DNA from: Octopus sinensis
Taxonomy: Eukaryota
Assembly: GCF_006345805.1 (NCBI RefSeq)
Contig: NW_021833778.1
Coordinates: 1-55,102, forward strand
Direction of reading: 5' to 3'
Length of the DNA: 55,102 nucleotides
Shown: positions 1 through 55,102 of the stretch, one piece after another
Layout: the number at the start of each line of letters is the position of its first letter
How positions within the stretch are numbered: position 1 is the first letter of the stretch
Notes under the pieces: generated by a model
The model's input: only the letters and a program-made list of their open reading frames with translations
What the model was told of the DNA's origin: nothing
Databases searched by the model: none
Position numbers and translations under genes: made by a program

Positions 1-2654
1 AACCGTAAATGTTCTCAATTAACATAATGTTAAATGTGTATACACATATACCTGCGTTTATGTAAATTCGTTTATCTTTTGTGTTGTTCTTGGTTTTGTT
101 TAATTTAAAAAGAAAGAAATGAAAAAATCCGTTGCTCCTTTTTATTTTTCTCCAAATTTTAATTCTATTTTATTTCATGTAAATAAATTAATAATGGTAT
201 ATATCTGGAAGATTTCTATTATAATACATTTGAAAATGTTTTTTTTTTAATTTTTATTTTTGTATTATCATTTTATTTATTTAAAAATTTTATATCCAAA
301 CGAAATCTAAAATTCTGATTCTTCATTTATAACTGTTTTGGATAATTTAGTATCATGCCATATTCAATATATTGTTCTTCATTCTTATATGGCTGAAACA
401 TTTTCAGGTGCTATACAGCTGCTATACTTCTGATTCATACATTTTGTGATTACTGTGTTGATATTAGATATTATACATTCATATATAACCGATATCACAC
501 AGATCTCTTCCAGTTGTATACTGCTGTTGTAAAAGTCTTCATAGGTTATAATTTGCTCTTTTAATAATGTTAGTATTATAGTTGGTACATCACTGCTATA
601 ACAACATTCCATTTGATATATCACTATTGTAACACTGATCTTGCTGCTATACTGCTGTTATTACACTGACTGTTATATGGTGGAGAGTACTGCTATTATA
701 AGACACACATAATATTATAGTATACACCACTGTTGTAGCATTCATCTTACCTAGTGATGTAAGTCTCTCGTTATCTAGTGGTATATCACTTCTATAATAC
801 TGATATCATTTGTGTATATACTTTTGTGTAGATATAGCATTTGTTAATATCTCAACAATTAGTGTTATCATTGTTATATGTTGATATCATAGTTGTAAAA
901 TCTGATAGTATTACAGTTGTATTAGAATTAGATATACTGTTGATATCACCAGTGATGACATTATAACAGCATATTGTACACACTTGAGATCACTACCTGT
1001 AATAATACTGTTGATATTGCTACACTAACACCAAATGCTGAGATATACTGCTTATATTACAATGAGATATCTTATTGACTATCACAGTGTGATAAAATGT
1101 CATTCTCTTGAACTGTACAATATGTATGTACTTTCATTCTACTAAATATTAATTTAATATTTTCATACATGACAGGAAATAATTACAATTTCTATCATAG
1201 GCTGAAGACTAGAAATTCGACATGGAGGGGAAAGAGTTGATGATATCAATCATGATACTTAACTGAATCTTTTTTTTTCTTTTAAAATTTTTTTTTCTTT
1301 TACCCTTTTATCAAGTTGACCTCAGCAGGTTTTGAACTTGGAATATAGAGAGCTGTAACCAAATGCTACTAGGAATTTTATCTAATGCCCTTACAATTCT
1401 ATCAAAACCACCAGCATTATAACAATTATTTCCATCTTTACTAGTACTTGACTGATATTTTATTTTATCTACCCAAGAATCATGCAAGACAAAGTTGATA
1501 AGTTCTGAGCTCAATACTAAATGTCTTGCAGTATTTAGTTATTGTCTTTTTGCATTCCAAGCCCAAATATAATTGACTAGACCCTCCCCTACACTAGAAA
1601 TCATTATTGTTAATCCTTTTGATGTCAATCTAGTTGATACCGCCCTTGATTCTATGATATAAATATCCTGTTTTAAAATGATTTAAATTAAAACTTTCCT
1701 TTAAAAGTTCATTTGTTCCAGATACCAGCTTAATAACGACAAAGCTGTTTAATTAAATTCTTCAGTATTTTCAAAATTGGTTGAAACAAGAGCAGTCTAT
1801 TTCAACAGAAATATGGTAATGAAGGTTAATATTGGTAGAATTGTTAAAGCACTGGACAAAATACCTCATAGTATTTCATTATGTTCTATGCTCAGGTCAG
1901 CTTTGCCTTTCATCTTGTCAATAAATTAAAGTACCAGTCAAGTGCTGGAGTTGATCTATTATCAAAGGTACTTCATTTTTCTCAAATTTTTGCCTTTGTG
2001 CCTATGTTACAAATCATTATCATCATCACCATTATTATTATTAGCTACTCATTAAATTTCAGAATCAGTAGAGCACCAATCAAAAAGCTTTGTGGTTATT
2101 TAGTTACAAGCTTTTGTGTTTTGATTTTAACTCTCCCTGGTGTCGGCTTTGATTTTTCTTCTTTTTTGGGGTCAATAAAATTGGTTGATTTAATTATCTT
2201 TCTCCCCTCCTCCACTAAATCTGTTACATTGCTCTTATTTTAGAAATAATTATTGTTACTATTTTTCACATCACATAAGACTGGGTCTTTGAATTTCCTT
2301 ACACCACATTCTTGGTAACATACTTATTAAAAGGTGGCAAGCTAGCAGAATTGTTATTGCATCGGATTAAATGCTTAGTGACATTTGTTTTAGGTCTTTA
2401 CATTCTGTGTTCAAATTCCATCGAGGTTGACTTTGCCTTCCATTTTTTTGGGAGTCAATTAAACAAGTACTAATTGATCACTTGGCTCAATCAGCTCCCT
2501 CCCTCAAAATTTCATGTGCCTGCAGCAGAAAATGTGTGTATATGTGTATACATATATATATATACATCATCATCATCGTTTAACACCGTTTTTCCGGCTA
2601 GCACGGGTTTGGACGGATACATATATATATATATAATACACACACATATATATA

Positions 2655-2717
<63 letters not shown>

Positions 2718-2883
2718 TTAATAAGGGTGAGAGAATTAGATACTAATTTAATATGTATATCTATTCAACACCAAGTGGCCCAGTGCTTCGAGAAACCTGG
2801 ATTATTATAATATTTTATTATATATTATAATATTTTATACAAAAATAAATATAGTGACCATTCTCTTATATTTATTTTATATA

Positions 2884-2914
<31 letters not shown>

Positions 2915-5900
2915 TATATATGAGAGAGAGAGAGATGTATGTAGGATTTGTAAAGTAAAATCAATATCTAATAGTTACATTCTCCTCTCTTTCTTCAAAT
3001 TTTTTACTCTCCATGTCATTGAAGGCATGGTGGTTGAATGTCCCTATACCACATTATTGGCAATAGATGTCTGTTAATCCTTCTCTAAGGGCATCTTTCA
3101 AATGTAGTTAGGACTTTGTAGAGTAAAATCAGCCCTTATTTCAGTTTCTTGACTCCAAATCATCGCAGAAATCCCTACAGGGACTCAAATTTGGTGAAGT
3201 ATATGATTTAATGGGGGCCCTCAATATTTGACTGGCATTAATTTTATCAACATCAGGGAGCTGAAAGAATAAGTTAAACCAGGTGGGATTTGAATCTACA
3301 GTGATAACTAAAATTGGAATGAAGCCACAAATTTTAGTAGAAAGGAATGGTCAGTTATATCCAATTCCACACTTCATTCTTAAATTGCTATTTTATTGCC
3401 TCGGAAGGATGAAAGGTAAAGTCAACCTTGGAGAGAGCCGAACTTGTTCTATCATTTATTATTATTATTATATTATTGATATATGTGTATGAGAGACAGA
3501 TGGAGGCCAAGAAATGATCTTGCAACCTCTGATTTGAGTGTGTATATGTGTGTGTTTTCTCCAGCAATTCTTCTGCTTCTGTGATTTCTCATGTCATGGG
3601 ATAATGGTTTGGCTCTGGTTAAAACAGTCTAGATTTTTGGTTAGCATAACAATTCTCATTTCTCTGATATGACAGTCTCGCATCATCAACTTCTAATAAG
3701 CATAGACTTGCATCTTTGTATGTCAGATATTGCACATTTGCACACAACACACACACTCCACACAGACACATTACAGTTACCGCAAATACATTCAGCTTCT
3801 TTGATTTTTTTTTCTCCACATTTATCTACATTTCTATGTTTTTCCCATTTAAATACTCCCTGTACTTCACTTTAATATCACATTCTATCAAAATACTCTC
3901 ACTGATCTTAGTAAATATAATTTCCTTGGCTGGTTTTGTCTATGACAAAATTTGAACTTGTCATCGCAACCTACTAGAACACTGGTCAGTTAAATGCCCT
4001 CTTGCTATGGTTCTCATTTGCAGCCTAGTGGACAATTGTACCACCTGATACAGCTGTATAGCTTTAGCACATTAAGGCCAGTTTACCAATTGATAGATAG
4101 ATATCCCTCTTGTTAAATGGACTCTACCTTCACATGGTAATTGTTTACAGCAAAATAGGCTGCTCTATTTCATGGGATCTATAGTAGTTTTTTTTCTTTC
4201 TAAAGGCTTAACCAAGGGAAAACAGACAGTGTTTTAAGGCCCTTTTCAGGATCTTTGAGACTGGTAGGAGGAAGGAAGCTATACTCAGACAGACCTAACC
4301 CAAAGTTACCAAAAGGCCAGGAGATGATGGCATACTTAACTATTTCCATGTCTTAATACTAGCTGACTGAAATGTTACCTGCCCATAGTATCTACCTGCA
4401 GCTTGGTGGAATGGGTCTTGACCACAGATGCAGCTCTGTGTCTGTGACTGTATATTAACTGTCATCTCTTCCTGTTATTCAGCACAACATTGCCTTGTGA
4501 CCCTAAAAATTACTGAGCAACAGTAGTTTTCCCCCCTAGCCTACCACTCCACTTCCATTACAAGACTCAGTATGTACCTTGCTGTACACTAAATTTCTTC
4601 TCTAATTTATAGATTTATGGAGTTATAACCAGTAGCTGTAATCTGAATTTGAACCTGTTGTAGCCTTTTTCACAATACTTTCTGTATCAGATGCTCTCTT
4701 CTTGCATATCCAGACCTCACACAATCTTTTCTTTCACAAGATAGCAAAACCTGATTCCACTGGTGCTTGTATTTATAACAAAACCTTCTGTCTTATATCT
4801 GAAATGAAACTGTCATCTTTGTATATCAACAAACAATGATATGACATCTAAGAAGGCAAAAAATTATGTGGACAGGACTGCATTTGTGTTTAAAGAGATT
4901 TATGATTGTGAGGGATTACTATTTAATGAATCCATTATAAACTATGAAATATCCCCAATAGTGGAATATATATATGTATATATATGTATATATTATATAT
5001 ATTATAATATATATATATATATATATATAATATTGATTTTATTCTTTCTTTTTGCAATAAAACCACTAAATTATTATTGTAAATGAAAAAAGAAAAAAAA
5101 TGTCAATGCTGGGTATCTGAAGCATCATTGTATTTAAAATACAACTGTTACTCCAGTTTGTTACGATATCTGAAACAAAGTTCTTAGAGCCTCTATGCCT
5201 TCCTCTATTTTATGTGTTTGTGTATACACATACACACATACATACACGTGTGTATGTGTATAATTTCTCAATCCGAAAACAAGTCCTCACTGAATCCTGA
5301 TGAAATATGTGTAGCTAAAGCAATTTTTTTTTTAACGAAGTTTTGTCCCACAAAATCACCGTATAATAATAATGTCCGTATCTAAAGAAAACGAGGAAGA
5401 AAAAAAAATTAACTTTACTGTGTGTTACCATACGTTTCACTATTTCAAACAAGAGTATATTACTCCAATGGGTCTTCGTAAAGAATATGTGCTTACATTT
5501 CAACCTATATTTTCAATCCTACTTTGCTCATCTCTGAATTTCTTCTGAGTTTCTCTAGATAAAAACATTTTACCCTCACTGGGTATATCCATAAACTAAT
5601 CTAAAAAAAAAAAAACGAGTAAAAAAGAAAAAGAACCCCCATCCCATGGGTTATCCTCCATACTATTGCTGCAAAATATTAACTTATTCTTTGAAATTTC
5701 TCTTCACCCCCATTACTGATTTTGCAGAATCATTAGAGTGTCAGACAAAACTCCTTGCAGTGTGTGTCCCGGCGCTTTAATGTTCTGAGTTCAAATCCCT
5801 CCAACAAAATAAAGAACCAATTCAATATTGGTATCGGTTCAATCTGCTATACTCAAACACCACCTTTGTTGTCTTGGACCGATTAAAGACAAAAGTTCTT

Positions 5901-7289
5901 ATTCTTATTTTCCACCCCCTCTTTTGTTACTTCTCTTTCTCTCTCTATAGCCCTCGTTCTTCCTTTCTCACGGCCTACAACATACTTTGTTTACAGTTTA
6001 TATTCTTTTTAACTCTTTCCCCATTGGTCCAGTTTCACTTCTCCTCCTCCTCCTACTCCTACCAATATTCTCACGTCGGTCTTTTACCGTTGCCTAAGAT
6101 TACCCCCTCCTTTACTATCATCATTCTCTCTCTCTCTCTCTCTTTCTCTCTCCCCAACGTACGCCAGCCGAGATTTTAAACCATATCCACTTTCCTCATT
6201 ATTGTTTGACTATATTTATATGTGTATCTGTAAGTTGTGGCGTATATATGTATGTTTGAATCAGTTAAACGTATATATGTATTTACATGTACTAGTTTAT
6301 TAAAGGTACATCTGTATGTTTACGTACATGGTTTATATCGCATTGTCTATGTATGTATGTCTGTGTAGGTTTCCTCGGCATTTTGCCTGATCGACCAAAG
6401 CAAGCAACATTTGCCAAGGTGTAAATGATAGCATTCCGTCGAGGCACCGCCACTATACTTTCATCAAACTCGGCTTCCGTAATATTGATAATAATAATAA
6501 TAATAATCGGTGGAATAAAAGTCAATCGATAAATCAATAAAAACAAATATATCATCAACCTGCGTTTTTGCTTTTTATCTTTTTTTTTTTTTTTTTTCCA
6601 TTTCTGTATGTATTACACTTTATTTTTAACTTCTCTTTTCTACACATCTCATTCACTCTTTCCCACTTACCGTTTTTCTTTTCTTCGATGTTTTTATCAC
6701 CGTGTCTCTTTCAGAAATCTATATAACGCCAAAATTCAGATTCTGTTTGTGCGTTCCTTAATTTTAGACTAAACAATACGCTGTAAGTTTGAAATGACAT
6801 TTGTGTACGCCTGACAAAAATTTCAGGTGAATCTGACTTAGAAGTCTCAAAGTTGATGACTTTTTCCCCTCCCATTATTATACCAACACATTTCGGAGGT
6901 GGCTGTAAGGGGTTCATAACGTGCACACGTGTAAATAACCAAGTGCTATGTTGACGGCATCCAGGTCAAGCCTCTGATCTGATGATAATTACCTGCTAGC
7001 AATCTCGGAGGCCATAAAAATGGAAATGGATACTGTCTTTGCACCTGTGGTTATGTGGTAAAGAGTTAGAAATGACATCAAGTGATTAACAGTGGCTTAA
7101 TGGTTTGGCTGTTCAGTCACTGTCATTCGATTCCTATATATAACAACGAGTTGCGTCCTCGAGCGAAGCCTTTCATTCCATATTGCTTCGGTCAGCTCAG
7201 CTGCAATGAGTGCCAGAATGCTGATGCAGTCCTTTCTCTTCCTCCAGCTGTACCAGAATACTGATGCAGTCCCTTCTTCCCTCGATGGT

Positions 7290-7562
7290 GGAGGCACACG
7301 GTCTAGTGGTTAGAGCAGCTGTCGAGGGTATCGCGGGTTCGAATCTCAGACCGGACGATATGTGTGTTTATGAGCGAAACACCTAAGCTCCACGCGGCTC
7401 CGGCAGAAGGTAATGGCGAACTTCTGCTGACTCTTTCCTCCTGCATCTTGCAGCTCACCTGCGATGGACTGGCGTCCCGTCCAGGTGGGGAACCTATGCG
7501 CCAAGAAACAGGGAAACCGGCCCTTATGAGCCAGGCATGGCTCGAGAAAGAACAAACAACAA
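7290..7562 (+). mobile_element. tRNA-derived SINE, family C (tail with Meta/V-domain-like motif)
   Basis: A/B-box head (GGTCTAGTGG...GGTTCGAATC), body shared with the 26932 copy, 3' part CCTGCGATGGACTGGCGTCCCGTCCAGG...GAAAC(A)GGGAAACCGGCCCTTATGAGCC. Confidence 0.7.
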
Positions 7563-8972
7563 AACTTCCCTCGATGTCTGCTCGTGACTACATAAAACAA
7601 TTAGCGAAAGCTAATACAATTATATATACTACCAAATTATACTCACTCAAAGTAAAGGCTGGCTATATTGTACTTCAGGTGATTAATGTACCAAAGGGAG
7701 AATGTGTCTTGGTAGAGAGAGAGAGAGAGAGAGAGAGAGACGGTAATGAACTGTGAGGGTAACTCAGAATTTGTAGTGTGGGTCTAAGAATATCCTGTCA
7801 ACGCAATATTGTGATTTGGAAAGAAATTTGACGAGTTAAGCACAAATAATTTACATAGGATGTGTGAATACTGCATGTAAATATTTGTTGAGAATACATA
7901 ACTTGCTCTTGCTGGTTTTGTTTATCCATATATCATTCTTTTGCAACATGTTATAGATCTCTCTCTCTCTCTTCAAAATATTAACTTATTCTTTGCTTCT
8001 CAATCCTCGAGATATTTGTTGATTCTGTAGAATTTTATTGTCTGTGACTGCTCATCAGGAGTCAGGGTTGATGGCGGTCATTTTCAATTCACGCTTGCAC
8101 ACATTCTTGTATATCTCATTTACCTCTGGACCTAGAAGTCAGTATACTACAGAGCAAGCTTTTGAAATACAGCCATCATCCATAAGATGAACATGTCCAA
8201 AGCATCGAAGTCGTTGCTGGAAATGAAAAGTGAACATTGGGATGCCTGCTCTGGTATGTCAGTGTCACAGACATTGTCCTATTATTTGAGCCTAAGGATT
8301 CTACCCAGATTTCATAGGAAGTATATGATGTTTATGTTCTTGTGAAGAGTACGTCAACTACAATTTGTTGCTACAGAGAAATGTGCCGAGAACACAGGCC
8401 TTATACACCACAACAGTATCATATGTTCTGAGCAATTTATTCTCTCATAGTTTCTGGGTAAGTCATGAGCGAGTAGTAACTGCTTTGCCTATACATTTCT
8501 TAAGCTCGATTCAGGCAAACTGTAACAGGATGTTGAAGCGCTTGTACTATGCCCAGTAATACAACTCTATTTTAATGTTAAAACGTATCGGATTGCTTTG
8601 TCCCATGACTTCGGTCGTCTTGAGATTGTTTGTGAGACCAAAGAACTCACAAGTTCTTGAGATCACATTGCTCGTGGTGACCAACAACATATATCTCGTG
8701 ATAACATTCCTCATCTTAGAGTTGATCTAGCTATATTGAAGAGCCGATCGTAAATAAAGCACGGGACTTGAATGCAGGTTCAGGAGCAGCTCTCTCTCTC
8801 TCTCACACACACACACATTGTCAGAGCGAAGACACATCCTTGCTTGCCTCTACTCATTCAGTATTCCTGGGAAATAGATCCCTCATTCTGTCCAGTGCTC
8901 TTTATTCTGTTATGGAAAGACGTTAGGTGGGCAACTAATGTGTGATAATACCAGCCGTGTTAGACAGTGAAT

Positions 8973-9201
8973 ATCTATTTCTTTACTACCCACAAGGGGC
9001 TAAACACAGAGGGGACAAACAAGGACAGACAAAGGGATTAAGTCGATTATATCGAACCCTAGTGCGTAACTGGTACTTAATTTATCGACCCCGAGAGGAT
9101 GAAAGGCAAAGTCGACCTCGGCGGAATTTGAACTCAGAACGTAACGACAGACGAAATACGGCTACGCATTTCGCCCGGCGTGCTAACATTCTGCCAGCTC
9201 G
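8973..9201 (-). mobile_element. tRNA-derived SINE, family A, full-length with 3' tail
   Basis: GAGCTGGCAGAA..TTAGCACGCCGGGCG head, GGTCGACTTTGCCTTTCATCC core, tail TTGTCCCCTCTGTGTTTAGCCCCTTGTGGGTAGTAAAGAAATA. Many homologous copies in the window. Confidence 0.85.
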
Positions 9202-9716
9202 TATCTAGTAACAAATACACCTCCGCTAAAAGCATTGTTCGCTGCAATCCTGTACACCACTCACACGACTCCCTAAACATTTCATATTTTAAGGACTACA
9301 GTAGTAGTAGTGGTGGTGATGGTGACAATTTCGGCAACTGTTCAGAAAAATTATTTCCAATTTCTGGTTCGTTGACAATAATTAAAACAATAAATGAAAT
9401 TTGCAATCTCTCAGAGTTATCTATCTTGAGTTCAGATACTTGGCACCCATAGTTACTTCCCTTTTATATTGAGTGCCGACAAGACACGGTTATACATCTT
9501 TTATTTTAGTCATTAGACGGCGACCATGCTGGGCCGGGCACCTCCTTGAAGACTTTTATAGCAGAATAAAGCGACTCCAGTACTTATTGTTTTACAGTTT
9601 GGTACTTATTCTATCGGTACTTTTGCTGAACCGCAAAGTTACGGGGACGAAAACACACTAACACTTGTTGTCAAGCAGTGTGTGTGTGTGCGGACTAATA
9701 CACACACATACACTCA

Positions 9717-10110
9717 TATACTCTTTTACTTGTTTCAGTCATTTGACTGCGGCCATGCTGGAGCACCGCCTTTAGTCGAGCAAATCGACCCCGGGACTTA
9801 TTCTTTGTAAGCCCAGTACTTATTCTATCGGTCTGTTTTGCCGAACCGCTAAGTGACGGGGACGTAAACACACCAGCATCGGTTGTCAAGCAATGCTAGG
9901 GGGACAAACACAGACACACAAACACACACACATACATATATATACATATATACGACAGGCTTCTTTCAGTTTCCGTCTACCAAATCTACTCACAAGGCAT
10001 TGGTTGGCCCGGGGCTATAGCAGAAGACACTTGCCCAAGATGCCACGCAGTGGGACTGAACCCGGAACCTTGTGGTTGGTTAGCAAGCTACTTACCACAC
10101 AGCCACTCCT
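9717..10110 (-). mobile_element. tRNA-derived SINE, family B
   Basis: GTGGCTGTGTGGTAAG...GGTTCAGTCCCACTGCGTGGCA-CTTGGGCAAGTG head/core; same family as 14221 and 54479. Confidence 0.85.
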
Positions 10111-10568
10111 GGTCTACCAAATCCACTTAGAAGGCTTTGATCGGCTCAAGGCTGTAGAAGACACTTTCCTAAGATGAGTCCCACCACCACACTGCATTAC
10201 GGGATTTCGTGCTTACGGAAATTGTAAAGTATGACCATTAATTTGGGATACGATCTGTAATTTTGCTCTTACAGAAACTCGCATTGCGTAACTATGAAAT
10301 ACGAGTTTCCATAAGAGAAAAATAAGTAATTTAAAACTATATTTTCTTCTTAGCAAAATTGTCACTTGCCTTTTTATAAAGTTCAAAATATATAGCTATC
10401 GATTTTAAAAACTATCATCACGTTACATACATACACTCATGTATATATAATGTACATAATGTGAGTGTGAGTATATATATATATAAGTTCAGCAAAATTT
10501 GGATTCAGATGAATATGGTACTTAATTTAAAGGCACCAGAATTTGATATGGTATTATCCATATAAATC

Positions 10569-10632
10569 ATATAATCAAAATAAGCAACAAGGATAGTGTA
10601 CACTACCTTGGATATCCTTGTTGCTTATTTTG

Positions 10633-10639
<7 letters not shown>
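10569..10639. repeat. Inverted repeat (27-bp arms) ending in (TA)n
   Basis: atataatcaaaataagcaacaaggata ... tatccttgttgcttattttgattatat. Confidence 0.8.
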
Positions 10640-10666
<27 letters not shown>

Positions 10667-11599
10667 TGTGTGTACATGCATGCATGTATGTATGTATTTC
10701 TATCATCAACACCAACACAGCCGCAACAGTGGTATATAAAACGAAGATAAGCAGATTATTTAAAATAAAACATAATGTGGTATCCTAGTGTATTTTAAAA
10801 CTCGAATGACTTGTCTATGAGGATTGACTTGAGACTAAACACCCACTACAAATTACCAAGGACAATATGACCTCCACATCAGCAACAATACCCGCTCACC
10901 ATCCTAACATCGAAACCAATGGCACTCACATCATCACCACCATCAACCCACTAACTCTTGGATCCAACTGGCAACAATAGATATCAGCATGTATGCCAAC
11001 ATGTGTGTATGTGTGTGTGTCCATGAATGTGAGTGAGTGTGAGTATGAAGTGTCTGTGTATTGATGCTTTCAGTCAGAAGTGTAAGGGACGAATTGCATA
11101 TAAAATCTGGCGACCCCTGGTGACCTAACTGTAATAGTACTTTCTCTTCTTTAGTCATTCACATATTTTCTCATTTTCATTATTGCATCAATAAGAATGA
11201 AGCAATTTTTCTCTCTCACAAAACAGATCTTTCCTGGGCCAATTTTTTAAATTGGATATTTGTTGTGGACAATCAAACACCGCTGCTGTTGGATTTGCCT
11301 TCAATTTAAAATGTCTGCAAAGACATCAAGTAGACACGTAGAAGTGCAAAAATGTAGCCGTCAAGGGAATTACAACCGTGTTTCGTGGTCTGCTACCACA
11401 ACAGCTCCTTTATAGGATCCAGTTAGCTCAAGTCATCATCAGGAGGAACCATGTCCGGTTTCGGCCCCTACTCCACTATCGTTTTGACATAGCGGAGGTG
11501 TCTTCAGCTCTGGTGTTGGGTGCATGTCTTCTTTCTTCTGTTCCCTGGCCTCTTCGATGTATCGTCAGCGAGTGTCAGCCGGTGGCTGTATTATACTGG

Positions 11600-13292
11600 A
11601 TATAAAAACATGATGTTTCAAAAAGACTTGACACAGAAGTAAAACTAAGTTACATTGACAAAAAATTAAATCTTGCAAAGTCTACAGTGGGAACAAAACA
11701 TAACAACAGAGAAAAAATTATGTCAAGTGCTCAAGAAGCTACTCCGTTAACTGCCTGGACCTTATTTTTCCATAGATCTAATGTAATGCTTAATATGGAA
11801 CGGCTCCTAAGTGTGTAAATTGAGGCTCAGAATCGTGTAATGTGCTGATAAACACAACAGTAATTAAAAGAAATAGCAAAATGTATATATGACGATTTGC
11901 CGATAAAAGGAGGCGAAACTTTTAGTGAAAAACCTAGTTTTGGCTAGTAAAGGCTGATTCAAACGGTTTAAGAAGCACATGAATTTTTACAACATAAAAA
12001 TGACCGATGAAACTGTGAGGGCTGATACACAAGCTGCTACTAATTGTCTTGACCAGTTGAAGAAAATGATCACTGAAGGGGTTACACACCAGACCATGTA
12101 TACTATGTTGATGAGACTGCACTTTTCTCAAAGTGCATGCCTGCTAGAACTTTTATCTCTCTAGAAGGAAAATCAACTCCACGATTCTAAGCGTCCAAAA
12201 ATTGCCTGAGACATCTTTTGGGACGAAATACCACTTGTGATATGAAATTAAAGCCCCTACATGTGTATCAAGGGTTAAACGAAGTTTAATCTACCTCTGA
12301 TTTAGCATTCAAATATAAAGGCATAGATGACTGAGAGACTTTTCAAAGAGTGGTTTACAAACGTTTTTCGTCCTGTAGCACAGTGCAAGACAGAATAATT
12401 CCAATAAAGCTTTGCCTCTTTTAGACAATACACTGAGCCACCCAGTGAACTTAGAAAACCTTTCTGATAATGTGAGAATAGAATATATCTCCAAGAATAC
12501 ATCTTCGTTGCTCCAGTCAATGGATCAAGGTGTGATATCTAACTTCAAAGTGCATTATATAAGAATTTTCAAACAACTGACAGGGAGGATAAACCCACAA
12601 TTAGAGATTTCTGAAAGAAGTTTAACATAATGGATGCTGTGGATGATATAGCTGAGTCAATCGAAGAAGTGAAACCTTTAACTTTGAATAGAGCTTGAAA
12701 AAGTGTATGGCCAGATTGTATCATTATAAGTTTTCTTCAAGCATAAAGTCTATACGAAATTCAGAAAGATATTGTGGATGTATGATTTGAAGAAGTCATA
12801 GAAGATGATATGATTGAATTTCTAGTATTTCGGAGAGAAAGTGTATCTACCGAGGAGCTGTACTGGTAGAAAAAGTGCAAGCTGAGAACAGAGGTGACAA
12901 CAGAAGTACACCATTTAAACTGACTAAAAAAAACTTATCGTTAAAGGGTTGTTACATATAGAGGAAAGTCTGCAGGCTTTTGTTGGTAAACACCCACAAA
13001 GTTATCAACCACCTCACCAACAACAACACTGAACACCTTTTTGATCTCCATGTGTCTAACACACATGGACATGCCTACAAAGTCAGAAAACAACACAGCT
13101 CCCATGACTTTCGAAAACATTTTTTCACGCTCAGAGTTGCTGAAGCATGGAATAAACTGCCTGTGTCAGTTGTTGACTGCCATGACACTGCATCCTTTAA
13201 GGCCCTCATGCTTTCCGAAATCCGCCGAAACCACACCTGATTATATATACACTTTAGATGAGTCGTAGTGCACCTGAGCACTGTACACAATG

Positions 13293-13333
<41 letters not shown>

Positions 13334-13500
13334 TAATTGTGAATGTCACATAAGAAGTGCAAGAAGAGTTTACAATGAGTTCAGTTCCTATACTGAGCTA
13401 TACAAGCATCATAAGCAGCTTGCAACGTTGGATAAGTTCTTCAGCCCCCAAGTTGGCCTTCATGATAATGAGATTGTAAGATAGTAAATATTGTTCTTCA
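11600..13500 (+). mobile_element. Decayed Tigger/pogo (TIGD1-like) DNA transposase
   Basis: Frame-broken peptides LNLAKSTVG, ASKG*FKRFKK, FYNIKMTDE..ADTQAA, YNVDET, LLDNTLSHP...SLLQSMDQGVISNFK typical of CENP-B HTH plus DDE_1. Confidence 0.75.
12980..13290 (+). mobile_element. 5'-truncated CR1-clade LINE 3' end nested in the Tigger relic
   Basis: THGHAYKVRK...RKHFFTLRVAEAWNKLP matches the CR1 ORF2 C-terminal motif; short 3' UTR then (TTA)n at about 13295-13330. Confidence 0.8.
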
Positions 13501-13574
13501 TCCCCATAGTAACAATCATTCCGCCGACACTATTCATAAAGTAGTCAAAATCTTTGGTTGGCCTGAGTCTATAC

Positions 13575-13905
13575 CCAGCTTGCACTATTGGTCAAGTCCT
13601 CTTTGACACTGTGAATCACCAGTTAATGCAGTCTTTTATCTCCTCTGTGAGATGCAACACCTTGAGATCAGTCTTCACCACTTCCTCCCAAGTCTTTCTT
13701 GCTCTCCTTCCTCCACAAGTTCCATTCACTTTGGGTATGCAGTAACTCTTTATACAGCTGTCACCCTCCATATGCATCACATGCCCATACCAGTGCATTT
13801 CTCTCTTGCACACTACACCTAATTCCTCTTGCAACTTTCTCGCAGCTCATAAACACTCCATAATTCACGTGCATGAACATATCTACTGAAACATACTAGC
13901 TTCAC
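13575..13905 (-). mobile_element. Decayed RTE-clade LINE fragment (near-identical to 15865-16190)
   Basis: Encodes WYGHVMHMEGDSCIK...GGRRARKTWEEVVKTDLK, the RTE ORF C-terminus. Confidence 0.75.
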
Positions 13906-14220
13906 TTCTTTCTAATAAACATACTCTTACGATATTTATTAATTCTCTAAAATATTCCTCGTGAGAAATTTTTTTGTGTTTTTATGTATTTATATTGCAC
14001 CGTGTATATTTAGAAATAGTCAATTTCATGTATAAAGGTGAACCTGTTGCTTGTTCTCTGGTGTTTTCTTGCGCCTCTTTTTATTTTCTCAAAAAAGTAC
14101 GCAGGAATGCAGTTTCACATGATAATTATAGCAATCAGTGGAGAAATTAATTTCGCGTCGCCGTAAGATTATCGGGAACGTATTCCACATAGCGAGGTAT
14201 TCCTGTACACACACACACGT

Positions 14221-14620
14221 GTGACTGTGTGGTAAGAAGTTTGCTTCCCAACCACATGGTTTCAGGTTCTGTCCCACTGCGTGGCACTTTGGGTATAGAC
14301 TCAGGCCAACCAAAGTCTTGTGAGTGGATTTGGTAGACGGAAACTGAAAAAAAGCTCATCGTGTGTGTGCATGTGTATATGTCTATGAGTGTCTTTGTTT
14401 ATCCCCCACCCCCACCATCACCACTTGACAACCAGTGCTGGTGTATTTATGTCCCCATAACATAGCGGTTCGACAATAGAGACCAATAAAATAAGTAATA
14501 GGCTTAAAATCTAAGTCTTGGGGTCGTGGCATGTATTTTATGGGTCACTTTTGCCGAACTGCAAAGTTACAGGGATGCAAACACACCAACACCGGTTGTC
14601 AAGTGGTGGTGGTGGGGGAC
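14221..14620 (+). mobile_element. tRNA-derived SINE, family B (diverged)
   Basis: GTGACTGTGTGGTAAGAAGTTTGCTTCCCAACCACATGG head and the family B body. Confidence 0.8.
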
Positions 14621-15864
14621 AAAAACAGACACAAATAAATATTGATCAGGCATGTTTGATAAAAGCAATTGTTATGAAGTCGAAGATACTGCAGTGCTCT
14701 AATTGAAAAGAAAAAATACATCAGTTTATGTGAAGGCAATTTTAAAAGCCGTTATGCATCCACCAGTCTTCTTTCTGGCACACTGATAAAAATAAAGCCA
14801 TTATGTTGGTTGGCTATGTATGGGATCTGAAGATCAACTGCATACTACATACAATCAAGTGAAGAATCATGAGAAATCTATGCCATGTATAAATAGAACA
14901 GTGAAGTGCAAGTTATGCGAAGCTAAAAGATTACACATTTTTTTAGGTCCAAGAATTCCATTACACTACTTAATTCCAGATCAGAAAGTTTTAGCAAATG
15001 CAATCACATAGACAAGTTTCTTTTGTCAAACTGAAGGACACCACCCACACTGGACTGAGTAGCTATCTCACAGACTTTTCTTACCTTTCTATTATATTGT
15101 TCTATACCAACTACATTAATTATAATTTCTACAAAGAGGATGCAGATCTTGGTTTTTTTTTTCTTCTTATTCCACTTTTTACATCAACCTTTACATTTTT
15201 TTTTCTTGTTATTTCTCATGCTTTCTACAAGACCAGCATCCTGGTTTTTAAATCTGCCAATTTATTGTATCTCTAAAGCATGAAACTATCAGTAGGGTTT
15301 TTGTAAATTGTGTATATTAAATTATATGCACACACACACACACGTCAAGTTACAACTTGGCTGAGGGAAATATCTCAAGAGAGTGTTCTGCTACATAAAC
15401 ACACAGGGTAGGGCATCACTTATGCTAAATGAAATTACACAGGCAATTGGGAAAAAATGCTCATTCTTGGGTGTTGAAAATCTAAAACACAACAGTTAAT
15501 GAGATAATTTTAATAAAACCAGCAAATTGATTTTTTTCAGAAGCGAAAGATGATGCATACAGGAGTAGATCTTGTATTTTAGACTAACAAAAAAACATTT
15601 CAGTTTTATTAAAACTGCCTCAGCAAAGGATATTCACCCCAGTCACTCAGTGACCAAGGAATGAATATATGTGTGTGTATGCATACATATATATATATGC
15701 TTTATTTTTTTAACTTAATGAGCAGAATATTTTTATGTATTTTACACATGACCCTCCAATTTTAATTTTTACTTACATAATCAAGAGATAATTATAATTC
15801 AATCTTTATAAAAACAGACTCCTAGATTTCAAGCCAGATTGATAAGTGCATTGCACGAAACTAT

Positions 15865-17110
15865 CAGCTTGCACTGTTGGTCAAGTCCTCTTTGACACTG
15901 TGAATCACCAGTTAATGCAGTCTTTTATCTCCTCTGTGAGATGCAACACCTTGAGATCAGTCTTCACCACTTCCTCCCAAGTCTTTCTTGCTCTCCTTCC
16001 TCCACAAGTTCCATTCACTTTGGGTATGCAGTAACTCTTTATACAGCTGTCACCCTCCATATGCATCACATGCCCATACCAGTGCATTTCTCTCTTGCAC
16101 ACTACACCTAATTCCTCTTGCAGCTCATAAACACTCCATAATTCACGTGCATGAACATATCTACTGAAGCATACAAGCTTCACTTCTTTCTAATCTCTGT
16201 AAATCTTGTATTCATGACCTAAGTCTCACTATCATTTAGCACTGCACTTTGCATGCACACACATTGCACCATCTATTCTTCCTGGCAGTGAAGAGCATTT
16301 CTTTGGGGAGAAGCTCTTCATTGCCAACCACTTCCTCAACTTTTTCCAGCTTGTTCTTATTCTGGCTACTATGCTCTTTAAACTCTTACTTTCACTGCTT
16401 ATTAAATCATTTAGGAAACAGACTCTATCGACACATCCATTCCTCAAGGACTCTTAGTACCTATTGTTCCAGGCACCTGCTGCATGTGAAATATATCTTC
16501 CCTGTTAACCTAACTGTGGCCCCCACTTCTGTTTGTTGTTTACATAGAGTGTGCCAAATGGAAATGTAACCAGTTCTTGTTCCTTGAATAAAATTCAATC
16601 TTTTTCGTGTTAGCAAGGTTCTATCATCTATCCTACTTATTCTAAGTTTTGCTACCACTTCAGGAATTTCCTCTCAGAGTCTTTGAGTCCAATGTAAGAA
16701 CTAGGCCATCAGTTATAGCTTGGAATATATGATGAATAGGAAAGGGCTGAAGATAGATCTCTGATGGATCCCTACATGAACACTAAATTTGTTGCTGAAC
16801 TCTTGCCTTATTGATTGCACCTCCGTACATGGTTTAAAGAGCTCAACAAGCATTCAGCTAAACATAACTTCATCAATGTCTAGCAGATCACGTGGCAAGG
16901 AAATCTATCAAAAGTCTTTTCTGGCTTGACAAATGCCAGGTACAGGGGCTTATTTTTGACTAGATACTTCTCCTGCAGTTGCCTCACAAAGAAGAGGGTA
17001 CCACTCATACTTTTCTCAGGCACAAAATGGAATGGCATTAAATATAGGCTAATTCTTATGCGAATTAGCTGAGCTATAACTCTTCTTGCAACTTTCATAA
17101 CTTGGCACAT
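15865..17110 (-). mobile_element. Decayed RTE-clade LINE (RT, Cys-rich insert, C-terminus)
   Basis: Fragments TLFFVRQLQEKYLVKNKPLYLAFVKPEKTFDR (RT), RLTGKIYFTCSRC (Cys-rich insert), ARIRTSWKKLR and WYGHVM; same family as 48313-49610. Confidence 0.75.
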
Positions 17111-17435
17111 TAGTTTGATATCTCTGTAACTATCTTTCTCTAAAGCATCACTCCAGCCATTAAGGCATGATATCTTCTGAATTATCTAATTGACTATGTG
17201 GGTAACTAGCACATGTCCTACTCTGCCAGACATTTTAAGCATATATATATTGCAAACAGCTTGCAGATGCAAGTGCTAACAGTTGAAAGTTATATTTGGC
17301 ATGAACTAGGTTTCCTGTCATAAGGTAAGGTAGTGGAGAGAAAATATAAAGGTGGGGGGAAACGAAAAGGAAAGGAAGAAAGACTGGGTAAGAAGGGGAA
17401 ATGACAGGAGTGTTTTGATGGGGTGGAGGAATTGA

Positions 17436-18158
17436 GGATTGAGTCGATTATATCGCCCCCAGTGCGAAACTGGTACTTTATTTATCGACCGCGAAAGGAT
17501 GAAAGGCAAAGTTGACCTCGGCGGAATTTGAACTCAGAACGTAACGACAGACGAAATACCGCTAAGCATTTCGCCCGGCGCACTAACGTGTCTGCCAGGG
17601 AGAATTTTTCCAGCCATAACTTGCCAGTAGACTGTGCACTCACAGGTGAAACACAGAGCAGTAAACAACTGACTTGGCGAAATAAAATATAATTACTAGA
17701 TGCTAGCAAGCTTATTGGCTCATCAGGAGAGAATACTGGCCATTTCAAGGCCTTGCTCTCGATGGCATTTATATATTTCATCTATTAAATTTTTCAATTG
17801 CATTCTTTGACCATTCTAATTCCCACCCACCCTACTTCATTCCTCCACCCCATCAAAACACTCCTGTCATTTCCCCTTCTTACCCAGTCTTTCTTCCTTT
17901 CCTTTTCGTTTCCCCCCACCTTTATATTTTCTCTCCACTACCTTACCTTATGACAGGAAACCTAAACATAGAGGGGACAAACAAGAACAGACGAAGGGAT
18001 TGAGTCGATTATATCGCCCCCAGTGCGAAACTGGTACTTTATTTATCGACCGCGAAAGGATGAAAGGCAAAGTTGACCTCGGCGGAATTTGAACTCAGAA
18101 CGTAACGACAGACGAAATACCGCTAAGCATTTCGCCCGGCGCACTAACGTGTCTGCCA
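17436..18158 (-). mobile_element. Two family A SINE copies (17436-17597, 17965-18158) within a local duplication
   Basis: Identical GAAAGGATGAAAGGCAAAGTTGACCTCGGCGGAATTTGAACTCAG cores; part of the 259-bp duplicated block. Confidence 0.8.
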
Positions 18159-19460
18159 GGGAGAATTTTTCCAGCCATAACTTGCCAGTAGACTGTGCAC
18201 TCACAGGTGAAACACAGAGCAGTAAACAACTGACTTGGCGAAATAAAATATAATTTTACTTCCTGACCACATGCTTCCAGGTTCAATCCCAGTGCATGAC
18301 ATCTTGGGTAGATGCCTTCAGGCGTGCACTCGAGGTGACTAATACTGTAAATAGAATATGGTAAATGGAAACTATGTTAGTATTTGATTGGTGTATTGAG
18401 TTGCGTCCCTTTACGTCAGAATCTGGAATCTGTGAGAAATGTAAAAGAACATGTTCATGCCAAATATATGAGCTAATGAGGAAAGGGCAGCTTTTGATAA
18501 ACTTAGACATTTTTGTGTGAATGTGTTAGCTACATCATCTTTGATATTTATCAAACATCAAGTCTAAGCTAAAACTGAACAACAAACACTTGATAAATTA
18601 TATAAAAAGTTGTACAATATTATATGTACTAGATAATATAAACCATTAAACAAGCCATTAGCAGCCAAATTTTACTCTGCTACCTTGAAACCCAATCAAA
18701 TTATGTAGTCCTAAGTGCATTACATCCAACTACCTTCTTACTTACCTACCTATCTATCTCCCTAACTACTTCCTATTGCTTTATCTCTCTCATAAATAAG
18801 AACATATCTACTGGATCAAAGCTGATATGGGGATTTTCATGAGCAATAACCACAACGAAGACCTCTGTGGGCACTCAAATTGCTAAATACCTAGACTGAA
18901 TGAAGCTAAATAACGTTATTTCTTTTAAAATTTCACTAAGTGTGACATAAGCAGTATTAGTTTAAAATAACAGTTTGTGTATTATACTTAAAACATATAC
19001 ATTGCTGAAAGCCTATTTAACTATGGTAGATAGCATCTCTGACATATAATGTTAAAAAAACAAATTTATCAGTGGAAGATGAAAATCGTCCAGTAGTGGT
19101 GGTAGCATTGCTAAATGCATGTTTCTGCCCCTGAGTGCACTGTCCCTTCTGGGCAATTTTCATTTGCTACTGATATATTTCAGTGTTTTTTAACACTCTA
19201 CGTCTATAAGAGATACAACCTTGAGATGAATACGGTAGTTAATTAGGCTTTCGGAGATGTTTCTGCTTTAAATACGATACATAAATTACTATTTTTAACT
19301 AATACTGCTTCTAATACTAATAAAGTTTCATTCAGCCTATCAGCTAATTGTGACATCACTGTTTTACTATATCAGTAATTTCCAATTTTGTCTCAGCATG
19401 TGGTTGCCAAAGGATACTTGCTGCTGTCAGAGTCCAGAGACAGAAATCTGTATTTAGCAA

Positions 19461-19493
<33 letters not shown>

Positions 19494-19810
19494 GCAGTTA
19501 CCATTTGCTACTGATATGTTTTTGTGTATTTTTTTTAAACATTGCATGTTTATAAAAGATGCAATCTCAAGACAAATACTATAGTAAATGAGGCTTTCAA
19601 AGATGTACCTGGTTTAAGTATGATACCCAGACAGCTATTATCTCTCTTGTTTACAGATACAACAACGACATGTTCTCTCATGCTGGCATTATAATCCAAA
19701 ACATGCACACATACCACAGGAAAAATAATATTTTGCATTTTCCATATACATTAGATTATTTAAATTTTTTTTAATATTTAATATGTTAATATAATATAAT
19801 ATAATTTAGT

Positions 19811-20114
19811 TCATTCTTCCTTCAGTGGGATATCATTTCTGTGTATGAGGTATTGTAAGACATTGTACACTCCTCGAAGCATCCTGTAGAACCAAAGAAA
19901 GTTGATGACATCGAGCACAAAGCATGTACCGATTAAGACATACTGCATATGACCAAGGCGTGTGAATGGTTCTGTGTTGTACACCTCGTATACTTTATAC
20001 CAATAATACGGCATGCAGGCAAGACGAGTGATGAAAAACATAAGTGTCATAATGACTCCATTGATTATGAATGGTTTGCTGTCCTTTTTGTAATCAAGTG
20101 TGCTCAGGAACCAT
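19811..20114 (-). CDS. TLCD4: TLCD4/TMEM56-like last coding exon
   Basis: ctcttttgttcattccAG|A TGG TTC completes the split AG|A (Arg) codon from the previous exon. Encodes WFLSTLDYKKDSKPFIINGVIMTLMFFITRLACMPYY...TEPFTRLG...VLDVINFLWFYRMLRG...KEE, stop TGA at 19811-19813. Confidence 0.9.
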
Positions 20115-20992
20115 CTGGAATGAACAAAAGAGAGAAAAAACAGCATTCAGTAATGACAGCAGCTGAGAGGAGGAGGAATGGCAGAGGAGAGTGTGAAGGA
20201 ATGAGATAGCGCAGTAACAAGCTGTGGGATAAGGAAGAGGATATGAAATATACTGGATTCAAATTTTGGCACAAGGCCAGCAAGTTCAGTGAAGGGAGTA
20301 AGTCGATTGCATCAACTTCAGTGCTCAGCTGGGATTTATTTTATCGACAACAGAAGGATGAATGGCAAAGCTGACCTCAGTGGAATTTGAACTCAAAACC
20401 GTAGCTGAGTAAAGAGGTTCTGTTAATCGTGAGCTAGCAAATGGGTTTGTATGAATCGGGAGACAATACTAAACGAAAAATTGAAAAATCAGAGTGGCTA
20501 TGAACCTGGAGACAAGTCTAAACGAAAAAAAAAAAAAAATGTTTGAGCTAGACAGGGTAATGAGGGAATACTGAAAGAATGAGGGACAATACAATGAGAT
20601 GGAAATTGAAGAATAGAGAAAGAATAAGGATAAGTGCAAGAAAGAAGGTAGTCGTAGCGAGGTTGGACGATTCACTTAACTTTTAGCCATTCATGATCTG
20701 TGCGTATTCTTTAGATATTTTGAAGCGAGTGGGGTTAACGATAAATGCGATCGCTCTTTTATGTATGGCGATGATGGTTTTGGGGAGGGGGGGCATAGAG
20801 GACCATGGCGATGATGGTTATGGGAAGGGGGGACATAGCGAGAGAGAGATAGGGTTAGTTAGAGAGAGAGGTCAAGGGACACGTGACATGCACATATATA
20901 GACATATACATGCACTTATACATATATACATACAGACACATGTATACACATCCACATTTGTTGAGGTGGATTTTCTACAGCTAGATGTCCTT

Positions 20993-21230
20993 ATTTCTTT
21001 ATTTTTTTATTGCCCACAAGGGACTAAACATAGAGGGCACAAACAAGGAGAGACAAACGGATTAAGTCGATTATATCGACCCCAGTGCATAACTGGTACT
21101 TAATTTATCGACCCCAAAAGGATGAAAGGCAAAGTCAACCTCATCGGAATTTGAATTCAGAACGCAGTGGCGGACGAAATACCGCAAAGCATTTCGCCCG
21201 ACATGCTAACGTTTCTGCCAGCTCACCACC
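20993..21230 (-). mobile_element. Family A SINE, full-length with 3' tail
   Basis: Tail reads TTGTGCCCTCTATGTTTAGTCCCTTGTGGGCAATAA on the minus strand. Confidence 0.85.
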
Positions 21231-21271
21231 TAATCGCTAAATGTCCATCACAAGATGTCCTTGTTGCCAAT

Positions 21272-21673
21272 TACATATATACAGTCTTTGGTAACAAGGA
21301 CATGTTAAGGACATAAAAAAGTTTAACAAGTTCCTTAAAATATTGGGCACAAAAGATTACAACATAAATAATCATTCTCAAGAACATGTTGAAGATAGTT
21401 TCCAGAAGGAATTATTAAAAAGTTCAGTGGGATATTGGTATTGTACCTGTATATTCAAACACGCACAGAATATTGGTTGACACAGAGTACTCCAATACAT
21501 ATATATACATTCTTTGGTGACAAGAGCATGTTGAGAATATAAAAAAAGTTTAACAAGTTCATTGAAATATTGGGCACAAAAGATTACAACAAATATATTA
21601 TACATTCTCATATAATTTCCAGAAGGAATTATTAAAAAGTTCAGTGGAATATTGGTATACACGCACAGAATAT
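21272..21673. repeat. Diverged tandem duplication, about 220-bp unit, two copies
   Basis: Shared blocks aaaaaagtttaacaagttc..aaatattgggcacaaaagattacaaca and tttccagaaggaattattaaaaagttcagtgg in both units. Confidence 0.8.
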
Positions 21674-22749
21674 TATGAGTTCAAAAGGGTTTACATTATA
21701 ATAGTAGGGAAGCTAAAATTGACCTGTCCACCATGTTAACATAAATTTTTTTTATCTATTTCAAGGGACACTGTAGGTGTGTTTGGGTGGGGGGGGGAAG
21801 GAGGAGTAATGTGGAACTGAAAAGAATTTCTCCTTTTTGTCTCTCCTTCATATATATATATATATACATACATATATGTATGTATCGTGTATACTTGTGT
21901 AAAAGTCAAATTTTTTAGACCCTCTTTTAAGATCAAATTTATGGGGTCGACTATTACATGGATACTACTGTTGAGGGGCTGAAATTCGAGCTAGAACCTG
22001 AGGTACCATATCAGCAGTAGAAGCCCAGCTGATCTCTAAGTGAATAAAAAGAAAAAACACAATGAATCACAGGAACATTACCAATTCTATGGATCAAAAT
22101 ACACGTCCTAGTAAATAACAAAACCCATAAACAAGACAGCATAGCTATTACAAATATTTACACTTTCTCTTATATTTGTATCCATCAAGCTTTACAATTA
22201 GAAAAGTGAAATCAATTTATATCTCATAATTATGTTATATTACCACTGGTAACATATCTACCCAGTACCAGCATGCCACTACCTACCACAGTATGGTGCA
22301 TACAGCTGGTACCTACTTGGCATGTTTCACATAACTCTTCAATAACATTGCCTTATTTTCAAATTCATGGTTAAAGTCATACTCATCACAAGTGGTGCCT
22401 TTTTATTTCTAATTAATTAAATGCAACTTAATGTTTTAAATACCAAAATTGATAAAAGATGCAGCAGTACAACACCACTTTCCACCACCAACAGTCTCCA
22501 CCAAAACTGTTTTCTTCTTTGTAAGCTGGTTAGAGGTTACCGTACCAATTTGCATTTTTTTTTTTTAAATATAAATTCAGTGAAACTTAAGCCCCAAAAT
22601 ATAAAACAAATATCTAAATAATTAATAATGTCAATAAAAACCAATAAATTAACAAATTTTTATTTAAGCAAACAAAAAGTGAAGTAGAAATTTATGGTAA
22701 TACAGCTTTAAATTACAATTACGGTACAAGAAACATCTTAAACATTTTA

Positions 22750-23788
22750 CACACAAAAGTTCATTAAAATCTTTAAAAAATCACTTTGTTCATCTTCAGC
22801 ATTGAAGACAAAACTGAAGGATGAATGATATCAATGTAAGGATTTCCTTCGTCTTTATCTTCACTGTCTGTAGTTAGAGGTAGCACATTATCCTCTTCTT
22901 CATCATCCATGTCATCCCATAGACAATCACCTTCTGTACCATCCAATGCACACACAATACTTATAAGGTAAATAGTGTGGCATGTTCTGTGTATAATGAA
23001 AAAGCAGGGATCCCTAAAGTGTGTTCTGCAAAATCCAAGGGTTCTCTGAAAGCTATCAGGTGTTCCATGTTTTTAAAAATAATGTCGAAGGATTCAACAG
23101 CAAAAAATATTTGAGAACCACTGATCTAGCGATTAAATGTTTTTAGGCTTACCAGGGTCATGTCTCTGGATGAATTCAAACAGTAGTGTTTGCTGTTGAT
23201 TGCCAATAGTGCTGTCTGTGAAACACGTTTCTCATCATATAAACAGATGAGCATGTGTTTATTGTATTTGGAGATGAGGAAAATATAAAGGTTGCATAGG
23301 AACCACTGAGCTAGTGGTTAATTGAACGTTTTTAGGCTTACCAAAGTCATGCCTTTGTACAAATTCAGACAGTGCTGTTTGCCGACAGTGGTGTCTGTGA
23401 AACACGTTTCTCACCAGGTAAACAACAAGTGTATGATGCATGTGTTTAGTGTGCTTCAAGATGTATGCATGTTTGCAGCATATCCTGGGCACACATTTTA
23501 GTAATGGTGATGTAGCACCCATCAACAAATGTGTAGTGCTTGCTATTAAATGGTGTTTTACTATAAGCACCAAGCATTCCACCAAGAGAGCAGGCTACAG
23601 TAAAGTAACAGTGTTATTTCTACATACAGGATAACACAATACCTTGACCCACAAATGTTGTCCTGTTGTTCATGAAATACTAGGGTCATCTTTTATACGG
23701 GGTCTACAGAAAATTCCCAATATTTTGGCCCAAAATAGGGGCTTGACTTCTACATGAGATCAACTATTAATCAAGTGTATATGGTATG
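22750..23788 (-). mobile_element. pogo/Tc2-like DNA transposon relic
   Basis: C-terminal CALDGTEGDCLWDDMDDEEE peptide (22773-22955). TIR-like end TACCATATACACTTGATTAATAGTTGA on the minus strand at 23788, next to TA repeats. Confidence 0.5.
23005..23123. mobile_element. Possible hAT (Charlie-like) MITE remnant
   Basis: cagggatccctaaagtgtg ... tttgagaaccactg termini resemble MER5/MER20-type ends; no TSD seen. Confidence 0.4.
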
Positions 23789-23790
23789 TA

Positions 23791-23844
<54 letters not shown>

Positions 23845-23927
23845 GGTCCCGGGTTGATTCGGGGTTAACCACAGTAAATAAGGTACTCAATACATAGCAG
23901 AGTAAAATTAATTTATTATATAGAAGG

Positions 23928-23978
23928 AGCTTCTACAGGACTAGAACTGTTTCATTCAAGAGAAATCTTCAGGAAGCT
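23928..23978 (-). ncRNA. Type I hammerhead ribozyme motif in a Penelope-like tail
   Basis: AGCUUC-CUGAAGA-uUUC(UCUU)GAAu-GAA-ACAG(uucuaguc)CUGU-A-GAAGCU: stem I 6 bp, stem III 4 bp, GUA cleavage triplet; stem II has a U-U closing mismatch. Confidence 0.7.
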
Positions 23979-24202
23979 AGTTAACAAGAATTGTATTGGC
24001 ATTTATACATTTAGGCAGGTTTAGGGTGGTGGTGGTGGACTTTTTGGGGGTAGGCATAGCGCAAAATATCATACTTGGGGGAGTGGTCAAGGAGTCAGTG
24101 GTAAATTAGATAAAAGAATAAATAAAAGAATAAAAAAATATATGAAAGAATAGAGTTTTAGGTAAATAAGGAGATTCTCACTTATACCTATACACATATG
24201 TA

Positions 24203-24234
<32 letters not shown>

Positions 24235-24253
24235 TATACATACACACATACAT

Positions 24254-24284
<31 letters not shown>

Positions 24285-24329
24285 CACATACATACATATA
24301 TCTACACACATATATACATATATATATAT

Positions 24330-24372
<43 letters not shown>

Positions 24373-24950
24373 ATATACACACATACATACATGCATACAC
24401 ATATACACACACACATGTATATATACACACACGACCACACATACATATACACACATAAAAATATATACATACACACGCATACACATACACGCATACACAC
24501 ACATATATATCCACATACACACATGCACACACAACACACAAGGCCCTATATACACATATATACACATATACATATATGTATATATATATGTATATACACA
24601 TATATGTATATATATGTATATGTGGGTATGTGTATATATGTGTATATTGATTAATAGTTGATCTCATGTAGAAGTCAAGCCCCTATTTTGGGCCAAAATA
24701 TTGGGAATTTTCTGTAGACCCCGTATAAAAGATGACCCTAGTATTTCATGATATGTGTATATGTGGGTATGTGTATATATGTGTATATAGGGACTTGTGT
24801 GTTGTGTGTGCATGTGTGTATGTGGATATATGTGTGTGTATGCGTGTATGTGTATGCGTGTGTATGTATATATTTTTATGTGTGTATATGTATGTGTGGT
24901 CGTGTGTGTATATATACATGTGTGTGTGTATATGTGTATGCATGTATGTA

Positions 24951-25000
<50 letters not shown>

Positions 25001-25354
25001 ATATGGATATATATATATATATGTATATATGTGTGTAGATATATGTATGTATGTGTATGTGTATATATATATATGTGTGTGTGTGTATGTATGTGTGTAT
25101 GTATATGTGTGTGTGTGTATATATGTATACATATGTGTATAGGTATAAGTGAGAATCTCCTTATTTACCTAAAACTCTATTCTTTCATATATTTTTTTAT
25201 TCTTTTATTTATTCTTTTATCTAATTTACCACTGACTCCTTGACCACTCCCCCAAGTATGATATTTTGCGCTATGCCTACCCCCAAAAAGTCCCCCACCA
25301 CCACCCCTTTAAACCTGCCTAAATGTATAAATGCCAATACAATTCTTGTTAACT

Positions 25355-25405
25355 AGTTTCCTGAAGATTTCTCTTGAATGAAACAGTTCTAGTCCTGTAG
25401 AAGCT
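25355..25405 (+). ncRNA. Type I hammerhead ribozyme motif (inverted copy of 23928-23978)
   Basis: AGUUUC-CUGAAGA...GAAACAG...CUGUA-GAAGCU; the C>U change in stem I keeps pairing as a G-U wobble. Confidence 0.68.
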
Positions 25406-25419
25406 CCTTCTATATAATA

Positions 25420-25460
<41 letters not shown>

Positions 25461-25483
25461 ATATATATATATATATATATGTG

Positions 25484-25528
<45 letters not shown>

Positions 25529-25613
25529 ATATTATATATATATATATGTGTGTGTATATATATATATATGTGTATATTATATATATGTGTGTGTATATAC
25601 ATATATATATATA

Positions 25614-25648
<35 letters not shown>

Positions 25649-25718
25649 GCATATATATATGTGTGGTGTGTGTGTGTGTGGTATATATATATATATATTA
25701 TATTTATATATATATATA

Positions 25719-26070
25719 CTGGCATTGCCGGGTCGAGTGCTAGTGTTTGTTGTTTGTTGCTGGGTCGGTATAAAAATTTCTCACTAAATCAAGAGCTAAG
25801 TTTCTTATCACATTTCAGCCTGGGCCAGTTTTGTTGTTTACGAGCTAGTTGGAGCTTTTTATGAGAGTAATTAATATTCATTGGACTTCGACAACGCCCA
25901 TATGCCCATAACTTATGGGCATAAGGGGTCAGTTTATCGATTTTTTAAATGGCTTTCTGGGGTGACTGGAGAAATGAAAAGGTCTTCACGAACACCCTCA
26001 AGACAGTTTTGAAAGCCCATAGAAAATGTGAGCCTTTTACATGTGGGGCTTCATACGATTATACCAAAAA
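25719..26070 (-). mobile_element. Non-autonomous Helitron-like element, truncated
   Basis: GGCATTGCCGGGTCGAGTGCTAGT terminus and gattttttaaatggctttctggggtgactggagaaatg block homologous to the 53429-53776 copy. Confidence 0.6.
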
Positions 26071-26931
26071 AAAAAAAAAAAGTGTGATTTAATGCCTGCT
26101 ATTTTTAGCACATATGACAATCATCTCAATGACTGTGACAAAAATATTTGACCAATAAACAAGTCCACTTGTTTAATACAATGGCACATCTCGTGTGAGT
26201 AGTGAAATTGATAAAAGTCATCCTTATTCCAGGCATGCCTAGATATAAGTAAATGCAGGCTTAATTTCTAAAAATTATTTTAGAATGTTCACACTGCCCA
26301 CCATTTTCTAGAAATTCACCCATCGCCCACCTGTAAGTTGAAATTGTCCACCGGTGGGCAATATCGCCCACTTTAGGAAGCTATGTTCTAGACCATTAGC
26401 ATTTATAGAATTAAAGATGTACATCTATTAGACAATATAAGAACTAATTTGAGAAAGAAAAGAAAAACAGGCCCTTAGATGAGATTTGAAACGTGTATCC
26501 ATTGTTTGCTGGGTGACTGTGTTACAAATTACACTGCAGGGTGCCTGCTAATGCTTATATCTCTAATTAGTTAATTGAATTTATTTTTAATTATTTATGT
26601 TACTATTTTATAATGATATGATAATTAGTCAGTTAGTTAACACAACAAGACAAGATAAAGTCCATATGTCTCTGTGTGTATGAGTGCATATGTACGTAAA
26701 TATGTATGTGTGTGTGTGTGTGCATGCATGTATACAGACACACATATATACAAACACACACACTCTTGTATATATATATATATATCTATACAAACAAGAG
26801 ATAAATATACTGAAGTCAGTAAATGGCTTGTTATTGTTCTTAAACTTGCTTTAAATAGTAACCTTAATTTAAGATTTACAAACAAACATACTTACATTTG
26901 TGTGTGTGCGTGCGTGTGCATATATATATGT

Positions 26932-27325
26932 GGAGGCGCAATGGCCCAATGGTTAAGGCAGCGGACTTGCAGTCGTAGGATCGCGGTTTCGATTCCCAGA
27001 CCGGGTGTTGTGAGTGTTTATTGAGCGAAAACACCTAAAGCTCCACGAGGCTCCGGCAGGGATGGTGGTGATCCCTGCTGTACTCTTTCACCACAACTTT
27101 CTCTCACTCTTACTTCCTGTTTCTGTTGTACCTGCATTTCAAAGGGCCGGCCTTGTCACTCTCTGTGTCACGCTGAATATCCCCGAGAACTACGTTAAGG
27201 GTGCACGTGTCTGTGGAGTGCTCAGCCACTTACACGTTAATTTCACGAGCAGGCTGTTCCGTTGATTCGGATCAACCGGAACCCTCGTCGTCGTAACCGA
27301 CGGAGTGCTTCCATCCATCCATCCA
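26932..27325 (+). mobile_element. tRNA-derived SINE, family C (alternative 3' tail ending (CCAT)n)
   Basis: GGAGGCGCAATGGCCCAATGGTTAAGGCAGCGG...GGTTTCGATTCCC head; body shared with the 7290 copy. Confidence 0.75.
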
Positions 27326-27946
27326 TATATATATATATGTGTGTGTGTGTGTATGTACATAAATGTGCATGTGTGTATATATGTATCAACATGGTGATAC
27401 ATATGCAGGTAAGTACATTTCTGTGTGTCTGTTTCACCAAGTATATATATGCACAAGTGTCCATGTGTATATGTGTATGCAAGTAAAAGTGCCTGTGTCA
27501 ATGTGGATGCGATTAAATTAGAATTTTAATAAGTGCTAACATCTAAATGATAAATGATCTGATAAAAATAATAAAAAATTAAATGTAAAAAATATTTAAA
27601 AAAAAAAATCATTTCAAATCCCCAGAAAAGAAAAGCAAGAAAAACACAACAAATTATAAAGATCATAGAAACAAAAATACATCTGCAAAATGGAAGCCAC
27701 TCTCTTATTTCCTCTTCCCTTAAGGCAGTATTCATGTGCACGAGTGATGCATAATAAAGGATAAATACAACCATAGCATGCAGCTGCAGCATGGTGTTCA
27801 TATTGTAAGAGGATCACTGCACAATATAGAACTGAAGTGTGTAAAGGATAGAGTGTACCATTACACATAATGTGTGTGTTTGTGCATATGTGAATGCATT
27901 TATATATGTATGAGTGTGTATGCATGCATTTGTGCATATGTATGCA

Positions 27947-28000
<54 letters not shown>

Positions 28001-28088
28001 AAATTCACCTACCTATATATATGTATATGTGGTACACACACACACACACACATATATAAACATGCGTGTGTATATATGAATATATATA

Positions 28089-28316
28089 TTTCTTTACTAC
28101 CCACAAGGGGCTAAACACAGAGGGGACAAACAAGGACAGACAGAGGGATTAAGTCGATTACATCGACCCCAGTGCGCAACTGGTACTTAATTTATCGACC
28201 CCGAAAGGATGAAAGGCAAAGTCGACCTCGGCGGAATTTGAACTCGGAACGTAACAACAGACAAAATACGGCTACGCATGTCGCCCGGCATGCTAACGTT
28301 TCTGCCAGCTCGCCGC

Positions 28317-28317
<1 letters not shown>
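28089..28317 (-). mobile_element. Family A SINE, full-length with 3' tail
   Basis: Near-identical to 8973-9201; flanked by (TA)n. Confidence 0.85.
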
Positions 28318-28368
<51 letters not shown>

Positions 28369-28698
28369 TATATATATGTATATTCTTAGTAGTCTAGTTA
28401 AACAATTTGGGCACAAGATGGAAAAGAAGGGTGCTATCAAGAAAGAATTAGAAGTGCATTGTAACCAGCAGTGTGCAACAACAGCCAACAGTCTGGTCAA
28501 TACAGTGATGCATACATACATACACATACATACATCTGGTTGATTAAGAATCCATAAGTCAGAAAAAATAAGCGTTCATTATATTTGTCAATAAAGTGGG
28601 TATATTAGAGAGGGTAAATTAATCCAAGTGTAATATTACACTGATAAAAAAAAATATACTCTTGAACCTATGTTATAATTGTAGGATTATGATACACA

Positions 28699-28779
<81 letters not shown>

Positions 28780-28780
<1 letters not shown>

Positions 28781-28980
28781 CTGTAAGTGTAATATGTGAC
28801 AATTATTTGGTAGCCATGATAAATCTCCGAGTTTCGGATGCCGAGGTGGAAATCCACACCACCATCTCTTCAGTTATCCGGCCACTGGAATCCGATGGCA
28901 GCGTGGATTTCCACCTCAGCATCCGAAACTCGGAGATTTATCATGGCTACCAAATAATTGTCATATATTGCATTTACAGA
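28780..28980. repeat. Palindromic element (about 90-bp arms) next to (TA)n, Penelope-tail-like
   Basis: tgacaattatttggtagccatgataaatctccgagtttcggatg... pairs with its reverse complement at about 28892-28980. The minus strand has a degenerate CUGAAGA...GAAAC core. Confidence 0.8.
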
Positions 28981-29228
28981 TAAATTCCTCTATTTACATA
29001 ATATTGAGGTCTCTTTCATTCTTTTGTTGTCTTACCATTTTTATCAATATCAAACCCCTACTCTTGGTTTGATCCAAGGCAAGTTATCTCACCTGGTATA
29101 CGACTTTCAAGTGTTTTAACGTTCAGCATTATCAGGGAATTTTCCCTGAGCACTATCCTGCAGCAAATACAGCAAATAAACAAATCACATACATTGAGTA
29201 TGTGAGATGGATTTATATATATATATAT

Positions 29229-29490
29229 CATCCTCATCATCAACATCTGTTGTCCATGCTAGCATCGGTTGGATGGTTTGACCAGAGTGGGCATGGTTTC
29301 TATGGTTGGATGCCCTTCCAAATGTCAACCACTTTACAGTATGTGCTGAGTGCTTTATGTGACATTGCATGGGCACTTTTACGTGGTGCTGCATGGATGC
29401 TTTTAAATTACACCACACGGGTGCTTTAACGTGGTGCCACAAGGATGCTTTTAAGTGGCACCGCCATGAGTGCTTTACATCACTAGAAGG
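29229..29490 (-). mobile_element. RTE-tail-type repeat (family D), diverged
   Basis: catcatca..ccatgctagcat..ggatgcccttcc pattern as in 30950-31254 and 48313-48620. Confidence 0.65.
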
Positions 29491-29679
29491 ACCAATCTTA
29501 ATACTTCTGCTACAGAGTATGAATCTTCTTAAGTACAGCAATATGCCAGGTATTTTGGTTCTTTACCACCTCACTTGAAAGGTTCAGCATTGAGGTTGTT
29601 CTTCAGTACTTCACCCTGGGTCTCCCACTTCCAGGTGTTCCATCCAATTTGAGAGATCAGCACTGTGTATATATATATT

Positions 29680-29931
29680 ATTTAAAGGACACAGTACATG
29701 TCTTTAAGTACTACTAATAGTTTCATATGTAGAGAAATATCTCAAACATATTCATCAGACACAAACCACGTATCATAATGAACTAAAAAAGGTTGAATAA
29801 GAGGAGAAATGCGAAAAAGTATCTCTTCTCTTGTTCAATTTTTTAGTTCATGTGTCTGATGAATATGTTTGAGATATTTCTCAACATATGTAAATATTAG
29901 CACTTAAAGACATGCATTGTGTCCATTAAAT
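29680..29931. repeat. Palindromic element with hammerhead-like core, Penelope-tail-like
   Basis: Imperfect inverted arms. Minus strand 29703-29762 reads CUGAUGA-AUAUG...CAUAU-GAA-ACUA(UUAG)UAGU-A with stems II and III intact and stem I disrupted. Confidence 0.7.
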
Positions 29932-30005
29932 AAAAAATATTTATCTCACACCATTTGGAGTATTTTTCTTTTGGTGATCTTTCTATCATGGAGCAGTACA
30001 TTATA

Positions 30006-30059
<54 letters not shown>

Positions 30060-30898
30060 CAGAGTACGGTGAATAAACTGTCATCTAAATTAAGCAAAAA
30101 TGAAAATAATACTAACATCTCAATTTTACCAAAATTACATAAAAATATCTTGAAATACTAACGAGAAAATGTATTCAATAAAATCGCCATTGGCTTCAAC
30201 CACAGCCTCCAGATGACTTTGGAATCTCCTGCAACCCTTCTGGATGGTCTCCTTGTTTAAGTTGGTCAATGCTGCTATAAATCTGGCCTTCAGTTCATCT
30301 TTTAGTGTTACAAAGAGTTTTGTTGTGCCCCACACATAATAATCAATGGGGTTGCAGTGTGGGGAGTCAGGTGGCCAGATGTTCAGGGTGGTGTGGTTGC
30401 AGGAATTGCCCGACAGCCATGACTGAGTTCTCCTGCTTGTGTGACATGGTGCAGAGTCCTGTTGCTAGATATGGGGTCTTTCTACAGCTGCCCTCTTGAC
30501 CCAGAGCAGCACCACTTCCCCCAGGCACTTGATGTAGGCCTCCATGTTGAGTGTGAGGCCATGTGAGAAGATGAATGGGGGCATAATGTCACCATCACTA
30601 GTGATCACTCTAAACACAATGATATTGACTGGATGTTTGACTTTAATCACTCTCAGTACATGTCCTCAGGTTGACACCCAAACACTCTGAAATGTTTGTA
30701 TTGGAGCTTCCAGCACAAATGCCAAGCAGCACAGCATGTCATTTCCAAATTTCTGGCAGAGTGAATTGCATCATGGTGCTGTTTTTCTCAGAGACAGTGC
30801 CCAACTGACCCTTCTATAGAGTGTAGTTGACAATCAAAACAATGTGATTGCACGAAATTAAAAATATAAAATGGCAACAATTTATCCATTGCACCCTG
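30060..30898 (-). mobile_element. Internally deleted Tc1/mariner transposon
   Basis: WPPDSPHCNPIDYYVWG motif on the minus strand. Diverged TIRs cagagtacggtgaataaactgt / cagggtgcaatggataaattgt, each next to TA. Confidence 0.75.
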
Positions 30899-30949
30899 TA
30901 TCTATCTACCCGACCGTCCGTCTCTCTATCTATCTCTCTCTCTCTCTCT

Positions 30950-31254
30950 ATGGCACGTAAAAAGCACCATCCGTTTGTGGCGGTTGCCAGCCTGGCCTGG
31001 CCCCCGTGCCGGTGGCACGTAAAAAGCACCATCCGATCGTGGCCATTGCCAGCCTCGCCTGGCCTCTGTGCCGGTGGAACGTAAAAATCACCCACTACAC
31101 TCACGGAGTGGTTGGCGTTAGGAAGGGCATCCAGCCGTAGAAACACTGCCAGATCAGACTGGGCCTGATGCAGCCTTCTGGCTTCACAGACCCCAGTTGA
31201 ACCGTCCAACCCATGCTAGCATGGAAAGCAGACGCTAAATGATGATGATGATGA
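30950..31254 (+). mobile_element. RTE-tail-type repeat (family D) with three ~64-bp internal repeats
   Basis: GGTTGGCGTTAGGAAGGGCATCCAGCCGTAGAAAC...(ATG)n 3' end; repeated tggcacgtaaaaagcaccatccg. Confidence 0.75.
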
Positions 31255-31834
31255 TATATATATATATATATGCATACACATCCATACGTATATATCCATA
31301 CATAAGTGTACACATGCACACACATATATATGTAGGTAATTACATGCATGTGAACATATGAACACGCACACACATCAGTCACACAGTGACTATAGAAATA
31401 GACAAGAACAACAGCAACAACAATAAAAAGTCCCAGTTGTTGTTGTTGTAATTACCGAAAAGATGCAGCAGACTTTAGAACTGCTACTATGAGTTATTGA
31501 GTTATACATCAATAATGTGCGTAGTTGTTTATCGAAATTAATGGTTCTCCTCCACCCCTACTCCTTTCTACATTTCCTGCACCTCTGTTGGTGGCAGCGA
31601 TGTAGAGTAGGGGTTGTAGATGGGTGGATGAGTGGAAAGGTTGCTTCTGCTACAAGACATACATACATATGTATGAATCATATATATAGACACATGCACA
31701 TACACAACACATGTGTACATATGCACACATATATATATATATATATATATGATGATGATGATATATCCCGGAGTAAACACATAAATGTGAAACAAGATGG
31801 AAAAAAGAGTACTCAAATACCAGTGGTAGAGTAA

Positions 31835-31960
31835 TATGCTTTATTTAAAGCAGCAGAAAATTCAACAAAACCATTCTAGCAAAAACTGTCCGATGAACGG
31901 CAACGGGAAACTCAGAGTAACAGGTTTTGTTGAATTTTCTGGTGCTTTAAATAAAGTATA
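31835..31960. repeat. Palindromic Penelope-tail-like element followed by (TA)n
   Basis: tatgctttatttaaagcagcagaaaattcaacaaaacc ... ggttttgttgaattttctggtgctttaaataaagtata. Confidence 0.8.
31886..31923 (+). ncRNA. Minimal type I hammerhead-like motif
   Basis: CUGU-CCGAUGA-aCG(GCAA)CGg-GAA-ACU(CAG)AGU-A-ACAG; U4C core variant and a very short stem II with a GNRA loop. Confidence 0.55.
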
Positions 31961-32073
31961 TATATATATATATATATATATATCATTACAGATATAGGGT
32001 GAAAGATTATTAATTTTTCGGTATGGAAAAAGACCATATTCCGTAAAAACTTATACAAAAAGACTTTTTATGT

Positions 32074-32349
32074 ATAATTATAACAATAAGGGTTTAGCAA
32101 CAAGTTGCTTGACCACATACCGAAAATTTTAGAAATAGCAGCCAAAAGACTACTATTTCTTTTTCTACAAAAATATGTCTCCACAGACAACAATATTTTT
32201 ATGTTACAAATATTTGTGAGTTACAAATATTGTCGTCTGTGGAGACATATTTTTGTAGAAAAAGAAACAGTAGTCTTTTGGCTGCTATTTCTAAAATTTT
32301 CGGTATGTGGTCAAGCAACTTGTTGCTAAACCCTTATTGTTATAATTAT
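32074..32349. repeat. Near-perfect palindrome with ~125-bp arms
   Basis: ataattataacaataagggtttagcaacaagttgc... pairs with ...gcaacttgttgctaaacccttattgttataattat; abuts the Helitron-like 5' end. Confidence 0.9.
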
Positions 32350-32903
32350 CTTTATATATATAAAACTGAGAATGTGTGTCTGTCTGTCTGTGTGTTTCCC
32401 TAAAACTTGAGAACTACACAACCAATTCTTGAGAACTACACAATCAATTTCATTCAAATTTTACACATGCCTTACTTAGGGTCCATGTAGTTTCATGGGC
32501 AAAAAACAAATGTTCAACTTCTTGCCTAGAGTGAGCCCATAGCAATATCATATCTTCTCCACTATTTCAGTATTACGTGTTAAAAGTGAAACAAAAATAT
32601 TTCTCTATTTTATGTCAGATGCTTTCACTTTAACAATAAAAATAATAATAACAATTGAATTATATGTAGTAAGTAATAATTAAAATCAAACTAAAGTATA
32701 ATATAATCGTAACATACAAAATAAAAATAGCAATTGGTATAAAATTGCATCAATGATTTGAACTTGAATAAGTGGTTTCACATGAATGGGAGTAAATTAA
32801 AAATAAAATTAGCGTGCAGAAATGGAATAGTCCAGATGGGTAATAAAAAATTAAATTAAAGAAAAGACTATTGTCTATAAAGTATACAATGTAGAGAAAA
32901 AAG

Positions 32904-32918
32904 AAGAGCTAACAATTC
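32904..32918 (+). repeat. Left target-site duplication of Tx1 element 1
   Basis: AAGAGCTAACAATTC matches AAGAGCTAACAAGTC at 38317-38331 (14/15). Confidence 0.8.
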
Positions 32919-33107
32919 AATTTAATTGATGTCTGATTTTTCCCATATTTGAAGCGTGGTTTTTTCAGTAATTTGTAAGTAACTGTTTAGTGTTTGTTAC
33001 AGAAACTGTTGTTTTGTTTGAACTTTTGAACGTCTGGTGTAATAACAAAAGATATTGTTATTCCCCTCCTTACGGAGGGGAAAAGTGCTACACGTTGCAT
33101 ACAAAAC

Positions 33108-33147
<40 letters not shown>

Positions 33148-33200
33148 CACTACATTTGTGGAAAAAAATGAACAAAAAAGACATGAAGTCAAAAAAAAAA

Positions 33201-34682
33201 ATGTTGTTTGATGTGGAAACACTGTCCGCTTCAAGTGACGAAGGTTCGCCTTCAAGTGAAGCAGGTTTGCCTGCAGTTAAAGTCATCGAAGGTTCGCCTT
33301 CAAGTGTAGCTGTGTCTGCAGCTAAAATTATTAAAGGTTCGCCTTCGAAAGCTAAAACATACAACTTCGCAGCCACCGCCGGACGGAAGACGGAAGAGAT
33401 AAAGATGGAGGACATAGAATATGAAAAATACAAAACTATGTATGTAAGGGAGGGGAATAATATAAAAGCCACCCTCCCAGAAGAAATTAAAAATGAAACA
33501 CAGAGAAGGATTGTGAGTTACAAATCCTTTTTAATAAAAGAAAAAAAAAATCGAAAGAGTAACAAAGGAACAAGCAGAGAAGTGTCTGCAACCAATATAG
33601 CAAGACATAGACTGTGTGACATGGGGCAAAAAGTACGCCACAATAGTGGTATATTTCAAGAGCGAACAAATGGCAAGAAAGCACTCGATAACCCCAATTA
33701 AGGCGAGTGACATTGTTCTTTTGCCTTCCTATTTGGGGCGGCGGTCCGCCAAAATAAGGGTCGAGGACATACCGCCAGAAATCGAGGCGGAGTGGTTGCT
33801 TCCAGCCTTACTAATGGGGCTGGAAGAAAAAATAAGTGTGATAGCGATAACAAAGGTCAGGATGGAGAATTGGAGAGGTCAATCTCTTCAAGTGACAGTA
33901 CAGGCGGCCCCAGAGACGTTGGAGGAGGTGGCAGAAAATATCAATTTCAGCGATGAAATAAATTTGCGGGTGGTGGTGGAGGAGCGAAAGCCTCGATGCT
34001 ACGGATGTGGTGAGAAAGGCCACATCCGTATAGACTGCCCCACCCGCAAGAAATAAGAAGAGAGAAAAAGGATGGAAGCAGAGGAGAAGAGGAAAAAAGA
34101 GACGGTGGAAGAGAAAACAACAGAAGAAGAAAATGCCTTCACACTGGTGAGGCAGAAAAAAACACCAAAAAGAAAAAATGAAGACTTGAACCCACCCACC
34201 CCATGCACAAGCAAAAAGAAAAATAACACACAGGGGGGGAAATTTACCCCACCCAACCACGGTTCCCCACAAAAGAAAAAAAAAGAGAAGACCCCCCCAA
34301 CCCAACCCGAACAACCACCCCACCCCCACCTCCCAGTATCGAACAATTCCCTCCCCTCCCAAACTACTCCCCGCCGTCCCCCCCATCACCCCCACAAAGC
34401 CCAAAGAAAAAAATGGAAGGATTAGAGATGGTGTACATCTCAATAAACAATGATAACGATAGGTTGGTGAAACTTATTAATGAAGTCCCAACAGCAGAAA
34501 AAATACAAACTTACAGGGTATTGCCCAAAAATGTAGAAGTGAGTAAAATCGACAGATTAAATTACAACATTATACATGAGGAATACCCAAAAGACATCAG
34601 AGGTCCGCGTCTCGACTTGCACGAGTCGTTGTATAATGCGGACTTCCCCCCACGACAAACGGAAAAAAGGAAAACCAACTAA
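33201..34682 (+). pseudogene. Element 1 ORF1 (RRM-like region, CX2CX4HX4C knuckle), frameshifted
   Basis: Pieces 33156-33701, 33616-34056, 34072-34425 and 34413-34682; CYGCGEKGHIRIDC. Several shifts fall at or near A/C homopolymers. Confidence 0.85.
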
Positions 34683-34692
34683 AAGGTAGGTG

Positions 34693-37600
34693 ATGGCTCG
34701 TATTCATGTAGGGTGCATAAATGTGCATGGCCTGGTGACGAACTGGAAGCAAGGGCGCCTCCTAAATGACATCAGGTCACGGGATTTAGATGTTGTTGTT
34801 GCCACAGAAACCTGGTTAAAGGGGCCAAGAGATCCACTCCCGCTGTTCAGCGGTTTTGAGAGAATTATCTCTCCGAGCCGTCTGTCCGGCGGAAGCGGGG
34901 TGTTGGTCCTGTGTAAAAAGAACCAGGTTTCTGAGAAAAAGTTGATTTTTTCAGATCCAGAAGGTAGACTGGTCGTCGTTGATTTGATGTTCAGTAGTCG
35001 TAAGACAATCAGGCTGGTTGCGGTTTACGCACCCCACAGTCAAGGGGAACAAAGTGATTATTTTCGGAACCTTGGAAAGTTTCTGAGTACATCGCATCCT
35101 TTAGTTGTTTTAGGAGACTTCAACACAGTCTACGATGTGCGGGTAGACTGTGAGGGCTCGCGAACAGATAGGAAAGGAAATGCTTGCTTCCAGGATCTAC
35201 TAAGACGTTTCGAGCTGGTAGATCCATATAGACTGGAACATCCGAACGCTCCATTGTGGACATGGTCAAATAGCGACGGATCTATCAAGTCATACATAGA
35301 CAGGATATTAATTAGAAAAGTAGATAAGAAACTAGCTAGGAGTCCACATGCTCCACATGGTCAGCTACAGTGACCACAAGATGGTCACCTGTAGGCTAGA
35401 CATAGATAAGACGAATAGAGGTCCTGGTTACTGGAAACTTAATACGTCCCTTTTGGCGATTAAGGAGTACAGTGACAAGATGAGGTTAATGATTCAGAGG
35501 GCTTTGACTGGAACCATAATTAACAACAAATGGTGGTATGCCCTCAAGCGAGCCATCAGATATGAGTCCATTAGATATAGTATAGATCTAGTAGCTAGAG
35601 AGGCTAGAAGGGAATCAGCACTAGTTAAGGACTTAGAGGAAGCAATGCGAACTGGCACGGCAGCCCAGGTGAGGGTCAAGAGACTGGTTTTGAACCAGCA
35701 CCTTGAAGCCAAACACATGGGTTGCATTGTCAGGGCTAGACAACGTGCAATGGGGAGCGAAGGAATTAATGCCGCAAGATGGGCCCGAGTGGTGGAAGCC
35801 CAACGTGGCAACGATGCCACAATTCGATCTTTGACGAACCAACAAGGTAAGTTGATAGACGAGCCCGAGGAGATGTGTGAGGCTTTTCAGGACCACTTCG
35901 CCCGGCTCTTTGGGGGGAGCGGCAGACCGGATAGGAGGAGGGGCCTAACGGACCTCCTCCGACGGGCTGCCGCACCTCTCGGAGCAGGACGCGAAGTGTA
36001 GTGAGGAGCCGATCACGCCTGGGGAAGTAATAGAGGCCATGGCTGACTGCGGCACGGGTAAGGCACCAGGACTGGATGGTCTACCTTACGAGCTTTATAA
36101 AAGTATGCCGGACTTGTTCAGGGACTTACTGGTGAACGTCTACGCGAACTGGCAGCAGAATGGGTTTATTCCCAGATCTGTGCGCCGGGGAGTGGTGACA
36201 CCAATCAGGAAGGACTCGGACAAGGGGGATGTCATTGATAATTTTAGGCCCATCACTCTGCTTAACGCAGAGCTGAAGATTTTGGCCAAAGTGTTATCAA
36301 ACAGATTGGCGCGTGTCGCGGATGGACTAATAGGGAAGGCACAAACGTGTGCCGTACCTGGCAGGTCCATTCAGGATAATCTCCATCTAATTAGATACAG
36401 TATAGAGGGAATTAATAGCGATCCCGGCAAGGGAGGGGCAGTGGTCCATTTAGACCAATCAAAAGCTTTCGATAGGGTCGACCATCATTACCTGGTGTCT
36501 GTTCTGGCTCAGTTCGGCCTGGGTCTTGGCTTCCTCAGGTGGATCATCGAAATGTACGATAACGTCGACTCGGTAGTTCGGGTGAACGGCTTTATTTCTA
36601 AGCTGTTCAGAGTCAAATGCTCGGTTCGTCAAGGATGCCCACTCTCCCCGCTTTTGTATGTAGTGGCTCTCGAGCCACTGCTGCGAAAACTGAGTGGTAT
36701 CCCGAGGCAGCCAGGTCGTGGAATGTCGGTTTCGGCGTACGCGGATGACATCACTATCATCGTGACTGAAGTGGACCTCCTACGTAAAGTAGGCAAGGCC
36801 ATAGAGGTTTACGAGACGGTGACAGGAGCAAAAGTTAATCGCGAAAAGTCAGTCGGCTTGCAGCTCGGCACCTGGAGAGGCAAGTCGATGCCTTCAGACA
36901 GCGTCGTGGGACGTTGGACGGAGGGTCCGATTAAGTTGCTCGGGGTTTGGTTCGGACCAGACCTCCAAATAGAGAAGAACTGGAGCGAGGTATCGAGCAG
37001 GGTGGCTGCAGTAGCCAAGACCTGGTCTTGGCGGTGGTTATCCCTGAAAGGTAGGGCGGAGGTAGCCAATGTGTTCATCGCATCGGTGATCACCTACCGC
37101 CTTACCGTTGTGCCTTGCCCGGATTCGTGGTTGACCAAGTTGGAAAGACAGCTTTTCACTTTTTGTGGAAGAGCTCGAAACCACTTGTGAGACGCTCTGT
37201 TTGTTGTCAAAAACTGTTAAAGGGTGGACTAGGGATGCCGTGGCTAATGATGCGCAGAAATGCGCTGAGGTTAAGGCATCTGTGGCTCCATCTGGATGGT
37301 GAACGGGTGTGGTCTCCGTTGGCGAAACAGATGTTTCCCAATTTCACCAGTTTTGGTGGACGGGAAGCCTGGTATAATCACAGATCGAAGTTGGATACAT
37401 GGTATACGGAATGTCGCAAGGCACTCCGACTATTCCGTCGCTCGGGCAATGCCTGCGGCAGTGGTTCTACCGCTGTTTTCTATAGAGGGTTTGTAGAGGC
37501 CGGTTGCGATGATACATTAGGGGAAACCCTAGGTTTCGACGATAATCAGCTGGCCAGTCTGTTCCAACGTACATTTGGGCCGAGGACCCTGGATAATTTT

Positions 37601-38089
37601 CAGAAGTCCTTAGCTTGGCAGTGCTACCAAGGAGCCTTACCTGTTCATGATAAACTCGCAAGGCACGGTGGCCAAGTCAGCCCGACCTGTCCGAGGTGTG
37701 GGCGAGACAGGGAAACCGTCTCGCACGCGGTTGTGCAGTGCTCGGAGGTGGCAGACATGTGGGTTTTTGCCGAACAACTGTTGTCAAGTGGAGGAAGAGT
37801 ACAGCTATCGACTGAATCCATTGTAAAAATTGACCCACCGGATTTCTTAACGAAAGAAGGTAAGAATTGTTTTCTCTCTGTGGTTTCAATTGCGAAACAG
37901 GCAGTATGGAAGACGAGGATGAAAGGGGTGATAGCAGGCAACTTCATCTCTGGTTCTAGTCTGATGGAATATTTTAAATTCCACCTAAAAAGACAAATAG
38001 AACTAGAGAGGAGGGGCCTGAGTAAGAAAGTGTTCGATGAAAGATGGAAGAATGTTGTGAGTAAAAGGACCCTCATGAATGCGAGGTAA
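34693..38089 (+). pseudogene. Element 1 ORF2 (APE endonuclease, reverse transcriptase, Zn finger), three frameshifts
   Basis: VGCINVHGL, ATETW, LGDFN, SYIDRI (APE); KAPGLDGL, NFRPITLLN, LDQSKAFDRVDH, RQGCPLSP, AYADD (RT); CPRCGRDRETVSHAVVQC. Confidence 0.95.
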
Positions 38090-38316
38090 GCCGGAAAAAA
38101 AAGAAGGAAAAAAACCTAAGATCAGTGTCGTGACGGGGTTCGTGGGGTCCGTAAGCCCGCCCCACTCCATCTGTGAAATTGTTTGTGTAAAAAATGTCCT
38201 ATCATCCGAATTATATATTCATTTGTAAATTTTTAATAGACCCCAACGCATATTCATGTAAAATCATTTGTGATGTTCTGTCTTTATATGTATAACCGTA
38301 TGGTGAATAAAGAAAT

Positions 38317-38343
38317 AAGAGCTAACAAGTCCAGTCTGTTATA
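38317..38343 (+). repeat. Junction: overlapping TSDs of elements 1 and 2
   Basis: AAGAGCTAACAAGTCCAGTCTGTTATA contains the right TSD of element 1 (38317-38331) and the left TSD of element 2 (38324-38343). Confidence 0.8.
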
Positions 38344-38579
38344 CACCAGTCTGTTTTGTCATTTGCTGTTTACTACCGGTTTGTGAATTTAACTATTGTT
38401 ACTTTGTTTTATATATTGTGTATTTTGTGTAAAAACTGTTATTAGCCTTCGCGCGAAGGCTACGTATTAAAATTCCCCCCCCACGGGGGAATTGTTTTGA
38501 AACAATTATTGTGAAACAGTTTAAAATATACACAAAAGGCTTGCGAAGCCAAAATCTTTTGAAGGCTTGTTAAAGCCAA

Positions 38580-39881
38580 TTGAAAAGGCTTGTAAAGCCA
38601 CATCCAGAGATAGAGACTCCTATCTCATATTCACCTGTATCAGGTGAAGAAAGTTCACCGGCGGTGACGCTGAAAATAGAAGAGGCCCCAGCGAAGAAGT
38701 TCACAGAAGTTGCAGGAAAAAAACAAAAAAAAATCAACACGGATAAGAGCAACTTAGAAAAGTATGAAGCACTTTTGAAAAAGGAAGGAAATGAAGTAAC
38801 AGTGGAATGAGACGTCAGAAAGACAGAAGAAGTAGAAAGAAAAAGGATTATCTACAAAACACACAATACAACGATGAAAAGCATTCAAAGAGTGGAGGAA
38901 AAAAAAAAAGAGAATTGTCTAAAGACAATATGGAAAGACATCACGTATATAAACCGTGGCAGAAAGTTTGGAACGGTTCAGGTGAGGTTCAGGACTGAGG
39001 AGATAGCCAAGAAGCTATCAACCAAACCTCTAAAAGCGGAGAATATAGTCCTCCTCCCCCAGTACATAGGCAGAAGGACCTCAAAAATATTAATAAAAAA
39101 TATTCCGCCAGAAGCGAACGCCACATGCCTAGTGGCAGCAGTGATGTTAGGCCTGGAGGACAAGATCACTATCCTCCAGGCTACAGTAGAAGAGGAGGGG
39201 TATTGACAAGGCCAATGCATCTCAATGGCGATACAGGCGGAGGTCCAAACGTTAGAAGAAATACCAGAGATATTGAGGATCAGCGAGGAGGAGAGGGTGC
39301 TAGTGTTTGTGGAGGGCAGAAAGCCGAGGTGCTTCGGCTGCAGTAAAAAGGGGCACGTAAGAGCGGAGTGCCAACCTAAACCGCAGGAAGCAGCACCGCC
39401 AGAAAAAGAAAAAACAGAAGAGAAAACAGAAGAGAAAACACCAGAAACTACAGAAACCAAAGAGGCAACAGAAACAACAAGTGGCGAAGAAAAGGAAAAA
39501 GAGGAGGGATGGTCAAAAATTACCAAAAAAAACCGGAAAACAGAAACCACCCCTCAGAAAGAGAGCCAAAAAAAGAGGAAAGAAGTGACAAATACATTTA
39601 TGGCCATTAAGGCTGCCAACAACAGGCTAATTAATGTTTTGGCAGCCATGGCCAAGGTGGAGAAAATTAAAAAAACAAAAGACTGTATTGTTTATAGAAT
39701 AGGCCGGAAGGATTACGGACGGATAAAATCCGAATTCTTTCACGACGTGGGCCCTCTGAGATTGGACATATCTCCATATTTATACGAGGGCCTGCGTCGG
39801 ACTCCCCCACGAGCTCAGGAAAAAAATAAAAGTGAAGAAGAAGACGAAAAACAAGTCGAACAAGTCGAACCACTGATATAA
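38580..39881 (+). pseudogene. Element 2 ORF1, disrupted
   Basis: Pieces 38580-38810, 38874-39206 and 39225-39881. TGA at 39204-39206 aligns to TGG (Trp) in element 1. CFGCSKKGHVRAEC knuckle. The start codon is uncertain. Confidence 0.85.
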
Positions 39882-39889
39882 GGTAAGTT

Positions 39890-42800
39890 ATGGATTGCAT
39901 TTATGTTGGTTGTTTAAATGTGCGCGGCCTGGGATCAAGCTGGAAGCAAGGTCGCTTCCTTAATGATATCAGGTCGTGTAATTTGGATGTTATTGTTGCT
40001 ACAGAAACCCGGTTAGAGGGGCCAAGAGGTCTACTCCCGCTGTTTGACGGCTACGAGAGTTTTTTCTCTCTGGCCAGTCCTACAGGCGGGGGTGGGGTGT
40101 TGGTCCTATTAAAAAGAAACCGGGCAGAAAAACCCGGTTTCTTTTTAATAGACCAACACCCCACCCCCGCCTGTAGGACTGGCCAGAGAGAAAAAACTCT
40201 CGTAGCCGTCAAACACGCAGTAGACCTCTTGGCCCCTCTAACCGGGTTTCTGTAGCAACAATAACATCCAAATTACGCGACCTGATATCATTAAGGAAGC
40301 GACCTTGCTTCCAGCTTGATCCCAGGCCGCGCACATTTAATTTTTTCAGACCCAGAAGGTAGGCTGGTCGTCATGGATTTGACGTTCAGTAACAGTAAAG
40401 TTATCAGACTGGTTGCAATTTACGCACCCAACCAAAAAGGGCAAAGTGATTATTTTCGAGAACTGGAAAACTTTCTTGGTACTTCGCATTCATTAGTTGT
40501 GCTAGGAGACTTTAACACAATTTGCAAAGCGGATGTAGATTGTGTTGGCTTGCGTCCAGATAGAAAAGGTAACATTGGCTTCCTGGAACTGCTAAGCCGC
40601 TTTGAGCTAGCAGATCCTTATAGGTTGGAATTTCCGAATGCTCCATTGTGGACATGGTCAAGCAGCGACGGATCTTCCAGGTCATACATAGATAGGATAC
40701 TAATTAGAAAAGTAGACAGAAAAATAGCTAAGTGTCCACAGTTTTACCTGGTCAGCTACAGTGATCATAAAATGGTCACCTGTAAGCTTGACATAGATAA
40801 GGTTAAAAATAGAGGCTCCGGTTACTGGAAACTTAATACATCCCTTTTGGCGATTAAGGAGTACAGAGACCGGATTAGGACTATAATTCAGAGGGCGCTA
40901 TCTGGTGCCATCATTAATAACAAATGGTGGTATGCCCTCAAGCGAGCCATCAAATTCGAGTCAATTAGATATAGCATAGGATTAGTGGCTAGAGAGGCTA
41001 GGAGGGAATCTACTCTAGTTAAGGAATTAGAGGAAGCCTTGAAAACTGGCTCTGCGGTTCAGGTGGCGGCTAAGAGACTGGCGTTAAACCAGCACCTCGA
41101 GGCCAAACACATGGGCTGCATTGTCAGGGCTAGGATCCGCGCAATGGGTTGTGAAGGAATCAACGCTGTGAGATGGGCCCGAGTGGTGGAAGCTCAGCAT
41201 GGTAATGACGCCACGATTCGATCTATGACGAACCAACAAGGTGAGTTGATAAACGAGCCCGAGGAGATGTGTGAGGCCTTTCAGGAGCACTTCGCTCAGC
41301 TTTTCGGTGAGTGCGGAGGACTGGATAGGAGGAGGGCCTTTAAGGACCTCCTCGACGGGCTGCCGCGCTTATCGGGGCGAGATGCGGAGGGCTGTGAAGG
41401 GCCAATCACGCCTGGGGAGGTGGTTGAGGCGATGGCGGACTGCTGCGCGGGCAAGGCGCCGGGTTTAGATGGTCTACCCTATGAGTTATATAAGAGTATG
41501 CCAGACTTGTTCGGGCACCTACTGGTGGAGGTCTATGCGAACTGGCAGCAGAACGGGTTCATACCCAGATCTGTGCGCTGGGGAGTAGTGACACTCGTCA
41601 GAAAGGACCCGAGCAAGGGGGTGTACATTGATAATTTCAGGCCCATCACTCTGCTAAACACAGAGTTGAAGATTTTGGTCAAAGTGTTATCGAAAAGATT
41701 GGCGCGTGTCGCGGATGGTCTGATCGGGGAGGCACAGACATGTGCCGTTCCCGGCAGAACCATTCAGGATAATCTCCATCTTATGCGGTACACTACAGAG
41801 GGGTTTAATAGTGATTCTGGCAAGGGTGGGGCACTGGTCCATTTAGACCAATCTAAAGCGTTCGATAGGGTCGACCATCGCTACCTGGTATCTGCCCTGG
41901 CACAGTTGGGGCTGGGCCTTGGCTTCCTCAGGTGGATTATCCAAATTTACGACAACATCGACTCGGTAGTTCGGGTGAACGGCTTCTTGTCGAAGCCGTT
42001 CAACATCAAACGCTCGGTTCGTCAAGGGTGTCCGCTCTCCCCGCTTTTGTACGTGATGGCTCTTGAGCCATTACTGCGAAAACTCAGCGGCATCTCGAGA
42101 CAGCCAGGTAGTGGAAAATCGGTGTCAGCGTACGCGGATGACATCACCATCATCGTAACCGAAATGGATCACCTACATAAAGTAGGCAAGGCCATAGAGG
42201 TTAACGAGATGGTGACAGGAGCAAAAGTTAATCGTGAAAAGTCAGTCGGCTTGCAACTCGGCACCTGGAGAGGCAAGTCGATGCCTCCTGACAGCATCGT
42301 GGGACGTTGGACGGAGGGTCCGATTAAGTTGCTAGGGGTTTGGTTCGGTCCAGACCTCCAAATAGAGAAGAATTGGGGTGAGGTATCGAGCAGGGTGGCT
42401 GCAGTAACCAAGACCTGGTCTTGGCGGTGGCTATCCCTGAAAGGGAGGGCAGAGGTAGCCAATGTGTTTATCGCATCGGTTATCACCTACCGCCTTTCCA
42501 TCGTTCCTTGCCCTGATTCGTGGTTGATCAAGTTGGAAAGACAGCTCTTCTACTTCTTGTGGAAGGGCGGGAAACCACTTGTGAAATGCTCTACTTGCTG
42601 TCAACAACCGTTAAAGGGTGGGCTAGGGATGCCTTGGCTGATGATGCGCAGACATGCGCTGAGGTTAAGACATCTGTGGCTCTACCTGGATGGTGAACGG
42701 GTGTGGTCTCCGCTAGCAAAACTGATGTTTCCCAAGTTCACTAGTTTCGGTGGATGGGAAACCTGGTTGAATCGTAGATCGAAACTAGGCACATGGTACA

Positions 42801-43326
42801 CGGAGTGTCGCAAGGCTCCCCTGCTATTCCGTCGCTCGGGCAACGCCTGCGGTGGGGGTTCCACCACATTCTTCTACCTGTTCGGGATAAACTCGCAAGG
42901 CACAGTGGCCAAGACAGTCCGATATGTCCAAGATGCGAGCGGGATAGGGAAACCGTCCCGCACGCTATTGTTCATTGTTCGGTTGTGTCTGAGGTGTGGG
43001 TTTATGCCGAACAGCTGTTGTCAAGCACACGAAGAGTACAGCTGTCGACTGAGTCTATTACAAAAATTGACCCACCAGATTTCCTTGCGAAAGAAGGTAA
43101 GAATTGTTTACTCGTTGTAGTAGCAATTGCGAAAGAGGTGATATGGAAGACGCGAATGAAAGGTTTACGGTCAGGCAAGTTCATATCCGGCCCTGGTTTG
43201 ATGAATTACTTCATCTTTCACCTGAAAAGGAAGATAAGGCTGGAGAGAAAATGCCTGTCTAAGAGAGTGTATGAAGAACGATGGAAAGATGTAGCACGAA
43301 AGTTGCGAGTGAATGATACCACATAA
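39890..43326 (+). pseudogene. Element 2 ORF2 (APE-RT-Zn finger), disrupted by a fold-back duplication and an internal deletion near 42870
   Basis: VGCLNVRGL, ATETR, LGDFN, SYIDRI, KAPGLDGL, LDQSKAFDRVDH, QGCPLSP, AYADD, CPRCERDRETVPHAIVHC. Confidence 0.95.
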
Positions 43327-43562
43327 ATGTAAAACTAGACGAAACCAAAGTATCAGTGGGGAGGCGAGGCTCGTGGGGTCCGAGCTAAACCTGCTCCCAC
43401 TCCATCCGTAATGTCTTCCGGTCTGTTCTCCATTCGATTTTTTCTATTTTTGTAATTTTTGAAAATTTTAAAATTCGCCTTTTTTGTAAACCCATTCGTA
43501 TATCTGACCCCACATCAGATTGTATTGTCCCCTCTATGTTCGTCCCTTGTGGGTAATAATAA

Positions 43563-43582
43563 AACAATTCCAGTCTGTTATA
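43563..43582 (+). repeat. Right target-site duplication of Tx1 element 2
   Basis: AACAATTCCAGTCTGTTATA matches AACAAGTCCAGTCTGTTATA at 38324-38343 (19/20). Confidence 0.85.
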
Positions 43583-43747
43583 TATTTTGAGTATTGTTAT
43601 CACTAGCGATATCAAGATATAACTTTGTATTTTGCATTTTATGTGTAGATGTATATATATAGATGTACATGTAATATGTACACATATATATACACATATA
43701 TACATGCACTAGCACTATGACCCGGCAACGACGGGTCTTTAATGCTC

Positions 43748-43812
<65 letters not shown>

Positions 43813-43929
43813 TGAGTGGACATACAAAAGAAAGGGTACTCAACATTTATTTGGAGTTACATGCATTATTCAAAACTGTCTGAATCAAATTGTTTTAGAT
43901 ATATAATATATCGGACATCCCAAACATAC

Positions 43930-44770
43930 ATATTGGAGACCACAGATTACAAGAGGTGGAGAAGTTTACCTATCTGGGCTCTACCGTCACCTACAACCTA
44001 TCCCTTGACGCTGAGCTCAATATACGCATTGGCAAGGCAGCTGCTGCGATGGCCCAACTCTCCAAATGGGCTTGGGACAACAATAAGCTGACCAAGACCA
44101 CGAAAATGAAGATCTACCAGGCATGTGTACTCAGCACTCTACTGTATGGAAGGGAGACCTGGACGCTATACACACGCCAAGAGCGTCGCCTAAACATCTT
44201 TCACCTGCGCTGCCTTCGAAAATCCTCCGCATCAATGGCAGAATCATATCCCCAACAAAGATGTCCTCAGGCAAGCAGGAATACCAAGCATGTTTGCACT
44301 CCTCACACAAAGGACGTATGAGATGGCTTGGGCATGTTAGCCGTATGAAAGATGGCAGAATCCCCAAGGACATACTCTACGGAGAGCTTGCTAGGGGTAC
44401 TAGGTCTGTGGGTAGACCGATCTTACGTTACAAGGATGTTTGCAAAAGGGACATGAAGGCCTGCAACATCAATATTAGCGGTTGGGAGGCAGTTGCCGGC
44501 AACCGTGGAGAATGGCGACGTACCGTAAAAGTGGAATACAAAGGAGTGACAGAGAGAGAGAGGAGAAATGGAAAGAAAGGAAGAGACGTAAACAAGAGAC
44601 TATGGCACAACAACCAGCCAGGAACAGTCTTCGCTACATTTGCGGTACCTGCCAGAGGAGTGTTTGTCCAGGATAGGACTACACAGCCACAGCAGGAAAT
44701 GTATCAGGACATGAAATATAAAAGCCGGACTAGACTACTCATGCGCAACTCCATTGTCTCCCGAGACAGA
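43930..44770 (+). mobile_element. 5'-truncated RTE (BovB-like) LINE
   Basis: VEKFTYLGS, RIGKAAAA, VLSTLLYGRETW, RWLGHVSRM..RIPKDILYGEL..GRP..RYKD; 3' end ccattgtctcccgagacagaaaggatgcca then (TA)n. Confidence 0.9.
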
Positions 44771-44777
44771 AAGGATG

Positions 44778-44853
<76 letters not shown>

Positions 44854-45400
44854 GAGAGAGAGAGAGATTGTGTGTGTGTACGTAGGTATGTGTACATGTA
44901 TGTATTTATAAATTCACACGCATACATATGTATATATTTGTCTATATACATACATTTATGTTAGTGCAAAGCTCTCTCCACACCACCACCACCACCACCA
45001 ACAACAACAACGTCCCAATCTCAACCACTTCAAGACACACAAACCATAAATAGTCAGGTCAATGACATTTATATCAAATTACTCTCTGACATCATTGGGT
45101 TTGCTATGTTTACAATACACCATTGAACAACAGTAAAGTTATTTAAGGTAAAGAGAGCAAATGAATGGTTATATCCTGCATTAAATCCTAGTTTAATTCA
45201 CTTGTTGTTGCTAAGCTAAGGTCAGCCTGGATCCAACATTCTTTGAAAATATTCCATCAATGACCATCTTTTATTCAGACATAATGTATCTAGGACTTTG
45301 TAGAGTTGTTGTTTAACCATAGGAGGTCAATCCTGATGAAGCAAACCTATGATCAAAGTCATTCCAGCATGGCCTTTCTGTCTTTTAATTACAAACAGTG

Positions 45401-45530
45401 CAGGTATGGCAGTGTAATAAGAAGTTTGCTTCCCAGGCACATGGTTTTGGGTTCAGTCTCACTGCTGCCTCAGGCTGACCAAAGCCTTGCGAGTAGATTT
45501 GGCAGAGAGAAACTGAAAGAAGCTGGCCAT
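45401..45530 (+). mobile_element. Partial family B SINE
   Basis: AGAAGTTTGCTTCCCAGGCACATGGTTTTGGGTTCAGTC head and GACCAAAGCCTTG..GTAGATTTGG. Confidence 0.6.
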
Positions 45531-45581
45531 GTGTGTACATGTATGTAGTCTGTGCATGTGTGTATATATATATATATATAA

Positions 45582-47400
45582 TACTATTAAATGGAATAAA
45601 TGACAATATACAATTCACGACGGACCACAACGAAAAAGAATTACCATTTTTAGACATCCTCATTAAGAAAACTGGCAACAAAATAGAGACAGATATCTAC
45701 TATAAACCGACAGACTCTAAACAGTACCTAACCTTTGATTCATGCCACCCACGACACACTAGAATGAATGTCCCTTTTTGTTTAGCTAGAAGGATTTGCA
45801 CCATAATATCAGACACAAACACCCAACACACACGTCTCCAGGAACTTAGAACCACACTCACAAATAGAAACTATCCACAGCCCCTAATAGACAGTGCAAT
45901 CCAACGGGTACTTAAATTAAGTATAGAAGACCTGAGACAAACAAAACCAAAAAAGAAAGAACAATTAAAAACCCTTCCCTACATCTCTACACACAACCCA
46001 CTCAACAATGAGGCCTTCAACACCATACTACAAAGCACAGCCCTACTAAAGGAGACCCAAAGATGAACCGGATCCTCGAAACACACACCATCATTAAAAG
46101 TAAACGGCAACCAAAATCCTTGAAAAGGATTTTAACCCAAGCTACACTGCACTCAACATCAACCACAAAACCAGCAGTTAGAAAATGTGGAAGGCCCAAC
46201 TGCGGAATCTGTGTCATCTTGAAAGAAGGATCAGAATTTATACTGGAACAAGGCCACCAGTTCACCATTAGAACAAACTTCACCTGCGCATCAGAAAACT
46301 TAATTTACATCATAACATGCGCAGGCTGCAATAGGCAGTATATAGGCCATACAAAAAATAGCTTACGTAACAGGATGGCGGTGCATAAATCACAAATTAG
46401 AAACCTGATTACCGCAAAATACCGGTCAGCGGACACATAGATAGATGTGCTGGAAATGTAAATCCGAAATTTACAACTAACCCGCTCTATAAATTCAGTG
46501 ACAACGCAACCTTCACACAACGCCAAAATAAAGAACTATATTTCATAAAAAATTTAGACCAAGTTTAAACACCCTGGGCCAAGAATACTAAAACAAAAGA
46601 TAAGTTCTCCGAAAAGGAGAAGCAAAATTCCACCACGGCCGCTACTTTAAACAGACACTCGCTCTGACGGAAATATGCCTTAGTAAAAAAGGAAAAAAAT
46701 TCTTTCGTGCAAATCTGACCCTGATACATACGATACAACTAAGGGTCAGACCCGATTCTGATTGGTCAACAAGTTGATGACGTCTAGCTCTGCTAGAATG
46801 GACAGGATACAAACAGGGGACAGTCATTAGTCAGAATATTGATGACGTCCTTTTCTGCTTGACTAGTCACCTAACAAGTACAGACAGGGGGCAGATCTAA
46901 TGTAGCTATAAGTCGTGATTGGGCAGAATCTGGATGACGTCCTGTTCTGCTTGACTAACGAAGCGACTGGTCAAAACAGGAAACAAACAAGAGGCAGTTA
47001 TAATGCAGCGATTGGACAAAATAATGATGACGTCCCGTTCTGCTTGACTAAAGCCACCTAACGAAACGATTGGTCAAAACGTTGATGACGTCACGCTACG
47101 CTGGATTGACCACCTAACAGGCATTATAAAACCGAGCACTTCACAAAACCCACTAGAACCACCCAGCGAACATCCACCATGGGTCATCACAATTGCTTAA
47201 GGTAAAAATGAATTCCTCGCTCTTTCGGAAACATCAATCTTCTGTATTGACCGCTTTCCACCACTTTGATCTGTTTTTTGTATTGAATACGTATCGCCAC
47301 CGTGGGCCACTGCATCGAACACTTTGAACATATACTTCAAACTATATATCAACTATACATGAACTATATATCAACTATACATGAACTCTAAGATGTCTGA
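45582..47400 (+). mobile_element. 5'-truncated Penelope-like element (RT C-terminus, GIY-YIG endonuclease, pseudo-LTR)
   Basis: LPFLDILI, IYYKPTD, SCHPRH, LARRICTI, RNYP (PLE RT/thumb); CGRPNCGIC, TCASENLIYIITCAGCNRQYIGHT (GIY-YIG). Starts directly after (TA)n. Confidence 0.92.
46761..47131 (+). promoter_or_regulatory. Pol II promoter-like array: five (inverted CCAAT-N12-TGACGTC) modules plus TATAAAA
   Basis: ATTGG at 46761, 46918, 47011 and 47069 (ATTAG at 46826). TGACGTC at 46778, 46843, 46935, 47028 and 47086 (full TGACGTCA in the last). TATAAAA at 47125-47131. Confidence 0.65.
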
Positions 47401-47672
47401 CTCCGTTGTGTATTATAAATGAATTTCTTGTGTTTGACGGCATGAGCTGTCTTTTTTTATATATAACTTTTTTTGATAGGTTCATTTCAGGAACTGAAAC
47501 ATGTTATAATGTATATATAAAAATTAAAAATTGTATAATACAGCAGCATTTTCGAACTTCATTTTTTACAAATATATATATATATATATAAAATTAATTA
47601 AGGGTAGAAATTGATATTTATCAATTAAAACCAGTGGTCTAGCATATTAAAAAAGAATCCGAAGATTAAAAT

Positions 47673-47857
47673 ATTTATATATACCAATTAAGGACTGAAC
47701 ACGAAAAGTGGACAGTCAACATGCTAGATATAGACGTCAAATCGCCATACTTTGTGCCGAGTTTGATTTGAGAACATAATCTTTTGTGGAGAATGGCGAT
47801 TTGACGTCTATATCTAGCATGTTGACTGTCCACTTTTCGTGTTCAGTCCTTAATTGG

Positions 47858-47870
<13 letters not shown>
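47673..47870. repeat. Palindromic element (about 75-bp arms) ending in (TA)n
   Basis: atttatatataccaattaaggactgaacacgaaaagtggacagtcaacatgctagatatagacgtcaaatcgcca pairs with its reverse complement. Confidence 0.88.
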
Positions 47871-47888
<18 letters not shown>

Positions 47889-48312
47889 CAGAAGCAACTC
47901 CAAGTCATCAGTGCCACTCAGGTTCATCACAGATTTTGCAGGAGACACACACCTGCTAGAAGAATTTCACATTTTTCTGCTTTATTTCTAACCTCAAACG
48001 GCTTATTTTTTTTAGATCCAGCACTATATATTTCTCCATTTCTAAGTTAAGGATAAAAATAAAGCAACCCTGCAAAACACAACTGATCTTTACACACAGA
48101 AGCACAGAATAACAGCAATCAAATAATGATAGTGGAGTGCACAACAAACATCACTGATCTGACTGTTGTCTTTACTCTTGACAAGAGATACCAGTTAGTC
48201 TTTTACACCTGCCAGACTCGTTCGTATTAACTTGAGTTGCTGGATAATTTTTCATTCCTTTAAGAATATTGTAGAACAGAAACTTTTCATAGATTGGAAT
48301 TTAAATCCGAAT

Positions 48313-49610
48313 CATCATCACCATCATCATCATTTAACATCCATTTTCCATGCTGGCATGGGTTGGATGGTTCGATGGGTCTGGGAAGCCAGGAGGTTGC
48401 ACCAGGCCCCAATTTGATCTGGCAGTGTTTCTACAGCTGGATGCCCTTCCTAATGCCAACCACTCCGAGAATGTAGTGGGTGCTTTTTACATGTCACCGG
48501 CACAAGGGGCCAGAAGAGCTGGCATCAACCATGATCAGATAGTGCTTTTTATGTGCCACCAGCATGGAAGCCAGTCAAGGTAGCCATGTTCAGATGGTGC
48601 TTTTTATGTGCTACCGGCATGGGGCTCACAACTACAATTTCCATTTGATTTGATTTTGATATTGCTGATGTTGATGTACTTGACTCAATAGGTCTCCTCA
48701 AGCACAGCTTGTCGCCCTATGATCCAAGGTACTTTTGAGTGGGCTGGTTATGCAACACTGGTGTAGGTTACAGTTGTGGACTCACTTTATTTGCCGGGTC
48801 TTCTCAGTCACAGCATACCTCCAGAGGTCTCTGTTTTTTGTCATTGCCTCTGTGAGGCCCAACGTTCAAAGGTAATGCTTCACCACCTCATCGCATGTTT
48901 CCCTCTACCCCAGATTCCATCCACTGTTTCAGAGTGGCACTTCTTCATGCAGCTCTCTTCATCCATCTGCAGTACATGACAATACCAATGCAAACATTTC
49001 TCTTGCATGCCACATCCGATGCTTGCTTCTTATGTCTAACATTTCTCTCAGGGTGCTTACAAACGTTGTGTGTGCACACTGACATTACACATCCAGCGGA
49101 TCATACTAGCTTCATTTCTTTCGAGCCTATGCATATCTTCAGCAGTCATGGCCCATGTTTCACTGCCATGAAGCATGGCAGTTTGCACTCATGCATCATA
49201 CAATCTACCTTTCACTCTGAGCGAGAGGCCCTTTGTCACCAGTAGGGGAAGAAGCTTTCTGAACTTTTCCCAGGCTATTCTTATTCTAGTGGTAACATTC
49301 TCTGAGCATCCACTCCCACTACAGATTTGATCAGCTAGGTAGCAGAAGCTATCAACTACTTCTAGTTTCTCCTCCTGGCATGTGATGGATTTTGTTTTCT
49401 GAGAATCTGTGGTGTTTATTGCCCCTGTGCATCTGCTGCACATGAAAGCTATCTTCCCGGTTAATCTTCCTTTGAAGTTGCTGCTCCTCTTATGTGTCCA
49501 TAGCTTACACTGGGTACATCTTATGGAATTTCTAACTACACCTTTTCTACAGATCGAGCAGGGCCACCTACCTGAAGGAGTGTGTGATGTGTTCATCTTC
49601 CTACTTACTA
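48313..49610 (-). mobile_element. 5'-truncated RTE-clade LINE with PHD-like insert and family D-type 3' tail
   Basis: ORF 49189-49596: WPCSICRKGV..SIRCTQCKLWTHKR..CSRC..LEVVDSFCYL..RIRIAWEKFRKLLPLL..KGRLYDA; 3' tail ending (ATG)n. Confidence 0.85.
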
Positions 49611-50201
49611 GAACTTTGGTCTTTCTATAGTAATTTATTGTTTCAAGAAAACATTGAATTTGAATTATTTAAAATTTTTACGATTATAGATAACAACTCA
49701 GGCTGTAACTTCTGAGCCTGAGTCAGGCACTTGTGAATGATGTTGAGAGAACGTTTGCTACAAATGATATTTTTTGACTAAATGACCACCAGATGCTGAA
49801 CAAAAATAAATGAACTGCGACCAGGCTCAATAAAAGGAGCCCATGTTATTGGCTGCAATTACATACTTGAAGTCAGTGTTGGCAGAAATTAAATCAGCTT
49901 GCAAATACATGTTCACTTTACTACATTTATATGCGGGCTAAGCACGAGCTGCCCAAGTACGAAAACAACCAATAACAAGAGTGTGTCAGTGTATTATTTA
50001 TTCTTGCTTCATTCAGCTACATACTGTGAGGGTGAATATCATCGACCATCCAATGTCTCAGTCTCTTTTCCCGCCTAACCGGATGTCCCTTTTTCTGCCA
50101 ACCAGCTCATTAGCTAGTCCACAGTGAAGTTTCTGCCTACAGAGTTCATCTAGTCCTTGGGCAGTGCACTATATATATGTGTGTGTGTGTGTATGTGGGT
50201 G

Positions 50202-50241
<40 letters not shown>

Positions 50242-51955
50242 TGTATAAATGTATGCGTGCACATGTGAGTGTTACTGTCTCCTTGCCTTGACATCATATG
50301 ATAGTTGCAAACGAATGTCATCATTATGCAAGCAGTGTCCTTTGTACCCAACATTCCATGAAAACATGCCTGGTTATAAGAAAATATTACCTTACTCAGA
50401 AACTGGTGAGATTTGGTGACATGAAGGGCATCCAGGTGTAGAAAGTCCAACTTAACAAAATTCCATCTGACCCATGGAAAAGTGGATGTAAAATCAATGA
50501 TGGTGATGATGATGTAACCTTCATTAGTTGTTTCCAAACTTATTTTGTGATGGAATCTATATATGATTTTCAAAGAATCACACAACTCTCTATTTTACAG
50601 AGAATATTATTAATTCATCCTGTGGCACTGCTGTTTCAAAGTTTAGTGAAATAAATAAAAGAAAACAACTATGCTTGAAAATCAAGTAAGAGTTAGTGAT
50701 AGGAAGAGCACTCCACCACAAAACATTGCCTGAAATAAGCATCCATCCAACCTATGCTAGCATAGAAAAATGTATGCACAATGAATGCTAAACTTGACTC
50801 TTTTAATACCAAAACTTATACACTATTCATATCAAGCACATCATCACAACACACACCACTACTCTGAACTCTTTGCCTGTTCTGTGTATTGCATGTGATA
50901 CACAGAACATATTTCCCTGGCATCCATGCATTTTTTATGATACACATTTCTAATATTCTTTCAACCAGCAAAGTAATTTGGGACTTATGAAAGGAAAGCT
51001 TTATATTACTCAGAATGCATGAAACAGAGGTTAGCTAAGTCTGAAAACATGCATGGACATTTTGAAAAAACTTATGAAAACACATTGGACAGACGAAGGG
51101 TTAATTATAAACAGCACTTAGCTAAAGTATTCAGAATTGTTCCGGTTGTTGGGTTTCACTGTCTCTGAGGTTGTTTTCTGGTGAAAGCACATCCTTAGCA
51201 CTGCTAGGACTGCATCTTAATGACTAGCCTTTCTCTCCTAAAATAGAAGGTAATTCAACTCCCAACAATCAGAGACCTTCTACAAAGTTCAGATGAGATA
51301 CACAATGGAATATTGCTCTCACATCTGGGACTAGGACTTTGCTGCAAGCACAAACGTTCAAGATTGCATCCAGAAAATGTCCACCTGACTAACTGGCATA
51401 AAGTCACCTGCAAACATGCTTCAGTCTTTGTGCTGTCACCTCAGCCCTTTCTCCTCTGTGCTGTCTCTCTCAGCCCTTTCTATCACCATCATTATGACCT
51501 TTGTTCTTTAGAGCTGGCTGAGCTCATGCTACCTCCACCTTATTATGTCCAACCCCTCCCCAGCACCATATTAATCACCATGTCCAGTCCTTCCTTCCAA
51601 GTATCTTGATCCTCTGCAATTCTCTCATATTTTTCATGCAAGTGTTGACTTACAGGTTGAAGAGGAACATTAATGATCTCAAAATCACTGGTCTCAGAAA
51701 ACCCCAAAGCCCATGGGCATTATTTTTTCTCCAGATCCAGCTGAAACACCTTAGTTATAGGTGTGCACTTTGAAGGCTGACCTGGGACTGGATAACATCA
51801 ACAACAACAACAACAACAGTAGCAGTAGCTGCAACAACACCTGGAATGAGCCAGAACTAAACAACAATAACACCAACAATAAACAAGCCAAGACAATGAA
51901 GATTGAGACATTTACGAAATAATTCTGGATAGCAGCCAGAGATTGAACTACCAAC

Positions 51956-52029
51956 CTTTGGTTAACGAGTGGTGTTGATATTTCTGATAGTAATCTGTAA
52001 TTTGAGAAATATGGCAAAACTCCAAACAT
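51956..52029 (-). CDS. TLCD4: TLCD4/TMEM56-like internal coding exon
   Basis: ttttctcttgcAG|ATGTTTGGA...AACCAAAG|GTtggt. Encodes MFGVLPYFSNYRLLSEISTPLVNQ(R), matching the TMEM56-type GVLxYxxNxRLLxExSxPxVNQR motif. 74 nt, phase 0 in, phase 2 out. Confidence 0.9.
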
Positions 52030-52089
52030 CTGCAAGAGAAAAGAATAAAACAATAATGTTTACAATCATCATTATTATTGTTGTTGTTG

Positions 52090-52808
52090 CTGGTGGCAAA
52101 CTGGTAGAATAATTAGCATGCCGGACGTAATGCTTTGCAACATTTCACCAATCTTTACATTCTGAGTTCAAATTCTTCTGCTGAGGTTCACTTTGCCTTT
52201 CATCATTGCAGGGTCAGTGAAATAAGTACCAGCTGAGTATTGAGGCAGATGTAATCAAATTTCCCCTCCTTTCAAAAGCTGCTATTATTGGTTCTGGGCC
52301 AAAATTTGAAACCATTAATATGGTAGTGGTAGTGGATTAGCAAAAGTATCCAGCTCTTCAAAGTTCTAAAAAGGAGTAAAAGTAAAGCTGACCTTGGTGA
52401 GGTTTTACTTCAGAACATAAAGAGCCATAAGAAAGCATTTTGTCTAATATGCAAACGATTTTTCCAGCTGGCCACCTAAGTAATAATAATAATAATAATA
52501 ATTATAATAATAATAATAACAATAATAATAATAATAATAATAATGATGATAACAATAATAATACTAATAATAATAATTCTTTCTACGGGAAGTACAAGGC
52601 CTCAGATTTGGAGTAAGGGATTAACTTGATTACATTGGCTCCAGTGTGTAACTGGTACTTATTTAATTGACCCCAAAAGGATGAAAAGCAAAGTTGACCC
52701 TGGAGGAAGTTGAATTCAGAATGTAAAGACGGATGAAATGCCGCTGAGCATTTTGTCTGGTGACCTAACGATTCTCTTAGCTTGCTGACTTACAACTACT
52801 ACTACTAC

Positions 52809-52841
<33 letters not shown>

Positions 52842-53086
52842 ACAATAATACTAAACACAATAATAATAATCCTTTCTGCTATAGGTACAAAGCCAGCAAT
52901 TTCTGGGGTTGGGTATCTCGATTACATTGACCCCCCCCAGCACGCAACTGGTCCTTATTTCATCAATCTTGAAACAATGAAAGGTAAAGTCAACCTTGGC
53001 AGAATTTGAACTCAGAATGTGCAGATGAATGAAATACCACTAATCTTTTGGCCCAGCATGCTAACAATTCTGCCAGCTCACTGCCT
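52090..53086. mobile_element. Three diverged family A SINEs (52090-52310 +, 52590-52785 -, 52870-53086 -) around (AAT)n/(TAC)n
   Basis: Recognisable ctttgcctttcatc / atgaaaggtaaagtcaacc cores. Further degenerate copies lie near 1215-1400, 1800-1990, 2335-2480 and 20265-20400. Confidence 0.7.
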
Positions 53087-53428
53087 TAATAATAATGATA
53101 ATAATGATGATGATGATGATGATGGACTTTCTCATCAAAGATGATATATGAATGATCAGCTTTGTGTCGAATGACCTGCACAAATGATTTGTTTATAGTG
53201 ATCAGATGTTCATGCCACACAATAGCTCGTTCTCTCCATCAAATCAATATTGTCTGGACAGGTGCATCATGCACCAGGTGTCAAAGTGATCACGGAGCAA
53301 TGTGAGATGAAGTGTTTTGCTCAAGAAAACAACACACCATCATCTTGATCACTAGATTGTGAGTACAAGACCCTAACCATTAAACCATGTAACCTCACTT
53401 ATAGTAGTAGTAGTAGCAATAATAATGA

Positions 53429-53776
53429 CTAGCACTATGACCTGGCAACGCCGGGTCATAGTGCTAGTGCATGCATGCGCACATACACGCGAGTACTGTC
53501 CAAATCTCCAACCAATCACATACAGCTAGCTGGCATTCAATAGGCATATCAAGTTTCGGGCATTTTGATTGGGTTTTGGATAGAAAATTCACAAAAAAGT
53601 CACTTATATTGATTTTTTAATGGCTTTGCAGGGTGACTGAGGAAATGTAAAGATGTGCACGACCACCCTTGGATGGTTTTGAATGACCATAGAAAGTGCA
53701 AGCCCTCTAGCTGAAAAATTGTGGAGTTGTATAAAGGACACACACACAGACATTTTGCCGTTTATATATATAGAGA
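53429..53776 (-). mobile_element. Intact short non-autonomous Helitron-like element
   Basis: Minus strand starts A|TCTCTATATATATAAACGGCAAAATGTCTGTGTGTG and ends in a 41-bp palindrome finishing CTAG|T. Confidence 0.75.
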
Positions 53777-53992
53777 TAATAATAATAATAATAATACCAA
53801 TTGTAATTAGCGTGCTAGGAAGTATCAGCTCTCAACAACTAACATGACTCAAAAAGATCAATACAAATGTAAAGATAGAACACCTACAAATATCACTATA
53901 GCTTGGAACTGTAAGAGTTCTCTGCTGGCTGTGGATAGCTGATGCTTTCCACCATACCCAGCAAAATAAGCTGAGAGTTTTTTTATCAAATG

Positions 53993-54027
<35 letters not shown>

Positions 54028-54074
54028 GATGTTACATGAATGGAGAATGACAAGAAATTGTTCAAAATACTTAC

Positions 54075-54169
54075 AGCAACATAGAAAAATGCATATGCTG
54101 CAGATGCATGGTGCAAAAAATAGAATATTTCACCTATTTTGTCATAGTGCAGAGCCATTACTAATGAGT
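54075..54169 (-). CDS. TLCD4: TLC-domain protein 4 (TMEM56-like), internal coding exon
   Basis: Minus strand ...ctctgtttcAG|ACTCATTAGTAATGGCT...GTTGCT|GTaagt. Encodes (D)SLVMALHYDKIGEIFYFLHHASAAYAFFYVA with the TLC-family HH motif. 95 nt, phase 1 in, phase 0 out. Confidence 0.88.
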
Positions 54170-54478
54170 CTGAAACAGAGAATCAAGGTAGTATATAATA
54201 CATACATATATACGTATATATATAGAGAGATAGATACAAAGAGAGGGGGAGAGATGCATACATACACACACATATACGTATGTACACACATACACAAATT
54301 CACACACACAGAGTTTTGGTGATACAAACGGGGAAAATAGAATCCAAAACATGAGTGTATGTGTGTGTGTGTGAATTTGTATAATAATAATAATAACAAC
54401 AACAACAACAACAACAATAATGATAATAATAATAATAATGATAATAATAATAATAATAATAAAATATATATATATTTT

Positions 54479-54856
54479 GTGGCTGTGTGGTAAGTAGCTT
54501 GCTAACCAACCACATGGTTCCGGGTTCAGTCCCACTGCGTGGTACCTTGGGCAAGTGTCTCCTACTATAGCCTCGGGCCGACCAAAGCCTTGTGAGTGGA
54601 TTTTGTAGACGGAAACTGAAAGAAGCCCGTCATATATGTGTATATATATATATGTGTGCGTGTGTGTTTGTGTGTCTGTGTTTGTCCCCCTAGCATTGCT
54701 GGTGTGTTTATGTCCCCGTCACTTAGCGGTTCGGTAAAAGAGACCGATAGAATAAGTACTGGGCTTACAAAGAATAAGTCCCAGGGTCGAGTTGCTCGAC
54801 TAAAGGCAGTGCTCCAGCATGGCCGCAGTCAAATGACTGAAACAAGTAAGAGAGTA
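54479..54856 (+). mobile_element. Family B SINE, well preserved
   Basis: GTGGCTGTGTGGTAAGTAGCTTGCTAACCAACCACATGGTTCCGGGTTCAGTCCCACTGCGTGG...GAAACAAGTAAGAGAG. Confidence 0.88.
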
Positions 54857-55102
54857 TATATATATATATATGTATATATATGTATATATATGTATATGTA
54901 CACACACAATGGGTGCAGGACATCATTTCCAAGTAAGTTTGTATGTATGTATGTAATTCAGTTGGAGGTTATGTTGGCCTCATTAGCAGATGGTATCATC
55001 CAAGGAGATACTGGTTCAATACCTAATATTTTTAGATAGATAGCTAGAGAGATAGATAGATATTTTATTATTAATGTACAGAAGTTGCAGAGTGACTCAA
55101 GG

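What the first reader, a model, noticed from the sequence alone, without database searches (positions are those of the whole stretch)
32904..43582. Two different full-length Tx1 LINEs inserted independently into the same 27-bp site (overlapping TSDs)
Seen: the junctions read AAGAGCTAACAATTC | element 1 | AAGAGCTAACAAGTCCAGTCTGTTATA | element 2 | AACAATTCCAGTCTGTTATA. Removing both elements rebuilds one empty site, AAGAGCTAACAATTCCAGTCTGTTATA, with 15-bp and 20-bp TSDs that start 7 bp apart. The elements differ strongly in ORF1 and UTRs, so this is two insertion events, not a tandem duplication. Known: Tx1-group APE endonucleases are often sequence-specific (Xenopus Tx1L into the Tx1D DNA transposon; others into U2 snRNA, tRNA arrays or microsatellites). 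Inference: these may be a site-specific Tx1 lineage with a target I do not recognise. The alternative is ordinary A-rich (TT/AAAA-like) preference.
Basis: partly seen in the sequence, partly recalled or inferred. Interest (0 to 1): 0.85.

Follow-up and report, generated by a model that had tools for sequence, protein, structure and literature searches.

The report
Two LINEs inserted at one site
Two different, now-defective copies of one LINE retrotransposon family landed head-to-tail in the same 27-bp spot, a known "double insertion" that can seed tandem repeat arrays; it shows a target preference, not a strictly site-specific element.

Summary
The junctions are as described: AAGAGCTAACAATTC | E1 (32919-38316) | AAGAGCTAACAAgTCCAGTCTGTTATA | E2 (38344-43562) | AACAATTCCAGTCTGTTATA.

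E1 and E2 are structurally complete but frameshifted L1/Tx1-superfamily LINEs (APE endonuclease, RT, zf-RVT; ORF1 with a CCHC knuckle). ORF2 is 76-93% identical. The 5'UTR, ORF1 and 3' end are about 50% identical. The TSD copies differ at only 1 of 35 positions. So these are two separate insertions of already diverged subfamilies, not a diverged duplication.

This is a double-insertion tandem dimer, a known route (Drosophila R1 arrays; McGurk & Barbash 2018).

Strict site-specificity is not supported:
- the two bottom-strand nicks are 7 bp apart;
- the site holds no RNA gene and no repeat;
- three copies of a SINE sharing E2's 3' tail sit in unrelated flanks.

Some target preference is still implied. 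Distant relatives (41-43% aa) form head-to-tail arrays in two metagenome assemblies, and one array carries the same 14-bp TSD at its junctions and its right flank.

Unexplained: E2's 5' end repeats 10 nt of the target (5/20000 by chance). The downstream flank aligns with E2's 5'UTR as well as E1's does, so it may be a third-copy stub.

Tx1-versus-L1 placement could not be tested.

The parts
32904..32918 (+). Left TSD copy of E1 (AAGAGCTAACAATTC), positions 1-15 of the rebuilt 27-bp site
   Evidence: The exact 12-mer occurs only here and at 38317.
32919..38316 (+). E1, a structurally complete but defective L1/Tx1-superfamily LINE. 5'UTR about 32919-33155, with hairpin 33061-33082 and an internal A/(TA)n tract at 33105-33150. 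ORF1 fragments 33156-34425, with the CCHC knuckle in 33616-34056. ORF2 fragments 34690-38089 (endonuclease, RT, zf-RVT). 3'UTR 38090-38316, ending ...GGTGAATAAAGAAAT.
   Evidence: ORFs, Pfam, frames 2/3/1/3.
38317..38343 (+). Middle 27-mer AAGAGCTAACAAGTCCAGTCTGTTATA. It is the right TSD copy of E1 (38317-38331) overlapping the left TSD copy of E2 (38324-38343). It has one substitution (G at 38329) relative to both outer copies.
38344..43562 (+). E2, a second subfamily of the same LINE family. 5'UTR 38344-38873, starting CACCAGTCTGTT, with hairpins at 38443-38462 and 38471-38493. ORF1 fragments 38874-39881 (CCHC motif CFGCSKKGHVRAEC). ORF2 39890-43326, interrupted by the inverted duplication. 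3'UTR 43327-43562, ending ...CCCTTGTGGGTAATAATAAA.
40133..40340 (-). Inverted copy (97% identical) of E2's own 39914-40124, lying inside the endonuclease coding region
43563..43582 (+). Right TSD copy of E2 (AACAATTCCAGTCTGTTATA), positions 8-27 of the rebuilt site
43570..43740 (+). Downstream flank. It may be the 5' stub of an older third copy (E3). It begins with CCAGTCTGTT, the same 10-mer found in E2's first 13 nt.
   Evidence: The 10-mer is shared with E2's 5' end in 5/20000 random segments. The anchored alignment with E2's 5'UTR scores 14, reached by 0.3-1% of nulls, versus 9 for E1 against E2. An unanchored local test is not significant.
38112..38175 (+). Conserved G+C-rich 3'UTR block of E1. 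Its counterpart in E2 is at about 43342-43410.
   Evidence: Local alignment score 57 against shuffles of 18.4 +/- 2.3, reached by 0/500.
8971..9215 (-). SINE copy whose 3' tail (...TTGTCCCCTCTGTGTTTAGCCCCTTGTGGGTAGTAAAGAAATA) matches E2's 3' tail. Its 3' flank is GATATTCACTG...
21000..21231 (-). SINE copy with the same tail. Its likely TSD is GGACAT(C/T)TAGC, unrelated to the 27-mer.
28082..28312 (-). SINE copy with the same tail, inserted in a (TA)n tract

Best explanation
Two already diverged subfamilies of one L1/Tx1-superfamily LINE inserted separately, by target-primed reverse transcription, into the same short stretch of unique A+T-rich DNA.

Shown:
- Each insertion duplicated its own staggered-cut interval, positions 1-15 for E1 and 8-27 for E2.
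- The intervals overlap, so the middle junction holds the whole 27-mer.
- Either order of insertion gives the observed arrangement.

Inferred:
- The endonuclease has a real but loose sequence or structure preference.
- A TSD leaves an intact copy of the preferred site on both sides of the first element, so that spot stays a good target for the next copy.

This is the 'double insertion' route to tandem TE dimers. Such dimers can later expand into arrays by unequal exchange. The family does not depend on this 27-mer: it also mobilises a SINE through a shared 3' tail, into unrelated sites.
For: 1. The junctions and TSDs are exact and non-random.
2. Both elements have Exo_endo_phos + RVT_1 + zf-RVT. 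E1's ORF1 has a zf-CCHC hit. ORF2 aligns along most of its length with human L1 ORF2p (E = 5e-59).
3. Divergence is uneven: ORF2 76-93%, the rest about 50%, ORF1 45% aa. The TSD copies differ at 1/35 positions (P = 0.017 under 16% divergence).
4. E2's last ~40 nt match the tails of three SINE copies whose flanks are unrelated to the 27-mer.
5. There is no tRNA or Rfam gene, and the rebuilt empty site has no repeat structure.
6. Relatives at 41-43% aa identity do the same thing:
   - tandem arrays in ERZ21867824, with period 6821 bp at 99.9% identity (L002/L003) and period about 6440 bp at 98.3-99.4% identity (L088, L090);
   - a TARA scaffold with a 55-bp terminal overlap, meaning a collapsed tandem (L005);
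   - in L090 the 14 nt GCAGACTAGAAGGT follow every copy's 3' end and also start the array's right flank, after which the sequences diverge, so a TSD is kept at the junction;
   - a solitary full-length relative with a 17-bp TSD (L087).
7. McGurk & Barbash 2018 (PMC5932611) describe this signature: the target site is preserved in the tandem junction. They report it for non-LTR elements without strict specificity, such as jockey. They argue that dimers need only a motif preference plus TSDs.
Against: - No other LINE copies of these two subfamilies could be examined, so the preferred motif is undefined. The host genome is not in the collections: the best protein hit is 58% identical and the DNA scans were empty.
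- That the SINE is moved by this LINE family is inferred from tail similarity only.
- The 10-nt identity between the target and E2's 5' end is not predicted by simple double insertion.
- Shared target motifs among relatives are weak (about 0.04 per pair).
Confidence: 0.75

Rival explanations
1. Homing to the 5' end of a resident copy. The downstream flank (from 43570) is the 5' stub of an older third element, E3. E2 and then E1 each inserted at or just upstream of a resident copy's 5' terminus, so the array grew from its 5' side. The 27-mer would be 15 nt of host DNA plus the first 12 nt of E3. This is a special case of double insertion, not its opposite.
For: - CCAGTCTGTT is shared by the target and E2's first 13 nt (5/20000).
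- The downstream flank, anchored at that motif, aligns with E2's 5'UTR at score 14 (0.3-1% of nulls). The true homologues E1 and E2 score 9.
- GTCTG lies within the first 20 nt of E1, E2 and the L090 unit.
- E1's 5' junction falls exactly before CAGTCTG.
- Relatives build head-to-tail arrays.
Against: - The unanchored local test is not significant (58/500).
- No ORF1 or ORF2 remnant lies downstream.
- At the right end of the L090 array the flank after the TSD is unrelated to the 5'UTR.
- In relatives, the flanks downstream of solitary copies show no 5'UTR similarity.
- The motif was chosen after seeing the data.
Confidence: 0.2
2. A strictly site-specific lineage of the Tx1L, Keno or R1 type. 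The 27-mer would belong to a multicopy target, such as another transposon. E2's 5' CCAGTCTGTT would be target sequence carried along by co-transcription, as with the U1/U2-derived heads of some Tx1-Mar families.
For: - Two subfamilies hit the same 27 bp.
- The target-like 10-mer lies at E2's 5' end.
- Many Tx1 families prefer specific transposons, and their copies and partner SINEs pile up in one target (Kojima 2015, PMC4494074).
Against: - The nick positions differ by 7 and 12 bp.
- The SINE copies sharing E2's tail lie in unrelated flanks.
- The 27-mer and its flanks occur nowhere else in the 55-kb window, and the site has no TIR or repeat structure.
- No small RNA gene is present.
- Solitary relatives sit in differing flanks.
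Confidence: 0.08
3. One insertion was duplicated in tandem by unequal exchange at the TSD, and the copies then diverged or were partly converted.
For: The elements are head-to-tail, in the same orientation and of similar length. Arrays of relatives do expand this way.
Against: - It predicts identical TSD extents at all three junctions. Instead the left copy lacks positions 16-27 and the right copy lacks positions 1-7.
- Divergence is very uneven, and the TSDs are nearly identical (P = 0.017).
- ORF1 proteins are only 45% identical.
Confidence: 0.03
4. An assembly artefact joined two LINE copies from different loci.
For: Repeats of 5 kb are a common source of misjoins. The window also holds a 100% identical local duplication at 17307-18255.
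Against: A misjoin would not create three junctions that rebuild one continuous 27-mer with nested TSDs. The two elements are too different (84% in ORF2) to be collapsed.
Confidence: 0.03

Closest known systems
Double-insertion tandem TE dimers (McGurk & Barbash 2018, Genome Res, PMC5932611); Drosophila R1 tandem array with 33-nt rDNA duplications between copies
   Same: The elements are head-to-tail and the junction keeps a copy of the target site that also flanks the dimer. The two insertions are independent: in jockey dimers this shows as distinct 5' truncations, here as distinct subfamilies. Dimers can expand by unequal exchange, as seen in the relatives' arrays L002, L088 and L090.
   Different: Here the two TSDs are offset (15 and 20 bp, starting 7 bp apart) and not identical. 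The partners are two subfamilies about 16% apart in ORF2, and both are full-length. R1 is strictly rDNA-specific, and this family is not shown to be.
Target-preferring Tx1-clade LINEs: Tx1L in Tx1D (piggyBac-type); Tx1-Mar with SINEU in Mariner-N4_AMi; Keno in U2 snRNA genes (Kojima 2015, PMC4494074)
   Same: APE-type LINE with a CCHC-containing ORF1. It has a partner SINE. Several insertions pile up at one target. The 5' end resembles target sequence, compare the U1/U2-derived heads of Tx1-Mar families.
   Different: No multicopy target was identified, the nick positions are not fixed, and partner SINE copies lie in unrelated sequence. Clade placement by RT phylogeny was not done.
Stringent-type LINE/SINE pairs sharing a 3' tail (eel UnaL2/UnaSINE1, Kajikawa & Okada 2002, as cited in PMC4494074)
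   Same: E2's last ~40 nt are shared with a SINE (about 88% over 41 nt). There is no poly(A) tail. The 3'UTR has a conserved block and ends in an A-rich AATAAA-like sequence.
   Different: Mobilisation was not tested. The terminal hairpin is strong in the relatives (z = -2 to -5) but weak in E1, E2 and the SINE.
Human LINE-1 ORF2p (PDB 8sxt, 8uw3, 9hdo)
   Same: E2 ORF2 residues 11-791 align with residues 91-891 of L1 ORF2p, covering the endonuclease and RT (E = 5e-59).
   Different: ORF1 is of the CCHC-knuckle type, not Transposase_22. There is no poly(A) tail, and a zf-RVT C-terminal domain is present.

Membership tests
Double-insertion tandem TE dimer | Two elements head-to-tail in the same orientation | tested here: met
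   E1 at 32919-38316 and E2 at 38344-43562, both on the + strand.
Double-insertion tandem TE dimer | The junction between the elements holds a copy of the target site that also flanks the dimer | tested here: met
   The middle 27-mer equals the left 15-mer plus the right 20-mer with an 8-bp overlap. There is 1 mismatch.
Double-insertion tandem TE dimer | The two copies are independent insertions, not a duplication | tested here: met
   Uneven identity of 48-93%, ORF1 45% aa, offset TSDs, and TSD divergence of 1/35 (P = 0.017).
L1 superfamily (L1/Tx1 group) of non-LTR retrotransposons | ORF2 with an N-terminal APE-type endonuclease, an RT and a C-terminal Cys/His domain | tested here: met
   PF03372, PF00078 and PF13966 in both elements. 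Alignment with human L1 ORF2p at E = 5e-59.
Tx1 clade | The RT domain groups with Tx1 reference elements and not with L1 (RTclass1 or Repbase phylogeny) | not testable with these tools
   No named Tx1 reference sequences are held.
Tx1 clade | ORF1 of the RRM/zf-CCHC kind (Type I variants in animals are described as consistent with Tx1; PMC5203782) | tested here: met
   zf-CCHC in E1 ORF1. E2 ORF1 has CFGCSKKGHVRAEC. This is consistent with Tx1 but not diagnostic.
Strictly site-specific non-LTR elements (R1, R2, Tx1L, Keno type) | All copies sit in one target sequence at a fixed nucleotide position | tested here: not met
   The nicks of E1 and E2 are 7 bp (bottom strand) and 12 bp (top strand) apart. 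Three SINE copies with E2's tail lie in unrelated flanks. Caveat: no further LINE copies were available.
Strictly site-specific non-LTR elements (R1, R2, Tx1L, Keno type) | The target is a multicopy gene, microsatellite or transposon | tested here: inconclusive
   No Rfam or tRNA hit. The rebuilt site has no TIR or repeat and no second copy in the window. Genome-wide copy number is unknown.
Stringent LINE-SINE partnership | The SINE's 3' tail is homologous to the LINE's 3' tail | tested here: met
   E2 43525-43564 matches the SINE tails at 21002-21042 (88% over 41 nt). 16-nt matches (one exact, two 15/16) lie in three other SINE copies.

The most novel reading that the evidence does not exclude
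This LINE lineage may build head-to-tail arrays by inserting at the 5' terminus of resident copies. Under this reading the window shows three successive insertions (E3 stub, then E2, then E1), each landing within about 15 nt of the previous copy's 5' end. Homology between the incoming element's 5' end and the target (CCAGTCTGTT) would help complete full-length insertion. The large TSD-bearing arrays in relatives at 41-43% identity would then be the expanded products of a conserved property.
Probability: 0.2. Interest if true: 0.6.

Novelty: new member of a known kind. Interest (0 to 1): 0.35.

Why it matters
This is a clean, base-resolved case of how a dispersed LINE becomes a tandem repeat. 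Two full-length copies of different subfamilies share one site, and their nested TSDs record both staggered cuts.

Combined with the relatives' arrays of several 6.4-6.8 kb units, which keep a TSD at each junction, it suggests this L1/Tx1-type lineage repeatedly seeds satellite-like arrays.

It also identifies a LINE/SINE pair with a shared 3' tail. Given the source genome, that pair would allow the family's target preference to be measured from thousands of insertions.

It does not reveal a new class of site-specific element.

Tried and rejected
1. Are the flanks of the dimer element ends? Unanchored local alignments of the upstream and downstream flanks against the 3' and 5' ends of E1 and E2 were not significant. 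Only the anchored test on the downstream flank was.
2. Is 'AAGAGCTAACAA(T/G)TC' the real 3' terminus of the elements, with a common nick before CAGTCTG? Rejected. The SINE tails end at ...AAAGAAATA and are followed by unrelated sequence.
3. Is there a small RNA gene or tRNA target? None in the window or in L002.
4. Is the empty site part of a transposon or other repeat? It has no TIRs and no second copy in the window.
5. More copies from public data:
   - the best protein hit is only 58% identical;
   - SINE-tail and SINE-core scans of genome contigs and viral contigs gave nothing;
   - 80 more distant relatives from JGI metagenomes (about 30% aa identity) show no tandem arrangement or terminal overlap.
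6. Do relatives share a target motif (G-CAG-N-CTAG)? L087/L090 and L090/L004 reach only about 0.04 per pair, and the other pairs are random. I treat this as a weak hint.
7. Do flanks downstream of solitary relatives resemble 5'UTRs? No.
8. Is a 3'-terminal hairpin a family signature? It is strong in the relatives but not significant in E1, E2 or the SINE.
9. Naming the organism or the hits: no names or accessions in the clusters, and no paper cites GCA_024449705.
10. A noisy blastn-short run without the low-complexity filter was used only for its 3'UTR hits.

Full report
**Observation.**
- 32904-32918 reads AAGAGCTAACAATTC and is followed by a 5398-bp element, E1 (32919-38316).
- 38317-38343 reads AAGAGCTAACAAGTCCAGTCTGTTATA and is followed by a 5219-bp element, E2 (38344-43562).
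- 43563-43582 reads AACAATTCCAGTCTGTTATA.

The exact 12-mer AAGAGCTAACAA and the exact 14-mer TCCAGTCTGTTATA each occur twice in the 55-kb window, always at an element border. For the 14-mer, 0.01 matches are expected by chance even when one mismatch is allowed. The middle copy has one substitution (G for T). The 3' borders are uncertain by 1-2 nt because both tails end in A-rich sequence. Removing both elements rebuilds AAGAGCTAACAATTCCAGTCTGTTATA.

**What the elements are.** Both carry ORF2 with Exo_endo_phos, RVT_1 and zf-RVT. E1's ORF1 has a zf-CCHC hit, and E2's ORF1 has the same CX2CX4HX4C motif. E2 ORF2 residues 11-791 align with residues 91-891 of human L1 ORF2p (E = 5e-59). So they belong to the L1 superfamily.

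A CCHC-type ORF1 in an animal element is described as consistent with the Tx1 clade (PMC5203782). Placement of the RT against Tx1 references could not be done here.

Neither element has a poly(A) tail. They end in ...GGTGAATAAAGAAAT (E1) and ...CCCTTGTGGGTAATAATAAA (E2).

Both are dead.
- E1's ORF2 is read in frames 2, 3, 1 and 3.
- E2 carries a 211-bp inverted duplication of its own endonuclease start (39914-40124 against 40133-40340, 97% identical). It also lacks about 156 bp that E1 has, and it shifts frame near 42835-42913.
- ORF1 is split in both.

**Two events, not a duplication.** A global alignment gives 48-55% identity over the 5'UTR and ORF1, 76-93% over ORF2 and 45-61% over the 3' end. 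The ORF1 proteins are 45% identical. The 3'UTRs share one conserved G+C-rich block.

The TSD copies differ at 1 of 35 compared positions. At 16% divergence, the probability of at most 1 difference is 0.017. Duplication by unequal exchange would also give TSD copies of equal extent at all three junctions, which is not seen. The two elements therefore arrived as already different subfamilies. Either order of insertion produces the observed arrangement.

**Is the lineage site-specific?** The evidence is against strict specificity.
- The two bottom-strand nicks are 7 bp apart and the two top-strand nicks 12 bp apart.
- The window has no tRNA or Rfam gene.
- The rebuilt empty site has no terminal inverted repeats, and neither it nor its flanks recur in the window.

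The most useful test came from an unplanned finding. E2's last ~40 nt are shared with a SINE present several times in the window. The head of this SINE looks tRNA-like by eye, but ARAGORN calls no tRNA in it.
- E2 43525-43564 matches 21042-21002 at 88% over 41 nt.
- 16-nt matches (one exact, two 15/16) lie in three other SINE copies (alignment).
- The three copies with intact tails (8971-9215, 21000-21231, 28082-28312, all minus strand) end in ...CCCTTGTGGGTAGTAAAGAAATA or a close variant.
- Their 3' flanks are GATATTCACTG..., a (TA)n tract, and GGACATCTAGC... (likely TSD GGACAT(C/T)TAGC).

This also shows that AAGAGCTAACAA is target sequence, not element tail. If the SINE uses this LINE's machinery (inferred from the shared tail), then the machinery inserts into many different sequences.

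**Why the same site twice?** Random insertion cannot plausibly put two full-length copies 7 bp apart, so some preference must exist. McGurk & Barbash (PMC5932611) documented this situation in Drosophila.
- Tandem dimers of non-LTR elements and DNA transposons arise by double insertion.
- The junction keeps the target site.
- This requires only that an element prefers certain motifs and makes TSDs, because an insertion preserves its target while generating a new one.
- They saw it for jockey, which is not strictly site-specific, and for R1.
- Dimers can expand into arrays by unequal exchange.

**Relatives support this reading.** The closest proteins are only 58% identical (a 3-kb contig of GCA_024449705.1) and then 41-43% identical.

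In assembly ERZ21867824 these relatives form head-to-tail arrays.
- One has period 6821 bp at 99.9% identity (L002/L003).
- Another has period about 6440 bp at 98.3-99.4% identity (L088, L090).

A TARA Oceans scaffold has a 55-bp terminal overlap, as expected for a collapsed tandem of period 6619 bp (L005).

L090 contains the right end of an array. After every copy's 3' end (...AGAAATAAA) come the 14 nt GCAGACTAGAAGGT. These are followed either by the next copy's 5' end or, after the last copy, by unrelated flank. So the junctions keep a TSD, as expected for a double insertion that later expanded.

A solitary full-length relative (L087) has a 17-bp TSD, GTCAGTCTAGATCCAGA. TSDs in the lineage are therefore 14-20 bp long, matching the window. 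Eighty more distant relatives (about 30% identity) show no tandems.

A shared target motif among the relatives (G-CAG-N-CTAG) is only weakly supported, at about 0.04 for two of ten pairs.

**What remains unexplained.** E2's first 13 nt (CACCAGTCTGTTT) contain the same 10-mer, CCAGTCTGTT, as the end of its TSD. Only 5 of 20000 random window segments share a 10-mer with E2's 5' end.

The downstream flank, anchored at that motif, aligns with E2's 5'UTR at score 14 (reached by 0.3-1% of nulls). E1's 5'UTR scores 9 against E2's in the same test. An unanchored test is not significant.

Three readings remain open:
- (a) The flank is the 5' stub of an older third copy, and new copies home to resident 5' ends.
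- (b) The family's 5' end carries target-like sequence, as in some Tx1-Mar families with U1/U2-derived heads (PMC4494074).
- (c) The 12 nt are a re-copy of the target end made during 5' joining. This would parallel the AATTC-AATTT-AATTG run at E1's 5' junction.

I give (a) about 20%. The consensus 5' end of the E2 subfamily would decide between them.

**Verdict.** 'Two independent insertions with overlapping TSDs' is well supported. 'A site-specific Tx1 lineage with an unknown target' is not supported in its strict form, and the Tx1 label is untested.

The best description is a double-insertion tandem dimer of two subfamilies of an L1/Tx1-type LINE. The LINE has a stringent 3' tail, a partner SINE and a loose target preference.

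This is a new example of a known kind. It is of moderate interest as a well-resolved first step from dispersed LINE to tandem array. That interest is raised somewhat by the arrays in distant relatives and by the unexplained match between E2's 5' end and the target.

Noticed in passing
window 39914-40124 and 40133-40340: E2 holds a 211-bp inverted duplication of its own endonuclease-coding start. The arms are 97% identical and about 8 nt apart. ORF2 resumes after it with nothing lost. It looks like a foldback or twin-priming-like event.
   Followed up: partly
window 8971-9215, 17962-18159, 21000-21231, 28082-28312 (all minus strand): An abundant SINE with a head that looks tRNA-like by eye (B-box-like GAGTTCAAATTCCGCC; ARAGORN calls no tRNA). 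Its 3' tail matches the 3' tail of E2, and E1's end (AATAAAGAAAT) resembles the SINE end (GTAAAGAAATA). This suggests a LINE/SINE partnership.
   Followed up: partly
window 52615-52775 (-), 52918-53079 (-), 52101-52232 (+), 20292-20399 (-), 2340-2470 (+): Older SINE subfamilies share the same core but have different tails (...GGCCTTGTRCC...AGAAAGRATTATT). These tails resemble the 3' ends of the relatives in ERZ21867824 (...AAGGCCTTGTGCC...AGAAATAAA). This hints at a second partner LINE family in this genome and at a related host for that assembly.
   Followed up: no
L002/L003, L088, L090 (ENA ERZ21867824) and L005 (TARA scaffold, ERZ28663443): Relatives at 41-43% aa identity form long head-to-tail arrays of complete 6.4-6.8 kb LINEs. 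A 14-bp TSD (GCAGACTAGAAGGT) is kept at each junction of the L088/L090 array. The 3'-terminal hairpin shows compensatory changes between copies (CTGTGTA/TACACAG versus CTATGTA/TACATAG).
   Followed up: partly
window 38330-38385: CTGTT recurs three times with an exact 15-nt period across the junction between the TSD and E2's 5' end (CAGTCTGTTATACAC / CAGTCTGTTTTGTCA / TTTGCTGTTTACTAC). At E1's 5' junction, AATTC AATTT AATTG recurs (32914-32928).
   Followed up: partly
window 17307-17694 and 17839-18255: A 100% identical local duplication: 17436-17694 equals 17997-18255, and 17307-17432 is the exact reverse complement of 17839-17964. It may be a very recent rearrangement or an assembly artefact.
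   Followed up: no
window 23912-24585 and 24751-25421: An inverted repeat of about 680 bp, 95% identical, with arms about 165 bp apart. It could be a foldback or a long-TIR element.
   Followed up: no
window 13576-13916 and 15865-16194: A 341-bp direct repeat, 96% identical, with copies about 1.9 kb apart. It looks like an LTR pair.
   Followed up: no
window 43816-44911 and 45533-46440: Just downstream of the dimer lies a 5'-truncated fragment of a different LINE, flanked by (TA)n. Its ORF2 C-terminal region was recognised by eye only, with no Pfam hit. Next comes a fragment with a GIY-YIG domain (PF01541, E = 2.8e-6), typical of Penelope-like elements.
   Followed up: partly
window 33105-33150: E1's 5'UTR contains an A-run followed by a (TA)n microsatellite that has no counterpart in E2.
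   Followed up: no

What the first reader, a model, noticed from the sequence alone, without database searches (positions are those of the whole stretch)
43520..43563. Tx1 element 2 ends in the same 3' tail as the family A SINE: candidate partner LINE
Seen: the element 2 tail TTGTCCCCTCTATGTTC-GTCCCTTGTGGGTAATAA aligns at 32/36 columns with the SINE tail at 20993-21045 (minus) and 31/36 with the copy at 8973. It lies immediately before the right TSD, so it is part of the LINE. Both have a small CCC-TTGT-GGG stem-loop, and element 1 has an analogous ACC-GTAT-GGT before AATAAAGAAATA. Known: SINEs borrow the 3' tail of stringent LINEs, usually of the L2, CR1 or RTE clades; animal L1 normally recognises poly(A). 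Inference: this abundant SINE may be mobilised by a Tx1-type enzyme using tail recognition. Family A SINEs here are dispersed, which needs reconciling with possible site specificity of the LINE.
Basis: partly seen in the sequence, partly recalled or inferred. Interest (0 to 1): 0.8.

Follow-up and report, generated by a model that had tools for sequence, protein, structure and literature searches.

The report
Octopod LINE and SINE share tail
The last ~45 bases of an L1/Tx1-type jumping gene in this octopus-like window are the same conserved hairpin-bearing tail that ends the abundant short repeats (SINEs), which makes this LINE lineage the likely enzyme donor that copies those SINEs.

Summary
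LINE element 2 (38344-43568, +) ends in a ~46-nt tail that matches the 3' tail of the window's SINE at 85-87% (BLAST E 1e-8; 0 of 2000 shuffles). The tail lies inside the TSD-bounded element.

It is not a one-off. Related LINE families fetched from Octopus sinensis and Argonauta hians (54-62% protein identity) end in the same tail, at the same distance from the stop codon (3'UTR 221-238 nt). Between those two LINEs the tail is 90% identical, while the coding DNA is 61% and the rest of the 3'UTR 52%. In A. hians, several SINE types carry the tail too.

The tail holds a 4-bp hairpin with an invariant CUUGU loop. Its stem covaries across 12 LINE/SINE families, including cephalopod-type relatives at ~43-50% identity.

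Elements end precisely at ...AAUAAAGAAAU with no poly(A). This is the signature of a stringent LINE/SINE partnership.

The "Tx1" label could not be verified. The LINE is L1-superclade: the best solved-structure match is human L1 ORF2p, and ORF1 has a CCHC knuckle. Strict site specificity is not seen, because E1, E2 and the O. sinensis copy have unrelated TSDs.

Mobilisation itself is inferred, not shown. I found no published animal L1/Tx1 tail-sharing pair.

The parts
43520..43568 (+). 3' tail module of LINE element 2. It consists of a TCTATGTT box (43533-43540), the hairpin GTCC[CTTGT]GGGT (43542-43554) and an A-rich terminus AATAATAAAACAAT (43555-43568).
   Evidence: 85-87% identical to the SINE tails, with 0 of 2000 shuffles as high; 76.5% identical to the LINE tails of O. 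sinensis and A. hians.
38344..43568 (+). LINE element 2 (E2), 5.2 kb. ORF1 carries a CCHC motif. ORF2 (APE + RT + zf-RVT) is broken into at least 3 frames (39890-40255, 40316-43120, 42793-43326). The 3'UTR is ~240 nt.
   Evidence: Pfam Exo_endo_phos, RVT_1, zf-RVT; best PDB match human L1 ORF2p, E 5e-59.
38330..38343 (+). Left target-site duplication of E2, TCCAGTCTGTTATA.
   Evidence: exact repeat of 43569-43582.
43569..43582 (+). Right target-site duplication of E2, TCCAGTCTGTTATA.
32916..38316 (+). LINE element 1 (E1), 5.4 kb, a sister family of E2 (84% nt identity over 2.5 kb of ORF2). ORF2 is broken into at least 4 frames. The 3'UTR is 227 nt.
   Evidence: ORF1 has a zf-CCHC match above threshold.
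38269..38316 (+). E1 tail. TCTTTAT (38281-38287) can pair with ATAAAGA (38307-38313), around the hairpin ACC[GTAT]GGT (38295-38304). The element ends ...AATAAAGAAAT, the same terminus as the SINE.
32904..32915 (+). Left TSD of E1, AAGAGCTAACAA. The right copy is at 38317-38328.
38317..38328 (+). Right TSD of E1, AAGAGCTAACAA. It sits 1 nt before the left TSD of E2.
20993..21252 (-). SINE family A copy with a complete tail (...TCTATGTTTAGTCC[CTTGT]GGGCAATAAAAAAATAAAGAAAT). It is flanked by the 10-bp TSD AAGGACATCT (21253-21262 and 20983-20992).
8977..9200 (-). SINE family A copy with a complete tail (...TCTGTGTTTAGCCC[CTTGT]GGGTAGTAAAGAAAT). Its 5' end is slightly truncated.
28088..28318 (-). 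SINE family A copy with a complete tail, inserted in a (TA)n tract.
17962..18159 (-). SINE family A copy whose tail is cut after TCTATGTTTAG. The copy at 17436-17598 is its local duplicate.

Best explanation
E1 and E2 belong to an octopod lineage of L1-superclade (L1/Tx1-like) non-LTR retrotransposons with an APE-RT-zinc-binding ORF2 and an ORF1 carrying a CCHC knuckle.

Their RNA ends not in poly(A) but in a fixed ~45-nt module. The module has three parts: a UCUAUGUU box, a 4-bp hairpin with an invariant CUUGU loop, and the terminus AAUAAAGAAAU, which can pair back onto the box.

The SINEs of the window, and at least two SINE types in Argonauta hians, have acquired this module as their 3' tail.

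The most likely mechanism is as follows.
- The LINE ORF2 protein recognises the tail hairpin on its own RNA in cis, and on SINE RNA in trans.
- It starts target-primed reverse transcription at the ...GAAAU terminus.
- It therefore copies the SINEs, in the manner of a stringent LINE/SINE partnership.

Shown here: tail homology, its fixation and strong conservation in the LINE lineage, hairpin covariation, precise non-poly(A) ends, and TSDs.

Inferred: protein-RNA recognition and trans-mobilisation. Also inferred is that a sister family, rather than the decayed E1 and E2 copies, was the active driver.
For: Match of the E2 tail to the SINE tail:
- 85.7% over 49 columns, E 1e-8.
- 0 of 2000 shuffles score as high.
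- The tail lies inside the E2 TSD.

Fixation of the tail in the LINE lineage:
- The O. sinensis LINE (L012) ends GCTGTATTGTCCCCCTCTATGTTTGGGCCCTTGTGGCTAATAAAGAAAT.
- The A. hians LINE (L013) ends CTGTATCGTCCCCTCTATGTTTTTGCCCTTGTGGCTAATAAAAGAAAT.
- A second, 5'-truncated A. hians LINE end carries GACC[CTTGT]GGTCAATAAAAGAAT.
- 3'UTR length is constant at 221-238 nt.
- Tail identity is 90% between O. sinensis and A. hians, against 61% for the last 600 nt of CDS and 52% for the proximal UTR.
- The window SINE used as a query hits both LINE tails directly.
- About 25 tail instances on SINE-like units occur in 20 kb of A. hians DNA.

Hairpin:
- In the family-level alignment A3, 93.8% of cells are paired, against 65% when shuffled (0/500).
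- The covariation score is 0.769 against 0.219 (0/500), and 3 of 4 pairs change on both sides.
- Slid controls give 25-48% paired.
- The same CUUGU hairpin with other stems occurs in relatives at ~43-50% identity (L003, L005, L009), and only at the last CTTGT of each 3'UTR.

Ends and classification:
- E1, three SINE copies and the L012 LINE stop at GAAAT, directly followed by the TSD or flank, with no poly(A).
- ORF2 domains; the best solved-structure match is human L1 ORF2p.

Literature:
- 58 listed SINE/LINE pairs contain no animal L1/Tx1 pair and no mollusc pair (PMC3747384).
- The partner LINE of octopus SINEs is not named in the octopus TE papers read.
Against: - No second copy of the E2 family proper was obtainable, so 'fixed in the family' rests on sister families.
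- E2's own terminus (TAATAATAAAACAAT) departs from the AATAAAGAAAT consensus.
- E1's tail is only weakly similar (8-26 of 2000 shuffles as high).
- Thermodynamic folding of single tails is not better than shuffles (z from -1.5 to +0.9).
- In the copy-level alignment A1, covariation is not significant.
- Three rows of A3 were found with a scan that required a stem (ascertainment bias), although only 1 of 3-4 CTTGT sites per UTR qualifies.
- Other LINE clades of the genome (RTE, CR1, Dong-R4) were not compared.
- No functional data are available.
Confidence: 0.8

Rival explanations
1. One-off event. The E2 tail would be a 5'-truncated SINE copy that landed at the end of this LINE copy, or a template-switch chimera made in a single retrotransposition. 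The LINE family as such would not own the tail.
For: Only one E2 copy is available, and no other E1 or E2 copy is in the window. The E2 tail is as similar to SINE tails as SINE copies are to each other.
Against: One TSD encloses the LINE plus its tail. No separate LINE terminus or second TSD lies upstream of 43520. E2's 3'UTR has the same length as those of E1, L012 and L013, and all end in the homologous module. Independent LINE families in two other species carry the tail.
Confidence: 0.03
2. The tail is conserved in the LINE for reasons unrelated to reverse-transcriptase recognition, for example a Pol II 3'-end processing or polyadenylation signal (AAUAAA plus an upstream element) or RNA stability. 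The SINEs merely descend from LINE 3' fragments and are mobilised by another enzyme, such as an RTE, CR1 or R4 LINE, or by non-specific trans action.
For: The terminus contains a canonical AAUAAA. Single-sequence folding is not exceptional. Other active LINE clades exist in octopus (PMC13282606). A sister SINE subfamily in the window carries a different tail ending in (ATT)n.
Against: Pol III-type SINEs would not need a Pol II polyadenylation signal. Even so, several independent SINE types keep the whole module, including the hairpin. Genomic copies end a few bases after AAUAAA without poly(A), so reverse transcription starts at a defined internal site. The stem covaries while the loop is invariant, as in proven stringent tails.
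Confidence: 0.1
3. Reverse direction. An ancestral octopod LINE captured its tail from a pre-existing SINE, so the LINE is the borrower.
For: Tail exchange between retroposons by template switching is known (PMC4824008). The SINE body is of an old, widely distributed type.
Against: The CUUGU hairpin at the 3' end is also present in LINE relatives at ~43-50% identity, whose tails otherwise differ (L003, L005, L009). That places the hairpin deep in the LINE clade. In addition, SINEs with unrelated heads and bodies share the tail. Either direction still gives a shared-tail partnership.
Confidence: 0.07
4. Chance similarity of two A/T-rich 3' ends.
For: None beyond the low complexity of the last ~12 bases.
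Against: E 1e-8 within the window. 0 of 2000 shuffles score as high. The match is in the GC-containing part. It recurs in other species.
Confidence: 0

Closest known systems
UnaL2 / UnaSINE1 of the eel (L2 clade): the experimentally proven stringent LINE/SINE pair (Kajikawa & Okada 2002, cited in PMC4824008 and PMC3747384)
   Same: The SINE and LINE share a ~50-nt 3' tail with a conserved stem-loop. The loop is conserved while the stem is variable, and the terminus is defined and not poly(A).
   Different: The LINE clade differs: L1 superclade here (ORF2 APE-RT-zf-RVT, ORF1 with CCHC) against L2 there. The terminus here is AAUAAAGAAAU rather than a short tandem repeat. The hairpin here is only 4 bp. 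No assay has been done here.
LINE1-1_ZM / ZmSINE2-3 of maize and sorghum, and L1-1_CR / SINEX-3_CR of Chlamydomonas: stringent L1-clade pairs (Ohshima 2012, PMC3472496; PMC3747384 Table 1)
   Same: An L1-clade LINE has a conserved ~50-nt 3' end forming a hairpin with compensatory changes, and tRNA-type SINEs share it.
   Different: Those pairs are in plants and green algae. The present one is in an animal (octopods), is possibly Tx1-type, and has no poly(A) or (T)n end. I found no animal L1/Tx1 pair in that survey.
Tx1-Mar / SINEU of crocodilians (Kojima 2015, PMC4494074)
   Same: A proposed Tx1-group LINE mobilises a SINE family in an animal.
   Different: There the link rests on a shared target (Mariner-N4_AMi) and shared snRNA-derived 5' heads, the elements have poly(A) tails, and no shared 3' tail is reported. 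Here the link is a shared 3' tail and no common target sequence is seen.
Mammalian L1 / Alu (relaxed, poly(A)-dependent)
   Same: The ORF2 architecture is the same, and the closest solved structure is human L1 ORF2p (E 5e-59). TSDs of 10-14 bp are present.
   Different: There is no poly(A) tail. A specific tail is shared between LINE and SINE. ORF1 is of the CCHC type and not Transposase_22.

Membership tests
Stringent-type LINE/SINE partnership (shared 3' tail) | The SINE 3' end is homologous to the 3' end of a LINE in the same genome. | tested here: met
   85-87% identity, 0 of 2000 shuffles as high. The match also holds against the LINE tails of O. sinensis and A. hians.
Stringent-type LINE/SINE partnership (shared 3' tail) | The tail is an integral, conserved part of the LINE family or lineage, not a feature of one copy. 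| tested here: met
   Four further LINE ends carry the tail, 3'UTR length is constant, and tail identity is 90% against 61% for CDS. This was tested on sister families; other copies of the E2 family itself were not available.
Stringent-type LINE/SINE partnership (shared 3' tail) | A conserved stem-loop in the tail, with compensatory substitutions. | tested here: met
   93.8% of cells paired, covariation 0.769 against 0.219, 0/500 shuffles as high. Searches place the hairpin in distant relatives. Caveats: partial ascertainment bias, a weak signal in the copy-level alignment, and unexceptional folding energy.
Stringent-type LINE/SINE partnership (shared 3' tail) | A defined 3' terminus without a long poly(A), followed directly by the TSD. 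| tested here: met
   E1, three SINE copies and the L012 LINE end at GAAAT. E2 deviates (TAATAATAAAACAAT).
Stringent-type LINE/SINE partnership (shared 3' tail) | The tail is required for retrotransposition, and the LINE mobilises the SINE in trans. | not testable with these tools
   This needs a retrotransposition assay.
Tx1 clade of non-LTR retrotransposons | The RT/ORF2 phylogeny places the element with Tx1 rather than with L1 proper. | not testable with these tools
   No Tx1 reference sequence was reachable, and protein hits carried no informative names. Indirect evidence only: the O. vulgaris annotation has L1-Tx1 as its only L1-type class, with a mean insertion length of 5.4 kb, equal to E1 and E2 (PMC13282606).
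Tx1 clade of non-LTR retrotransposons | An L1-superclade ORF2 (APE + RT + C-terminal zinc-binding domain), and an ORF1 with CCHC knuckle(s) instead of the vertebrate L1 ORF1 fold. | tested here: met
   This feature is shared with plant-type L1, so it is not diagnostic.
Tx1 clade of non-LTR retrotransposons | Target-sequence specificity of insertion. | tested here: inconclusive
   The TSDs of E1, E2 and the L012 LINE are unrelated. On the other hand, E2 sits 13 nt after E1's end, the A. hians elements form a head-to-tail cluster, and distant relatives are in tandem arrays.
L1 clade, relaxed (mammalian-like) type | A 3' poly(A) tail used for template recognition. | tested here: not met
   there is no poly(A) on any LINE or SINE copy examined.
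tRNA-derived CORE-type SINE | A tRNA-related head with Pol III boxes, a conserved central domain, and TSDs. | tested here: inconclusive
   A 10-bp TSD is present for the 20993 copy. A B-box-like GAGTTCAAATTCC is visible. Rfam tRNA finds no match at E<=1 in the window copy, and only sub-threshold matches (18-22 bits) in the A. hians short SINE units. ARAGORN finds none. Similarity of the body to the CORE domain is recalled from memory and was not tested.

The most novel reading that the evidence does not exclude
An animal L1/Tx1-superclade LINE lineage uses stringent recognition of the 3' tail: a CUUGU-loop hairpin followed by AAUAAAGAAAU. This signal would be ancient in cephalopod LINEs. The lineage would be the long-unidentified autonomous partner behind the octopod-specific SINE expansion, which accounts for ~8-12% of octopus genomes. 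The same tail-directed mechanism could also explain why these LINEs and SINEs pile up head-to-tail.
Probability: 0.55. Interest if true: 0.7.

Novelty: new member of a known kind. Interest (0 to 1): 0.55.

Why it matters
SINEs are among the largest components of octopus genomes, and their expansion is treated as a hallmark of octopod genome evolution. The papers I could read do not name the LINE that copies them.

A shared, selectively maintained tail points to a specific enzyme source and gives a testable RNA signal: an invariant loop with a covarying stem.

It would also add an animal example to the few L1-clade LINEs known to recognise a specific 3' end. Those are so far maize, sorghum and Chlamydomonas (PMC3472496). 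This bears on whether stringent recognition is ancestral in the L1 superclade.

Practically, it would improve the classification of the many 'unclassified' octopus SINEs and the dating of LINE/SINE co-amplification.

Tried and rejected
1. I looked for further copies of the E1 and E2 families in the window and found none.

2. A protein search with E2 ORF2 gave nothing closer than 58% identity. The best contig, L001, stops 113 nt after the stop codon, so it gives no tail information.

3. An exact-pattern scan of JGI metagenome contigs for a conserved E1/E2 3'UTR motif returned three GC-rich bacterial chance hits.

4. Tail-pattern scans of genome contigs and viral contigs returned 0 hits.

5. Contigs L014 and L010 end before the tail. 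The look-up of P0156 failed.

6. I considered that 'TCCAGTCTGTT' after E2 is a conserved insertion target, or the 5' end of a third LINE copy. Aligning the downstream flank to the LINE 5'UTRs was not convincing beyond the 10-mer, so this is left as an observation.

7. The extended outer helix (UCUAUGUU paired to AAUAAAGA) can pair in 85% of cells but has no significant covariation. It is kept as a possibility only.

8. Single-sequence folding energies are not better than shuffles.

9. An Rfam gathering scan of the window gave no hits.

10. Assignment to Tx1 rather than L1 could not be made. No named Tx1 homologue was returned by any of the three protein searches.

Full report
**What is at the coordinates**

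The window is AT-rich eukaryotic DNA full of retroposons. Two LINEs lie head-to-tail on the + strand.

- E1 spans 32916-38316. It is flanked by the 12-bp TSD AAGAGCTAACAA (32904-32915 and 38317-38328).
- E2 spans 38344-43568. It is flanked by the 14-bp TSD TCCAGTCTGTTATA (38330-38343 and 43569-43582).

Both encode an ORF2 with an apurinic-type endonuclease, a reverse transcriptase and the zf-RVT zinc-binding domain. Both ORF2s are broken by frameshifts or stops. ORF1 ends in a CCHC knuckle and has no L1-type Transposase_22 match. The best solved-structure match of E2 ORF2 is human L1 ORF2p (E 5e-59 over residues 11-791), far ahead of R2 proteins (1e-22). E1 and E2 are sister families: 84% nucleotide identity over 2.5 kb of ORF2, and collinear 3'UTRs of 227 and ~240 nt.

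**Check of the observation**

The E2 tail reads TTGTATTGTCCCCTCTATGTTCGTCCCTTGTGGGTAATAATAAA at 43520-43563. It matches the 3' tail of the window's main SINE.

- BLAST of a full SINE copy against the window finds 43520-43567 at 85.7% over 49 columns, E 1e-8.
- Local alignment scores against three SINE tails are 28-33, against 7.5 +/- 1.5 for shuffles, with 0 of 2000 as high.

The tail is the last thing before the right TSD. No second terminus or second TSD lies upstream of it, so it entered the genome as part of the LINE cDNA.

E1's tail (...TCTTTATATGTATAACCGTATGGTGAATAAAGAAAT) aligns collinearly with the SINE tail, but only weakly (8-26 of 2000 shuffles as high). It does share the exact terminus AATAAAGAAAT with the SINE. 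The SINE tail is thus closest to E2 in its proximal part and to E1 at its terminus. This already suggested an unsampled sister LINE carrying both features.

**Is the tail fixed in the LINE?**

No other E1 or E2 copy is in the window. The protein database held nothing closer than 58% identity to E2 ORF2.

A search with the C-terminal ORF of E1 found annotated fragments in Octopus sinensis (LOC118766888, 60% identity) and Argonauta hians (54%). I fetched their genomic loci.

- The O. sinensis LINE ends GCTGTATTGTCCCCCTCTATGTTTGGGCCCTTGTGGCTAATAAAGAAAT, followed by unique flank (L012).
- The A. hians LINE ends CTGTATCGTCCCCTCTATGTTTTTGCCCTTGTGGCTAATAAAAGAAAT (L013).
- A second, 5'-truncated LINE end in L013 reads ...TCTCTTTTTTGGACCCTTGTGGTCAATAAAAGAAT.

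The 3'UTR is 221-238 nt long in all four full LINEs. The last 48 nt are 90% identical between the O. sinensis and A. hians elements. By contrast, the last 600 nt of coding sequence are 61% identical and the proximal 3'UTR 52%. E2 against either LINE is 76.5% in the tail, 59-68% in CDS and 54-62% in the UTR.

The tail is therefore an integral part of this LINE lineage and is conserved at the nucleotide level. Conservation extends across octopods that are deeply diverged, judging from the ~60% coding identity. The window's SINE, used as a BLAST query, hits the two LINE tails directly: 86.5% over 37 nt and 83.7% over 43 nt.

**SINEs with the tail in another species**

The 20-kb A. hians locus contains about 25 tail instances. 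They sit on the following elements, all on the + strand:

- a SINE with the same central body as the window's SINE (4470-4726);
- a short SINE whose head gives sub-threshold tRNA matches (18-22 bits), present as three tandem units (4893-5362);
- the LINE ends described above.

Different heads and bodies share one tail, which is also the tail of the local LINE. That is the classical picture of SINEs parasitising one LINE.

**Structure of the tail**

All tails contain NNNN[CUUGU]NNNN. The stems seen are:

| Element | Hairpin |
|---|---|
| Window SINE | GCCC/GGGU and GUCC/GGGC |
| E2 | GUCC/GGGU |
| O. sinensis LINE | GGCC/GGCU |
| A. hians LINEs | GCC/GGC and GACC/GGUC |
| E1 | ACC[GUAU]GGU |

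A scan of the more distant relatives found the same loop with other stems at their 3' ends, just upstream of AAUAAA. These relatives are ~43-50% identical in protein. They come from ENA sample ERZ21867824 and a TARA metagenome; their source organism is unknown, and they are about as distant from E1 in the RT region as a cuttlefish protein.

- L003: AGGC[CUUGU]GCCU
- L005: AAGGC[CUUGU]GCCUU
- L009: UGAC[CUUGU]GUCA

In each of these 3'UTRs, only the last of 3-4 CTTGT sites is paired.

On a 12-row family-level alignment:

- 93.8% of cells form pairs, against 65% in shuffles (0/500).
- The covariation score is 0.769 against 0.219 (0/500).
- 3 of 4 pairs show changes on both sides.
- Slid registers give 25-48% pairing.

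Caveats:

- Three rows were found with a scan that demanded a stem.
- In a 21-row alignment dominated by decayed SINE copies, pairing is 85% but covariation is not significant.
- Single-sequence folding energies are ordinary.
- A possible outer helix between the UCUAUGUU box and AAUAAAGA (perfect as UCUUUAU/AUAAAGA in E1) remains a suggestion only.

**Ends and insertion sites**

E1, three SINE copies and the O. sinensis LINE all stop at ...GAAAT, followed directly by TSD or flank. Nowhere is there a poly(A). E2's terminus is aberrant (TAATAATAAAACAAT).

TSDs are as follows:

| Element | TSD |
|---|---|
| E1 | 12 bp |
| E2 | 14 bp |
| SINE at 20993 | 10 bp |
| SINE at 8977 | ~6 bp |
| O. sinensis LINE | long duplication starting GATGTTCTACCACA |

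These targets are unrelated in sequence, so the LINE is not strictly site-specific. Dispersed SINEs therefore pose no contradiction.

**Mechanism proposed**

The ORF2 protein of this LINE lineage recognises the tail hairpin, through its invariant loop and a stem of any sequence. It initiates target-primed reverse transcription at the GAAAU terminus. SINE RNAs carrying the module are copied in trans.

This is an inference by analogy with proven stringent pairs (UnaL2/UnaSINE1) and with the L1-clade pairs of maize and Chlamydomonas (PMC3472496, PMC3747384). Nothing functional was tested here.

E1 and E2 are dead copies. The O. sinensis-type tail matches the SINE better at the terminus, so the driver was probably a sister family.

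**Comparison with what is known**

Tail sharing between SINEs and LINEs is a well-known principle. A survey of 58 pairs lists no animal L1 or Tx1 partner and no mollusc; the L1-clade cases are maize/sorghum and Chlamydomonas.

Tx1-group LINEs have been proposed to mobilise crocodilian SINEU. That proposal rests on shared targets and 5' heads, and those elements have poly(A) tails (PMC4494074).

Octopus repeat papers report abundant SINEs and 13 recently active L1-Tx1 families. The mean insertion length there is 5.4 kb, equal to E1 and E2. They do not name a SINE partner.

I therefore class this as a new member of a known kind, and possibly the first animal L1/Tx1-type stringent pair. Curated repeat libraries (Repbase, Dfam), which I could not consult, may already contain it.

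The 'Tx1' label itself could not be tested. Only L1-superclade membership and a CCHC-type ORF1 are shown.

**Verdict**

Confidence that the LINE lineage and the SINEs share a homologous, selectively maintained tail is above 0.9. Confidence that this lineage mobilises the SINEs through tail recognition is about 0.8.

Noticed in passing
window 52615-52753 (-), 52918-53081 (-), also 2332-2491 (+): A second SINE subfamily has the same head and central body as family A but a different tail, ...GGCCTTGTACTTCCCGTAGAAAGAATTATTATT, ending in an (ATT)n microsatellite. This indicates tail exchange within this SINE group. The tail may be a distant variant of the same LINE-type tail, because A. hians LINE ends are also followed by (ATT)n.
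   Followed up: partly
window 38317-38360 and 43565-43582; L012 3500-3560; L002 4790-4826: E2 is inserted only 13 nt after the 3' end of E1, in the same orientation. The first bases of E2 (CACCAGTCTGTTTTGTCA) repeat 10 nt of its own target/TSD (TCCAGTCTGTTATA). The O. sinensis LINE starts with a similar CACCAGCTTTGTCA. A TARA relative has TTCCAGTCTTTTCC 4 nt after its AATAAAG. This could reflect a conserved LINE 5' end, microhomology-guided 5' joining, or a preference for inserting next to existing copies.
   Followed up: partly
L003/L004 (ENA ERZ21867824 ctg88761c), L009 (TARA scaffold_156): Relatives of the LINE at ~43% protein identity occur as head-to-tail tandem arrays of full-length units. 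The period is ~6.8 kb in L003/L004. The L009 contig's last 55 nt repeat its first 55 nt. The 3'UTRs there are ~700 nt long.
   Followed up: partly
L013 4470-11190 (+): In Argonauta hians, seven tail-bearing elements sit head-to-tail in one orientation. In order they are: a CORE-type SINE, a 5'-truncated LINE end, an (ATT)n tract, three tandem units of a short tRNA-like SINE, and a near-full-length LINE that starts a few bases after the last SINE tail.
   Followed up: partly
window ~43816-46440 (+): A Penelope-like element lies just downstream of E2. An ORF at 46063-46440 has a GIY-YIG nuclease domain (Pfam E 2.8e-6). The upstream ORFs (44123-44911, 45533-46066) have no Pfam hit.
   Followed up: no
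window 17380-17660 and 17900-18220 (-): Two SINE copies share identical 5' flanking sequence, so they are a local segmental duplication rather than independent insertions. Both tails are truncated or replaced.
   Followed up: no
window 32838-32876 (+): GGGTAATAAAAAATTAAATTAAAGAAAAG, about 30 nt upstream of the E1 insertion site, resembles a decayed tail terminus (compare GGGCAATAAAAAAATAAAGAAAT of the SINE at 20993). If it is real, E1 too landed just downstream of an older tail.
   Followed up: no
window 21231-21252 (-): The SINE copy at 20993 carries 22 extra bases (TGTGATGGACATTTAGCGATTA) between its 5' TSD and the usual SINE head. This may be 5' transduction or read-through from a source copy.
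   Followed up: no
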